Of a DNA stretch of 64,000 bases, positions 1 to 64,000 are shown piece after piece. Within the stretch, counting starts at the first letter, position 1, and each line of letters opens with the position of its first letter. Source of the stretch: Minutocellus sp. GHC0000111 (taxonomy: Eukaryota); NCBI GenBank assembly GCA_977018835.1, contig OZ361256.1:2914001-2978000 (forward strand). Direction: 5' to 3'. The position numbers and the translations under genes were made by a program. Below the pieces are notes generated by a model. The model was not told the DNA's origin. It searched no databases and saw only the letters and a program-made list of their open reading frames with translations.

Positions 1-1
1 C

Positions 2-241
2 GGTCTGCCCAAGTGCGTGCACGAGGGACGTGAGGAGTACGATATGCGCAAGTCGATGCGGGCCGTGGAGAAGGAGATTCAAAAGGTCGATGGCTTCTCC
101 ATGCTCTATGCCGATATTTACATGAACAAGCAGGAGTTTGAAACCATGTTCGATCATGTGGACTACCGCAAGCTTCGGAGTAAGTACGGAGCAGAGGGTT
201 CCTTCAAGGAAGTTTTCGACAAGATGAACAGCCGATTTTAG
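2..241 (+). CDS. DHCR24: Delta(24)-sterol reductase, C-terminal fragment (gene starts before the window)
   Basis: MRAVEKEIQKVDGFSMLYADIYMNKQEFETMFD...YGAEGSFKEVFDK matches the DHCR24/DIMINUTO C-terminus (xGFQMLYADxYMxREEFxxMFD...AFPEVYDK). Confidence 0.88.
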   Translation, partial: GLPKCVHEGREEYDMRKSMRAVEKEIQKVDGFSMLYADIYMNKQEFETMFDHVDYRKLRSKYGAEGSFKEVFDKMNSRF

Positions 242-739
242 GATGTGGTGGAGAAGTTGCATTAGTAAAGAGGGCCAACGAAAGGTCACGAACAACGACA
301 ATCTGATTGGTCTGATGTAGAATATTATAATATACACCCACGGCAATAGCTGGAGATCGGAAGAAGAAGGAGCACTTTGATAAAGGACAAGGAGTATGCG
401 TCAATATTTCCGATTTTGTAACCATCCATTGATTTTGCGCCTAGAAGATGTGGAGCAATAATGCCTTAAATATATGAGCTTCAACGATAAAGATGTAGAT
501 CTACTTTAGGTACCGGTATATCCACACAATTAGCCAGTCAATGTGGGAAGCAACTCAATGACGAAGTGCGCCGCCATCCGTTTTCCCAACAAGAGGCATG
601 GCTGGATGGGCAATTGAAGATTGAAATGACGAAATCCGGAGAAAAACACCCCATTATTTCCAAAACTTCCCGCTTCTGCAGACCAAAATTCTCGGCACAT
701 CGATTTGACTGTTTGGATACACGAGTGAAGCAAGCAACG

Positions 740-3700
740 ATGAGTTCGAGTGACGAGGACGACGCCTGGCTTCCTCTTGGTACCTCCTCCTACACTTCAG
801 GGGATAACGAGGGAACTGGACATGATGTGTTCTCGGCCGGAAGCCTCCGCTCGGTGGTCGTCGTGTCGTCACAAAATCGAGACATGGACGCAGCCGGAGC
901 GGATGATGACGAGGATGAGCACGACGACGTGGAAGTCATCAGCAGGCCACCATCGTCGTCCGCCAGCACCAGCATGAGGTCCATTCAACAACGATTGGAA
1001 ACGCGCCAATCTCTGAAAGCCAATCTTGTCGATCAACCGTTCAACCATTTCTTTGTCAAATTTATCCAACATTTGGCACGCCAATTATGGTCGCAGGACT
1101 ACTACCTTCGCTGTGGTCTGGCCCTGCTGGCCATTGGTCTCACCATGCAATGCCTTACGTTTGTGCTGATGGGCAACGACATCGTCCGGGGTTTGTTTCG
1201 GTACCTCATCTTGATAGTTATCGGCATCGGCTCGTACTTGTACGTTTACCGGCCAGACGAAACCATACTGGCCATTGCACGGTTCGTATCGACGTCCAAA
1301 GCATCGGAAACCTTCTACCACATGTTGGAGGGATTGGATCCAACACAGCTTCGACGTTTGTGCTTTGTGGCTTTGCTACTACCCACATTTCTCGAGATGA
1401 AGGCCATCACGTTCCTCGCCTGCGTCATCGTCGAAAGTGGTTGGATAATTAATGTCGTGGTGGCTGTTGCATCGTTTGCGTATTTGCAGCACGTTCGAAC
1501 GACCGAGAGATTGACTCCACGGGAGTGCTCCCTTCGAGGATTGATCTTTCTCAAATCATCGGCCCTGCTGTTGACAATCCTCTACACACGAGACCTACGT
1601 CGCATCAACACCCTGGCTGGGCCATTTGTAATTGCTGCGGGATCAATGCTCATTTCGAATCATCCGGCTCTTGCGGGAGATGAATTCGATTGGCTCAGCC
1701 GAGCTGTGCGTCACGCTCTTCGGCTTACTCTGCGAGATGTGCTTGCGGATGTTGGGCAGAATGTAGGAGAAAACGAAATGCTAAAGATTGCAATGCTGCG
1801 ATGGGCAGTAGATTATTGGAATAGAGATGAGGATGGTACCGGTAGTGCACCTCCTCACACGAATGCTACTGGTGGACCTGCAGGAGCTACTAATCACAGC
1901 ACCGAGCAACAAGAGGAACCAGAAGGGCAAGAAGTAGTATTGGCCACATCTACGCCTGTGATTGATCTATATACCGAGCAGAATAATTCAGGCATTGAAA
2001 GCTCTAGCACAACTCAGCCTCAGCCTCATCTTACCGATAACCCTGAGCCTCAACCAGACCAGACTACCGGTAATGCACCAGCGCAGTCGCCAAATGTTGA
2101 CAGCGACATTGGGTGGGACGAGCTCTGGACTATGCTCAGTATGACGACCGATCAAATGTTTGGGGAGGTACCAGCTTGGTCAACCCAATCGGGTGATGGT
2201 GGTAGTGGACCGGTTCATCACGATGGCCAGAACAATTCAGTACGGAACTTGAAGGAAATGTTGGAATCTCTCGATGTCGACGGACGAGCTAAACCGGCTG
2301 TGCAGTCGTACAAAGCTACTGTTGAAGAGATCCCACCGTCACGAAAGATGGCCATCGCCCTTTCGATTGCTCGAAGATGCCCAGCTTTGCTTGCTCTACT
2401 CTCCTGGTATTGCACAGGCTCGTATGATTCCATCTGCGCTACTCTTACATTGCTGCCCTGTATTTGGATGGAAATTGAACGCCTGAAATTATGGTCTCAA
2501 TCATGTCATCGGGCTACCAGTGCCAAAGATGGTGGTGCGCCAGAGTCACCCGAAGGCTGGATTCCACAGGAGATTGAGCCCATGACCATCTTGCTGAGCC
2601 CTGATTCCTATTCACCGTACCGCCCTACATCGTCCCTCCAAGTGTGGGCCAACGTCAAGGCCTCCGTCGGTGCCCTGGAAACGGGCCTCACAGCGGTACG
2701 AGCTGCCCACACAACCGCGGCTGCGACGGAGCTTACATTTGATGTCGTTAATTTGGCACAGTTTGGCGCTGAGATTTACAAAAAGGGATGGCTAGCAGGT
2801 GGTGCGATGATTGTCAAAGATGTATGTCACTTTCTTGCTACGGATAGTGGAAAAAGCCAATCCGCAGCGACAAGAAATATATCTTCCATTAGTCATGGAC
2901 ACGGTCGCCATACAGCATCAGCACTTAATGCCATGAAGAATAGTCAAGTTGTTGCTAGGAATGTGTCTGCATTGATGGAAGAGGAGGGAGGCAAGCAGGT
3001 CATTGAGAATGTAGTCGGCACAGTGACACCAGCTGTCGATGCACTTACCTTTGTTGCGGGTAGAGGCTGGCTTTGGGGCAAGAAAGAAGAAGGGAAGCCG
3101 ACGGGTCAAAAGGAAGATAAAACGGAAGGGACCCCTAATATGAGCGCTGGAGCTGTGCAAACTCAAGATGACGCAGGCGAGGACACGACCAAGGATGGCA
3201 AATCAGAGGGCAACATGGAGAGGAATGATGATGAGACAAAGATACATTTATCAAATTATTTGCCATTGACAGAGATTGATGCCGGCGTCGTAGCCCCATC
3301 CAATGAAGCATCCATCGCGGAATCTGACGGATTATCAGCCAAAGACGATACTACAGCAGAAGCAATGCAACTGATGGCCGATACACTAGAGAAGAATCTA
3401 ATCACAGAGGAGGAAAAGGATCGGTTCGTGGAGACAATCCTTGGTAATAAGTCTACTATCGATGGAATCAAGAGAAGTTTAAAGTGCTTAATCGAGGAGA
3501 GCACCGTCCCTACGCCTTCACAGCCACCGAATGACACCGAAAAATACTCTTCATTGGGATCTGCGAAGGATGAAAAGAATGAGGAGCCCCAACCACCAGA
3601 GAACATACCAGAAGAACAACAGGAAGAGGACGGGCATAATATTGTTGTTGAGGGGGAAGCCGAAGAAGATGATTCCTCTCAAGCAGCCACAGACTCTGAC

Positions 3701-4306
3701 GGCGCCTTGGCATCTGTACCTCTTGAGGCGTCGGGCATGACAAATGATTCCTGGGAGCCTGCAAATGATCTTGGATCATCTACGGATGACCCGAATGTTT
3801 CAATATCAGCACATTCACAGTCTACCCTTCCCAGATCGAATGCTGAGAAGATCGATGGTGGTACTACATCTTCTGGTGAGCAAGTGCGGACTGTTGACTT
3901 TGAAGGCGATGCCTTTGACGCCGACGGAGAAGAAGCCAGCCGCAAACACGATAGTAGTGAAGACGAAGGAAGCTGGACACAGATCGATGCCGATGGAGTA
4001 CCGGCAGAGAGACAGGGAGACGCCACATCACAGCTCGGTCCATTTGATAACGAACAGTCCCTCCGAAGCAGAACTGCAGGTGCAACCAGTACGACCTCAC
4101 AGCAACGACAGGGAGGACAAGGTGAGGACTGGATGAGATGGGTCGGCGGTGGACTTGCTGTTGCTGGAGCTGTGATTGGTGGTATAGCTCTTGCCAATCA
4201 AAATAATAACAACAGCGATAGAGGACAGGACCATAGTAGGAATGCTGCCGCAAATGAGAAATCGAATGTGACGATTGAGCTGTTGGATAGCGACGATGAA
4301 AGGTGA
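740..4306 (+). CDS. Large uncharacterised multi-pass membrane protein with an acidic disordered C-terminal half and a C-terminal hydrophobic helix
   Basis: Uninterrupted 3.5-kb ORF with probable ATG at 740 (MSSSDEDD). Several hydrophobic segments in the N-terminal third and WVGGGLAVAGAVIGGIALA near the end. Confidence 0.75.
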   Translation: MSSSDEDDAWLPLGTSSYTSGDNEGTGHDVFSAGSLRSVVVVSSQNRDMDAAGADDDEDEHDDVEVISRPPSSSASTSMRSIQQRLETRQSLKANLVDQPFNHFFVKFIQHLARQLWSQDYYLRCGLALLAIGLTMQCLTFVLMGNDIVRGLFRYLILIVIGIGSYLYVYRPDETILAIARFVSTSKASETFYHMLEGLDPTQLRRLCFVALLLPTFLEMKAITFLACVIVESGWIINVVVAVASFAYLQHVRTTERLTPRECSLRGLIFLKSSALLLTILYTRDLRRINTLAGPFVIAAGSMLISNHPALAGDEFDWLSRAVRHALRLTLRDVLADVGQNVGENEMLKIAMLRWAVDYWNRDEDGTGSAPPHTNATGGPAGATNHSTEQQEEPEGQEVVLATSTPVIDLYTEQNNSGIESSSTTQPQPHLTDNPEPQPDQTTGNAPAQSPNVDSDIGWDELWTMLSMTTDQMFGEVPAWSTQSGDGGSGPVHHDGQNNSVRNLKEMLESLDVDGRAKPAVQSYKATVEEIPPSRKMAIALSIARRCPALLALLSWYCTGSYDSICATLTLLPCIWMEIERLKLWSQSCHRATSAKDGGAPESPEGWIPQEIEPMTILLSPDSYSPYRPTSSLQVWANVKASVGALETGLTAVRAAHTTAAATELTFDVVNLAQFGAEIYKKGWLAGGAMIVKDVCHFLATDSGKSQSAATRNISSISHGHGRHTASALNAMKNSQVVARNVSALMEEEGGKQVIENVVGTVTPAVDALTFVAGRGWLWGKKEEGKPTGQKEDKTEGTPNMSAGAVQTQDDAGEDTTKDGKSEGNMERNDDETKIHLSNYLPLTEIDAGVVAPSNEASIAESDGLSAKDDTTAEAMQLMADTLEKNLITEEEKDRFVETILGNKSTIDGIKRSLKCLIEESTVPTPSQPPNDTEKYSSLGSAKDEKNEEPQPPENIPEEQQEEDGHNIVVEGEAEEDDSSQAATDSDGALASVPLEASGMTNDSWEPANDLGSSTDDPNVSISAHSQSTLPRSNAEKIDGGTTSSGEQVRTVDFEGDAFDADGEEASRKHDSSEDEGSWTQIDADGVPAERQGDATSQLGPFDNEQSLRSRTAGATSTTSQQRQGGQGEDWMRWVGGGLAVAGAVIGGIALANQNNNNSDRGQDHSRNAAANEKSNVTIELLDSDDER

Positions 4307-4384
4307 GGGGAATCAATCACCATTTCATCAAGTATATAGAGAGAACCTTAGAATACATTACTACAATCCCATCCAATATTCTAG

Positions 4385-5614
4385 CTAGAATGCTCGATAG
4401 GCCTTCTCCTCCTTGAGCTTCTTAACCTTGGCAAGATCGGCCTCGAAACGCTCTCGTAGCTCTTGAAGTCCCTTCCTTCGCGTTTCCTTGGTCTGGAATC
4501 GATAAAAGTCCGTAAGTTCGGATGATCCTCGTGCCTCCTTCTTTTTGCGCTTCCGCTTGCTACCCTTTCGGCGTCCCTCGCCAGCACCATCACCGCCACC
4601 GATGACATCCTCTTCCAGGTCAACACCGACTGCCGGGGCCTTGGAAGACACCACGGTCACGAATCCATCATCATCGGGCATTTGCGCAGCTGCCCTAGCC
4701 CGTGCCGCGGCCTCTTCCTCAGCCTCTTCGTATTGCTCCATGATGGCGTTACATGCTTCCATTAGGAATCGCCGCTTTACATACAATGTCCGTTGTCGCT
4801 CAGCGAGAGCATGTATACCCGTTTTAACCTTCCTCTTCTTTTTCTTGCGGTCACCAGTATCATCATCCTGGTCATCATCCTGGTCATCATCATCATCACT
4901 ATCAGAGTCACTATCATCCTGCTTTGCTGGATGCATGGGAATGCCATATTTGGCAGCCTCCTCCCTTTTGAGTAATTTGCTGGATGTGTCGACCAATTCC
5001 CGAACCTCCAACGCTCCTAACATTACGGCTGGGGGCAATCCATCCTTCTCGCTGGGACCACTTGCCATGAGCTTCCCCAGCGCCTTGAGGGCAAGCCGCA
5101 GATCCTTACTGGAGGCAAAGACAACATGTGCAAAGCTCCCTTCGTCGTTGCGATCAACAAAGTTGATGCGTTGAGGATCACTGAACAATTCCACCTGATC
5201 ATCAAACAGCTTGGCGGCAGCATCACTGCTCGGTGGTTGGGAGCTCACTTTTGACCTATTGCCAGCGGCGGGTGTTGTTGCATCATTATCATCGCCTTCG
5301 TCATCTTTACCCGCCGCGGCACTGGCAGCCGCCACGTCTCTAGGATCGCGCACCACCGTCACCCTCTCCACATCTCCGTACCGTGCAAATATCGATTTCA
5401 GGAGGAGGCTCGTACGGACTTTGGGCACGAACGGACAGTTGACAACGAAGAGCGTGGAGGATTTGCCACTCGCGCCAGTGGATCGATGTTCCTTGACGAA
5501 GCAGAACGTTTCAGTACGATCGAGGTTGTGGCGAGATGTGCGAAACTTGTATGCCGCCGACGGGGGCAGACCTATCCGGATGGGGAGATAGCCCTTGAGC
5601 TTGGGAGCGCTCAT
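4385..5614 (-). CDS. RRP7: Ribosomal RNA-processing protein 7
   Basis: RRM-like STLFVVNCP...FARYGDVERV, then PDDDGFVTV and the signature DFYRFQ...LQELRERFEADLAKVKKLKEEKAYRAF. ATG at 5614. Confidence 0.92.
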   Translation of the reverse strand: MSAPKLKGYLPIRIGLPPSAAYKFRTSRHNLDRTETFCFVKEHRSTGASGKSSTLFVVNCPFVPKVRTSLLLKSIFARYGDVERVTVVRDPRDVAAASAAAGKDDEGDDNDATTPAAGNRSKVSSQPPSSDAAAKLFDDQVELFSDPQRINFVDRNDEGSFAHVVFASSKDLRLALKALGKLMASGPSEKDGLPPAVMLGALEVRELVDTSSKLLKREEAAKYGIPMHPAKQDDSDSDSDDDDDQDDDQDDDTGDRKKKKRKVKTGIHALAERQRTLYVKRRFLMEACNAIMEQYEEAEEEAAARARAAAQMPDDDGFVTVVSSKAPAVGVDLEEDVIGGGDGAGEGRRKGSKRKRKKKEARGSSELTDFYRFQTKETRRKGLQELRERFEADLAKVKKLKEEKAYRAF

Positions 5615-5786
5615 GGTTGGTTGAGTTTTGGTATGCCGGTTGCGCTGCTGCCTGCCTGCCATCGCCAGCAAGTCTGCCAGATTGATGGATCGGGTAACTT
5701 TGCTCTTTCCGTCGTCGGTATCTCGCACGCCCCCCCCGTTACCCGTTACCCCGTGCTCGCGCTCGCCACAATACAAGCAAACTTGC
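5615..5786. promoter_or_regulatory. Probable 172-bp bidirectional promoter between divergent RRP7 and the SpoU methyltransferase
   Basis: Head-to-head ATGs at 5614(-) and 5787(+). Inferred from geometry only. Confidence 0.5.
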
Positions 5787-7019
5787 ATGAAGGACCAACA
5801 ACGACGACCCCCTGCTCCTGCTGCTGCTACCGACGGCAAGGCAATAAATGCCGAGAAGCGTCGGAAATATGAGCTAAAGCAAAAGAAAAAGCAAGAAATG
5901 GTCGAGCGGGAAAGCAAGCGATCGCAGTGGACCGCAGCGAACGCCCACTTCGCACGTGTTGTCTGTGCAAATGACGTCGAGAATCTCCGTCGTGAACGTG
6001 ACAAGGATCAAGCTGTGGCTGACCAAAAGAGGAAAGCAAGAGAGGCAGACGAATCGTCGCCGATAGATGAGACCAAATTGGCTGAGCTGATTGCACCGTA
6101 TTTGGATCTCAAGGAAGGCAATAGTAGCAACGGGCACTTGTTTGTTGCAGAGGGCACAGAGACAGTGAGGTTGCTGATCCAACAATCGACGAAGGAAGCA
6201 TGCCAATGCTCTGGCGATTGTGGAGAAAGGAAACCGATTCAAATTCTCAGCGTTCTGGTTAGACCGTCATCGTTCTTTGAGGAGCCTGTCAAATTGATCT
6301 CAGATGTCTCACATAGCAAAACGAAAGCTGAACAATCGCAATCGCTATCGCAATCTCCTCCCTTTCATGTGGAGGACGTACAGAGTCGCATCGCAGGATT
6401 TCATATTGCTAGAGGTGCCCTAGCGTGCGGTGTGATCCCAAAGTATGACGAGAAATGGCTAGATGCTTTTCTAGCGAACAAAACCAAACCAAAGATTGAT
6501 GAGGGGAAGAATGAATCGTCTCATTCGTCAATAGGGTTGCGTGTACTGGCATTCGATGGAATTTCCGATACGGCGAACATGGGAGCAATGATCCGATGCT
6601 GTGCTGCCTTTGGAATTGAACTGATTCTTCTCAGCAATGATTGTTGCGATCCCTGGTATCGTCGTAGCATACGAACTAGTATGGGTCATGTTGCTTCAAT
6701 TCCAATCGTTCGATGTGAAAACTTGTCCTCAACATTGTCACGAATGGAGAAACATAATGACATATCCAGCTTTGCCGCTGTCATTGACTTGGATTCCGAA
6801 TTGGTATTGGAAAGAATGGAGTTTGGAGAGGTACCGCCAAGATGGTGCTGTGTCATGGGAAATGAAGGAAATGGGATTAGCAAGCAGGTTGTAGCAGCAT
6901 GTACGAGTCGGCTGCGTATCGGTATGTCGGCAGGCGTAGACAGTCTTTCTGTCCCTGTTGCCACGGGGATTCTGCTTCACGGTTTGGCAGAGAGAGAACG
7001 CAAGCAGGAAATTCGATAA
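5787..7019 (+). CDS. SpoU/TrmH-family (SPOUT) RNA 2'-O-methyltransferase
   Basis: FVAEG; DGISDTANMGAMIRCCAAFG; DPWYRRSIRTSMG; VMGNEGNGIS; IGMSAGVDSLSVPVATGILLH. Confidence 0.9.
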   Translation: MKDQQRRPPAPAAATDGKAINAEKRRKYELKQKKKQEMVERESKRSQWTAANAHFARVVCANDVENLRRERDKDQAVADQKRKAREADESSPIDETKLAELIAPYLDLKEGNSSNGHLFVAEGTETVRLLIQQSTKEACQCSGDCGERKPIQILSVLVRPSSFFEEPVKLISDVSHSKTKAEQSQSLSQSPPFHVEDVQSRIAGFHIARGALACGVIPKYDEKWLDAFLANKTKPKIDEGKNESSHSSIGLRVLAFDGISDTANMGAMIRCCAAFGIELILLSNDCCDPWYRRSIRTSMGHVASIPIVRCENLSSTLSRMEKHNDISSFAAVIDLDSELVLERMEFGEVPPRWCCVMGNEGNGISKQVVAACTSRLRIGMSAGVDSLSVPVATGILLHGLAERERKQEIR

Positions 7020-7206
7020 CTACATCTTATGCCACTCTGCAATCTACTATCTGTTTCTTACTACCACGTAGCTAGCTACGTATATAGAGGTAATAAAACA
7101 TCAAAAACTTTTGTTCAACATATGTTTACTGTATAAAATCAAATATTCATTCGCTCTTTCTATCACGCGTTGCTTTCTATTCATCCCTTCACAGGAAATA
7201 CGAGAC

Positions 7207-9685
7207 TTAGAATTGGGGAGGGGGAGCGCCATATCCCTGCTGTGGCTGCTGCATTGGAGGCGGCGCACCATATCCCTGCTGAGGCTGCTGCATCGGGGGT
7301 GGGGCACCATATCCCTGCTGCTGCATCATGGGCTGCTGCTGCATCGGGGGCGGGGCACCATATCCCTGCTGCTGCATCATGGGCTGCTGTTGCATTGGAG
7401 GGGGCGCACCATACTGATTTCCCCCCATTGCAGGAGGCGGTCCGCCCATGGAACCCATCTGGCCACCTGGCATGCCGCCACCCATCTGACTGCCCCACTG
7501 GTTCGACTGATTCTGCGAAACCACCATGGCACCCGGCGGAGGAGCGTTCATAACACTCTGCTTGGGAGGAGCTGGAGCTGAAGTCTTCATCTCACCAAGG
7601 GTCTGATTCTGCTGAGGAGCAGGAGCTGGCGCACCGAAAGGATTCTTGCTATCCAAACCAAAGTCTCCAATATTTGCGATATTCTGATAGGCCTGGTCCG
7701 CATTAGATGCCGCTGTTGCCGGTGCGGGAGCAAACATGCTGAGCTGTCCAGGAGGTGCTTGCTGCTGGGGCTCGGGCTGAGCGACAACAGGAGGGGCAGG
7801 GGCAGGCATAGGAGCAGGTGGTGCCGGCTGCTGCTGGGCGTAAGCCGGAGGAGCTGGAGCCGCAGGCTGAGGCGAAGCAAAACCAAAACCATCGGGAGCC
7901 GCGGGGGCAGGGACTGGCTGAGCAGGAGGAGGGGAAGCAAAACCCATGGGCTGAGCAGGAGGAGGCGAGGCAAACGACCCAGGTGCCTGCTGGGCGGGGG
8001 TAGAGTCGAACTATTGGACAAGAGAGCACGGAAGAGATACAAGTGAGAGGGTTGTCCAAGTAATATATGATAAACGATGTGGTCTTGTGCCCAACAAGTT
8101 AAAAGAGAATGCTCAGAACTCACGCTTGCGTTAATGGTGCCCAAGGATGGCTGCGGAGCCATGGTAAAGCTACCGGGAGGCCCTCCAGCGGCAGGGGGAG
8201 GCGAAGCAAACTGAGAGGAGGCCGCTGGCGAGGGAGGGACGGCCACCATCTGCCCAGCAGGAGCAGCACCAGCAGGGGGAGCAGGATCGTCGAAGAAGTC
8301 CAAAAGCAAGTTCTCTTCCTTCGGTGCGGCGGGGGCTCCTGGCGCCGAGTTGTCCTGAAGAGATTGCTTGATGGCCTCCTGCAAATAGGCTTCTTCCTCA
8401 TTGGCATTGTGAGGCATCTCAATGGCGGCGATGTTCTGATCGCTGCTAGTACGCGGAGGGCCGTTGGTGTAGCGCTGCGAGGCGAGGGCGGCACTGGGTG
8501 GACCACCGCCGCCGCCGCCACCACGCAGACCGAGCCGGTACACCTTGGGAAAGGAGAAGAAGGACTTGCCGTCGACGTAGAAGTCGTACTGGCGGAATCC
8601 AGGGCCAGCGTTCATCGGTGGGGTGGCGTAGGCAATGACCTTGAGGACGTGGTTGCCCTTCATGGTCCAGCTGAATTCAAACACCTGCGATCGGCTGACG
8701 GAGAAGTGGACCTCCTGACCGTCAGCGAGGAGCAGCCGCTTCCCGGAGGTGATGGACCACACGAGAGTAATATCATGCTCCTCTCCACGACAAGCAGTGC
8801 CAGTTTCACCATTGGCCAGGGCATCTTGGTTCGTGAAGCCGAAGCGCCTGGAGAGATGAATTCAAATAAAACAACAACAAGAAGGAGCAAGGCGGACGAT
8901 GAGCATATGATATATCGGAAAGGGAAAAAGAGGAATTGATCCGGCAAGCGATTATCCGTATGAAAGACTACAAGGAGTGCCACTGAATCACCCGGGCCAC
9001 ACAATTGCTCATTAATCGGACAAAAACTGGAGCCAAAGATAAATGATGCCCGCTCCCGACTTCCGACCAGCCAAGACCGGCGGAAGATCCCGTTCCAAAA
9101 GCCGATCGAGACCGCCGGCACATCTCGGCATGGACCACGTAACCGCGATGGAATCGAAAGCAATGCACGCAAATGTCAATCAATAATTGATTTGCAGCGC
9201 ACATTCGACCCCGATCATCTTTCTCGAGGTACAATACGTCCGAACCAGAGAGGGTTTGTCCATCATCATGGTGTTGCGGGGCCAGGGGAGCAAATGAATC
9301 GTGGCCATAATCAAATGCCGCGAAATGCCGATGATCACCGATGTCACCCGACATCGAAAGATAATCAGCCCTCCCCTCCACATATATCTCGATAAATAGC
9401 ACCAACGCAACCTCCGGTAACGAACCGCCTCCCTTCGTCTCCGGCATCCTTCGTCGTCTTTGGTCGGGAGTCTGTTGCGTGCGAGGAATTTAGCTGCTGG
9501 AACCCTTACCATCGGACCCTCCGCTTGGTGCTGGCGATGCGCTTGCCGCTGGCGACCGCCGTGAAGTCGATCTGGTACACGGGGTAGGTACCGTCGGGGC
9601 GACCGTGGCCGGGGGGCGGAGGCGGCGGACCGCCGTTGTACCCAGTGCCCGGATGCGGGTTGCCGTAGTACCCTCCTTGGCTCAT
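7207..9685 (-). CDS. Three-exon gene: N-terminal beta-rich (FAIM-like) domain, UIM-like motif and Pro/Gln-rich adaptor-like tail
   Basis: join(9685..9510, 8847..8124, 8010..7207) = 1704 nt in frame with GT-AG introns. RVRW|RFGF...EHDITLVWSITSGKR; UIM-like EEEAYLQEAIKQSLQD; LLLDFFD and NPF motifs. Confidence 0.75.
7225..7415 (-). repeat. Coding tandem repeat (QQQGYGAPPPMQQ-type units, ~5 copies)
   Basis: Recurrent ccatatccctgctg/ggggcacc units inside the last exon. Confidence 0.85.
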
Positions 9686-10720
9686 CTTGCTTGCTTATTG
9701 TGCTTTCGTGTTGGATGTTGTGAACTGATTTCGAGGGGAACTCCAATAATTTTTAACCCTCTTATTCTACTTTTCACGAAAGCTAAAGAGTTACTCAACG
9801 AATTCAAAAGATCAAGCGATGCCCAGGGCGAAGGCCCAGACCGTTACGGTAATGCATGTAACTCGCTACTGAATCCCTCACTACAGTCTCAAATTCACAA
9901 TAGACTTCTTCATATACTCAAGTACCTTCAAATGAATTCGAGACAGTAGCCAGCACGTCAATGTCTTCCTACAGTGACGGAAATTTCGGCAAGTTACCGG
10001 CACCGGTAGGTCCTTGGAAAACAAAAAAAGGAAGCAATCAGAAAGGGCCACGAAAGAATACACGGAACTTGCCGTAGAATGTTTTACTACAGTTGAAAAT
10101 CCAGGACAAGGCTTCTAATATATTCAACTACAAATCTGTAAGTTTGCAACGGTAGAAAGATCCATCTATCTTCAGACCGATCACAAAACTGTTTTTTGGA
10201 GCAGGACGTTTGATCGTTTGATCACTTTCTTTTCATATTATAAAACTTGTAAACGGTGCAACGTGATAACTACACTGCACCGAAGGAGAACCAACTACGT
10301 AGATGCACCAAACAGTATCAGAAATGGTATTTGACATGGCTCCTAGATCTAGCTAGCTCGCTACAGCATGAACATATATTGGAGTTACAAATGTATTGCA
10401 GATGCGTAAATTTTGTTTCTTTTCAAAGTTAAAAATTTTAAGCGTACCGTATGCTACTGGTCATCATCAAAAGTTCTTACAGTTGGATGTGGCCCAAATA
10501 GCTATCTGGCTGTATTTTCTTGATATCAACAAATCCAATCATGCCGAATGCGATCATCTGCTTCATGCTGGAGTGATCGCATTCAAATGGCACGGTTGTG
10601 TCTCTACTAATGGTTCCTTTCGCTAGCGTGAGTTTGAACTTTTGTACTTTGAGACTCCCCGACCGAGGTGCGAGTGAGGCGGAAAGCGCCAACCATCTCC
10701 AACACCCGAGTGCAAGCTTT

Positions 10721-11179
10721 TTACTGGCCCAGCGATCTCCTGGCGTTCCAAACAGCCTCCTTCATCTCATATGCCTTCTGATGGAGGTCGGCAATTTCCG
10801 GATCCCGAAGGCCGAGCTCCGCGAGCTTTTCGGTGGTTGCCAAGGCCTGGTCCATCTTCCCATCGATTTTGGCAAGGAGGATGTTGAAACTGCTCATCAA
10901 GGCCTGTCCATCGGGAGACATGTTGACGGCACCCCCCCCTCCCTGCATCGGTCCGCCCCGGTGGCTATCAGCCGCCTCCAGCTCTTCGACGATGTCCCAT
11001 GCAACAGCGCATTCTTTTGATCCAGGGCCACTCTGAGCGCAGACGCGATTGGCCTCGGCAATCGCTTCCTCTACACGGTCATACAGGGAAAGATGCGTCG
11101 CCGGGCGATTTGAAGAAATTGTGGTGGGTGCAAAAGCAAATGCCGTTGAGGCGAGGAGGGGCAAGCAGGGTATCTTCAT
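10721..11179 (-). CDS. CP12: Plastid-targeted CP12-like protein
   Basis: Signal peptide + AFAFAP, then AIAEANRVC...KECAVAWDIVEELEAADSH (CP12 N-terminal Cys pair and AWDxVEEL core). Confidence 0.85.
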   Translation of the reverse strand: MKIPCLPLLASTAFAFAPTTISSNRPATHLSLYDRVEEAIAEANRVCAQSGPGSKECAVAWDIVEELEAADSHRGGPMQGGGGAVNMSPDGQALMSSFNILLAKIDGKMDQALATTEKLAELGLRDPEIADLHQKAYEMKEAVWNARRSLGQ

Positions 11180-11488
11180 CGTTGATGAGTCGCTGGACAA
11201 AAATGAGACCAGCAAACACGCACGAGACGAAGATCGCGGCTCAAGAAGGGGTTTCTTCGACGCAAACATGACGCATACACGTACGACGGCCAGATGAAAT
11301 TCACTCCGCGAGCACAGCGAGCGAGCGGCGGCGGCGTCCAGTCATCGTCAGTCCAACCACACCACACCAGTCCGTCCAAGGGCTCGTCCGTCCAGTCCGT
11401 CCACTCGTTCGAGGCCGAGAGTACTGAGTAGTGACCGACCCACAGGCATCTTGAGCAGCATGTGCTATCGCTCAACAATAACAACACA

Positions 11489-12760
11489 ATGAAACGGAAT
11501 GCAATCTCCGACATCAACACATGTGTTCAAGTGGATGTGACTGTCCCAGTGCACAACGCCTCTGAAACGATAAGGGAGACAGTCGAGTCAGCCCTGAATC
11601 AATGGATTCCAAAAACACTGAACGGTTCCTTGCCTTCCGAGGAGGGCATCGATTGCCTATCCAATATTGATATCGATGTTGCAGTGTGCTGTCACGACGA
11701 CGGATCGATGGATGAAAGTCTGAAAATGCTGGAGGAGATGTCTGTGCAGCAGAAAAGTGATGAAACAAAAGCCGCAAGCACATCGCCACCGGTGGGGGCA
11801 TCGAGAAGAATACGTACCCGTTTGCTCATTGGAACCAACGCAGATGGTGTGGCAAGAGGTGCTGGACATGCCCGAAACAGAGCCACAGAGCTGCGCGCTC
11901 ATGATGACGGCCCATCTTGCACTCCAACGCCACCACCATTGTCGTGTCTTTGCTTGCTGGATTCCGACGACACCATGCACCCGTTCCGAATAGCAGAACA
12001 GTTGAATGCGATGACATCCATACCAGAGGGGGATGACAATCGACGAGAACGAACTTTGACAGGATGTGCGTTCGACCGAACACCGGCTGGATCAACTTGG
12101 CACTGCTCCGAATGGGCGAACGGACTGAGTGATGAACGTTTGTTGTTGGAACGACACAGAGAGGCAACATTGCTACAGCCAACGTGGTTCCTTTCCCGAA
12201 CGCGGTTTGAGGAACTGGGTGGACACATCGAGGCACCGCACCCCAACACATGCACTGCAGAGAAAAAATTCTCGGAGAAACACAGTTCTGGGAAAAATGA
12301 AGATTGCGAACGCAGATCGAGCAACGAAGAAGGCAGCAGCAGGCGACATCGTCTGATCCATGCTAAGCACGACACGCCCCACACTCTCCGTCTAGCGGAA
12401 GACTTGCGCTTCTTTCATGAGCATTTGCGCGCTTCGGGGGGCTTGCTCAAGCTGCACCGAACAAGCCAGCCCCTGGTGACGTGCCGCCACAGGGCTGGAC
12501 AGTCGCAGAGCTCTTCCACTCCACGGAAGCTGCTGTTGAATCTGTGAGTTGTGGCATTCGAGGACAGCATCCTTCGGACCGATCCGCGATGGGCTGACTC
12601 CAACTTTGTGATGTGGGGAGCTGGCAGGGACGGAAAAGATTTCTTCAAGTCGCTAAGTCCTGATCTACGGGGGAGGGTGAGATGCTTCGTGGACGTCGAC
12701 GAGAAGAAGATTGCCGCTGGGTTCCACGCCAACCGCGATCTCGGCATCAAGATTCCCACA
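11489..12760 (+). pseudogene. QTGAL: Hypermutated, truncated GT2 glycosyltransferase of the B3GNTL1/QTGAL (queuosine-tRNA galactosyltransferase) type
   Basis: VPVHNA, DDGS, CLLDSDD, QPTWF, AEDLRFF, WGAGRDGK, FVDVDEKKI. In-frame TGA at 12545-12547, no Tyr codon in the whole frame, and homology breaks at KIP (12757). Confidence 0.85.
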
Positions 12761-15092
12761 ACAATTTTGCGCCCGAGGAGAGAGACAGATAGCATTGGGA
12801 TAAGTTTATGCAACAATCAACCCGACAAAGGGACTTTTTGGTCTGGGAGATAAATGGGTGAGTTAAGAAGGACGTGATGTGTTTGTTTGGGTGTGCTGTT
12901 TACTTTTTTGCTCAATCGCGATGCTGTTTGTAAAAGTTGGACTGTGCAATTCATTTGTTGTTGTGTAGCAGCAATGTAATTTCATTTTCTAATTTTACAC
13001 ATGCCCTGCTCCCATCTCTACATCCTCATCTCCATCGGTGGCCATCATGATCATTTTTGTTGGCGCTTGTCATCAGTTTCTGCTTTAACAGCTTCGGTCC
13101 TTGTCCTTTTCCTTGTTCTTGCCACCCGAGAGTTTCGCTCCCGCCTCTCCTCGACCTTTGGATTGGATGCCCTCTCCTCAGCCTTGAACTGCGCCGTCTG
13201 TTGGGCCTCATGTCCCTTGACGCCCTGAGTCCGACGATCTTCCTTAACGCCCTCTTGGTGGGCTCGCTCCACAAACGATTCGTCGAGCCAACAGATGCGC
13301 CGCCCCATCCATTCTTCACTAGCCAAATGTGTTGGTCCAAGATGTGATCTTCGAGTAAGTGCCACTTGGCCGTCATGCTAATGCCGATTGCCCGTGCTTG
13401 CTTGAGGGCACTTGCAATCAATGCTTCAAGCTCTCTCACAGCCTTCTTTGCCTCATCATCCCATTTCATGTGCCATTTCAGAAACCTGGAACACATTGCG
13501 TCAAGAGTGTGGAGCAAATTAGAGCAAGCTTTGCAGAGCTCTTTGATGTCGTCATCCGTCATGCCATCTTCCTCGCGATTGTGCTCTAGGAGAGTTCCTT
13601 TGGTGGAGGTGTTGTGGTGGATGAACTCTGTTGTCCTTGGTTTCTTCTTGTTGTTGCCATCAGAAACATTAACAGACAAAGCTCTCCTGCACTCTGCCAG
13701 CACTGCCCTTGTTTTACCTGACTCGGCCGCCTCAATGCCGGCCTTTTTCAGGAAATGGAAGTGAGGGGCATCGTCATCCTCGGCATCATCATCGACAGCT
13801 CCCATCTCTGGCTCGCCATCACCGTGCTTCTGACGACTCTTCTCAAAAAGTGCTGCTGCATGCATGCTTCATGTGTAGCGTCCTCTCTTGCAACATCAGC
13901 TTCGTCCTCATGACAGGGCACACAGTCCTCGTCTTCGTCGTCATCGTCCTCACTGATCTCGCCGGCCTCCGTCGTGGTCAGGGTGCCCACCGTCCCAACA
14001 TCGTCGTCATTGTCCCACCCATCGTCCTGGCCATTGTGCCCACCAGGGAGCTTCTGGGCCTCGAGCAACATCTGCCTGTTGATTTCGTAGTCCATCGCCG
14101 CATGTCCCACCGATGCATGTGGTGCGACCGACTTGAGGAATGCATCACATGCCTTCGTCAAATTGAGCCGCGGCGGCGGCATTTCGAGGCGAAGTTGTTG
14201 CTCGACCGTGACCATGTCGAAAGCCATCCATCCATCACCATGGAGAGCGTCGGCTGCACGAGGATTGACAGAACCGAGGCGAACAAACATGCTCTTTTTG
14301 CATGGGGTTCGCTGAACGTCGTCGGCAAGGCAGTGTCTTGACACCATTTCATCCCATCCATTCTGGTTGTCTGTCCTCTCACAAAAAACACATCGCAGCA
14401 GCAGTCTTCGTGTTTCTTCTTCTTCAAACCCAAGATGCCGCCGCCGTGCATGATGGGACTGCATCCCAACACATTCATCAAGGAGTCGTTGTTGTTGCCG
14501 ATGAAATTGTAGTAATGAAGTTCCTTTCTGCGAAGACGGACGAGCAGTTCAGCCAGGGCGTCCTGCACCGCAACTCTGTCTGTGCTGTCTGCGGTGTTGA
14601 CCGCGGGATTGCGGCCGTTATTTTTTTTGCTCATGGAGAACTGTGGATCGAGACCAACGGGAACATCACCAGGATGTCGGGAGTACCTGGTTGGTCTCGT
14701 GCCGTAATTCTCCCACACCAGCGCGAGATGTCGCCTTCGTTCTGCACGGTGGCTCGCGTTGGGCGCGCCGGTCGGTTGCTTCGCGCGCCGGCCGGCCACC
14801 GAAAGTGCGACCAAAAGTATGTGAGTCATCCGGCTGGCAGATGGTGCTGTGGTTGGGCGCGCCGGTCGGTTGCTTCGCGCGCCGGCCGGCCACCGAAAGT
14901 GCGACCAAAAGTATGCGAGTCATCCGGCTGGCAGATGGTGCTGTGCGGTGGCGGTTGCGCGAACGGTCTGTCCGTCCATCAGAAAAGACGCGAGGGGGAG
15001 CTGCTGCATGCATGCTTCCTGCCGCCCTGCGGCATTTTCTGTGGCAGAGAACAATGAAAGCCACCTCACCGCCTATGACATAGCAAAATCGT
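12761..15092 (-). mobile_element. Decayed, internally deleted DNA transposon with a Transib/Chapaev/RAG1-like transposase C-terminus
   Basis: Minus strand reads ISMTAKWHLLEDHILDQ...G (frameshift) LDESFVERAHQ, i.e. HxxxxH followed by the last catalytic Glu. Possible 10-bp imperfect TIR acaattttgc (12761-70)/gcaaaatcgt (15083-92). No TSD seen, so boundaries are tentative. Confidence 0.6.
14758..14945. repeat. 94-bp tandem duplication (2 copies, 1 mismatch)
   Basis: 14758-14851 vs 14852-14945; the only difference is tatgTgagt vs tatgCgagt. Confidence 0.95.
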
Positions 15093-15135
15093 AATCAATT
15101 GTCTATCTTGCATTTACTTGCCCTCTATTGAAAAC

Positions 15136-17107
15136 ATGGCAACCCCCACATTGGCTTCGGACTCACCAGAGATACGATCAGGGAAGAACCAACAAAGCAA
15201 CAAGCGACGAAGAAGTACGACGATGACAGCATCGTTCTCCAAGCTTGGTGCACCTTCGGTTCTGCTGCTCATGCTGTTGATATGGTCGACCCCATCGGCC
15301 CACGCATTTACACAAAACTTGGCACATGGGCACGGCTTCTCGTCACGGTTATTCTCAGAAGCATCGTCAGAGGATGCAACTCCACAACCAGCACAAGATG
15401 TGTCCAAAAAGAAGCAGAAGAAGAAGAAGAGCAAACGAAGCGTCTCGTATGATCTTGGCTCGGGCCAGAACAAACCTTTGGATCATTTGCGGAAGAATGC
15501 TGCTGGCAATTCTACGGCCGATAGTGATTCCATAATAAGTGGGTTGAGCTACGTTGATTTCTGGGGTGCGGGATATTCACAGGACAGTCGTTCAGGTTCA
15601 CAAAAGCCACGGATACCAAGTGCACCTCAAGTGTACGACAAGAGCAGCAAGCAACCGAATGGCGACGATGACAAGACGAAGTCAGCGCCAAAGAAGAAGA
15701 AGACGGCCCGATATGATTTGGGAATGAACAAGAATTCTCCAATTGTGGCCGGTGCCGAGCGACGTCGGACTCGGAAGCTCATTGCCAAGGGCGACGATGG
15801 GGAGTTCCTAAGTCGAGCCACTGGAAGCGGCGGGACGACGTCCTTGTCTGGTTTGAGCCGCGTGGAGAAGGGCAAGGATGAGCCGAAAAGGTCAAGATCT
15901 GCGAAAGCAACAGCCGACGACAAGACGGGAGAGCGGCTTCCGCATCGTGTGGACAGTTGGGATGAGATTGAGGATGATACCAAGAGCAGCGGCCTGGTCG
16001 GTGCGCATATCGATGGTGGCTCAACTGATCCGTCATCAGTGCCTTCTACAAAAGAAGTTGAGGGCGACAAGTCTCTCCATGAACACCACGTTGACGATGA
16101 AGCTGTGGAAGCAGCGGCCTCGGCATATGTGAATGCACTACTGCATGAGGAAACCGACATTGATGATGCCGAAGAGACATATTCATGAGTCGACAAGTAT
16201 CTCTTCCAGCAGCGACGGACCTGTTCCCTTTGAGGATATTGACCTTTCAGTGCCCCTTTCTGTCTATGATCCGGACAACAGCATAGATCTGGTGTGGGAT
16301 TTGATGCGCTACGAAGCCAACGAGGAGGCAATCCGTGAGCCCATTCTGGTCAGTTTCCTGCATTCCACCATCCTGAACCATCCCACCCTCGAATCAGCCC
16401 TGGCTTTTCATCTCGCCAACAAGCTCTCAGCTCCGGCCATGATTGCCACCCAGATCATGACCCTCATCAAGGAGGCTTTGGATGCCTCACCGACATTCCG
16501 CCGAAGTTTGAGAGCAGATATCTTGGCAGTGAGAGATCTTGACCCGGCATGTGAACATCTGCCGGATGTTTTTCTTTATTTTAAAGGATTCCACTCGCTT
16601 GAGAGCTATCGCGTTGCCAACCATCTGTGGAAGACAGGACGAACCACGCTTGCTCATTATTTGCAATCTCAGGTGTCGCAAACCTTCCAGATTGATATCC
16701 ATCCAAATGCGACCATTCTCGAAGGCGTGATGCTGGATCATGGAACCGGCATTGTGATCGGCGAAACGGCGCAAGTTGGTCACAACTGCTCCATATTGCA
16801 CCACGTTACGCTTGGCGGATCTGGCTAGAAGGGCGTCGATCGTCATCCCAAGGTAGGAAATGGAGTCCTTCTCGGCGCCGGATGCTCGGCTCTGGGCAAC
16901 GTTCGTTTAGGCGACGGATGCCAAGTTGGTGCCGGGACGCTCGTCATCGAGGATCTTCCGGATCATTCCGTCGCCGTTGGTGTACCGGCCCGAGTGATCG
17001 GTACCTTTGTGGACGTAGCGACGCAGCCAGCGAGAAATATGAACCAACTGGGCAGCAAGGAAAGTGACGAGATGATCCAACTTACCTTTGAGTCGGAGGG
17101 TATATGA
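15136..17107 (+). CDS. cysE: Serine O-acetyltransferase, probably plastid-targeted, with a long N-terminal extension; disrupted in this sequence
   Basis: EPILVSFLHSTILNH, DLDPAC, YFKGFHSL, IDIHPNA...LDHGTGIVIGETA...HHVTLGGSG*KGVDRHPK. Frameshift near 16185, in-frame TAG at 16826-16828, presequence SAHAF. Confidence 0.88.
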
Positions 17108-17348
17108 TCCATAGTCTAACATAAAAACGAAGATACAATGCCAAATGCATATCAAAAATGGATAAAAGTACTTTTTACTTTTATGTATGTATCTAATCTC
17201 GTTTGGCGTGCAAAGTTGGTCCGTGGCGTATATATGGGCGTATCCCTCTTCATCATGGATATTAGATAAACTCGGAAAGCTAAAGATCAACCCTGACTTC
17301 GAACATTCCGAGGGCTCTATTTCTCTTTTGCCATTGTATCAATCAAGC

Positions 17349-18089
17349 TCACTTCGTTGATTCCGCCGTGGCCGCCGAGCTCATCGAAGCGGCCGCTTCC
17401 AGGCGCTCCTCATTCTTCTTCTGCATGGCTGCCATACCATCAGCACCTGCACCAGAAAATGATGTGGCAGAAGAAGATACCGCAGAATTCATACCACTGT
17501 CACCCGTCATGTCCTTCTTCATCTTGTCGATGTGCACACGCTTGACGGCCATCAGATGCATGGTTTCGGCCTGAGCAAACACGTTCGTCGCATTGCTTGA
17601 AAGGAACCGAGCCGATGCCGCCTGCTGCCTGTTCTGGAGCTGCATTTGCACCTCGTGGGAGAGCTGAGACGATGGTCTCATAGCAGAGGCCTGATGATAC
17701 GCATGGTGGAACTGAGGTGGCAACTGCTGAGGGGGGTACATGGCAGCAAATTGCTGGAGTGATGCACCGCCGGCCGGCACAGGCTGATGGGGAAAAGTGT
17801 TGGGAGCGAAATGCGGAGGAGATACTTGGGCTATGTTTGGGTGGACGGTGCCGCCGGTAAACGAAGAAGGGGGGACCATGCTACCATGAGGTGCTAGAGT
17901 CGTCATCGGAAGGACCATGTTTGACATTCCCGGAGGAGAGACGCATACAGTGGCTCCTGCAGTATTGGGCCAAGGAGGGCGAACAACTCCACCTCCATCA
18001 CCACCACCAAGAGGGGGCATCTCTGCAGTTCCCATCGCGGCATGCAGCTCAGCAGCCGATAGATGATTCGCTTCAACCATATCGTCCAT
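17349..18089 (-). CDS. Hypothetical Pro/Gln-rich protein
   Basis: 247-codon ORF from ATG 18089, low complexity, no recognised domain. Confidence 0.5.
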   Translation of the reverse strand: MDDMVEANHLSAAELHAAMGTAEMPPLGGGDGGGVVRPPWPNTAGATVCVSPPGMSNMVLPMTTLAPHGSMVPPSSFTGGTVHPNIAQVSPPHFAPNTFPHQPVPAGGASLQQFAAMYPPQQLPPQFHHAYHQASAMRPSSQLSHEVQMQLQNRQQAASARFLSSNATNVFAQAETMHLMAVKRVHIDKMKKDMTGDSGMNSAVSSSATSFSGAGADGMAAMQKKNEERLEAAASMSSAATAESTK

Positions 18090-18611
18090 ATTTGGAATGC
18101 AATGGACTTTTGTTTTTTTCTTTCTCGTCTCAATGAAAACCGATATCGAGCACGAGTTGCGTTGGAAATTTGGCCTGAGATAAATTAGGCAGGACAACAA
18201 GTCTAAGATGCTGAACTGCAGACACAACAAAAAGTAGGAAGACGCGCTCTTTGACGAGAAAGTCAGTGCTTTGTATGGATTAGATAACGAGGAGGAAAGT
18301 TCCTATGAATGCTTGCTTTGTGTCGTGAAGCGACTAATCCTTACGCAGGGGCATCCGTTTCAGTTGTTCGACCTTGAGAGTAAACAGAAGCAATCGATTG
18401 GACGGTATTTTCCAGGGCAGCACGAGTTTACCGAGCAAGTAAATTCAGGTGGAGAACAGGTGATATAAGTGATAAACAAGAAGAGCCAAGAAAGATTGAC
18501 CGGCTGGCTCGCCACTCGATTGAGTCGACAAATTCAGGCATCACATGTGCGGTATCTTGTCCATCGGTCCATCAGGATTGCATCAAAGATCAAAGACGGC
18601 GGCTATATTCA

Positions 18612-19588
18612 ATGTCAAAGAGCGGTTGCTACGCCTCCAAAGAATCCGTTCATCTGACGGCTTCCGACATTACTGGTGATGAAAGGACGTCGCAAAATGG
18701 GTTAAACACAGAAAAACGACCTCTCGTTGTGATCGTAGGCGCCGGGTCAAAGCACGGCGATTCTGTCACCAATACTTCACGTGATGCCGATAACCCAGAC
18801 TCCAATGAGAACCGCTGGGGGCTCGGAGGTGCCCTCCCGCTTCCGGTTTTGCCGCCAAGGGCTACGATGTTGCTCTGATGGGGAGGCGGATTGAGGTCCT
18901 GTTTGATATCAAGACGGCTGTCGAGGCGGTGCACCAGAACAATGGCCACGGCGGGACATCGATTGTGCAATGCGTTCCATGCGACGTCACCGACGACGAA
19001 TCAGTAGAGAAGGCTTTCGATAGCATCACCAACGGTGCTGCAGGCAACACAACCTATTACATCGATCTCGTGATATTCAACGTAGCGCCACCGTATCCTC
19101 GCAACTTTCGCTTCGAGGGATGGGGCGATGTCCTCCTACCGCATCAGATCGACACATCCGACATGAACCTTCAGGTGGACACGCAAGTCAATGGTCTCAT
19201 TAGAATATCTCGTCAGGTCATGCCGGGCATGATTGAACGCCGTCGTGGCTGCATCCTTCTATCGGGCGAATCTTGCACCAACCTCCATGGTGGCTTCGAG
19301 TTTGGCTCAGTCTCGCCCGCTAGGGCAGCCCTGCGATCCCTCGCCCAGAGCATGTTCCAGGCGTACGGTCCGATGGGGGTCCATGTGTGCAATATCAACA
19401 TTGGGGGGATTATTGATTCGCCCAAAACGCGGCAATGGGCGTCGTGTGATGGTAGAATGGAGTTGGTTAAGCCAGAGGAGATTGCTGAACAATTCCTCAA
19501 CACCTATCTACAGAAACGCACTGTGTGGTCGTACGAGATCAATCTCACGCCGTCATTTGCTGCACGCAAGGTGAACATGAGGATGTGA
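18612..19588 (+). CDS. Short-chain dehydrogenase/reductase (frameshift near 18845)
   Basis: VVIVGAG...GLGGAL (shift) RFAAKGYDVALMGRR, VPCDVTDDESVEKAF, DLVIFN, RAALRSLAQSMFQAYGPMGVHV, PEEIAEQF...WSYEI. Confidence 0.85.
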
Positions 19589-20190
19589 GCAAATTGAAGT
19601 GAGCTGGGGCAGGGCAACGATGCATGCTCTACGCACATCATCTTTGCCAGGTATACTTGCTGAACGCATTTATTTTCCTACTTTTTGAATTCGATGATAT
19701 TTTTGTTGGCTTAAATTGTATAAAATGCCTGGTGCAGCAGGTACGGTTAGTGGCGAGAGAAGATATGCAAATGGCTGTATCTCCAACTCTTTCGCTATAT
19801 TGAGGCAAGAATCTGCAACGGGAACTTTGATTGTTGGATCAGTGGTCGGCCCTCCTTCATCTGCCGTTCCACTACTTTGTCATATATCTCAATAACATTT
19901 CCTCGAGAACGACGAAACTTCATCTCTAGCAATTTCAGTTTCGAATCACAAAGAAGATGTGGTCAACAGACCGATGCAAATAAAAGGATTCCGCGTGGCT
20001 TGGTCGGGACCGTCATGACGTCAGATGCAGAATCTTTTGCTTATAGAAACGAGGACATATATTTGGCTCTTATGTTTGCAACCCTTGGGTAATTGTGATC
20101 ATGTATTACGTCTTCTCATTTATATACTTATTATGTGCAATATGGACAAAAAGACACGTAGTTATCAGTGCATAATTTTCCTCCAAACAA

Positions 20191-20688
20191 TTACGCATCA
20201 TTCTCGGTAAGCCAAAAGACCAAAAGGAATGTTCCGAGAACGAGCGCAAATGCCACCACGAGGGAAAATCTTGGCGGATTGACATTGCACACCTTGTCTC
20301 CACCAGCGACTGATGCAATAGAAATAGTGTAGCTTCCACTTTCCACATCTCGATCACTTCGTCGCATATTTACATCATCTTCCTGATCTTGAGGTGTTTC
20401 TTCTTCTCGGTGGTCTTGTTGTTCGTCATTGCTACAAATTGGCGTTTGAAGAGATGTATCCTCTGACACGTTACCGTTACCATCGTCCCCCACCATTGAC
20501 GATTGAATCTGGCTCTCATTGTGAGTGCTCATTTCTGAAGCAAAGCGGTCGCTATTTGAAGTGTCATCACAGTGAAAATATGTATCTTTCTCGAGATCAA
20601 TCGGTGACGACGACGTGGCGCATGCGGGAGAGTCTGCTTCCGAGCAGCACGAAGAAGAAGTTTCATCGTTTGACGATGGCGTGCTCAT
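20191..20688 (-). CDS. Small acidic protein with a C-terminal membrane anchor
   Basis: 165-aa ORF ending FSLVVAFALVLGTFLLVFWL. Confidence 0.5.
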   Translation of the reverse strand: MSTPSSNDETSSSCCSEADSPACATSSSPIDLEKDTYFHCDDTSNSDRFASEMSTHNESQIQSSMVGDDGNGNVSEDTSLQTPICSNDEQQDHREEETPQDQEDDVNMRRSDRDVESGSYTISIASVAGGDKVCNVNPPRFSLVVAFALVLGTFLLVFWLTENDA

Positions 20689-20842
20689 AATACCAAGGAT
20701 GTGGCGAAGCTTGCAGTAGTGTGTAATTAAGTCAAATCGGTGCTAATGTCAATTTCTGTTTTTACACTCTGGGAAATGCTCTGTCTGTACGGTCTTTTCT
20801 GGCATGCTTGGGAGACGCCGAATTCTGGGAACTTCTCGATGC

Positions 20843-20914
20843 AGCCGCCAACTTTCTCGCTGTGAGCCGCCAACTTTCTCGCTGTGCGTCTCGCATTCGC
20901 CGTCTCGCATTCGC
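20843..20914. repeat. Two adjacent short tandem duplications (22 bp x2 and 14 bp x2)
   Basis: agccgccaactttctcgctgtg x2 (20843-20886); cgtctcgcattcgc x2 (20887-20914). Confidence 0.9.
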
Positions 20915-21298
20915 CTTCTCTCCTGAGTTTTGATATCCACTAAACGAAGGCAATGTAGTGCCTCATTCATTTCTCGACGGCCAGACGGCCAGGCCATCAA
21001 TTTGTGCGGCCGTGCGTGCTTTGTCCGCTCTGTGCGATGTACGACAAGATTGCAATTTCAGCGCCAGGCCGCCAGTCGGATAACATAGCCGCATTGCCCA
21101 CACAAAGCACTGACACCAGTCAATGGGCTAGGCTCGGTGGAAACGAAATTGTTCCGGTTCTTCTCTTGAAGCATAGTTTTCACGCCGAACTTTCGCGGCC
21201 GGCAGACACAGAAGAAAAAGGCGCTCAAGATTCGATTCGATTCGATTTGCAATCCTCTTGAATACGAGTATTTCGATAGGTCACTCAGCATCCTAAGT

Positions 21299-21592
21299 AT
21301 GGGCGGATGCCAATCGAGACGCAATCTCATCCCCAACGATAGTAGGCATGTGATGCTGGCGGTCAGATGTGACAAGGACATGCGAAACAGCTACGGGGAA
21401 GAAGATCCAAGTTTTGATCTACATTTGACCAATGAGACGCCTAATGTCAACGAATCAACAATGCTTGGTGATCACTTAGAGGCGCTCAACAACAAAGATC
21501 TGCACTCGATGAAAAGTGGAAAGTACTGGAGAAGGAAGACAATGACGACGGCGTTTAGCGGTTGGTCGTCCATAGATCTAGTTATACCGTAA
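21299..21592 (+). CDS. Small putatively N-acylated protein (MGGCQS), paralog of 22170-22565
   Basis: MGGCQS...PNDSRHVMLAVRCDKDM aligns with MGGCQS...PADSRHVMMHVKNDKEL. Confidence 0.6.
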   Translation: MGGCQSRRNLIPNDSRHVMLAVRCDKDMRNSYGEEDPSFDLHLTNETPNVNESTMLGDHLEALNNKDLHSMKSGKYWRRKTMTTAFSGWSSIDLVIP

Positions 21593-22169
21593 CAAATAAA
21601 GCGCGTAAATAGTAAAATAGGAATCGTATTAAGGCAGGGCAGCGATTGATTGTGAACCCAGCAAAGATCGCGCCAATCAGCAATGCGACGCTGTTTGTTG
21701 AGCCGGCATTCGTCTAGCTACCTATACAAGCTGTGCCATTGACGAATCCTTCGTCGCATGTTGTGGCAAGGCAACCTCGAACATTCTCTAGTGTCATTTC
21801 CTTCGGGCCAGAGCATTGAGCATGCCACCACGTTCCGAGTTAGAGTGTGTTTTGATGCAAGCGAGCTATCAAGCAGTCCACCATTAGATGGTCTACATAC
21901 AACAACAGCTGTTCAAACCATGGGGTGGGGCGGTAAACTCAAAACGCAAAAGCAAAATCTAATCTAATTTACACGAATTTTTCTTGCTGGTACGGATATT
22001 GTGTCCCTGGCTTTCGAAAAGACGTTCTTACATCTCTGCTGCGTAGTCTGGTAGTCTTTGAGTTCGGCGGCCAAGTGTCGAATGACCCCGCGCTCGTGGT
22101 GGGGTCGAGCACAAAATATCTGTCAGTAGATTCGACGGGGATGAATCTTCATGCATGTGCGACCAGTTT

Positions 22170-22565
22170 TCATTGGTTGCTAGAGTTGGACACATCCAGC
22201 GCCGTGGTATCGGTGGCTCGTCGCTCAACGGCTGCGGGGTTGGCGGCGGCGGTGTCCTTCTCGTCGTCGCTGTTGGTCATGGTCCGAGCACTGGCCTGTC
22301 CGGCGGCGGAGGCGGCCTGCTCGGCGCGCTTCTTCTCCATGAGGGCGGCCATGCCGTTACCGGAACTGACCGCCGGTGGTTGGTAGGCGGCCCGGGGCTG
22401 ATATCCCGCCCGAGGCTTGAAGTCCGGTTGGGACGTCTTGGTCCCCTCCTGCATCTTGTTGAGCTCCTTGTCGTTCTTGACGTGCATCATGACATGACGG
22501 CTGTCGGCAGGAAAGTTGGCGTCGATGGCGGCGTTGCGCGCGTCGGATGATTGGCAGCCTCCCAT
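22170..22565 (-). CDS. Small putatively myristoylated/palmitoylated protein (MGGCQS)
   Basis: ATG at 22565 after an A-rich leader, MGxCxS dual-acylation motif, strong GC3 codon bias. Confidence 0.7.
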   Translation of the reverse strand: MGGCQSSDARNAAIDANFPADSRHVMMHVKNDKELNKMQEGTKTSQPDFKPRAGYQPRAAYQPPAVSSGNGMAALMEKKRAEQAASAAGQASARTMTNSDDEKDTAAANPAAVERRATDTTALDVSNSSNQ

Positions 22566-23338
22566 TTTGTGCTTGTTTTTAATTATGAAATATTTGGTTG
22601 GAATCAATTAATTGGCGGTAAGCCTTGGCTGCTGTCTCGAGATTCGATGGAAATGCGATCGAATGGGTGGAGGATGTTTGTGTCGGGTGGCGTGGCCGTG
22701 TATGACTCCAACAGGTTATTGCCGAGAATGATACCTTCAGGCAACTGTGCGTGGTGGTTCATTGTTACTTATTTATTTTCACTTTTCACTGGCCTGCAAT
22801 GCGTGGCGCCGCAGACACGCCAAAAATCTCGCTTTTTCGCAGCAAGACACAGGTTTCGAAAGACACAAGGCCCTTTCCGAAGCAACGGCTTTCTGAGCCT
22901 AAGCATTACACGTGGCGTCGTGCGATTTGAAAAAGGAACACATTGCAACATCATGTGCCAAGTTGCATCCCGGCGCTGTTGTGTGGCAGTCAGCCCCACA
23001 CCTGCTCTTGACGGGATGGAGATAGCACGCTACTAAGCACAACAAGACGAGTACCTCGTTACAAGGTCAAGCCCATATCACTACGAAAGAAGGGAAGATC
23101 TCCAAATGAATTGAGGTTACGCAGCAGAGTTTGTTTTGCATTTCACAGCATAAGAAATAATTGCTGCATGCAGCTTTCTCGATTCATGAGTTCATTCGGA
23201 CGATTGAATTGAAATTGAACTGAGAGCGGCCATGACATCCTTCAAGGTTCAAGCACGATCGAAGTGAAGTGAATTTGGTAACCGGCCGTTTGTATTGGTC
23301 TGGCAATCATCAAGTCCAAGCAAGAAGAGGTCAAGCAT

Positions 23339-26300
23339 ATGTCACCCATGTTCTCCTCCTCTCGAAGTGGTCGGCCTCGTCGGCGACTTTCTCTCATCCT
23401 GGAATCATCATTAACGTCAAACCAGCGCCATGTGCAGCAGCAGCATCAGGATCAGCCGCAAGCCAACAGAAGGCATCGACGCAACGTATCCTTCAAGGAG
23501 GGCAACGCGCAAGATATAGTTGGCAACGAACGAGAAAGGGGTGACTACGATCAGTACGAACAAATCGATAAGTCGCAACGGACGCAGTTTACGGCGGACT
23601 TGTCGGAATCGTCCGTACCCGCCGTCATTGTTATCGGGGATTCCAGTAGTGCAAATGCTAATTGCGGAGTCGGCGGAGGGGGGAGCAGCGTAAGTTCGTT
23701 CCAGAGCGCCCTCACCGCGGATACCTTGCAAGTCGTTCCCGTCGGTGGAAGTGCCATGCGAATTGACGTCGATTTGGATGCCGCGGCAGCACCGGCACGT
23801 GTTGCACCTGCCCCTGCAGACCGTCGGGAAACACTGATGCAGCATCGGACCAGCGCTGGGCCGATGGATTTGGCCATTAAAAATGCCGCGGCGGAGGTAG
23901 CCCAAGCTGTTCAAGATGAGAAGCAAAAGAGCTGAAGTGGACGTGAAAGTCGAAGTGGAGGTGGTGGCTTCGTCGTGCCGTCGGCCAAGGAATTGCTCCG
24001 CAAGGCCGAGGCCAGGATAATCGGAGGCAGCAAGAGAAGTAGCAAGGAAAAAATCAATCCAACAAGTTGGAGCAACCAACAAGGAGACGATGCCGATGCG
24101 CATCGGCGCATATCCTCCCGGCGGTCCATGCCCGCCGACTATGCCGAGAAGGACCCTTCACAACCCTTGCCGACATCCAAGGATCCTCTCCGTTCCAGCA
24201 CGTCCCAGCCCAATTTGAACCGTCTGACTCATCACTACGCCGCCCAGGATCCTGGATTTCGCAAACGCTTTTCAGACTTTGTCCGAGATCAGCTCAGCAC
24301 TGGTAATGGTGGAGGTTACGAAAGCAACAACGGTGCAAACGGTGCCGACGGTGAGGACAATGCCGAAGCTGCACTTTTCGAACGGATCCGAAGGGTGGGT
24401 AGCTACGGCAACAGCCTCGACCAACAGAGAGGATCTGACAGTGCCGGCAGCCACAACAATGGCGCCGGCGGTGCCGAGATGGCGCAACTGATGCTCAACG
24501 GTGGATACGGTGTACCGGCCCATCGACGTCAGAACAGTGGTGGGACTAACAAACATCATCATCATCACAACCACATTCAGAGACTCGATGGAGGTGAAAG
24601 GACCGGTCCCCTACCTACAGATAGTCGAGTCACTACCATCAAGCTGGACAATATCCTCGTCCAAATTTGCAACACGCAACTCACGAACTTCCTACGCCGC
24701 GAGCGACACTATCGATGGCTGTCGTCCTTCCGAAGGCTCGATCCTCGGTACCAAATTCTCACCTTCTTCAACGATATCAGTCGAGAGGGTGGAGAGAATG
24801 TCGATCAACTTCACAAACTGCAGTCCGTGCGCAACATCAACCCTCTCCTTCGTGGCTTCGTCAAGGCCAGTGCCTTTAGCGTGTGGAGACCGACTAGCAA
24901 CGATGCCATTTACAAAATGATGCGTGGTGAGGCCGTGGGCAAGGGACTGGACGTGAAAGGCAAAAGCGCTCGGCGGGGCATGCTCAGTGGATACATTCCC
25001 TTAGTACAAATACACCACGAGGACGATAAGCGACGGATGCGACGTCCACCGCGGGACGGCCGGGTCCGCGTTTACTACCAATCAGAGGAAGCAAGAGATG
25101 CCGCACGAAAGGAATTGATATTGTTTGCTGCCCATGCCTCGCATGCTGTGAAGAAGGCCAGACAGGTCATTGCAGCTGGTGAGGATGTTGTCACTGAAGA
25201 TCTCTGGGAGCGAGCCCTGAAGTATGAGATGATCTTGGATGTTGAGGATACCACGATATATCCCTTAGATGACTATGCCGATCAGGGACGCTTCGGTCTG
25301 GATGTTTCCGAGAGGTATTTTATCGAAGTTTCCATCGTCGGCAGGGACATTTCCCGTCCTGCTGGGTCAGAGTGGGATGTCGGCAGGAACAGCGAGCCTG
25401 CCTTCCAGGATATGAATTCGGCCTGCGTCCGAGCATTTGATGGCGTAATGAATAGAGCGTTAATTCTCCAAATGGATGATAGCACCGATTCCGATCCACT
25501 CCAGCCTCAAACGCTTGTCGTTGCGTATGAAGAGCATGGCCGTGTAATTCCAGTGGCTTCGGATTTCGACGCCTTCCTCGTCGGAACGAGAGGTGTGGAC
25601 TTTAGTGACCCATTGCCGCCAGAGCAAGTTTCAATGATGGCTGATTTAATCGAAGAGATAAATGATATACTATCCTCGCCAGCTACGGATTCTTGGACGG
25701 TGCGATGGCTCGATGTCTTGAAACTGAAAGCGAGCAAGAATAGCAAGAAGAATGTCACTCCTCATTACGGCTATGGCGATCCGAAGAGCTACGATATGAT
25801 GGAAGCGGTCGCGCGGAGGCTTGAAGGAGCCAATGGAGCTGTTCGGCACGGTCCAGAATGTTTTAATCTTGTGTTTCCGCAAGAAATTGACGATCAGTAT
25901 TTTATTGTCTGTGATAGTTTGCCGGGGAAGATCCCTTGGAAGTACGTCGATGCTCACGAGCTTCAGGACATTCTTTGTCAGCGCATTGATGATGGCTTTG
26001 CTTTCCCGCTCAATCCAAAATGGGTTCTTTGCGACCCTGGTTGGAAGCGCGTGTGGGACAGACTCATGACATCAGATGATCTCTTGGTACAGCAGAGCAT
26101 AGACATGTGGTATCCGCCGTCCTCCGGCATTCGCGAGAGCATTGAAGAGATCTACTGCAATCACCCTGAAGGCTTTCAGCGTCGAGCGCCGCCGACCACC
26201 CCCTGCTCTAAAGCAAATGGACACGGGCGTTCCGACAGCCTACGAAGGTCTATCGATCACTCTCACATTGAAGGCACGGAAGCCATGGATTTGGCGGAGC

Positions 26301-26494
26301 AAGAACTCAAGTATTACATGATCAAAAAGAGAGCCAAGATGAAGCTGAAGGCGGCGCTCATGTTCCGAAAGCTACGCTCGTCATCCGCAGCGTCTCAAGA
26401 GACGGCGAAGACACGATCGTGCCAACGGCAAAAGGAAGTTGAGAAAGTCCCCGTTGCCTGTAAAGCAGTATCACTTTTGGCTGGTGGTTGGTAA
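23339..26494 (+). CDS. Class II (edema factor/CyaA/ExoY-like) nucleotidyl cyclase homolog with a disordered N-terminus; one in-frame TGA at 23933-23935
   Basis: VWRP (24881), GKGLDVKGKS...GYIP (24938-25000), PVASDFD (Asp codons 25562, 25568), HGPECFNLVFPQEID (25847), GFAFPLNPKW (25994-26023) are colinear with EF motifs. ORFs 23339 and 23975 share a frame. Confidence 0.8.
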
Positions 26495-26654
26495 CATGGA
26501 CTAGCTATGCTGTAAAATAGAAATAAACTGATCTGTGCAATAGTTATGAAAGCATAGACTCTAGCTAGAAGCATCTGATCTAGTATAGTAACTAAGTGCA
26601 GCTATGTTAGCGCTTTGAGTATTTGACGCGCAAAATAAAGCGAAGAGATCGTAG

Positions 26655-29600
26655 CTATGCGAGAAAATTGTATCTCGATCGATCTCCTTCCGCTCGTTCC
26701 ATGTATTCGCGCTCGATCAAGCTTTCTATTCGCTTCTTGATGTCGGAGCTGCTGGCAGGAAACTTGAGCTGGGCCATGGTCTCTCCCATGAGGGCTCTGT
26801 GCTCCAATGTCTTGCGGGCCTTCATGATTCTTACAACGGTGGCATCAATGAGGTACAAACGGTCTCGGCTGACCGCCTCGTGCGTCTTGGATCGCTCTTC
26901 GGCGGTCTCCTTCATTTGCATGTTGGGTATTCTGATTCGTCGTTGGTTCGAGGTAAAGGCTGTGTTGAACTTGAAGACATCGTGCTCGCCGACGGCACGT
27001 CGAGACTTGCGTGGTTTCTTTGAGCTTATTTCTTCCTCGGCACTTTCGCGATCGTACTTGAGAAGGACGCGGGTACCTTCGCGGCCGAGGCTTAGACTTT
27101 GGAGGACGCGTTCGGCCTCGCCACGATCGTCGAGGCCGGACTTGGTCATGACCTCCTTGATAGTAAGGCCTCGTTCCGTTTGCGCATCGTCATCTTCCTC
27201 GAGGTTTAAGCATTGGAGGACGACTGCCTGGCACAAGCTCACAACAAGATCTCGAGGGGCAGAAATCTTGGGAAAGTTGGCTCGGACGATGCAATTGCCC
27301 AACGCACGCTGCCATGCAATCCGCCGACCTTGATACTTTGCCCCGTAATAAGTCTCAAAACGCTTCTTATGCTCCACAACACCAGGCGGGAGGGTGAGGT
27401 TGGGATACTGCGGGTAGACGGGCCAGTAGCCTGTGGTGAGTATCTGCACATCCATCTCGACGTTGCCAACTTTGGCACGCTCATCTTCGGCTAGCCCTTG
27501 GAGATGGGCTGCGTAGTTCGTCATGACATCTCGGCTCAGCTCAACGTCCTTGAACATACCCTCCATCTTGGCCGTGTAGCCTCCACCGCACTCGGCCTTG
27601 AGCTTCGATACCAAAGCACGCTCGGCATCGAGGCTAACGGACTTGTTGAGGAGCAACCTCTTGGCAAGGTCGCGCTTGTAAAAGGCCTCAAAGACATCCT
27701 TGGAATGAATGTGTCGGAAGAGAGACAGGACGGCTGTCTGGAAGATCTCCATTTCGGACTCGGTGGTGCCCGCCAGCCCCACCATGGCAGCACTACTCGC
27801 AGAACCGGTGGATTCTGTTCTTGCCAGCACTGCCGCGGCACTTGCAGATGCGGAGGGGGCGGTGGTACCACCCGCCTTGGCGTTCTTGAAGCGCAGATCG
27901 ACGTACTTGGCAAGGAGCTCGGCAACTCGTCGTCCTCCGTCACCATCATCGTCGCCTCTGCCATCACTGCCGGCGTTGCACACTTCCTCAAGGACGTTGC
28001 TCACAGCCTTGGCAAAACTCTCATCTCCACCAGAGGCACGAATCTGCAAATCTTCCAGATGCGACTTGCACGAGAGAAGATTGGGGATGATCTTGAGCTT
28101 GGCGTCCTTGCTCTCGGCCTTGCTGGGACCGCTCGGCGATGCCGAACTGCCACCGCCACCGCCTCGTACAACCTCCAACCCCCTTTCGCGACCGTACTGG
28201 CCAAAGGCTGTGCGGAGTAGGTCGATGCCACCATTCACGCGCTTGCCGAGGGTATAAAGCCGTCGGATGTCGGGAACAATCCGGCTCTCATCGTCCAACA
28301 GCTTGTACAAGACAGTCGGGTGGAGAATGTGCTGGCCATTGTAATGCGGTCGGAGGAGATGAATGTCCACGATCGACAGAAGCAGGCCCATGGAGGGGGA
28401 TTCGTCCTCCTCGGCGGCCCCACCACCCGCCGAGGCCGAGGCCGATGCCGCCGCCAGTGCCGCCAGGGCCACCCCGTCCGACGCCGTCAGGGCCGACGAT
28501 CCCGACCCGATGCTGCCCAAGTAGAACGATGCCAGATGCCCCACCTGCTTGAGCCGGCCATCGACGTGGCGCAAATAACCGACGACGTCGCCGCTGCCGC
28601 CGACGCCGGACATGTCCATCCACCGACGACATTCCGAGTCAAAGTACACCGTGAGCTTGGTCACGAGCTGGACCAAGAATTGCTTGGAGGGCACCGGGCC
28701 CAGATCGGCCACCGTCCGGATGACCGAGCGGGTCAGGGCCGAATCGATGGCAATGGAATCCAACGACCGCAGCAACGTCGAGACGGAGTGGGCCGTGAGG
28801 GTGGCGAGGATGGTGTCATACCGTCCCAGGTTGGACGATTGCTGCGGCACAATGCCGGCCATCCGTGCCTCGGCGGCGGCCGCTACAGCCGATGCCGACA
28901 CCGGAGCAGTGGATGGTGCACCCGATGATGATGGGGAGGACGTGGTGTCCAAGGTGGCCGTCATGTGACATGCCCACCTCCCACAGCACCCAGGTCCGGG
29001 AGGCGGCGGAGGCCAACGACGAGGAGGATCCCGATGCCAAAGCACCGCCGGCAGCATTGGCACCCGAGGACGATCCGATGCCCGACGTCCCGCGGGGGAT
29101 GGCCCGTCCGCTGCAATTAATTTGAATTGATTGGTTTGAGAGGGCAAGGCGGAGACGTGAGAGATTACCAATCTTGCAAATGCAAACGCAAACAAAAGGG
29201 CACACGTATACAACACCTAAACAAAACTGAACTGAAGCACGGCACTCACCTCTTCCAAACTCCCCCACTGGCACCGCCGGGAAGGTACAAGAAGCGTCGA
29301 TCGAGATGCAAGAACACGCTCCGGACGCACCGGAGATACTCGTAATAGGAGGCGCACACGCTGTGGATCTGGGCCAGGATGGCATCGCTCGTCGTGGCGT
29401 TGCCGTCGGTACCGATGCCGGACGAGTCGGTGGCTCCACCAGAGGTGGAGGAGGAGGCGGCACCACCGTCGGGAACGAACCGGACCGTCGTTTCCACCTC
29501 GACGCAGCCGGGTGCGACGCCGACCATCCTCCGTAAACACGTCCGTGCCGCCTCGTCCATGGCGCGGAGGACGGCGTCGTACAATTGCGGTCCGTAGTTG

Positions 29601-30100
29601 TGCGTGACGAGATCCTCGACGAGGCGGTACAGCTCCTCCCGGGACATGGGACGGCGCCGCTGTTTGTGGTTGTTGCTGATGTCGGCTGCGGCTGCGGCGG
29701 CATCGTCGAGGTCCATGGGAGCCGCGCCGCCGGTTTCCGTTATTCCGGCGGGCCCGACCGTCGCAGGCGAACCACCGGCGGCGGCCGGATCGGCCGCGCT
29801 CTTGGGACTGGCGCACGGCCGTTGCCGTTGTGGTTGTTGCTGCTGCTGTCCGCCCTCCGCGTCCACGTACAGCGACTCCTCCCTCAGCACGCACCCGAGC
29901 GCCCTTAGCAAGGTGTCCACGGAAGTTTCGTAAAAGTTGGCCGGGAGGGACGGAGGACGGGCAAAGGGCTTGATCTTGATGCCACCGCCCGAACCGCCTC
30001 CGAGGATCAGTCCCTTCTTCTTTTTGGTGCCGGACTTCTTCTTCTTTTTCTTGGTTCCGCCGGTACCGGTCGAGGCGGTGGTAGATGGCGGTGGGGTCAT
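26655..30100 (-). CDS. CUL4: Cullin-4
   Basis: IKIKPF, MSREELYRLVEDL, RSVFLHLDR, KDVFEAFYKRDLAKRLLL, KLKAECGGGYTAKMEGMFKD, IDATVVRIMKARK. Intron 29249..29111 and an apparent frameshift near 28970. Confidence 0.92.
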
Positions 30101-31099
30101 TGTGACTTTTGTGGTTGTTCGCTTGGTAAATGCAATATCCTGGCAATGCAAGTGCAGTGGCCGCAGATGCCGGTCCGGTTCGGTCAGGTATAAATTATTG
30201 TCGTCGTCAAGTCAAGTCAGGCTATACCGAGGAGCAAATGTATGGTCCAATCCCGGTCAAAAGGCTTGCCAATCCAATGCCCACGTTGCAATTCCGCGCG
30301 GCAAGGCCTTTCGCTGGCCGTGGAACGCCAAATCTCTATTTTTGGGGCGGACTGTACCGAGTGAGACCGACCGCCCCACGCCAAAATTCAAAAAGCGGCA
30401 CACGCACGAGATGTGTCGTTTTTTTTTCGTTTTCACTCTCGCTTGGATCTAATCTCCCCGCTGGAAAAAAGATACCGCGGCCAAAAGTAAGCAGAGGTGC
30501 AATGGTCACCGCCAACGGGTAGAGTTTGAGCTGTGGTGGTGGTGGGGGGGTATCCTCCAGAACGGTTGGTACGCACACTTGATGCCCTCCGCTCTTGCCG
30601 ACGAAAAATGAGGCGCCGCGTGACGGCAACGCCGGCGCGGCGTCGCTGCCGTCACATGCCAGGGGGGGCCAAGGGTCCGCGAGCGCGCGCCGGCGCGCCG
30701 GCCCCCGCCAGGAATTGTGATGCTATGATGACGAGGCGGAAACCCTGAACACATCAAGCAGCATGAGAGGTAACATGGAGAAATGGGGTGAAGTTCCCGG
30801 GTCATAACAATTTTCATGAACGGAGAAAAATCAATGATCGAAGCGGCACAACCCCAAAACACCCCCGAAGATAAAAAATGTTAACAATGCAAACAATCGC
30901 ATCTTCCGCGGCAAATTCACAGAGCCTACACAGTGTTTCCTCATCGTCTTTTGCTAGCTAATTGTTTTGGCCCCGCTTCACCTTTTTTCTCTGCCGAATG
31001 GTTGTTTCCGAATTTTTCGCGCGCTTCTGCTGAAATTTTCGAGGCGCCGGCCATGCTGAAAAATGCACCCGTCACATGCTACATGCTGCTGCTAGCAGC

Positions 31100-31876
31100 A
31101 CGCCAAGATGAGTCTGCCGTCTCATGGTGTTTGCTGTCGGGCCACACTCTCAAGCCAACCTCTGGCGAGGAGTGTGCCGGACAGTCTGGTCCACGATCTG
31201 TCCGCGACGCATGCCTCCGAGTTCCAATCGCTTTTGGGTGCAGGGGCTGACAGTGATGCCGTCTTCGCTGCAGCGCCATGGATGGTCGTTCACGTCAACG
31301 CGGCCGTCCACCTCTTCCATGACGGCCCTGCTGTGCTGGTCACCAACAACATGTGTGGCCTGCTGCCAAATCTCGCCTCAGGAGGACTGCGCATGCATCC
31401 TCGTCCATGGCCGGGTGGCATGCATCGGTCCCCCTTTCGGAGCAACCCACAATCTGTCGCTGGGTGGCGTCGAAGGCACACAGTGAATGAACACATTCAC
31501 ATTCTTAAAAAGGCATGAGCACTGTCCCGAGCACCACTGCAATCCACGGAAAAACAAGAACCGCAACAGCAGGCAAGCGTTCTCGTGCTTCCGACACAAA
31601 TGACACTCTCCGTCGCCTCCACTCCTTTGCACAAACTTTTGGCAAAGCGAGAACACTCGCCAGGCCTGACGGTCATGTCCTTCCTGTCAGAGGGATTGGG
31701 GAGACAGTCATCATCCAAATCGTCAGCAGTTGCGTCGATGAATGTGCCGGATTGAACCTCCACACAACATAGTCCTAGGGCTTCCCCAGCCCCCGCAGCG
31801 ACTGGTCGGCTCCCGAAACAGCCGCAGGGAGGGAAGCGAAGAGGGCGAGAGAGGTGAGCGTTGCGTCGAGCTTCAT
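31100..31876 (-). pseudogene. Decayed gene for a secreted Cys-rich protein inside a TpA-depleted tract
   Basis: Signal-peptide-like MKLDATLTSLALFASLPAAVSGA followed by broken Cys-rich frames. The 3' boundary is approximate. Confidence 0.4.
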
Positions 31877-32043
31877 GATGATGACAATGGCGGCGGCGAA
31901 GTGTTTCAAGTGCAAGAAACGAGCGAGAAAAACGTGTGAATGAATTTCTGGGAAAAGCACAGAGTTGGCACTAGCACCCGCGGTAAAGGAAGTGTGCAGT
32001 CAAAGCACAAAGGGCGCAAAGTTGTTGGCTTCAATTTTCATTG

Positions 32044-32129
32044 CGCCAAAATTCGGATGCCAGTGAAAGAGTTTCTGAGGATGACGCGTTCCGTCGCAAA
32101 CACGCCAAAATTCGGATGCCAGTGAAAGA
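32044..32129. repeat. 27-bp direct repeat x2
   Basis: cgccaaaattcggatgccagtgaaaga at 32044-32070 and 32103-32129. Confidence 0.9.
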
Positions 32130-33207
32130 AAATGATGTGTTTCGGGAAACTGACGTGTCGAGATTCCAATCGCTGGGGCAATTCTCTTTCTCAGTGGGAT
32201 TAGAGACTGGTCGTTTAGCCGCCAGTGTGCGGCGAAAAAGCATCTTCCCTGTCATGCGGTGGCCGCCTTCACAACTTCATGTACCACTTCCACCACGTTA
32301 CCACAAAACGTACAGCGATGAACTCACCCAGCGACACTTCTGGTTCTTCGACTGCTGCCGGTGCTCGCCAAGCCGAGGCTGCAGCAGCCGCCGCTGTTCT
32401 CCAAGCCGATGCCGCCGCCGGCGCCGCTGTCTTCCACAGATCTGCCACTAACAACGACTTTGGCACAATGTCTTCCAAGAGGCCTAAAACAGATGACACC
32501 GACGGAGGACACTCTTCTTCGTCGTCCTCCTCGTCCTCTGCGTCAACCTCTGCAGGAGACCCCGTCCCCGTCGCTTCCATCCTCCGCAAAGCCAAGAGGG
32601 CAACCGAGTCGGCACCGTCGTACTGTGGCCGGCTCAACGACGAACCTCGCCGAGGCGCCTACCACATTAAATTTGCGACTGAATTTCTCCCGGATCTCGG
32701 CCTTGACATGATTGACAATGAATGACAACGAATGACTGCTTCTCTTTATCCACGTATCTGACTATCTATCTGTCTGTCTATCCACCTTCTACTCGTGCGA
32801 GTAGCACCGGTGTGATTCGACCGATGTGATTCGTCAATATTTGGGCTTCAATCAGACATCGGGAATTTCATCTGAAGAGCTCAATCTGCTAGGCGTGCAA
32901 TTTCATGAGTACCAGATAGATCAAAAAAGAAACTAGCGAGCTATATTAGAGTATTTGCATGATGCATATACCGCATGTAACAAGAAAGCAGGTCAATTCC
33001 CTTTCTAACCAACATTTCATTAGTCACTTTGCTTTTTTTTTAATTTAGAAGTACTAACTTTGGACTGGAAGCCGTGGTAGATCTAGTGCAGTCTCTTCAT
33101 GCATCATCTACCGGTAACAACATGATCACACTTCTGTTCAGCGAAGCTTACAAATCCTCTAGACATCGTCGTAGTCGAATTAGCCGTATAAGCACAAAAA
33201 ATTTTAA

Positions 33208-35776
33208 TTACCTCATGTTCGCAGCTACGGTTCGACCTCGGCCTCTGCCGGCTCCACGACCACCGCCACGACCACGGCCTCGTCCACCTCGGCCTCCTCC
33301 TCTTCCACCACCTCGACCACCATTATACTTGCCTTTCCTTGCCGGTGGTTTGCGGTCCAACTCGGCGAACGACTTGGCAATCTCTGCCATTTGATCATCG
33401 CTCAGTTCTCCTCTGGGAGGGCAAAAGGTCTGCGACTGGCCCCTCACATTTCGTTTCCTCTCGGCGTTGGAGAGCAACTGCTCCCCATCCTCATTGGTCT
33501 TACCATTATCGTCGGCCTCGAGGATGCGATTGACAGTCTCCAAGAGCACATCGGCCTCAATGAAAGGAATTTGAACAACTGCCTCCCAGGGCTGACGCTT
33601 GCCGTTCGGATCGCTTTTGAAGTCGCGAGGATAATATTCGGCAAGGGGTGAGCTGGGTTCCAGCATAAGCTCCGCCAAAGGTTCGGGCAGTAAGTCGGCA
33701 CTCTGCGGTGGGAGCACCGATAGAAGCTGAGCCAAGCTGGGGAACGGCGCGGTCTCCTCAAAGGGCATTTCGCGGAATCCAAGGTCCTCCTTGCCGTCGA
33801 GCTCCTCTTCTGTTGGGTCTTCGTAGAATTCGTGCAGGTTCACCATGTCAGTTGCTAGTGGACTGTACAGATGGGGGAAGTACCAGTCCCAGGAAGCGCA
33901 GCCCTTGTGGTAGTAGGCCAAGTTCCAGTGCAGTCCCTCGAGATAGTCACGAACGTGGGCACGACGCTTGCGCAAAGTATCATCACGGTCCTCAGCTAGG
34001 GGGGACCATCCCAATTTGCTCTCGTAGTAGAAATCGCGGTACGAACGCGAGGCGTCCATCGGATGGCGCTTCTTGAACTTCTTCTCAGCCTTGGAAAGAT
34101 CCGCCGACATGAGATCGTCTGACACAGCATTTCCATTGACAACCTTCTTCATAGGACGTCGATTGGCCACCTTGGCAGCCTCGGGGGTTCCCTCGCCACC
34201 ATACCACGTGCCATAAAAGTCGGTATCCTCCTGCTCGTTATCACTGCTGAGAGCCCAGCCGGGCTCATTCTCCTCGTAGGCACGGCGCTTAAAGTGCTCC
34301 TCCTCAAATGCAGCCAAGTGGTACATCAGATGCTCGAATCGTTGTGGATGGATCTTGTCCTTGTCGGTCAGATAACCTCCCCACTCCGGCAGAAGGTGAA
34401 TAAAATTGTTCAGCATCAAACTCAAAGCACCGTTGTCAATCTCCAAATGAGGACAGTGGGGCAAAAAGTCATTACCGACCATCATGAACATGAAGACAAT
34501 ATCATCAATGATGCGATTGACATCGTACTCCACCTTGAGGACCTCTCGGTCGGCAAACTTGCGGAACTGGATCTGGAACATCTGCCTAAGGGCAGACAAT
34601 TCCAAGAGCTCGAAATCATCGCGGGTGTATTCCAGCATATCCTTGGGCTTGCGATTGCGATGACGGCCACGTCCAGCCATGACGACCGACATCTTTTCAC
34701 GAAGGAGGAGGAAGTTGGGTTCATGCGTTACCAGTCCCAGCATGATAAGATCGGCATCGAGTCCGTACAAAACGTGGGTGAGGCCAGGCTCCCAATGAGG
34801 ATGGCACTTGGACGGATCATCGGGATCGTACTGCTCACGACATTCGCGGATGTAATCCATCACCTTATGCTCACCCTCTCCAGGAACATCAGGACCTGTC
34901 ACAACAACATCAGCACCCGACATCCAGAATGGATCGGTCGACTGCTTGTACTCGACCCACCGCTTCATGGCAATACTGAGCTTGAGCAAAAAGTCGGTGC
35001 CTGGAGTGATGCAGTTGGAATCGAACATTTTGCCATCGGGGAGAGTGCCATCCCGAGCCAGGACGGTGGCGGCCAACTCCTCGGCCTCCTTGGACGAACG
35101 GAACCGACGGGATCGCTGTTGATTCATCTTGGCACGAGGTGCGACGCCATCAACGGCTAGGTACAGGACCTTGCGAGGTCGTACGAGGCGGTAGAGGCTG
35201 CCAAGATAAAATGATAATAGTATTGGATACATTGTACGTGTGTGAAGATCGTAAGTAAATGCTGCACGAAGAAAACCAAACCAAAACCATGCAAATGCAC
35301 CACTCCAAAACTCACCGATCGACATAACTGAAGATCTTCTTGAACATGGCCGTCTCGTCCAGCACAATAATCTCGTCGTTGTTGTTGCCATGAGTACAGG
35401 GGTGGATGATGCCGTTCATGTCCAAATAAAAGTTGTCGACCTCGCGATCGACGTGCAGTCCGTCGTTGATCCGCTTGTTGATGTTGGGATACTGATCGGT
35501 CAGCCAACGGAACATTTTGGGGATGCCATGGAGGGCCGTAGTGGAATCCGATGCCGAGACTGGAGAGAAGGGTGAAGCAGAATTTGCATCGGAATTTGCG
35601 GGCGAAAACCTCAAAAGAGGCGAATTCTGAGGTGACGATGCAGTTGTGGGATTTGAAAACGACACCACGTGGCCATTCGATACCAAATCATTGGGCGATA
35701 GAAACGCATTTGCAGTGGCGCTCAGTAGGAGTGTGGCAGCAACCATCGCATTCATCGTCGTTGTCTTTGTTGCCAT
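33208..35776 (-). CDS. XRN-family 5'-3' exoribonuclease with a bipartite plastid-type presequence and an RGG tail
   Basis: join(35776..35316, 35197..33208) = 2451 nt. GIPKMFRWL, DNFYLDMNGIIH, AVDGVAPRAKMNQQRSRRF, FDSNCITPGT, PGEGEHK, YGLDADLIML, GNDFLPH. Confidence 0.93.
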
Positions 35777-36295
35777 GCTCGTCCTACTTTTTCGGCAGTG
35801 ACGTTTTGACGAGGACTGCCCAGAGGACCTACTACTGAAAAGTGGCATGTCTCGTGCTGATTCGATTCACTCCTCCAAAAAAGAACTATTCAAAGATACG
35901 AGCCCGGATATAAGTGTAGTTGGCGAATAAGAGTAAGGTTAAGAGCGCTTGCCGTCAGAGGAGCAATTACCTCTTCTGCTCCTTGTCAGCTTGTCAGCGG
36001 CGGTCAGCGGACGACCCACTTGCAGCAGCGTCGAAGGCCAGACGACATAAAATAAATTGGCTCATATCCCAATGCAAGAGAGGAGTGACGATGAGATATG
36101 ATGCACTCTCTCTGCAAGCAGCAATGTGCCCTTTGCAAAAGGCGAAGTAAAGATCTAAAGCGGTGCAAAAAGTATAAATGGGCTAGTTATTGCGGTCGCG
36201 AGTGCCAGTTGAATCATTGGAAGGAGGGCCATAAGGCCGAGTGCAAGAAGAAATATTAGAAAGTAATATTCTACCTACAGTAGTTATTTCAGGTA

Positions 36296-37548
36296 TCACG
36301 AAAACCCACTGACAAGTCGCTGCCGTTGCTTCGCCTTTTCCATGGCCTCGTCTAATTCTTTGGTAACATATCCCGGCTCCTTCCCACTTCCATTCTCGCA
36401 CAGATACAAAAACAACGGGATGATATATCGAACTCCCTTGGTCACTGGACTACCACCATGTCTGATCGTGCCAGGAAAAGCCACGACACCACCAGCGTCG
36501 GCATTCAAAGTCAAGGGCCCAAAATCACCCTTCTTACTGCCGCCGTCGGCCTCGCTAAGTCGGATAGACTCGAAGCATGTTCCGCCTCCCTCGTATTCGC
36601 TCCGATCGTTCAGTGCAATGGTAAACGAGAAAGCTGACTCGTCCGTATGGACCGCAAGCGAATTTTGTGCCCCTGCATTATCACCGTCATATTTCACAAT
36701 GAAAGAATCGTGTGCCCTCAGATGATCTGGACTCGAAATCTCGGGATATCGAGCCGCCAGCATGGGAAACAACGTCGTGGCCAGCTTGTCGTTGAACCAG
36801 TCCAATAATTCGGGAATGTCTTTGACGGGCATGTCGGTGGTGGCCGCCTGGGTGTGCCGGCTGCTGGTCCATCCACCATGACTGGCGGCATGTGTTTCGG
36901 CTATTTCAATGGCTTTGGCGCATTCCTTCTTGGGAAGCAGCGGCCCCTTGCTCACTTGCACCCGGGGCTTGTCTCCCCGTGCCGTCCACGATACCGTTCG
37001 AAAGTCCTCCGCCTTTTGACCGACATCATACGTGTCAAACTCACAGCTGATGGCGTTGGGATCGACCGCCTTGTCGTCTGGGAGTGGCCCACCAAAATAC
37101 TTGGCGGAATGTCCCGATATAGCCGTATAGGCACCGCCCAGCATGTCATCGCCCGGTGCGGCGATATTGCCCAACCGAAACACCTCCTCAGCTTCGGCGT
37201 AGTCTCTCCCAATTTCATCAATACGCTGCCCAGTTCGAGCCATGGTCGTGGTGAGGTGGGGGAGGATTTGACTTCGGACAGCTTGGCCTTGAGTGCCTTT
37301 TCGTAGGCCGTTTCCTCCTTGGTGGCTACCTTGGCACCGAACCCACCGCCTGCCTTCTTCGCCGGTTTCTTCTTCTTGCCGCCGCCTCCCTTCTTGGCAG
37401 GCAGGGCAGTACCGGTACTGCTTGTGGGGGGAACGGAAGAAGATGACACATGCGAGATGATGGTTTGAGCTGGAACAAATGCATAAACTTCGCCAAGACA
37501 ACCCAGTGAAACCACCAGCGCAGCGGAAGACGCGACGAATAGCTTCAT
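36296..37548 (-). CDS. 2OG-Fe(II) oxygenase (prolyl/lysyl hydroxylase-like) with a TPR-like helix pair and plastid presequence; frameshift near 37205
   Basis: VYAFVP presequence; FIVKY...LAVHTDESAFSFTIALN...YEGGGT...RHGGSPVTKGVRY. Confidence 0.85.
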
Positions 37549-40500
37549 AATCAGCAAAAGGGGACGCCGGTGTTGGTTATGAAGACACGCTTCCCTTCGC
37601 CGCTCGACAACTCGACCTCAGCTGCTTGCTTGAGTCGCATCGGAGAAATGAAGAATGACGTTGGAGTTCGTCCGTCCGTCTGTCCACATACGTACGTAAA
37701 TCCATGTCCGTATCCGTACGTAATGAAGGTGCCATACGCGTACGTACCACCATCCCTTGGTACCACACCTGCTTCCAGCCCACACCAACACGCCGATTCG
37801 TTTTGCCTGCATACCCATGCTCCTGGTCGCAGACGCAAAAGGAGTCACGCCACTTGTACTAATTTCACGAGAAAATGGCGCCAAAATGGGCACCACCGCT
37901 CCCTGGCATAGCGCGAGTACCATCAAGTAACTTTTGGTAGTAAACGGTTAGCTGCTAGTTCATACTATCGAGAACCACTGTGCCGGTTACTACCAAAATT
38001 CACTGGAATTGGAGCGACATTTCTCTACTTTCCATTGACCCCCTCTTGGCGCCATCCACCGACGGCAACGCGAGGATCAGCAGGGATCTGGAGGTGGATT
38101 GTTGTTAGTTTTATCAACCCAACCACCGATTTTATGCTTTGAATCAACCATAGTGGTGCATAGGGCCGTAGAAAAAGCACCTATCGTTGAAACGAACACC
38201 AACTACTTCGATTAGCGTCGGTGCAGTAAAATTCTGTGCTGGTGGAGGTTGATTTTCGCCCCCCAATTGGACTCATCGGTACCGACAATGTCAATGTGGA
38301 GACACTTTTTATACATTTATCGGTTGTATCACCTAGCTGCATATATGGGGTCATTAGAAATTGCCTGGAGGTGAAGAGAAAGGGGTACTTCTTGTCTATT
38401 TGGTGCATGTGGAACATCTTGGTGAAATGGGCTGGAGGCCGAGGCGCCCTGAGTCTGAGATGTAGAATTGATGCTGTCCGCCCCATGCACGCAAACTCGT
38501 GAACACTCCCATGCATTTGTCTCCTAGCATTATATATCTTTCGACTTTTGATGAGTTTCATTGGGTTACTGCGAGTGATGGGTATAAATTTATTGATTGC
38601 ATTCAATTTTTATGGGGCTCTCAGCAAGATTGCCGGAGGTCAACCTTGCTGAGGGAGGATGATGATAGATCGGCATGAGGACGCAACCAAGAGTATTCTT
38701 TTTGCTTTAGTTCCATTATTTTTTTTAGCGCAGCAGCAATTCAGCGCAGCAGCAATTCCTCGCCTATACTATTGTTACAAAAGGGTCTATGTCTAGATAC
38801 CGCCCTACAGCTTGCTAACAAACTGATTTACCAAAGTGAATTGGTAGCGGGCCAACAAAATGAAGTGAATTAATTCTGAGGTTTCGTTTCTCCAGTTGGC
38901 CTGAGTTTCCCGTCCAAAGTTTCTCAGAGGTGTAAAGTTGTCGCGGTAGGGTAATGCAAGAACCCGAACGTCTAACCTCCGATGAAACCGATAATAAAAA
39001 TAATCAACCAAAATTGTTTTGCACGTGATAAAGTGACTTGAAAGAACCTGGTTGGAGGCCCAACTTGTCCTCCACCCTTGCTCCCCATCGATCAACATCT
39101 CGGCCTTCCACCATCCAGGTCTGTAAATCCACGGACCCAACGTCGTCGAACCCAAAGAAGCGAAGAGTATTCCGGTAGCCATGTCGTAGCGTTTGGCAAG
39201 GCCGTCCCCGTGCTCGATTTGAGTGGGTTGATCTGACCGTGGGGTCGCCCGAAGGCTTGACCCATGATGCCAAGAGTGCTCGCACGATCTATGCTTACCA
39301 GCACACCAATGAGCATTTATTCGGGCTATCTCCATTATGTATACATATAAGAAGTTATTTTTATGTAAGTAATGTGTTCTTGTCTACTCAATGGGGTTTT
39401 GTAGCCATGGTCATCAACAGTAGTTGCGATGGGGCCACCGCAGAGCCCGCGACCTTGCTCTCACACATTAGTAACATCTATAAATATCAAAGTAAGCCAT
39501 TTTACTACAGCTACTACCCATAGAATTCCACCCGATATATACCCTGGTGCGGCTCTATGAGAGTGTTGTCGAGTTCGTGGTTATTTGTTGAGTATAAGCC
39601 CTGACTCTTCGTGAAGGTCAACGACCACCGACATTTACGATAAAATCGTCAAATTTTCACATCGACTTGCCTCCATTATTTTCCTTGCCAGCACAAAGGA
39701 CCTTTCATGAGCATAGAGGCCGCTCGGGTATACCAAGGGCCGTTGTTTAATGCCCTTCCCGTTGAGTAGATGTAGTTGATTGTTGTTCAGTACCAACATT
39801 GGTATTTCGAATCAGAACCCCGTCAAATCTGGCGTCGACCTCCACGAAACATTCAGATACTTATTAAATCGTCAATCTTTGCAGCAACCCCGCGAAACTT
39901 TCCATCCCTGAGCCGCCTCATATCATATGTAGGTGGGAATAAGGTACTGATGTGGTGAATGGACGTGCATGCACCCAAACTATCGTCATGTTGATATTTT
40001 GACCGACGAAACTACGGAAACTTTCCACCCAAAAATGACAACATGACATAGTTTGGCCGAACCATCGACCCAATTGCCAGAAAAATGCTATCGGACCTCA
40101 GCGTGGGTACATACCACCCGAACGGAAGCCTCACTATCGTTGATTTGGCGTAGATAGGTACACCTATTGAGAAAGTGATATCGCGGTGGAGAAGTTGAGG
40201 AGAATCTGGAAGTTCTGACTTTACCTGTCATTGTGTGATAATGCAATAGGTTCCAAACACAAACTCAACAATGAACACATACTCTTCCATTCTTTGGTAC
40301 ATACCTTGGCAGGATTGAACGAGAATCGGCACCCCAGGGCTCAATTTCAAGATCTATTCCACCTCATCTGATTTTGGCGCCAATCCCAACACCGGAAAAA
40401 TTTCGGCAAATCCACAAAGCCCCAACGAAATTATCCACTTGCTGACACCCAAACCGCAGAAGAAGCACATCGATCGCTCCAGTAGAGGCATGGTAGCGAA

Positions 40501-41151
40501 ATATCAAAAGTTGTATAGACACTCTAAGCGGATTTTTCCGAGCAATAAGGCCACATCGACACTGAGGATCGTTTTTGCAGAGGAATCAGATTCTTGATTT
40601 TTGAGACGGCGTCGGCGTTTCGCGACTGTTGCACATGCGAACTCAAAACCACTGCCCCACCGCCCCTCGATGCTACCATTGGATCGATGTTTCAAGTCAT
40701 CAAACGTTGGCAATCTCTCATCATATCGACGCCAGCGTTACTTTTCTTTGCGATTGTAGCGTGGATGTCGAGGTCGGCCGATGACATGCGCCGGTAGTCA
40801 ATTTTCGTCGGTATCAGGAATGGGATGCTCAGAATGACGACTCACTGGCCAAGCCACATGTATAGAGAAGAGTTACTGAGGCGGGCATGGTTGGTGCATA
40901 TCATCTTGGGGGTCGTCTGGGCACATCACATGCCGGCTTGAGGGAAATTGTGAGAAATGGCACAGTCGAGAGAGAAGAAGTCGGGACATGTCGGAATGAC
41001 GTGACACTACTAAAGATTAGAGGATCCCTATTACAAAAGATCGGCTTTTATTTTATTACCAAAACGCACGCAAAAGCAGGCCGCGTGTTGGTGTGAGCCA
41101 TCATCACATAAGACATGTGATGTTCTCATTCATGCCTGCTCCCTTTGAACG

Positions 41152-42322
41152 ATGAAGAGCCACACCAAAGAAGCGAATGGGTCCAGCGAACAAGCAGCAT
41201 CGGGAGATGCAAATGCCGCAATGCCTGCTTCGCCGGCATCCTCGCTCACACAAGATGTAGAAGCGATCCACCAAAGATACGACTCAACAGGTCCGCATAC
41301 CGCTCTTATCCTGCCCATTATCAACTTTGTCTCCAGTCTAATTGTTATTGCCACCCGTCTCATTGGATTGGATGCGGTGGTTTCCATGGCGTTATCGGCT
41401 GGCCTGACAGTCTATGTGTACAATGCCACCGAAGAAAATGGAACGTTCGACGGTGGCGTGATGAGTTGGACACTCCTTACTTTCGCAGTAGTGACACCCC
41501 TCTCCGCCAGCGTTGGGATGGCGTTCAATCGGAGGGAGAAGGCGTTGGTATATTTGAAGACGATACGAAGCTCGATGATAAACATGTACCTTGCCCATGT
41601 CAGTTGGGATTGGCCCAAAAGGGGTCAACCGGAAAGTGGCCGGGAAGCATGCACCGTTATTGGCTCAGATGCGAAGGAAAAGGAAGATTGGGTGGCGTAT
41701 GGAGACGAAGTGTTGAGCGGTCTGCTCGGCCTAATTGAGGAGCTGCGCATGATGTTATTATTGCCCACATCTTCCCGGGCACGCCACAAGGTCCTGCCAA
41801 AAGGCATAGAAGAAGCCCAGGACATTCACGAAGTATCGGAACGCATTCACAAATCGCTGGTTGGTCGGATGGCAGCACTTTCAGCTCAGTGCGAATATCT
41901 CAAGCTGCAGGGGTTGCCGGGGAATGAAGCTAGTAGAATTCGCCAGTGGGAGCAATTCATTCTTGATAGCATTGAAGGCTTGAGGCAAATCAAGAGCTAC
42001 AGAACACCTCAGGCTCTGAGGAGCTATTCTCGGCTGCTATCAGTGATTATACCGCCGCTGTTTTGCCCTTATTACGCCGATCTGGCAAGAAGTACTGGAT
42101 CGCTTGGTCTGGGAATTTTTTTACGCGATATTGACGGCAGTGGCCTTGTCTGGTTTGTTCGATTGTGTCGCGCAACTGGAAGATCCCTTCTTTGGTCACA
42201 CATCACTCGACGGGGTGAATGTGCAGGAGGAGCTGGGGAAGTGCTTCAACGGTCATTTGCTATTATTGCGATATCAAAAGTTTGCAGATGCCAAGCCATT
42301 CGAAAGGGAACCCAACAAATAG
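41152..42322 (+). CDS. Bestrophin-like multi-pass membrane protein (frameshift in a T-run near 42120)
   Basis: Several TM helices; AFNRREKAL, IKSYRTPQALRSY, QLEDPF. Confidence 0.6.
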
Positions 42323-42375
42323 AATTTAGAAGTCTTACCTACCCCTACTAGCTGCATAGCTACGTAGCTAGGAAT

Positions 42376-42924
42376 CTACTCTCCATCTGAATAAGAGTCC
42401 ACCAATCGTTGCCTCTCACTCTTTTGCATATCGATCATATCTTCGTCGCATGATTGGGCTGCTAGAACAGCATACGAGAGCCTTCCAACACCACCGCTGA
42501 GAATCCATTCCTCCATGTATACCTTGTTGACATGCGCATATCTTGTCTCCTTGATTCCCTCATTGCTCCCGACAGATCTTTCCAAGCTAACAACCTTTGG
42601 TACTTCCACGTCGAAATCCAACAAAAGAGAGTGGGCCAAAATCTTGGGATATCGGCGCGCACAATTGATCGCCTTGCTCTTGGCTTGGCGCCAAAATGCC
42701 ACCACGCCCCATGTGTAGCCTAACTAACTCCCGGCCACGAAGGGCAGGAGCGGACCGCACGAAAGTAGGGCGCCGGTTTGGCCCGCCACGAGACCAAGGG
42801 TCAAGCTGGAGTAGAGGGATGAAGCGAGGCATTTGGCCACGAAGCGAGCACGTGCCGGTACGCTCACGCCGGTGAAGGAGATGAGACTGGCTAGGCCATC
42901 GAAGCGAGAGTTGTCGTCGGACAT
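42376..42924 (-). CDS. Hypothetical small membrane protein with an in-frame TAG at 42724-42726
   Basis: Two ORFs in the same frame: ...PFVAGS*LGYTWGVVAFWR...; probably TGG->TAG. Confidence 0.6.
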
Positions 42925-43139
42925 GATAATGGGCAGCAGTTGATCTATTGATATGTATTACAAATCAGCAAAGAATGCCGCAAGGCCGATTAGTAGAATC
43001 CGCGCCACTGGAGCGCGGAAGACCGATTGCTTTCTTTTGCTCGCTCATCTTTGAAAGATTCTTTTTGGTCTGTCCGCCGTTACACGCCCCATGGTTTCTC
43101 CAGCCACCTTGAATGAATGTGCTGTTTGCTACGTAGCTA

Positions 43140-43309
43140 CAGTCCGTTCTCACCTATAAGCAATTGAGTCTCGGGCCCGAGGTCTCAAATTGCTTATTTT
43201 GGAATAAGGAATAACATGCGATTGAGGTACCAATTAGAATAAGCAATATGCTCAGAATCTCAGCCCTCGCCTAAGCAATTTCCAATTGCTTATAGGTGAG
43301 AACGGACTG
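43140..43309. mobile_element. 170-bp Tc1/mariner(pogo)-type MITE
   Basis: Perfect 27-bp TIR cagtccgttctcacctataagcaattg (43140-43166)/caattgcttataggtgagaacggactg (43283-43309), flanked by TA on both sides, with internal taagcaat/attgctta motifs. Confidence 0.93.
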
Positions 43310-43342
43310 TACGTAGCTACTCTAGAGATCTCCTTATGTAAC

Positions 43343-43605
43343 TATTGCGGAAGCAAACGTTTGCAGATGCCAAGTCATTCGAAAGGGAAACCAACAAATA
43401 GAACTAAGAAGTGTTACCTAGATTTTTACCCATACTAGGTAGCTACATGTAGCTAGGAATCGAATCGATTCTCCATTTGAATAAGAATCGACCAATCTGC
43501 TTTGCCTCTCGTTCATCTGCGTCTCAACAATATGTTCGTCACATGATTGGGCAGCTAGCTAGTAGTAGCTAGAACAGCATATGAAAGCCTTCCAATGCCG
43601 CCATT
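43343..43605 (+). repeat. Diverged direct duplicate of ~42264-42497 (3' ends of the two convergent genes)
   Basis: Shared gtttgcagatgccaag.cattcgaaagggaa.ccaacaaatagaa, ctccat.tgaataaga and catgattggg...gctagaacagcata.ga.agccttccaa. Confidence 0.88.
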
Positions 43606-43798
43606 CAAACTAACTATTAAATTTGCGTGCGTACATGTCGCGTCCAATATTGACGTAGGACTGACTATCGGATAAGCTCGCCATAGTGTTCAATCAACCC
43701 TCACTTTGGAATCCTACACTACTGGTAGTAAATATATATATATTGTCATTACTACTAAATTTATGATTGATAGATCGCCTCGAGACAATGTTCCAGGC

Positions 43799-46700
43799 CT
43801 ATAGACTCTTCTCATTAGCAATCCTCAAACGATCTGCTAAAGCCGTCGCCCCCCAGTCGGAGAAAGCTTGCAAGGCTTTGTCGTAGTGGTGTCTCGCCCA
43901 GTAAGTGTCTTCGCTTTTCTTTAAATGATACTGCATAAATCTCTCATGTGCCAAAGCCCTATCGTGTATGAATCCGTTGCGACTTGAAGTGGCAATGGCT
44001 TCTCCATACTCCTTCTCGGCCACCGCCGCCTTACCCTGCACCCGCGCTTGTTCTGCTCGGAGCAAATGAAACATGTGCAAAGTATTGACGTTGCCCGCCT
44101 TTACCCACTTTTGCATTTGGTTCATAAAGGCAGTTCCTCGTTTGATCCACTTACGACGATGGTGATTCTCGATGTCAGCCATGGCAAAACAGGTAAGGCC
44201 TTGGAACAATGCAGACCTGTAGATGCCGACATAAGCCGGGGCGACGGTTTCCCACGGCTTAATGTCATCCAAAATTTCGCTTGCCAGGTTATACCGACCA
44301 AAATAGTACGCAAGCTCCAATCGTTGGCTGTGCACAGTATTCAACGCCGACTGGTGGCCACACGCAGTTGCTTCCTTGAGGAGTTGGCCTTCGTCCATTG
44401 CAATGCCAGTGAGCGTGAGAGGATCGTCTGCGTAGCCCAAGAGATTCAGAACCATTTGCCGATGCGGTACCTGTGGGCGAAAGGGGAGGATGTTGTTGAT
44501 GTGGGTTGCATTCCGTGAGTAAAAAAGACACGGTCAACAACAACAACGATGACAACAACGACATCAGAGAACACATACCAAACAATTATAGATCGCATCC
44601 TGCTGATAAAACTGAATAGTCTCGCAGCACTGTCCCAAGAGGTCTTCCATATATAAATCAGGTTCTTATTTCCAGCAATCCAGGAAAAACATCCTACATA
44701 AAACACATGCCACATTGCTGCCTCATTGTCGCCGGCTTTCAAACCAATTTCGCAATTCTTCTCGCAAGGAGCGACCAGTTTCTGAATGGGCACCGTCCAT
44801 GCTTTCACAAAGTTATCAGTGCACATCAATGAATACGCCATTTCATCCTTTGGCTTGAGTCTTTCGAGTAATTGCTCTGTAATCTTTGCGATCTCAAATC
44901 CGCCCTTCAGATCGCCCATGGAAACAAGGATGATACCGTGCGCTGCGAAAGCTGCGCAGCCTATTTCGGAAAGTCCATATTTGAGAGACCAACGAAGCCA
45001 TCGCCACACCACGACCGGCATGATGGGATCGCCACTTTTAAACAAGGGGTGCGAGAAAAGATGCGAGAAGTGAATAAATTAGAACATATAGATAATATTC
45101 AGTCACTGTGACAACTGGATTTGTTTCTTCCCTGCCTGCAGAATTCGCTTGTTAGCACTCACTGTTGAAAAGTTAGGATGCAAAGCGCCTTGAATACCTT
45201 GAGAGCACGGAGGCGATTCTTATCGGTCATTAAAGGTAGATCTAAACACTTTCCATCATACTTTTTGAGCAGAAGCTTGGTCTTCATAAACTCCTTAATT
45301 ACAAATGGCATCGGCGCCTTCTTCGGAAAGGGCTTGTAGCCGATATCCTTCAGGTGCGCGTGCGGGGTGGGATGTTGGGGGTTAGAGAAGTAAAACATAT
45401 CGTATTATAATGTCGTATCATATATAATAATAATGTGTCGAAAATAGACACACAAGGGTCGGGAACTTACCTTCAGCATTTTCTGCCCGAGAGCCAGGGC
45501 TTCATCATATTGGTGCCGAACATAAAGGCTATTGCATCGCGTCATTTGTAGGGGGAAACTTTCCTCGACCGTGAGGCTGCCCAATGACAGAATCGCATCT
45601 AAGCATTCATTCATTTTGTCAGTATCTCCCTTACAGTAGTGTGCTTGGGAAGCTAGACCATACAAATCGACATGCAGCTGGCGATTATCTTCAAAAGGCA
45701 AGTTGTCTAGAGCCCCGATGCCAGACATAAAATATGCCGCCGCGTAAGAAAATGCGGAGTTCTGTACTGCTTGCTTCCCTGCTCGAAGGTTCAGTTGAGC
45801 AAAGTGCTCTTCATCTTTGGGCGAAGATGCAAACAACGACGGATCGGAGTTGCAAAGATCAACGGCAAGAAGAAGAACACCATAAAGTTCTTCGGGGCTC
45901 GCCTGATCAACGATCGATTTGCCAATTTTTGCCTGCAACAATTGGCGGTCTTCCTCAACAACCAAGTTAAACGCCGCCGCTTGAATTTGATCATGCACAA
46001 AACAATATGTCGTGGGGTCGACGCGGCGCAGTACCCCCTCTTCGACAGAGTGTGAAAGGACACCTTCAAGGCAAAGGGAAGGGGTCTTGTACTTCTCCAG
46101 TGCAAATTCGTTGAAAGCGCCCGGGAACGCGTTAGAGGCAAGCTGAAGGGTGTTCCAGCTAAACTCGCACCCCAAACAAGACGCAACCTGAAGAATCATC
46201 TGGGCCTCGAGCGGGAGAGCTTGAAGTTTTTGCTCCATGAGATCTGTGACATTGGCAGTAACGTACTATTGGTCGGGCGTAGGGCGTCGGTTTGTGAAAC
46301 GCATAAAGAACATATTATAGATCCAAAAATGAAATGGGTGTTAGCTCGGAGCAGAAAATAAATGTATTAATATCACACACAATGATCCATACCTAGGTAC
46401 TACGCAGCCCACTCACCTTCTTATTGATCTTTTCGACATCCCACGTCCACTTGAACGTGCCAAAGTTGAACGTTAGGAGCTCCTCTCGTTCCAGGGCACC
46501 AAGGAAAGATATAATGTGGAAGGGGTTTCCCAGTGTCTTTTCCTTGACGACATCCGATAGGCTCGTGACCTTCTCCTTTGGCTGCTGCAGCACATCGGCG
46601 ACCAGAGCATTCACGTCGTCTGCCCCAAGATCACCGAGAGCTATGTAGGTCTGCCTCCTTTCGGGGGTTGCGGGAGACTTGATCCGTTCGATCGTTTGGG

Positions 46701-48094
46701 CCAGGGGGTGGCCTTCGTCCACCTCGTTGTCTCGATACGTGCCGACAAGTAAGATCGAGCCTCCGGTGTCGTGGTCCGTTGCCATCGATTCCAGCAGACC
46801 GAGAGAGTCTGCATCGGCAAATTGCAAGTCGTCGAGGAACAGCACGAAGGGGACGCCGGCCCCGCCAATGGACGCCATGAACCGTTTCAATGTGAAGAGC
46901 AGACGATTCTTGGCCTCGATACTCACCTCGACGCCATCCTCGGAGTCGGCGGCACTGGCGCTGACGCTGTCATTTTCATCGTCAGCGGGGGCTGCGGCTG
47001 CGCTTTCCCCGAGGATATCTCGGAGATCGGGCACGAGCTGCGTCAGAAGGGGTACCGTCCTCCCCCACCGCCTCGACGATGCCCTCCTTGACGACGCCCC
47101 CGGCTGCCTTGCCCAGACCATTCAGCTCGTCGGCCAGATCCTCAAAGGCGGAGACGAAGCCAGCGTACGGCCGCTGATGCTGCTGGAGATCGAACTTGCC
47201 CTTGAGGTAGATCATCCTCGCCCGGCGTTTGGACGGCTGGCTCTTGTACGTGAGCGCGTCTTCGACGAGGGCCGTCTTTCCGCTTCCCGAGTGTCCCGCC
47301 ACCAATACGAGCTCCAGGCCATTGTCGCTGGTCATCGGCACGCCGCCGTCCTCGCCTTGCCCCTTGTTGCCACCGGCGGCAGCCCCACCCGGACCGGCCT
47401 GGGCTTCCTGTTCCTGCGCGCGGCGGCCCTTGACGTGCTCGGACAGCGAATCCCTCGTCTTGGCGGAGGATGCCCCTGAAGCAGAGAACGAAGAAGACGA
47501 CAACGACATGCATGTACTACCGGTGACGCTGTCGATGTCTTTGCCGCCGAGGGCCTTTTGGGACCCTCCCCGCCGATGCCCCAGCTGCGGCGCGCCCGCG
47601 ACCCGGGCGTACGCGTCGCGGAGGAGCGCCTTCTCTCGGTCGCGTCCGACCAGGCCGAGATTGGCGGTCTTGAGCTTGTTCAGGGTGAGGCTGGACCTCC
47701 CCCGGCCTGACTGGCTGCGGGAGGACGCGCGCTTGGCCGCCCCGGCGATGGACCGCATCGACGCCGCCCGCAAGCCGCTCGAGCTGTCTCCCATGCCCAG
47801 CGTCGACGAGGAGGCGTCCACGAGCCCCCCGCTGTCGCTCCCCCACTCGGAGAAGCTGGCGAGGCTCTGCCCGAGCCGCAGGGGGCGGGGTGGAATTGGA
47901 ATTGTTCGGGCCCTGCGACACGGACGGGACGGAGTCATGAAGGTCGGAGATCGAAGAATCCGAGAGTGTTGTTGAGGACGCGCGACGAGTGCTACCGCCG
48001 CTCGTCTGCGGCTGCATCCTGCCCCCCTTCTGCCCGACAAGTCCGTATCGGTCAGAGAACCGGTCCTCTGGGTATTGCCGCTGGTAGTGGCCAT
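43799..48094 (-). CDS. STAND NTPase (AAA_16-like) + TPR-like protein related to the core of multi-sensor hybrid kinases; several introns and frameshifts
   Basis: LVGRDRE, Walker A GHSGSGKT, KGKFD...PY, Walker B VLFLDDLQFAD, GTYRDNEV, KTLGNPF, FVHDQIQAAAF, DRALAHER, DWGA. The start is uncertain. Confidence 0.85.
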
Positions 48095-48270
48095 TGTGCT
48101 AGCATGCATACAGTACCCGGCCGAGAAAAAAAGTTCAGAGATGGGCTGGCTCTTGGAGAGCGAATCTATCAAAATGAATAATGAGCTGGCAATCGATAAT
48201 CGGCCGCGACCAAGGTATGCATAATGACTTTACATAAGCCCTTGTTTCACTTTGGTCTGCGGCAACATCG

Positions 48271-50580
48271 TTGGTTCTAGCGCAAGAGGCGCTGGCGGGG
48301 TGGTGGATATTTACCCTGTGGTCATTGTCGTGGATGACAATGACGTTCCTGACATGGCGCACGGCCATGCAAGGGGACGTGGACGCGCACAGGCTGTGGG
48401 CGGAGGCTTTGCGTCGGACCGCACTCGCGTTTGTGTTCGGACGCGTCCTTCTGGCGGCCTACTCGTACGTGCTGTGGCTGGCGTGTGATTTCTCAATAGC
48501 CGACCACTCAACCCATATCACGATTGCCTATACCTATGCCATCGCAGGTACAGCACTGTTGGCGCTGTCGTATACGTTGGTTTTGGCATTGCCGCGTGCT
48601 CGACTGGTTCAGCTGCCGGGGAAAGTTGACGCGTGGTGCAAAATGACCTTGGATGAAATCTTCCGCCTGATTATACAACAGGGAAGGGATAAAGGAATGC
48701 CGCCTATGACATCAACGCCAGATGGATCCTTGAGAAGCATTGGCAGTGCAATCGATGGAAATGGGGGCGGTGGAGTTAATTCTCATCGAAGTTGTGCGCA
48801 GGGGGCGCCGAGGTGGAAGCTAAGCCCGAGGATCGCCGGGAACGGTGGCGTTCTGTTTCTCCTTTTGCTTATAGCCTATGGCTGGTCGTTGGATAGGGAT
48901 TGGCTCCCTATCAATTGGTGTCTTGCTTGCACCATTGTATTTCTGGTTTCTCTTGGTGGCACTTACGCTGCCGCGGAGGGAATTTATTCGTACCTCAAGG
49001 TTCGGTGGGGACTCGAGAGGTCAGGAAAAAGGGAAGAATTGGTTGTGGGCATTCAGGTCATCTCCAATCTTCTTCTCTCTTGCGTCTTACTTCGATATGT
49101 CGTATTCAGCTCCTGTTTCTCCTGCATTGCTCACTACATATCAAATGAACGTGAATTCGGCGATTCATTCTTCGACAAAGACAGCACGCATGGCCTTTGG
49201 CGGCTTGTTTTTGGGCCCTCTGAGGGAATGGATGCTGATCCTGCCAATGAACAATGCCACACTTGCTTGGCATGGGCAGTGCGAACGATGCTCGTTGTTA
49301 CGAAGCTGTTCAGAGACGGTGGAGGAAACGGTGTCACATCTGCTGACTCGTCCGCTAATGTGCAAACTCGCCACGACCTAATCCGGTGGCACAATGATTT
49401 TTCCGTCAGAGAATCAAAGAAGTGCTTGCAAAGCAGCAGGGGGCGCTTGGTGGAAACTCTAGCTCAAGATGGTCTGGTATCAAGTTCCGATCTCAGGAAC
49501 ATACTCAATGATCTCCTTTGTTCTCCTGCATCCAGAGTGGACAGCCCTGACCCGGCTCAGTTTTTGGCTTCTCTCGAGAATCCTCGCTTTACTGGAGAAG
49601 AGACGAATTTCGTCGGCACGGGTGGTCTGAACATGAGCGACCTTCAATCCATTATGAGAGGCGACATGCTGAAAGAGCTTGGCCCAAGTGTTTGCTTTAT
49701 GTTACGATTTTCTCTCTTCATCGAGGAAGACTCTGGTAGTGAGCGTGCACCAATCAGCTCTGTTCTTGACGCGGTGTCGTTGATGAGTGAGACTGACATG
49801 CGAGCGCAGGATGCGGTTTTTGATTTTCCAGGGACGGTCATTGCGGGTCTAGGTAAGTCCTTCCTTTTGCTGATAATTATCACACGCAAATACACCTTTT
49901 AGATCAGATTTCTCCTGACAAGTCTTTTTGCTCATTCGACCTTGGCCCTCCATTTATCATTGCAGACCCCGACTTTGACATTGACGCCAAGCAAATGGGG
50001 ACAATCAAGACCGCCGTCGACGTCTTCACTCAGCTTCCATTCGAAGACGAACCTTACCATTTCCCGACAAGGCAGCATTGTCTCGCTTTCTTCCGCTGGA
50101 CACTCGAAAATATTATCCAAGAAGACTGGCACTTCCCGCGCTGGCTTAACAGTGTGAACGGAGGCGATGATTGCAGGTTGTTGCTCTCAGAGCAAAAGAA
50201 GCTTTCTCCCAGTTTGACTACGTTTGAGGACCCACAGAGTGATGCTGCTCTCGGCGATCGATCTTTTTACGGAACCGGCCAAAGGTGCATGACCGCCATG
50301 AAGGTCCCTGGTGATGTCGACTATCCTTTTTCTTTTCCCGGCAATGCAAATTGTTACATCACGCGAAATCACACCGAGTTTTACCGACATGCCAACAAAC
50401 CTACATCGGAGGATCTCCTCAAGATGATCGAACGATTTTGGTCGGACAAGAGGCGCAGAAATGTTTTCAAGAAGAAGGGCAATCAAAGCATGGGATGGAG
50501 CTGCCGGACCGACGGGAGCGGCGACATGCTGGCGCATCAGCTGCGGTGGCAGCAGCAGCAGCAACAGCCATTTGCATTAA
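48271..50580 (+). CDS. Uncharacterised membrane protein (DUF2306-like TM N-terminus) with a soluble C-terminal region; both ends uncertain
   Basis: TM helices with GDVDAHRLW, intron donor gtaagt at ~49853, and a continuing coding-like frame from 49995. Confidence 0.5.
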
Positions 50581-52161
50581 CATGGTGTTGGATGCAGTGT
50601 TTTGTGGCAGTAGAGCAACAGTTTGCATGTCGGGTGGGTTGGAAATGAGGAAGGTTTCATTGAGTGGCGGGCGCGCCGGGCGGGTGATGATTTTTTTGGC
50701 CCGCTCGATTTTGGCGCGGGGTCACCCGGACCGCATGATGAGACACGCCATTGTGGGGACCATGGAGACCGATGTCGGAGCTCAAACCACATGGCTGCTT
50801 GAATCAATGCATTTGGGAGGTGGTGGTGGGGTCGGGAGGTGGAGGAGGTGACCAGTTGTCATCGGAAAAAATGGCAGAAGTCGGGAGGGGCGATGGATGG
50901 GGTGAATCGGCCAGACACTGGCATGGGAAGATGAAATCGACATCTCCGAGTCGGTCCAAGGTCAAGGACCAACCCGTTCTGGAGACACCACGCTTGTCCC
51001 TTGCGTGAAGCGGATGCCGTCGGCACTGCCGTCGTCACCGCCATCTTGAAGACAGGACGACAGCAAACAAATGCTGCTTGCTGCGTGCGTTTGTGCTGAT
51101 TTTTATGAGATTTTGCCCAAAGACCCGAAAACCGGGTCCCTGAAACTGCTGTCCGCGACCTCGCACACAAGCTAAATTTGTAGCTGAGGGCTCGGGCACC
51201 TCGAGCCAACTTTCGGTGTTGCAGATGTCGACGTCATGAAAGACATTGGTTTCTGTGTCGCTGCGTCATTCCGAAAGCAGATTCACCTCAAGACCGCGCA
51301 TCTTTTTTTGTGAGAGTCCCGCCGCGGTGTCGAAGGAACACTTCAGCACAGGGCCCTCACTACACGTTGGGTTGGATGAGCACGAGGGGAACGGAGATCA
51401 ACCCACACCCCTTCGCGTCTCTGGCACCCACAAGCTGCACCAGCTCCGAATTGATTGATTGGTTGCACGATTTTCGATCCGATCCGATCGCATCTTTTTT
51501 TCCCTTGAGCGCATTTGACATGCGTGGTGGCAGGCCGTGTTTCTTGTGGAAACATCTTCAAAGCGCGAACTCCGGTGGTGACGTGGTGACGCGGTGACGC
51601 GAATTCATTTTCGGGACGGACTGCTGGAACGCTTTTCTTCACACAATTTGCTTTGGGATTGACCAAGCAGGAGTTTGCTTCCTCAATCTCGACCTAGTCG
51701 TAGCGGTTCCGTGTGTTTTTGGAACAAACCGGCACATCTCGTGCCACGAAATTTTCGCGCGGCGCGGACGTGAGTGACGCACAAAACTCGAATTAGTCAA
51801 GGCTCGGCGGCATCACTAATCCAAGGCACCTTTGAGGACAGGATTTCCATCGCTTTGCGCGGGCAAAAGGGAGCTTAGATGACCGTGCTGTGTTGTGTTT
51901 CGTCCTAGCCGGGCATGTCGCACGCGCACGGCAACACAAAGCCAAACCAGTTACACCGCGCCGCGCGGGAATTCTTCTGTCGGGCGGGCCTGCCTGCTGC
52001 TGACGCGGTTGTCGTCTCTAGAGGATCGCAAGTGCTCCAGATCAGACACCTACTTGTTGGGAATGTGTCCTTGAATCTGATCTTGGAGATTCTTTGAGGG
52101 TTGATTTGTGAATCCATGTCTATCTTGGAAAAGAAGCCCCAACTCAGAAACGAATCGAATC

Positions 52162-54860
52162 ATGAGCAGCAGCAACAGTGCCGCGAACAACAGTCCGGCA
52201 GGATCCGACCAGGCCTACCTGGACATCATCAACGCGGCCGTTTCCGCCGCCACGAGCGCCGGGGCCGCCCCTCCGCCCGCCGCCAACACCAACCTGGCCG
52301 ACATGCAGCGGCGGTTGTCGTCCGATCTGGTCAGTGGCGGCAGCGGCAATGGCAACAATAACGGTGGCAACAATAGCAATAACGGAGCCGTCGCGGCCGC
52401 CGGAGCCACCGCCGGGCTGCAGCCGCAGCCCCGCTCGTCGTCCGTCGAGAGCTACCCCCTCAGCGCCGGGTCGAGCGCCAGTCCGATGATGGAGCCGGAC
52501 TTCTACGGCACCCTCAACGACGAGGACGAGGACGGTGCCGACGCCAAGCCCGCGGCGGCAGCAGCAGCTGCGCCCGACGGGGAGGTGGGGTGCGTCCGGC
52601 GCCGGATCGCCCGGCCCGACCAGCGGGTGCAGCGGGCCTGATCCCTCGGCGACATCGGCTTCGGCCCCGACCAGATGCAGCAGATGGGCGTAATGGGCGG
52701 GGGCACTGGCATGCCCCTGCCCCTGAGCGGATCGGCCAGCGTCGACGGGGCCATGGCGTTCCCAAGCATGGACTTTGGCACCCAAGGCGGCGGCGGCGGT
52801 GATCCCTTCGGACCGCCCCTCGGACCACCTCCGCCCCCCAACGCTTTGCCTCCGGGCAACATCGACGTCAAGCGTGTCGGCATTCCACGGGAGATTTGGA
52901 CATTGATTCCGACTTGGACGATTACGACATATTGGATCTGGCCCCCGCCTACGTCGGTTCCACCTCCGCGTCCATGTCACCGGACCTCTTTGGCATTAAC
53001 GCGTCCCAGTCCGGTGCCGCCACACCGTCGTCCGTGGCGTCCACCTCAGGCACAGCAGGCGGTTCCAACCAACCGTCGTGCCCAGCGCCGTCCCTCCGGC
53101 GACCCGACGACCAAGAAGCTCAGCAAGACCGTCCGAAAACGTGGATCGACCCTCAAGAAGTCGGGAAGCAACAACTCCCTCTCCAGCCTCGACGGGGCCG
53201 TGGCCCGTCTCGACGTCAGCACCGAGACCGGCAGCGTCGGCAGCCTCGATTCGCCCGTCGGGGCCGGGGCCGCCTCCTCGGCCAAGAAGACCGTCAAGGA
53301 CAAGAAGCCCGGAGCTGGAAGAAGCCCAAGGACAAGCCCAAGCGGCCTCTGTCGGCGTACAACCTGTGAGTGTGGTGTGGGTTGGGTTGGCTTGGGTTAG
53401 GGCTGTCTTTCTAGATTGCATCTGTTGGTTCCCATGCCTTACCTTGCACTTCTGTCGTCTCATTCAATTCCGTTCCTTTCCCTTTTCCGTTTCCATGTTG
53501 CAGATTCTTCCAGCACGAGCGGGCCCGCATCGTCAACGGCGGGGACGACGCCGCCGCCGATGGTGGTGCCGCTGCAGCCGCCGCCCCGGCTCCCGAGGAA
53601 CCGACGGACTCCGCCGGCGGCAGGAAGAAGCGCCGCCACCGCACGGCCCACGGGAAGATCGGCTTCGCCGCCCTGGCCAAGACCATCGCCGCCGGGTGGA
53701 AGACCCTCCCGGACGCCGAGCGGGCCGTCTTCGAGCAGCGGGCCGGGGTGGAGAAGGAACGGTACAAGCGCGAGATGGAGGTCTGGAACAAGGCGCAGAA
53801 GGAAAAAAGGGTGGCCGAGCAGCGCGAGCAGCTCAAGCAGTACCAGGAGGAGCGGCTGCGGCAGGAGGTGCTGGCCAAGCAGCAGCAGCAGATGAAGGTG
53901 CAGCAGATGATGGCCGCCCAGAGGCAGCAGCTGCAGAATTCCATGCGGGCCCAGGGCCATCCGATGCCTCATGATCAGATGATGGGCGGAGGCGGCGGCG
54001 GCGGAGGGGGCGGGATGGACCAAGTCCAGTCCAACCCGCAGATGCAGCAGCAAATGATGATGATGCAGCAGCAGCAGCAAATGGGCGACTCCATGTCCAG
54101 CCTCGGCGGGTCCAACTCCAACTTCGGCGGTGGATTCGGCCAGCAGCAAATGCAGATGCAGCCCCAGGCAGTTGGTTCAATGGGCGGCAATACGCTTCAG
54201 CAGCAGCAGCAGCAGAACAACGACATGAATCTTCAGAACATGAACATGAACCAAATGAGTATGATGAGCAGCAACATGCTAATGAACAACATGGGTGGCG
54301 GGCAGGCACCCCAGCAGCCTCAGCAACAACCGCAGTCAAGTCAAGATGAAATCCAGATGCAGCAGGCAGCCAAACTAAAGCAGATCCAGCAGGCCCAGCA
54401 GATCCTTCAAATGCAGGCCATGGCTATCAAGCGGCAGCAGCAAGTGCAAGGCGGAGATGGCGGTGGTGGTCAAAATGCTCGTCATGTTCCCGACAATCCC
54501 GAGTTTTACCAAGGCCTAATGAACAATTTCCAAGGTGCCGGCAGCGGGGGTCATCCACAGGCCCAGCAGCAGGCAGACCAAGGCGGAATGGGCAACGCCG
54601 CTATGCAGCAGATGGAAATGATGTCTCAGATGGGAAATTCCTCCTTCAACTCACTCGGTGGCGGAGATATTTCCAATGCCAATCAGCAGCAAATGCAACA
54701 GCAAATTATGCAGCAGCAAATGATGCAGCAGCAGCAGCAGCAACAGCAGCAGGCCCTCAGTCAATTTGGATATTTGTCTCTATGTTATCCATCCTCCGGG
54801 GAAATCTTTCATCTTCGTAGTGTCTGCATGTCGTTGGGTTCGTTACTTTTCGTCAACTAA
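52162..54860 (+). CDS. HMG-box transcription factor with a Gln/Met-rich C-terminus; frameshifts in the GC-rich 5' part
   Basis: WKKPKDKPKRPLSAYNL|FFQHERARI...HGKIGFAALAKTIAAGWK...EKERYKREMEVW; intron 53366-53503. Confidence 0.88.
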
Positions 54861-54935
54861 AGATCTTTTCATAAGAAAATCGTACGTCTTAAAAATTATA
54901 ATTTTGAATGTCATTTACAAGTTTCTCAAGATGAG

Positions 54936-55805
54936 CTACACGCTGGTGAAGTTCAATACTGTAGGTTTCCGCATCCGGGCTTCTTTTGCATATCTCTCGA
55001 GCTCTTCCAGGAACATTTGTTTTGGCGCTGCTCTGGACCGCGTTTGGCGAATAATTTCCAACGCTCGTGCTGCACTCGTCTTTTTATGTCTGATCAGAAA
55101 AGCGGAGAGTATCGCAACACTGCGGGATAAGCCCTGATGGCAATGCACCAGGACCTTACCGCCGTCTTGTATTGCGCTGTTGATAAAATCATACGAAGAG
55201 TCAAAGTAATCGTAAATAGATTGTACGCCCGGCCCGGCACTTCCAACAAAGAGATAAGGCTGACCTTCAATAGGAATCGGCCTGCCTCCATTGTGACCGT
55301 ATTCTAGCTTGTACATGATGTTCAGTGCCGACATGAATTGCCGTGTGTGACTTTTCGACCTCCACGAGGCAAAGTATTGGGTGGTGATGGCATTGCGCAG
55401 CTCGTCGTAGGTGGTGTTGGCCAGCGGTCCGGTGGGATCAGGCCAGTGTCCCAACCGCTCGGCATTTTGCATCGCACGAAGTGAGTCCTCTAGGCTCTCC
55501 CAGCCGGGTTCCTCTTCCGCACCTGGCATGTACTCGTCGGCGAGGGCTCGGACAAGGTCGGTATACTTTGTGTTGGGTGAAAGTTCTTTGGTCGTTGGGT
55601 CCAGAATGACAGATGATGGAGTTGCCTGTTCATCGGATTCAATAGATGCAAGCCGTCGCTCGGCGGTTTGTCTCTGGTGTGAATCTGTAACTAGAAGATT
55701 CGCCGGCAATGATGAGGGAGTGTCGAAGCCGACGCAAAGCAGAAGCAGCGCCACCGTCAGAGCTGCTGCCGAGAGCACAAGAAAACTGACACATGATGCG
55801 CTCAT
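54936..55805 (-). CDS. Dual-specificity protein phosphatase with an N-terminal signal/anchor
   Basis: GGKVLVHCHQGLSRSVAILSAFLI (HCx5R), ALEIIRQTR..AAPKQMFLEEL, hydrophobic N-terminus. Confidence 0.85.
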   Translation of the reverse strand: MSASCVSFLVLSAAALTVALLLLCVGFDTPSSLPANLLVTDSHQRQTAERRLASIESDEQATPSSVILDPTTKELSPNTKYTDLVRALADEYMPGAEEEPGWESLEDSLRAMQNAERLGHWPDPTGPLANTTYDELRNAITTQYFASWRSKSHTRQFMSALNIMYKLEYGHNGGRPIPIEGQPYLFVGSAGPGVQSIYDYFDSSYDFINSAIQDGGKVLVHCHQGLSRSVAILSAFLIRHKKTSAARALEIIRQTRSRAAPKQMFLEELERYAKEARMRKPTVLNFTSV

Positions 55806-56022
55806 GGTTAATATTCTAATATGGGCAACTACTCATGAAAACTGGCTGCTATCGAGCTGGAAGATACATATGTACGACAAGGGGGCGGACGAGATTCGAT
55901 GATTCGTGAGGGTTGTTTGCGGCAGTTGGGTGGCATCCAAGCCAAATAGTTCGAGCTGTCGGGCGCGCAACCGCAAATGACGCGACGAAGGCCAGACGAG
56001 AAAAAAAATTGATTTCCACTTC

Positions 56023-57245
56023 CTATTCCCAAGAATTACGAAAATCGATGTCTACACATGTAGATGTATTACATGTAACGACCTTATTAACGGCCTTACA
56101 TGTAAGTGCTTTGGGACAGCCTGAAACCTTCTCCACAAGCATGTCTTGCCATATTTGCACAACGCTTCCTCCTTCCGCCAATTTCTCTGGAGCAGGCGTC
56201 TGATTGGCGAAGCCAGCAGCAGGCTCAAGATGGTTGACAAAGAGGGACATCCACCCCAGCCCATTTGAGCAATTGAACATCTACATTGTACAGATTGCAG
56301 ATGAGTTTGATAGACTCGGTATCAAGGTCATTCACTTTCAATGTTGTGAGTTGATGTTTTGTCTGCGTTGACAAGACTTCACTGTTGATCGACCAATCAA
56401 AGTAGCTTCTGTCTGTACCGTTGCGATAATTGAACAATGGATCTCCTCCAAGCTCGTGGATTAACTGCTTAATCAACTCAAAAGGTAGAAGGACCAAAGG
56501 GATGACTTCCTTAGAGTCTGGTCTTCGCAGTACATTGGCAAATATAGTGTGCGCCTGGGTCGCCCAGTGTTTGTTTTGCAAGAACTTCTTCTGCCCACTC
56601 AGTGCTCTGATAAGCAATTTGCGGCACAATTTAAAACCACGGTATTGTTGCTATCTCCCTTGAAGCATTGATCTATGAGCCCCTTTTCTTCTCTTGCCAC
56701 TTCCTTCACCACACTCACGAACCTAGCGACAGGATCGCGAACAGTGGCAACTATGGCATGACGACGGTCATTCGTTCCGGCCATAATTGCATCGTCCCAT
56801 GTTTTCATCGAAGGATCATCAGTCCGGGATCTTTGGCCCCATGTCCAAACGTCGCCTGTTGCTTGTAATCGCTGTCGTAGGTCACCGACCGTATCCATCA
56901 TCGTAGACCCGCCGCATTTCAGTAAATGAAGCATTGTCAAGCGATTCAGTTTTGTTGGCCACGTTCCAAGGACAGCCTTTCCGCCGTCCTCGGGCTTGGC
57001 ATAAGCAGGCCTTTCCCCGTCGGTCGCCTTCTCTGTTCATCCCACAAGGTAACTTGGATTGGATCCCAATGTGCAGAAATTCCTTCAAAATTCACATTGC
57101 CAAACTTGGGCGTCGCTAACCCATGTGTCTGATAAAACTGGCGTATAGGGAAAATTGATATGTTCGGAAATGCAGTGGAAGATGGTACAAATTGCGCATC
57201 AGAGGGAACAGGGAAAGACGACTTTTGCTCTTGGACTGCTGCCAT
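56023..57245 (-). pseudogene. Sulfotransferase-family-like domain, broken into several frames
   Basis: LHLLKCGGSTM (5'-PSB-like), ATVRDPVARFVS (3'-PB-like) and HWATQ, interrupted by a stop and frameshifts. Confidence 0.6.
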
Positions 57246-57286
57246 AACACTATCCAGTAGATATCGTAGAGCTCTGCCGGCGTCTT

Positions 57287-58716
57287 CTACCTTCGATTCA
57301 TCATGCCCGGCATTACGTACGATAACGCTTTTTTGTTATCATCCAACTTTTTCGCATTGTAAAATTGACCACCCGAACGACAGCCTGGAGAAGCATCGCA
57401 AAGCATTTCCATTTGATCCTGGTCTCTCGGAACCCAAAGTGACGGTCTGAGCCACATGTGTGAGTTGGCAACCCACTTATGAAATCTTTCAAACAAATTT
57501 TCCATATCATCTTCCGTCCACTCGCAAACCTCTTTCCAATCTTTGACTATGATGATGGGCACGTGTGCATCTATGTACATGGCGTCCAGTGGCGATGAAA
57601 GTACAATAGGAACCGTGCCAAAGAAAAGGTATTCCCAAACGCGAAATGTGTATCGTAGCCCACACCTACGGGCGCTATTGCAAATTGGTGGGAGGCATGC
57701 AACGGCCATATTTCCAGTGACCCTCCTTTTGGCATTATTCGGATTCTTCCATCGGGACATTTCTCCAAGGCCATCCTTGCCGCTTTCCTGCCCTTATCAC
57801 GCCTAGCACTAACCCCTAGTGTCCCGACATCATATAGAATAGAACGATTTCTCTCAGCAAAAGGTTTTGCGGAAAGGCGGAGCTTGTCCATGGCTTTAAT
57901 CGTGAATTCGCTATCGGGCGAACCAGGAAAGCCCCTTTGAATCGGCAGTCCAATTGGAACTGGGAACAGCTTGGTGTGGTCTTGAGCAACAACGTTGGTG
58001 CTATACCAGGCCTTGATTTGTTCTGATCGGAATATTTTCTCGGGAATTTCATGAGGTAGAGCACGTGGAACGTCCCAGTCTTCGTCAGTCGTGATGATGG
58101 TAATATTTCCATTCCCACATCTCGTGTTTGGTAGTATTTTGGCGACCCACTCTCTCAAGTCCCAAAGTCGAACCCAAATGATTCCACACTGATTTGGGGT
58201 GAAATAATTATTGAAATCGACCCTCGACAAGGGTCGTGCAACTGTTCCTTTTGCATTGTAGTAGGTAATCGGCCTCTTTTTGTGCGGCAAAGCAATGTTG
58301 TAGAAACCCCGATTCCAAAGGACGTCGAGCTTAGGAGTCATTTCATTGCATGGATGTGCGGATGTTAGCCACGGCTTCCAATCCCGGGCGTGGATTAATT
58401 TCCATTTCGCAGGAGCACTGTTTGCAATTGGTACCTTCCGTGTAGTGACACTGCCAGCGCCAATCGCTAATGATTCTTTGCGAACAATTGTTTCATTGAA
58501 ATAACCTGAGGCTGTTGGCCCTGGGTCCCCTTGACAATAGATCCATGGAGCTACCCGCAGCGTCGCATTGTGCAGCCTTTTCACATCGCGATGGAAAGCC
58601 ACGTGTTCGCAATCGGCCTCTCCATCAAGACCCTTGCCGTCATGCCTTGCTCCTCGGATCGCATTCATTCGGTGTACATCCCGAGCATCATAAAGGCTGA
58701 GTCCACGTCGAGCCAT
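57287..58716 (-). CDS. Exostosin/GT47-like glycosyltransferase domain (frameshift near 57650)
   Basis: IITTDED, AWYSTN, KLFPVPIGL, HQFAIAPVGVGYDT (shift) FRVWEYLFFGTVPIVLSSPLD..Y...PIIIVKDW. Confidence 0.7.
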
Positions 58717-58791
58717 TCTCCTGGGCGGAAAACTTGATCCATGTCCTTCGAATTCTTCACACGGTTTTGGCCCTTTCTTGGCCCAAACATG

Positions 58792-59463
58792 TTATGTGGC
58801 ATCCATTGAGGGGGTGTCGAAAGGCCCACAAATCCCAACACGGTTCAAAAAGGAAAAAGACGGCGTCCCAATTCTTCTTGTTGGAGGAACTGCGAAAAAC
58901 AGCCTCTCGAATGCATTGACGTCGTGTCCCAGGCTCATGTCCCGTCCGCCGCAGACACCATCCATGTCCGTCAAAATGACACAGTCACAGTCAGCTAGTT
59001 CTTCCTCGATGTAATCCAAAACTTTGTTTCGTGCCTTAGCTATTCGCTCGGTCCGACCGCCCTGTGCTTGGCCCTTTTCAAGGAGCAACGTTGCCCGGCT
59101 ATGGTTCCCAAGGAGCTCCTTCAGTGCCGCCCGAGTGTCGTCTGTCGAGTCGTTCTCGTAGAAAACGCAATGCGTCTCATGTCCAAGCGCATCGCCGAGG
59201 GCTTGGACCTTGGGGATGTGGGCGCGCAGATGATCACCTCCGACGTTGCGCATCACCCCGGAAATGACAATGCGTCGGGGCCTTCTCGTTTTGCGTGCAT
59301 TGCCGTGAAATGAAGAATGTTCAACAAACGAGCCCAAAAGATCGTGCAGAGCCTCACCGCCCGAGTTTGCCATCGAGCCGTAGATCATTAGAAACAAATT
59401 GCTGCATGTGGTCATCACAATGGCTAGACCCATGACCCGGATGAGAAGTAGTGGACCTTTCAT
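58792..59463 (-). pseudogene. Type II membrane CAP59/GT-A-like glycosyltransferase domain, partly TpA-mutated; probably the 5' part of the same multidomain gene as 57287-58716
   Basis: TM anchor after ATG 59463; VISGVMRNV, VFYENDSTDDT, RTERIAKARNKVL, DCDCVILTDMDG. Confidence 0.6.
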
Positions 59464-59488
59464 GTGTTGTTTGTGAACGGTCCGACCA

Positions 59489-59675
<187 letters not shown>

Positions 59676-59828
59676 GACGAGCCAAAGCTGAGGGATGCAC
59701 TCTTATGAGGAGGACATGCGGGGTGGAAAAAATTCAAGTCGACAATAAACGCGAGCAGTGTTGCAATTGCTGCTTATCGCTGCTTCGTTCGGCCGGTCGT
59801 TCACGGTTCGCGGCAACAGCACAGAGGC

Positions 59829-59848
59829 GAGAGAGAGAGAGAGAGAGA
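59829..59848. repeat. (GA)10 microsatellite
   Basis: Read directly from the sequence. Confidence 0.95.
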
Positions 59849-60144
59849 GGCGAGGGAGAGTCGCTCTTCGCGCGCTCGCTTTGACGATCGAGACTCACTC
59901 CTTTTTCGAATGCTTTTGCACTCCTCCAAACTAATAAATAGACAAAGTCTGTCAGCTTTTTGGAAATATGAGGAGTGTCTACTGGGAGGGTAGTCGGCCG
60001 AGAGTCAGTCGAGGCAATTGGTCGAGGGGTCTGTTTTACTTTCCGATGTGAGCACCTGAGACATGGTGGTTGACCGACCATAAGCTGTCTTGCATTGCTT
60101 AGCCAACTGAGATTAGATGTTCCCGTCGCGAAAGAAGGCCACAG

Positions 60145-62449
60145 ATGTTATCCTTCGCACAAGAAGCCAAGTCCTCGAGAAAAAACAACAAGCCGCCGCC
60201 AGCACATCAACGGCAGTTGCTACGAGTTCTTGCCGTTGCATTTGGCTTTGCCTTGTTTAGCATCCAGAGATCGACCAGAACAGATAGTGCGGCAGATGAA
60301 CTCTCATCTCTGTACGGTGATGTGCAGGAGTGTGCCCACTGGATGCTGTCGGCGGGTGGAGGCTCGGGCACTATCCCAGAACCAGACCTGCACGAGTCCT
60401 ATTATTTAAATGATGGTAATAATGACAACAACGGCGACAAACACAGCATCAATGAATATGCGCAAAAGGTGCAACAGATGGAACGTCTGTTCCCAGAGAG
60501 GCTCGGCACCGCACGCATCAACCGAAGCAGAAGTGTTCAAATACAATCTTGTCGACGGGGACGAGAACAAGAAGAAAAGAGCAAAGAGAACACAGAGAGC
60601 TTGAATACCAATGCAGATGCAAATACAACCGGGGAACGCACGTTGTATTACATTGATGGGTTGGGAGGTTGTCGGCATATGCTACTGCCACCTGCTCAAG
60701 AAGGAAATGAGCAAAACCAAATAAACAGTAGCAACTCAACCATCATCATTTACAATCCACATCAAAATCAGCCACGATTATTTTGCGGTGAAACCATTGG
60801 ACCCGACATGACGCTCCAACTTGTGGTTGAAGAAATACAGAGGATCAATCCTGCAATGATAAAATGTTTGCAGAAAAATGAGCCGTCACGGCTGCACAAT
60901 CAAATACCAGATCCACACAATGCCATGGAATTCCCACCGGTACGGATACGCAACAGGCAAGGGAGCGGAAATGCAAATTTCGTCCAATTCGGTTTGGAAT
61001 GTGACATGGATTGTCAAGAGGAGAAAGGCAGAACTGGTCTTGTCGCTCAGCGGTACATCGATGGCACCGATTGGAAGTTCCAGTTTAGCATGGAGGGGTC
61101 CAAATACTACCCCCAAATTGAAATCAACCCCAATGCGTATCGACAAAATCAGTTTTATGCCACCACCAGCTTTCGCAGCGAAGTCCCAGCGGCATATTTT
61201 TCGTGGGACGAGTACAACCTCTCCAAGCCAGCGGTAGACTATGATCAAGCCATCAAAGGAGCATCGTTTCTTGCAAGAAATTGCGGAAGCCGAAACAATC
61301 GCGAGGCGCTTGTCAAACAAATGATGGATTGGAGAGGCGATAACAATACCTCATTTCGTGTTGACGCACTATCAAAGTGCCTTCACAATGCAGAACCCCA
61401 AAAGGGATGGGATCTGTCGAACAAGGTTGATATCATGCGGCGATATCTGTTTCATCTCAGCTTGGAAAATAGCAACAAGGAGGATTATATCACGGAGAAG
61501 CTTTGGGGTGCACTGGAGAGCGGGTCTGTACCTGTCTATTTTGGTGCTCCGAACGCGAATGATCACGCTCCCCATCATTCCATCATTCTGGCAAATGATT
61601 TCAAGGATGGCGGTGAGCTTGCAGCATTCCTTGCCAAAGTTGCAATGAATCGAACTCTGTACGAATCCTACCATGAGTGGAGAACGAAGCCGCTGACGCT
61701 GGATGAAAAGTTTGTCCGAAAATACAACCATACGCACACCCATTCCGTTTGCCGTTTCTGCCGTTGGTCCTATGCTCGTCGATACGGTTTGGGTTTTGAT
61801 CACGAGTCGCAAACGGTCCAAAGCACAAAATTGAATCGCAAAGCTTGTCTCAGCAAAGATGGATTGCTAACGATGCCGATCATAGAGAGGTGGCAAGATG
61901 ATGAAGGCGGAGCCCTCTTTCCCTGGCTTGGCTCTTTGGGGGATAACAGTTATGGGCAGTGCTTGACCAAAAATATCACCAATGACAATCGATCGAGGCG
62001 ATTTGGCTAAGGGCGGCTGAAGCGCACTATATGGGAGCATGATGGTGTCATCGACTTGCATATTGATCCGATGATGTTTGTGGAAGAAGACGCCACATTT
62101 AGCTTGGATTTATTAATACCAAAAACAGAAGGTGGAGCTTGGGGCACCCAATCCAAGGGGGGAATTCCCTTCCGAGAAAAGTTGTGGATTCAAAACAATG
62201 AAAGCCGAGTAACAGTTATTGCCAAACCAAAGGTTCGCAGCATATTGGCACACGCAGCGACAGATTCATCACCGGCAAGGATTGAAATCATCATCCCATC
62301 TAGTTCCTTGCCTCTCCGAGTGCGCATAATTGTTGATGACGTTGATATCTTTCATTCTGGGGCGGAACAGGACGATACGTTCTTTGCGGAACAGATGGAG
62401 GCTGATTTTAAACAGCCACTTGAGTTCTGAGTTCTTCAAAGTCCCTTAG
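60145..62449 (+). CDS. Alpha-1,3/4-fucosyltransferase (GT10); in-frame TAA at 62008-62010 and a 7-bp duplication near the 3' end
   Basis: Type II TM anchor; SMEG, ASFLARNC, YLFHLSLENSNKEDYITEKLWGALESGSVPVYFG. The frame continues after TAA (GRLKRTIWEHDGVIDL). tgagttc x2 at 62421-62434. Confidence 0.88.
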
Positions 62450-62648
62450 CTTTATACATCAACTAGCTTTCTAGACTACCAAGGTAGGAAACCAGCATGG
62501 TCTAGGTAGAAGCAAATGCAGAATACACGGCGATATGCAAGGTCATGCAAAATATATACTATGCAAACATTGCTTTCCCTCTGTGCCATATATACTTTAC
62601 TATAACTTGTAGAACGTCAGAGAAACCCTTGGGATGAAAATCAACTAG

Positions 62649-63941
62649 CTAGCGGTGCGCCAGCTTCTCATGAAGAACGATATCCTCCACTGATCCCATG
62701 GCCCTGCAGTACCGACAACACACGGAAGGGTGCATCGTGCAGCGCTCCAAATCCACGCACGTACCAATGGGCAGACCCCCCTCGGCAAAGATGATGCGCC
62801 GCGCATCGTCCCCCGGCCGATCGGACAGGCGCTCGATCCTAGGACGTTTCTTCTGCGGCTTCGACGTCGATTGGCTCCGCTCGTACCGTTCCAACGCGGC
62901 TGTTCTCCGCCTCGCAATCTCGGCCGCCAGCCCATCGGCGTCGATGTACTTCTTGTACGAGGCCTCCATCACCTCCGACAGCAGGTACAGCGTCGAGCTG
63001 CAACCCTTCTTGCTTTTCGTTTTCTTCTCGTACATGGCACCCCGCAGCTGGTACAGCTCGGAATCCGACAGCAGGAACAGCTTGGCGTTGGTCTTGTGGA
63101 TCAGATACGCCGACGGGTCGGACAGGGCGCAGGCGGTGCAGGTTCTGGTAAATGTGATGGAATTGGCCAGGGCGCAGAGGGCACCGCACTTGGCGCAAGC
63201 TTTGCTGAGGAGGCAGGATGCTGCCTTCTTATACCCAACGGCGTTGATTACCGTGTCGGATGGTCTGGCAAAGCACGAGAGCATCCTGTTCTCACCGCAC
63301 ACGGTCGATGCCTTGTAGTTGCGAGCCAAGGTGACGGCACGTCCAGTCAGAGTCCCGTACGGTCTCCCCGACTTGGCCGCACGTTCAAACAGTTTCCGCC
63401 AAATGGGAGCCTCATCGACCATGTCCGAGATAGACTTGGAACAGGATGCCAGCCGACCGATATCCCGCAGGGTAAAGATGGGATTCACGAAGCTGTGATG
63501 GCGGAGGGTCACGTCCAGTGCCCCGAGGAGGGCGGGGTCGACCGCCGTTCTAATACATGTGTAGGCCGCGCCATTCCCAGCCTCATTCTCCATCTCTAGC
63601 TTTTCCATTCCACCATATTCTTCTTCCAAGGCCAGTGTCATCTCATGCCTCCCACCACGGGTTGCCGCCTCCACAAATGCACAAATCTCCTGACTAGTGG
63701 CCGGGCTGACCAGGGGAGTTGGATTCGCAACCTCTGGGACGCCGCCATTACCCATACCACGGCGTCGGGGCTGCTTGACCGGCGTCTTGTTCTCCGCCAG
63801 GATCTGGGCCAGATCGTCGTGCGTAATGTCGCACTTGGGGTGAGGTGGAAGTTGATGAAAACCACGGTGAGAGAGCGAGCGCAGGCACATGACCTCGTAA
63901 GGATTTGTTCGGCCAGGAGGGCAAAAAGATACGACCGACAT
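62649..63941 (-). CDS. F-box-like / Cys-rich / XPA-C-terminal-like domain protein (5' end uncertain, may extend beyond the window)
   Basis: LRDIGRLASCSK...IWRKLF, CAKC...CTAC, AKLFLLSDSEL...LYLLSEV...DGLAAE, C-terminal CRYC...H...H. Confidence 0.55.
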   Translation of the reverse strand: MSVVSFCPPGRTNPYEVMCLRSLSHRGFHQLPPHPKCDITHDDLAQILAENKTPVKQPRRRGMGNGGVPEVANPTPLVSPATSQEICAFVEAATRGGRHEMTLALEEEYGGMEKLEMENEAGNGAAYTCIRTAVDPALLGALDVTLRHHSFVNPIFTLRDIGRLASCSKSISDMVDEAPIWRKLFERAAKSGRPYGTLTGRAVTLARNYKASTVCGENRMLSCFARPSDTVINAVGYKKAASCLLSKACAKCGALCALANSITFTRTCTACALSDPSAYLIHKTNAKLFLLSDSELYQLRGAMYEKKTKSKKGCSSTLYLLSEVMEASYKKYIDADGLAAEIARRRTAALERYERSQSTSKPQKKRPRIERLSDRPGDDARRIIFAEGGLPIGTCVDLERCTMHPSVCCRYCRAMGSVEDIVLHEKLAHR

Positions 63942-64000
63942 CCAGCCGCCGCGTGCTGCAGGGGACCAATGCGGATACTTCCACGCCAGCGAACAGAGTT

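Follow-up and report, generated by a model that had tools for sequence, protein, structure and literature searches.

A:T-to-G:C hypermutation at TpA in a high-copy DNA transposon and in the adjoining glycosyltransferase gene of a probable diatom

Results

A glycosyltransferase gene without tyrosine abuts a transposon

The 64,000-nucleotide stretch of DNA analysed here (the window) contains a dead glycosyltransferase gene that runs directly into a broken transposon, with an older gene copy on the transposon's right side.

11462..12756, + strand: GT2 glycosyltransferase gene truncated to its 5' three quarters, dead and hypermutated, most likely one allele (Pfam PF00535; match to protein P0125)
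12545..12547, + strand: premature TGA, derived from CGA by CpG decay (reading frame; comparison with the intact version)
12757..14945, − strand: high-copy, broken DNA transposon of 2.2 kb with CAC...GTG ends (depth, varied flanks, ORF clusters)
14946..18170, + strand: additional copy of a serine acetyltransferase locus, older and broken (Pfam SATase_N), an internal control that is not TpA-erased

The gene carries the N-terminal GT2 domain (PF00535, E = 3.7e-7), of which LLDSDD is the DxD motif, and its named relatives are diatom proteins of 44-48% identity. We take the gene to be QTGAL/B3GNTL1-like, although that name was absent from its matches in searches for named relatives. A first reading, made from the letters alone (the sequence-only reading), had found no Tyr in about 420 codons, and this was borne out: frame 1 of 11489-12760 (+ strand) has 0 Tyr across 424 codons. 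The same reading overlooked the TGA at 12545.

Over residues 1-432, the window gene shares 93.5% identity with P0125, the closest intact protein, whose last 134 residues have no match anywhere in the window. In the shared stretch P0125 has 8 Tyr, which are replaced in the window copy by 5 His and 3 Cys, and Tyr makes up at least 1.4% of each of the other 145 stored relatives. The sequence-only reading had derived all of the altered residues from TA. This holds for 18 of the 27 residue differences, which are A:T>G:C changes at TpA, but not for 3 A:T>G:C changes at ApT, 1 at CAC, 4 CpG decays (a count that includes the premature stop) and a single transversion, at which the orthologues agree with the window residue. 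Where the window gene differs, the orthologues carry Tyr or Ile and are not natively His or Cys, which sets the direction of change for the Tyr and Ile sites; the ancestral state of T409A is ambiguous. Of the altered motifs named by the sequence-only reading, KIPT contains no substitution, its T being the gene/transposon junction. In GGHIE, the H is a TpA change and the I is CpG decay (V>I). JGI metagenome loci L001-L007, just 31-57% identical, were set aside for this comparison.

Mutated and intact versions occur in the same sequencing runs

Contigs, not raw reads, from 4 of 24 runs (X1, X5, X6 and X7) were aligned to 11200-13100. At 12194-12377, run X1 contained the window version at depth 74 (0 differences) and an intact version at depth 63 (9 differences), and a single upstream contig of depth 122 was common to both. 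This was also true of run X5, insofar as it held both versions. In run X6, an RNA library, 479 bases were identical to the window, which is no proof of transcription. Contigs that three studies (X1, X5 and X6) had assembled independently matched the window letters without a difference; together with the co-occurrence of mutated and intact versions within runs, this shows that the letters are real.

Most probably they are two alleles, a long duplication being the less likely alternative. The intact version continues past 12758 into the 3' part of the gene, in the loose ends of contigs. The intact partner of the left-side gene, P0125, is on a contig of 1,120,591 bp, and those of two right-side genes, P0429 and P0432, are on another of 800,161 bp, a separation that fits a rearrangement at the element or a break in the assembly there.

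Changes in the gene concentrate at TpA and fade with distance from the element

The DNA comparison of the two versions rests on 40 of 47 differences, 28 of them inside the gene; three beside indels (11330-11365) and nine in the element were left out of the gene count. These 28 consist of 20 A:T>G:C changes at TpA, 3 at AAT, 1 at CAC, 2 CpG decays and 2 transversions, the last of which are assigned to the other lineage and not to the window copy. All 24 of the listed window-copy changes that start from A:T are transitions, and their preference for TpA (20/24) is strong yet not exclusive.

11727..12726, no strand: zone of TpA>TpG/CpA change in the host gene (20/28 listed differences), densest towards the element

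Opportunity was counted over two X7 contigs (11392-11571 and 11612-12332), leaving out the change at 11868, which is one of the 28. By 5' base, adenines were mutated at 17/58 sites in TA, 3/113 in AA, 1/142 in CA and 0/138 in GA. The excess at TpA (17/58 vs. 4/393 for other adenines; Fisher p = 3e-13) is what the sequence-only reading had predicted for an alignment to an intact version, irrespective of codon position: synonymous TpA sites were also mutated in the window copy and are unaltered in the intact one. By triplet, the counts were TAT 11/25, TAC 5/20, TAA 1/5, TAG 0/8, AAT 3/28 and CAC 1/33, with GAT (0/42), CAT (0/40) and every remaining adenine triplet at zero. The motif order is 5'-T[A]T > T[A]C > T[A]R, and weakly A[A]T. 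Among cytosines, 2/120 were mutated at CpG and 0/326 showed C>T outside CpG, so that per base TpA was mutated about 17 times as often as CpG (17/58 vs. 2/120). The two strands are balanced: read on the + strand, 9 changes are A>G and 15 are T>C (p = 0.31), interleaved along the gene.

These changes are confined to the version of the gene that bears the element, and they thin out with distance from it. TpA sites were mutated in 11/12 cases at 470-700 bp, 6/10 at 701-1050 bp and 0/7 at 1051-1400 bp (p = 0.0006). Closer than 470 bp, where the DNA tables are incomplete, protein differences add further hits; four TpA remain in the gene within 400 bp of the element.

In contrast, the right flank was spared. 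Among the 40 listed of its 114 differences, 2 were A>G at TpA and 14 were transversions, and the share of TpA transitions differs sharply from that in the gene (20/28 vs. 2/40; p = 6e-9). In 14946-16200, the first 1.25 kb to the right of the element, 29 TpA remain. The sequence-only reading had TpA growing scarcer towards the transposon, which describes the left side but not the right. The leak is therefore one-sided, and two-sided spreading from the element is unsupported. The right flank also includes the next gene; it carries frameshifts and a stop at 16826 at a depth of about three copies, and beyond about 18900 the depth is again that of two copies. Two control genes kept Tyr at 6/6 and 4/4 positions relative to their cluster mates; of 10 control proteins, the cluster collection lacked 4 and had 3 as singletons.

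The element is present in many separately mutated copies

14634-12998, − strand: ORF remnants of the element (mapping of ORF relatives)
14758..14945, no strand: right end of the element, doubled in tandem with a 94-bp unit (repeat and end comparison)

Depth over the element reached 39,000-46,000, vs. 63-74 per gene version, although depth does not equal copy number. In the contigs, a depth of about 100 jumps at 12757 and falls past 14945, and the flanking sequence varies at both ends. Clusters of the element ORF hold up to 80 members, spread over many Mb-sized contigs that presumably belong to this assembly, since P0227 and P0125 lie on contigs of equal length. No match that would place the element in a superfamily was found in Pfam, NCBIfam or PDB. 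Relatives of its ORF keep the pattern PKxH..H..G..E..E.xHQ, likewise without a Pfam or PDB match. The CAC...GTG ends, which we take to be the rule of the Transib/RAG-like family, and the conserved ORF motif suggest a Transib/RAG-like identity. Transposons of that family leave a 5-bp target-site duplication. Here, none is present in the 5 bp compared (ATTCC on one side, CGGTG on the other), and these two flanks probably derive from different loci.

Two observations on the element come from RNA libraries. A contig of run X6 has TTAGGG repeats directly before the element's left end (12757-12780), and some copies may sit in telomeric repeats. At 12856-13076, 219 bases are missing from contigs of X6 and X7, and the gap is bounded by GT..AG on the + strand, opposite to the element ORF; a spliced antisense or read-through transcript is possible, the short side of the gap spanning only 25 bases.

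We compared 124 of 125 copies of the element ORF, with at most 15 members per cluster among those listed. Thirteen ORF columns vary between Tyr, His and Cys, and all 13 contain both His and Cys; over these columns the listed copies total 173 Y, 240 H and 255 C. Tyr is one codon step from His and one from Cys, and His and Cys are two steps apart. His and Cys are mixed within every listed copy having at least 4 hit columns (59/59), and 32 distinct patterns occur among 37 copies. Such mixing indicates that each copy was mutated separately, on both strands, after insertion. Coordination of hits on the same strand was not detected in the element copies (0.512 vs. 0.493 ± 0.013; 86 of 1000 shuffles as high). 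The Tyr column at 14089 is nearly intact (39 Y and 1 C in 40 copies), but the idea taken from it, that TACG is protected, was unsupported (p = 0.84). Distant relatives of the ORF most often have a residue other than Tyr/Phe at 6 of 14 columns, and at 2 columns no element copy has Tyr; at these columns we infer that Tyr was ancestral.

Other TpA-poor sites in the window

49995..50465, + strand: second mutated gene, no Pfam hit, running into a TpA-poor block (comparison with P0434)
50400..51600, no strand: TpA-poor block (TpA observed/expected 0.12), probably an inserted element, no Pfam hit
31050..32030, no strand: TpA-poor block with a Tyr-free reading (TpA observed/expected 0.15)
58600..59480, − strand: TpA-poor 5' half of a frameshifted CAP59-like pseudogene (TpA observed/expected 0.27; weak Pfam CAP59)

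Relative to P0434, the gene at 49995 has lost 7 of 12 Tyr, and 10 of 14 differences lie at TpA, in a comparison without an outgroup for which we infer the direction of change and from which the last 5 P0433/P0434 differences were dropped (non-homologous tail). Its mutated adenines outside TpA have a 5' A in two cases and a 5' C in one. In the block at 31050, positions 32013-32027 resemble the element's left end, reversed and with 1 mismatch. The CAP59-like pseudogene has His or Cys where a relative of 42% identity has Tyr (scored by eye), and its 3' half retains Tyr. No element was identified beside it, and its closest relative (63-67% identity) covers the 3' part only. Just upstream of the CAP59-like gene (57571-59466) is a (TG)n tract some 180 bp long (59490-59672).

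Across four TpA-poor blocks, with the glycosyltransferase gene excluded, triplet abundance relative to background was 0.12 for TAT, 0.27 for TAC, 0.46 for TAG, 0.48 for TAA and 0.71 for AAT (class test on the order of loss, p = 4e-6). This order matches the one in the gene. Although low TpA was the criterion for picking the blocks, it does not by itself entail an order among TpA triplets or a deficit of AAT.

Discussion

We propose that a mutator acts from A:T to G:C at TpA on the copies of the element and on about 1.05 kb of the adjoining gene, most likely through adenine deamination in transposon chromatin; we give this reading a probability of roughly 55%. A mutator of this kind, targeting repeats and leaking into a flanking gene, had been suggested by the sequence-only reading and gains support from the element copies and from the fade with distance. 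On our model, the transposon would have inserted into one copy of the gene, and the mutator would recognize DNA marked as transposon chromatin and rewrite both strands. A candidate TadA/ADAT-fold enzyme would deaminate adenine to inosine in DNA, and over many cell generations mutation would spread, in cis, about 1.05 kb into the adjoining gene on one side. Targeting could depend on silent chromatin or on read-through transcription, and the process may serve as a defence.

The spared right flank could be explained most simply by a younger junction, as the lack of a target-site duplication and the loss of the gene's 3' part suggest, or else by a leak that follows transcription into the element. 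The gene at 49995 fits the latter, whereas the CAP59-like pseudogene, mutated at its 5' end, does not clearly do so. More tentatively, and with the odds somewhat against it, diatoms and Rhizaria may share a natural TA-specific DNA adenine base editor, guided to transposon chromatin, that is carried in cis into host genes by read-through transcription and leaves heritable TAY rewriting.

Deaminases of the TadA/ADAT fold share with the process described here an A-to-G outcome on DNA, and 94% of the A-to-G off-targets of the engineered TadA editor ABE8e lie at TA (PMC13225742, available text). They differ in the 5' base: in the available text of PMC10354150 and 10.64898/2026.07.20.739671, TadA editors (ABEs) prefer a pyrimidine at −1, and amphioxus BjADAT2 prefers GAA and also deaminates C. 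The available part of PMC10661471 contains nothing on adenine motifs. Here, TA is followed by AA, the 5' base second to T in the gene being A and not C (3 vs. 1, small numbers). The order TA > AA is a better fit to WA than to the TadA pyrimidine rule.

WA is the motif of Pol eta, and the same targeting combined with error-prone, Pol eta-like patch synthesis, repairing methylated, deaminated CpG in silenced DNA, is an unlikely but coherent alternative. Non-canonical AID activity with Pol eta hits TA and AA, as here (PMC4686820, available text), the polymerase favours A-to-G (PMC13716900, available text), the four CpG-decay changes fall within the mutated stretch, and a late-replicating bias would suit silent DNA. 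However, the signature linked to this repair is, in the same text of PMC4686820, mostly A>C at WA, a class with 0/24 changes here, and repair begun at CpG sits uneasily with a per-base rate at TpA about 17 times that at CpG. Since all of the changes from A:T are transitions, deamination is favoured over repair of this type.

It is similarly doubtful, though compatible with much of the evidence, that a modified base at TpA in transposon chromatin miscodes, be it 5hmU/5fU of the TET/JBP type or deaminated N6-methyladenine. Oxidized thymine and deaminated N6-methyladenine can both miscode, and either would yield pure transitions, a strict motif, hits on both strands and spread along with a chromatin mark. 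Eukaryotic 6mA is found mostly at ApT. The unmutated GAT (0/42) and CAT (0/40) adenines speak against this source, but overall a modified base and deamination cannot be told apart in the present data.

A one-off event, in which either edited RNA was reverse-transcribed or single-stranded DNA was mutated in one burst while a break at the insertion was being repaired, is highly improbable and largely refuted: a UA preference like that of ADAR and the rearranged junction would suit it, but ADAR-type editing with retroposition leaves A>G on one strand per copy, whereas hits on the two strands are interleaved, 59/59 element copies are mixed without strand coordination, and the gene remains at its native upstream sequence. 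Least credible of all is an origin of the pattern in errors of assembly or base calling, or in plain decay of a pseudogene, since although the comparison uses contigs and run X1 may be the source sample, three studies match the window letters, the intact version stands alongside in X1 and X5, and the right flank, with its flat spectrum, shows what decay looks like (20/28 vs. 2/40; p = 6e-9).

The process as such is already known from Bigelowiella natans. According to the available text of a preprint on TpA hypermutation of integrated viral DNA in that species (Mettrop et al., bioRxiv 10.64898/2026.01.13.699255), 230 of 231 de novo mutations in two viral inserts were A>G/T>C, all at TpA, at a roughly 1000-fold de novo rate in mutation-accumulation lines. 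ADAT2 (ADAT2/3) is proposed there, unproven, the UA preference is likened to that of ADAR, and TpA-poor ORFs are enriched for DDE and reverse-transcriptase domains (10.64898/2026.01.13.699255). In both systems, as far as that text goes, the changes to foreign DNA are almost all A>G/T>C, centre on TpA and affect the two strands alike. They differ in that B. natans belongs to Rhizaria and its targets are single-copy viral inserts with mutations seen de novo, whereas here the host is a probable diatom, the target a high-copy DNA transposon, and mutation is deduced from sequence comparison. Particular to the present case are the 1-kb, one-sided leak into one version of a host gene, the 3' pyrimidine preference and the minor AAT class. 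The preprint's available main text contains none of the terms diatom, flank, spread, trinucleotide, stramenopile or heterozyg-. What is new relative to it is thus the diatom, the DNA transposon, the 3' base preference and the allele-specific leak. Our literature searches, which had most subscription journals outside their scope, listed RIP and transposon papers on fungi and the B. natans preprint, and no report of the process in a diatom was among the papers listed.

The other evident comparison is with fungal RIP. RIP depends on a RID methyltransferase-like enzyme and homology pairing and takes place premeiotically, in the sexual cycle. It acts on repeats and leaks into single-copy DNA (PMC9453070, available text). 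Both processes make dinucleotide-specific transitions in repeats and leak into a flank, here on one side only. The direction is opposite, as the sequence-only reading had proposed: C>T in RIP creates TpA, whereas here TpA is destroyed and non-CpG C>T is absent (0/326).

With these results, the range of a recently reported, unexplained A-to-G process grows to include DNA transposons and a second supergroup of eukaryotes. A mutated and an intact version in one sample form a built-in control that gives the motif, the reach of about 1 kb and the apparent action in cis, all of which can be used for choosing and testing a candidate enzyme. The process would alter how transposon ages, GC bias and pseudogenes are read in diatoms. 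If the more tentative reading of a shared editor is true, SAR algae would have their own A-to-G equivalent of RIP and would offer a TA-specific DNA editor from the wild. A natural TA-specific DNA deaminase would be of interest to base-editor work.

Elsewhere in the window, two repeats lie in a TpA-rich stretch at 42264-43595. One is direct, diverged and about 250 bp long; the other is inverted, perfect and 29 bp long (43138-43311). They are perhaps a young, unmutated small element.

Follow-up and report, generated by a model that had tools for sequence, protein, structure and literature searches.

Localised, flank-dependent loss of TpA in a RAG1/Transib-fold DNA transposon and an adjoining host gene of a likely diatom

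A degraded high-copy transposon in a glycosyltransferase-2 gene

The window (the whole stretch of 64,000 nucleotides that was analysed) contains a single-copy glycosyltransferase-2 gene that is cut by a transposon copy lying in the opposite orientation. The named best relatives of the neighbouring genes are from diatoms, and the host is likely a diatom. The features of this region are as follows.

11462..12758, plus strand: promoter-side part of the single-copy glycosyltransferase-2 gene, which the element interrupts at 12758
12759..14945, minus strand: copy of a high-copy DNA transposon, with its left end at 12759 and its right end probably somewhere in about 14945-15028
12998..14634, minus strand: transposase remnant of predicted RAG1/Transib fold, from the tblastn map
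12023..14683, no strand: RTAY-free domain of 2.66 kb, which takes in the transposon body and, in the host gene remnant, its 3' part
13030..14500, no strand: TpA-depleted core named in the first-pass annotation, with 11 TpA, 7 of them YTAR and 0 RTAY
14684..14945, no strand: GC-rich 5' end of the element, in which three RTAY survive (14684, 14818 and 14912)

Summed contig depth in public run X1 is about 1e4 over the element and about 1e2 in its flanks, and because of this ~100-fold difference we assign roughly 12759-15000 to a high-copy repeat. The unique contig match ends at 12758, and family fragments sit on many Mb-size contigs as a dispersed multi-copy family. The transposase remnant lacks residues 329-900 of the full-length family protein P0130, which are deleted at about 13590, and carries frameshifts near 14395, 13845, 13297 and 13057; in frame, the window matches full-length family proteins at 88-95%. 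A structure model of P0130 (mean pLDDT 73) matches 45 PDB chains at E<=0.001, the best being RAG1 (E 1e-11), amphioxus BbRAG1L (E 2e-8) and HzTransib (E 9e-5), and among the matches listed all are RAG1, RAG1L or HzTransib. A PDB sequence-profile search gave only a weak RAG1L match (6b40, E 0.024) and otherwise coiled-coil noise, and Pfam gave no transposase family for the window frames or the full-length relatives, with DUF1280 in 3/23 of the relatives. The C-terminal region of the family proteins has conserved K-x-H, H and E-x3-E-x2-H residues. The depth, the tblastn map and the fold search agree with the first-pass description of a transposon body with a transposase remnant, and on the predicted model the element is an internally deleted, high-copy DNA transposon of the RAG1/Transib fold.

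The Transib superfamily is described as comprising Transib, TransibSU, Chapaev and RAG1-like elements (PMC4411706). The full-length family protein is predicted to fold like the RAG1/Transib core, but it has about 10% identity to the solved members, and repeat and motif searches of the studied copy found neither a terminal inverted repeat pair (there is no partner of the left end near 14945-15030) nor a 5-bp target duplication. The right junction appears to be rearranged, because the 3' part of the host gene is missing; the window lacks the final 130 codons of that gene. Two metagenome scans for transposase relatives gave 12 and 78 pattern matches, with 0 confirmed.

Several smaller features of the element ends were seen. 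A 94-bp tandem duplication occupies 14758-14945 in the GC-rich 5' end, and at 14748 other copies have a short insertion of inverted-repeat character, seen as loose ends in X1, X5 and X6. In RNA run X6, one contig links telomere-like AGGGTTAGGG letters to the element end (12759-12790) and has a TpA there that is missing from the window.

TpA content of the transposon core

By direct count the core contains 11 TpA, present as TTAA (three), CTAG (two), CTAA and TTAG (one each), together 7 YTAR, and as GTAA (one) and GTAG (two), which are 3 RTAR, and TTAC, the 1 YTAY; RTAY is absent. The first-pass annotation had put the number at about a dozen, with none RTAY and most of them YTAR of the four words listed first, and the count bears this out. 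It had also called the transposase frames Tyr-free, which is nearly so, with one Tyr remaining in 442 codons (14087-14089) and two more just beyond the core at 14509-14514; the peptides it quoted, EDEDCVP and KGHEAQ, are present, and other copies read Y there.

As background we used the remainder of the window, cut into 78 overlapping windows that match the core in length and GC. The core has a TpA o/e of 0.14, against 0.36-0.76 across these GC-matched windows, which hold 10-28 RTAY (core 0) and 2-15 YTAR (median 6; core 7). Of 10 dinucleotide classes with strands pooled, just two fall outside the background range, TA on the low side and CA/TG with an o/e of 1.41 against a background maximum of 1.40. 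AA, AT, GC and CG lie inside it, and AA/TT (1.11; background median 1.08) and ApT (1.09) are undepleted. Expectations matched to flanks are 18.2 RTAY, 9.1 RTAR, 19.3 YTAY and 7.0 YTAR, against 0, 3, 1 and 7 observed. The probability of a total of 11 or fewer is 1.8e-12, that of at least 7 YTAR among 11 is 1.3e-4 and that of no RTAY among 11 is 0.010, and at least 7 YTAR without RTAY appeared in 2e-5 of 200,000 draws of 11 random background TpA, all of these values being flattered by the post-hoc choice of the stretch. The first-pass proposal had depended on an NTAN spectrum distinct from GC-corrected background, and with the rest of the window as GC-matched background the spectrum of the core does differ.

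Ancestral TpA and edit rates among family copies

Family fragments were mapped on the window at a threshold of at least 85% identity over at least 35 codons; 51 were obtained and one identical fragment was dropped, giving 50 plus the window. The ancestral TpA was readable at the 41 sites that were scored, and 8 of ambiguous polarity were excluded (14634, 14215, 14125, 14122, 14116, 14020, 13861 and 13631). Tyr and ATA-Ile codons are retained in some copies and are replaced in others by Cys or His, or by Met or Thr, the products of A>G on one or the other strand, and one site is resolved in opposite directions by different copies. DNA rows from public-run contigs (40 of 471 rows; 10 rows; short contigs), which serve as spot checks and not as rates, agree with this wherever they exist; rows from X1 and X5 show single ancestral TA steps that became TG in the window but CA in other copies, or vice versa (14037/14038, 14116/14117 and 14180/14181). 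Because copies keep Tyr or Ile at codons that read His, Cys, Thr or Met in the window, TpA was present in the family ancestor, and the family consensus is not itself TpA-free, a possibility that the first-pass annotation had named as fatal to its proposal.

Loss at RTAY sites was seen in 142/163 copy observations (74 coding-strand and 68 template-strand, both directions being visible) and at mixed-flank sites in 46/112. Expressed per edited strand, and at the amino-acid level, where silent changes are invisible, the copies are related and the YTAR sites are ascertained as window survivors, edits number 170/401 for RTAY (42%), 48/171 for YTAY (28%), 39/244 for RTAR (16%) and 3/128 for YTAR (2%, one direction visible). 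Omission of the window changes these values little (157/375, 44/160, 36/229 and 3/121 in the same order). Site-level Mann-Whitney comparisons place RTAY above YTAR (P=4e-5), RTAR (P=5e-5) and YTAY (P=0.02); the difference between YTAY and RTAR is not significant (P=0.06-0.08), and in the transposon taken by itself a 3' pyrimidine on the edited strand confers a weak advantage. The copy comparison shows RTAY to be preferred and YTAR resistant, as the first reading of the core had proposed, and adds that both flanking bases set the rate at which TpA is edited. A pure 3'-pyrimidine rule is insufficient, in that YTAY strands are edited less than RTAY strands. Strand bias is absent both overall (97 coding-strand and 91 template-strand events) and per copy, with both strands edited in 31/33 sequences having at least 3 events.

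The copies also have A>G changes outside TpA, many of them after A (N>S at 14508, 14493, 14035, 13838 and 13313; F>L at 14194, 14140 and 14050).

Mutation of the single-copy host gene

The protein P0143 is full-length, is 94% identical to the window glycosyltransferase-2 and has private residues in common with it, and is likely the intact allele of the broken gene; both alleles are present in run X1 at 12194-12377. There are 28 differences between the two in 432 codons, and three were dropped, namely the start call and two where the outgroups side with the window. The remaining 25 window-derived changes consist of 17 TpA to TpG/CpA, two of which are Ile>Met assigned by assumption, 4 other A:T to G:C and 4 CpG decay. 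A:T to G:C therefore accounts for 21/25, with 17/21 at TpA and 4/21 elsewhere, and a transversion is needed for none. The four that lie outside TpA may be background accumulated over time or reflect a wider specificity. Every Tyr (8/8) is changed to His or Cys, and the premature stop at 12545 arose by CpG decay. Diatom transposons have DNMT5-dependent CG methylation (PMC9998398), and CpG decay in the host gene is consistent with this.

With 4 silent DNA rows added, the lost TpA number 21 and correspond to 12 RTAY, 8 YTAY-strand edits, 1 RTAR-strand edit and 0 YTAR. Before 12022, 5 TpA were lost and 5 RTAY survive, all at or before 12021; after it, 16 were lost and no RTAY survives. The process thus extends beyond the transposon body, and by comparison of the alleles the TpA changes are shown to reach about 1.2 kb into single-copy host DNA, thinning with distance. 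Contigs of RNA run X6 span the element and the mutated host allele; they cannot report expression.

Other genes in the window

A lipoxygenase-like host gene (48241-50489, plus strand) is truncated at about 50489. Judged against references that are about 90% identical relatives and not an allele, it keeps 10/11 conserved Tyr at 48460-49135 and has lost 10/16 at 49390-50388, and the gradient of loss toward the break resembles that in the glycosyltransferase-2 gene. The gene downstream of the element (from 15079) is not hypermutated, since its differences from its other allele are mixed and RTAY is kept (14/33 TpA in 14946-16500). At 15029-15400 the other allele is unusually divergent, with 20 differences in about 285 bases, many transversions and replaced segments. 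An HMG-box gene at 53400-54200, within a TpA-poor tract (52900-54200), is GC-rich and apparently intact, and RTAY makes up 5/11 of its TpA; it keeps RTAY despite low TpA, and so low TpA alone is not the signature.

Origin of the TpA loss

The first-pass annotation had argued for an enzymatic rather than a compositional cause. Because of the family-copy and host-allele comparisons, the cause can be taken as shown to be mutational and not compositional, and these alignments describe a localised TpA to TpG/CpA process that acts copy by copy, on both strands and at rates set by the flanks. Its enzymatic nature stays an inference, since the flank preference does not separate a deaminase, an error-prone polymerase and a thymine lesion. 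An element that was TpA-poor from the outset, GC-biased gene conversion among copies, or codon usage would require no targeted process, and both the whole window (median TpA o/e 0.58) and the intact GC-rich HMG-box gene are TpA-poor. However, Tyr or Ile in some copies faces His, Cys, Thr or Met in others at the same sites, conversion would be neither TpA-specific nor expected to change 8/8 conserved Tyr of a single-copy gene, and the HMG-box stretch retains RTAY at 5/11 TpA. We regard composition, codon usage and gene conversion as excluded by the copy and allele comparisons, and as having scarcely any chance of being the cause.

We give an even chance to the conversion of TA steps by a candidate host DNA adenine deaminase, with predicted recruitment to silenced mobile DNA or chromatin. 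An enzyme of the TadA/ADAT kind would turn A into hypoxanthine, read as G at replication, and each copy would be attacked in repeated rounds. A chromatin- or RNA-defined domain would provide the targeting, which would be independent of repeat pairing because single-copy DNA is mutated. The near-exclusive transition spectrum, the intact AA content and the precedent of B. natans discussed below are in favour of a deaminase, and several non-TpA A>G changes that follow A are against it. The host gene (plus strand) and the transposase (minus strand) are convergent transcription units, and the mutated domain occupies the interval between their starts, beginning at that of the host gene and stopping just short of that of the transposase, 3 RTAY surviving in the element 5' end; overlapping convergent transcripts could, hypothetically, define it.

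The minor A>G changes after A, which occur in the copies and in the host gene, would be accommodated by error-prone repair synthesis, in which a Y-family polymerase (eta- or iota-like) fills the gaps left when methylated transposon DNA is repaired at deaminated 5-methylcytosine or at other damage, and inserts G against a template T, chiefly at TA and to a smaller extent at AA. Polymerase eta prefers the WA motif, which A>G after A would match, CpG decay co-occurs (4/25 host-gene changes), and repair tracts would suit the spread into single-copy flanks. Y-family error-prone polymerases usually yield a broader spectrum, however, whereas the 25 host-gene changes need no transversion and AA/TT keeps an o/e of 1.11 (background median 1.08) while that of TA is 0.14. 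The DNMT5-dependent CG methylation of diatom transposons (PMC9998398) would suit this repair process, but the reported GC-biased de novo mutations in Bigelowiella natans regions are all at TpA (bioRxiv 10.64898/2026.01.13.699255), and we consider repair synthesis unlikely, although well short of negligible. The lesion might instead lie in thymine, if TET/JBP-like oxidation marked T in the RTA context of silenced DNA and the modified base paired with G. Because TpA is palindromic, A>G and T>C lesions are indistinguishable in sequence: the two give identical data at TpA, and the RTAY preference is equally readable as T context. Nothing in the present data points to thymine, we know of no thymine-modifying activity of the TET/JBP-like type in diatoms, and we judge this origin improbable.

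Two other candidates were rejected. ApT is undepleted (o/e 1.09), which excludes ApT-linked 6mA, and editing of an RNA intermediate does not suit a DNA transposon whose single copies are mutated on both strands, nor a mutated single-copy host gene.

An adenine deaminase is our best reading and is preferred over the error-prone polymerase. A much broader proposal, which we put forward tentatively and think doubtful, is that diatoms have a DNA adenine deaminase, guided by RNA or chromatin, which reads the four-base word RTAY in duplex DNA and edits the whole interval from the host promoter to the convergent transposon promoter; it would be a natural adenine base editor, the mirror image of fungal RIP, and one that Rhizaria also have.

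Relationship to known systems

The closest parallel comes from B. natans, in which Mettrop et al. describe a hypermutation specific to TpA in the integrated DNA of NCLDV and virophages (bioRxiv 10.64898/2026.01.13.699255). As given in that report, de novo A>G/T>C changes in the integrated viral regions occur only at TpA, about 1000-fold above background and in some lines only; they were measured in a single-copy, silent region, and an ADAT2-like enzyme is proposed as an unproven candidate. Both systems have TpA to TpG/CpA changes on both strands, TpA depletion with a gain of CpA and TpG, and local domains of foreign or mobile DNA, and in both single-copy DNA can be affected; here the RTAY-free domain 12023-14683 overlaps the high-copy element and leaks into the host gene. 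The words diatom, flank, context and polymerase have zero occurrences in the main text of Mettrop et al., in contrast to the strong flank dependence found here, although their supplementary mutation table may show flanks. The host and target also differ, with a chlorarachniophyte and integrated virus there and a likely diatom, a cut-and-paste transposon and a host gene here, and unlike B. natans the present case includes CpG decay and, as a minority, A>G changes outside TpA.

The direction of change is opposite to that of fungal RIP, since here A:T goes to G:C and TpA is removed (o/e 0.14). In RIP, C:G pairs become T:A, chiefly at CpA, and new TpA arises. What the present process has in common with the RIP of ascomycetes is that mobile DNA is killed by dense transitions at a particular dinucleotide, that both strands are affected and that the changes spill over into single-copy genes nearby (PMC2621366); the available text of PMC7884421 deals with classical RIP indices only. 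Enzymes of the TadA/ADAT2 and ADAR types convert A to inosine, read as G, but their natural substrates are mainly RNA. TadA prefers a 5' U or T, and ADAR favours a 3' G, unlike the pattern here, in which TAG is among the coldest contexts. A 5' U or T is reported to be preferred by ADAR as well (bioRxiv 10.64898/2026.01.13.699255), and the available portions of PMC13101598 and PMC12398605 give nothing usable on TadA context.

A literature search, with subscription journals mostly outside its scope, returned no paper on a TpA mutator process in diatoms, and a genome defence of the A:T to G:C type has to date been published for a single alga, without a proven enzyme. We see the TpA mutator in this likely diatom as a variant of that recently described kind of process, here on a RAG1/Transib-fold DNA transposon and documented by per-site edit frequencies from copies and an allele-level control in the host gene. 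The TpA to TG/CA pattern is likely the fingerprint of a DNA-editing defence. The four-context ranking RTAY > YTAY > RTAR > YTAR spans about 18-fold raw, and more after saturation, and this ranked fingerprint offers a direct in vitro and genetic test for candidate enzymes; a natural DNA adenine deaminase, if true, would matter for base-editing tools. Leakage into host genes is a price of the defence, and it gives rise to pseudogenes in diatom assemblies. Stop codons are lost when TpA changes, so that dead genes retain long open frames and are annotated as real proteins, which carry His or Cys in place of Tyr.

Further RTAY-free tracts

The longest RTAY-free gaps in the window are 2819, 2663, 1712 and 1292 bp, the fifth being 436 and the median 57; the four longest all sit in four TpA-poor tracts, and the pattern therefore recurs within the window. 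The longest (2.8 kb, within 50111-52930) follows the break in the lipoxygenase-like gene. Another RTAY-free, TpA-poor tract occupies 30570-32282, and in a motif search 32013-32027 matched, inverted, the left end of the studied element with 1 mismatch to the degenerate motif; this is possibly the end of a related element. At 57571-59967 there is a broken minus-strand gene with a weak match to CAP59 mannosyltransferase, and the RTAY-free gap 58675-59967 adjoins a long (TG)n microsatellite at about 59490-59670, whose TG runs could themselves be derived from (TA)n.
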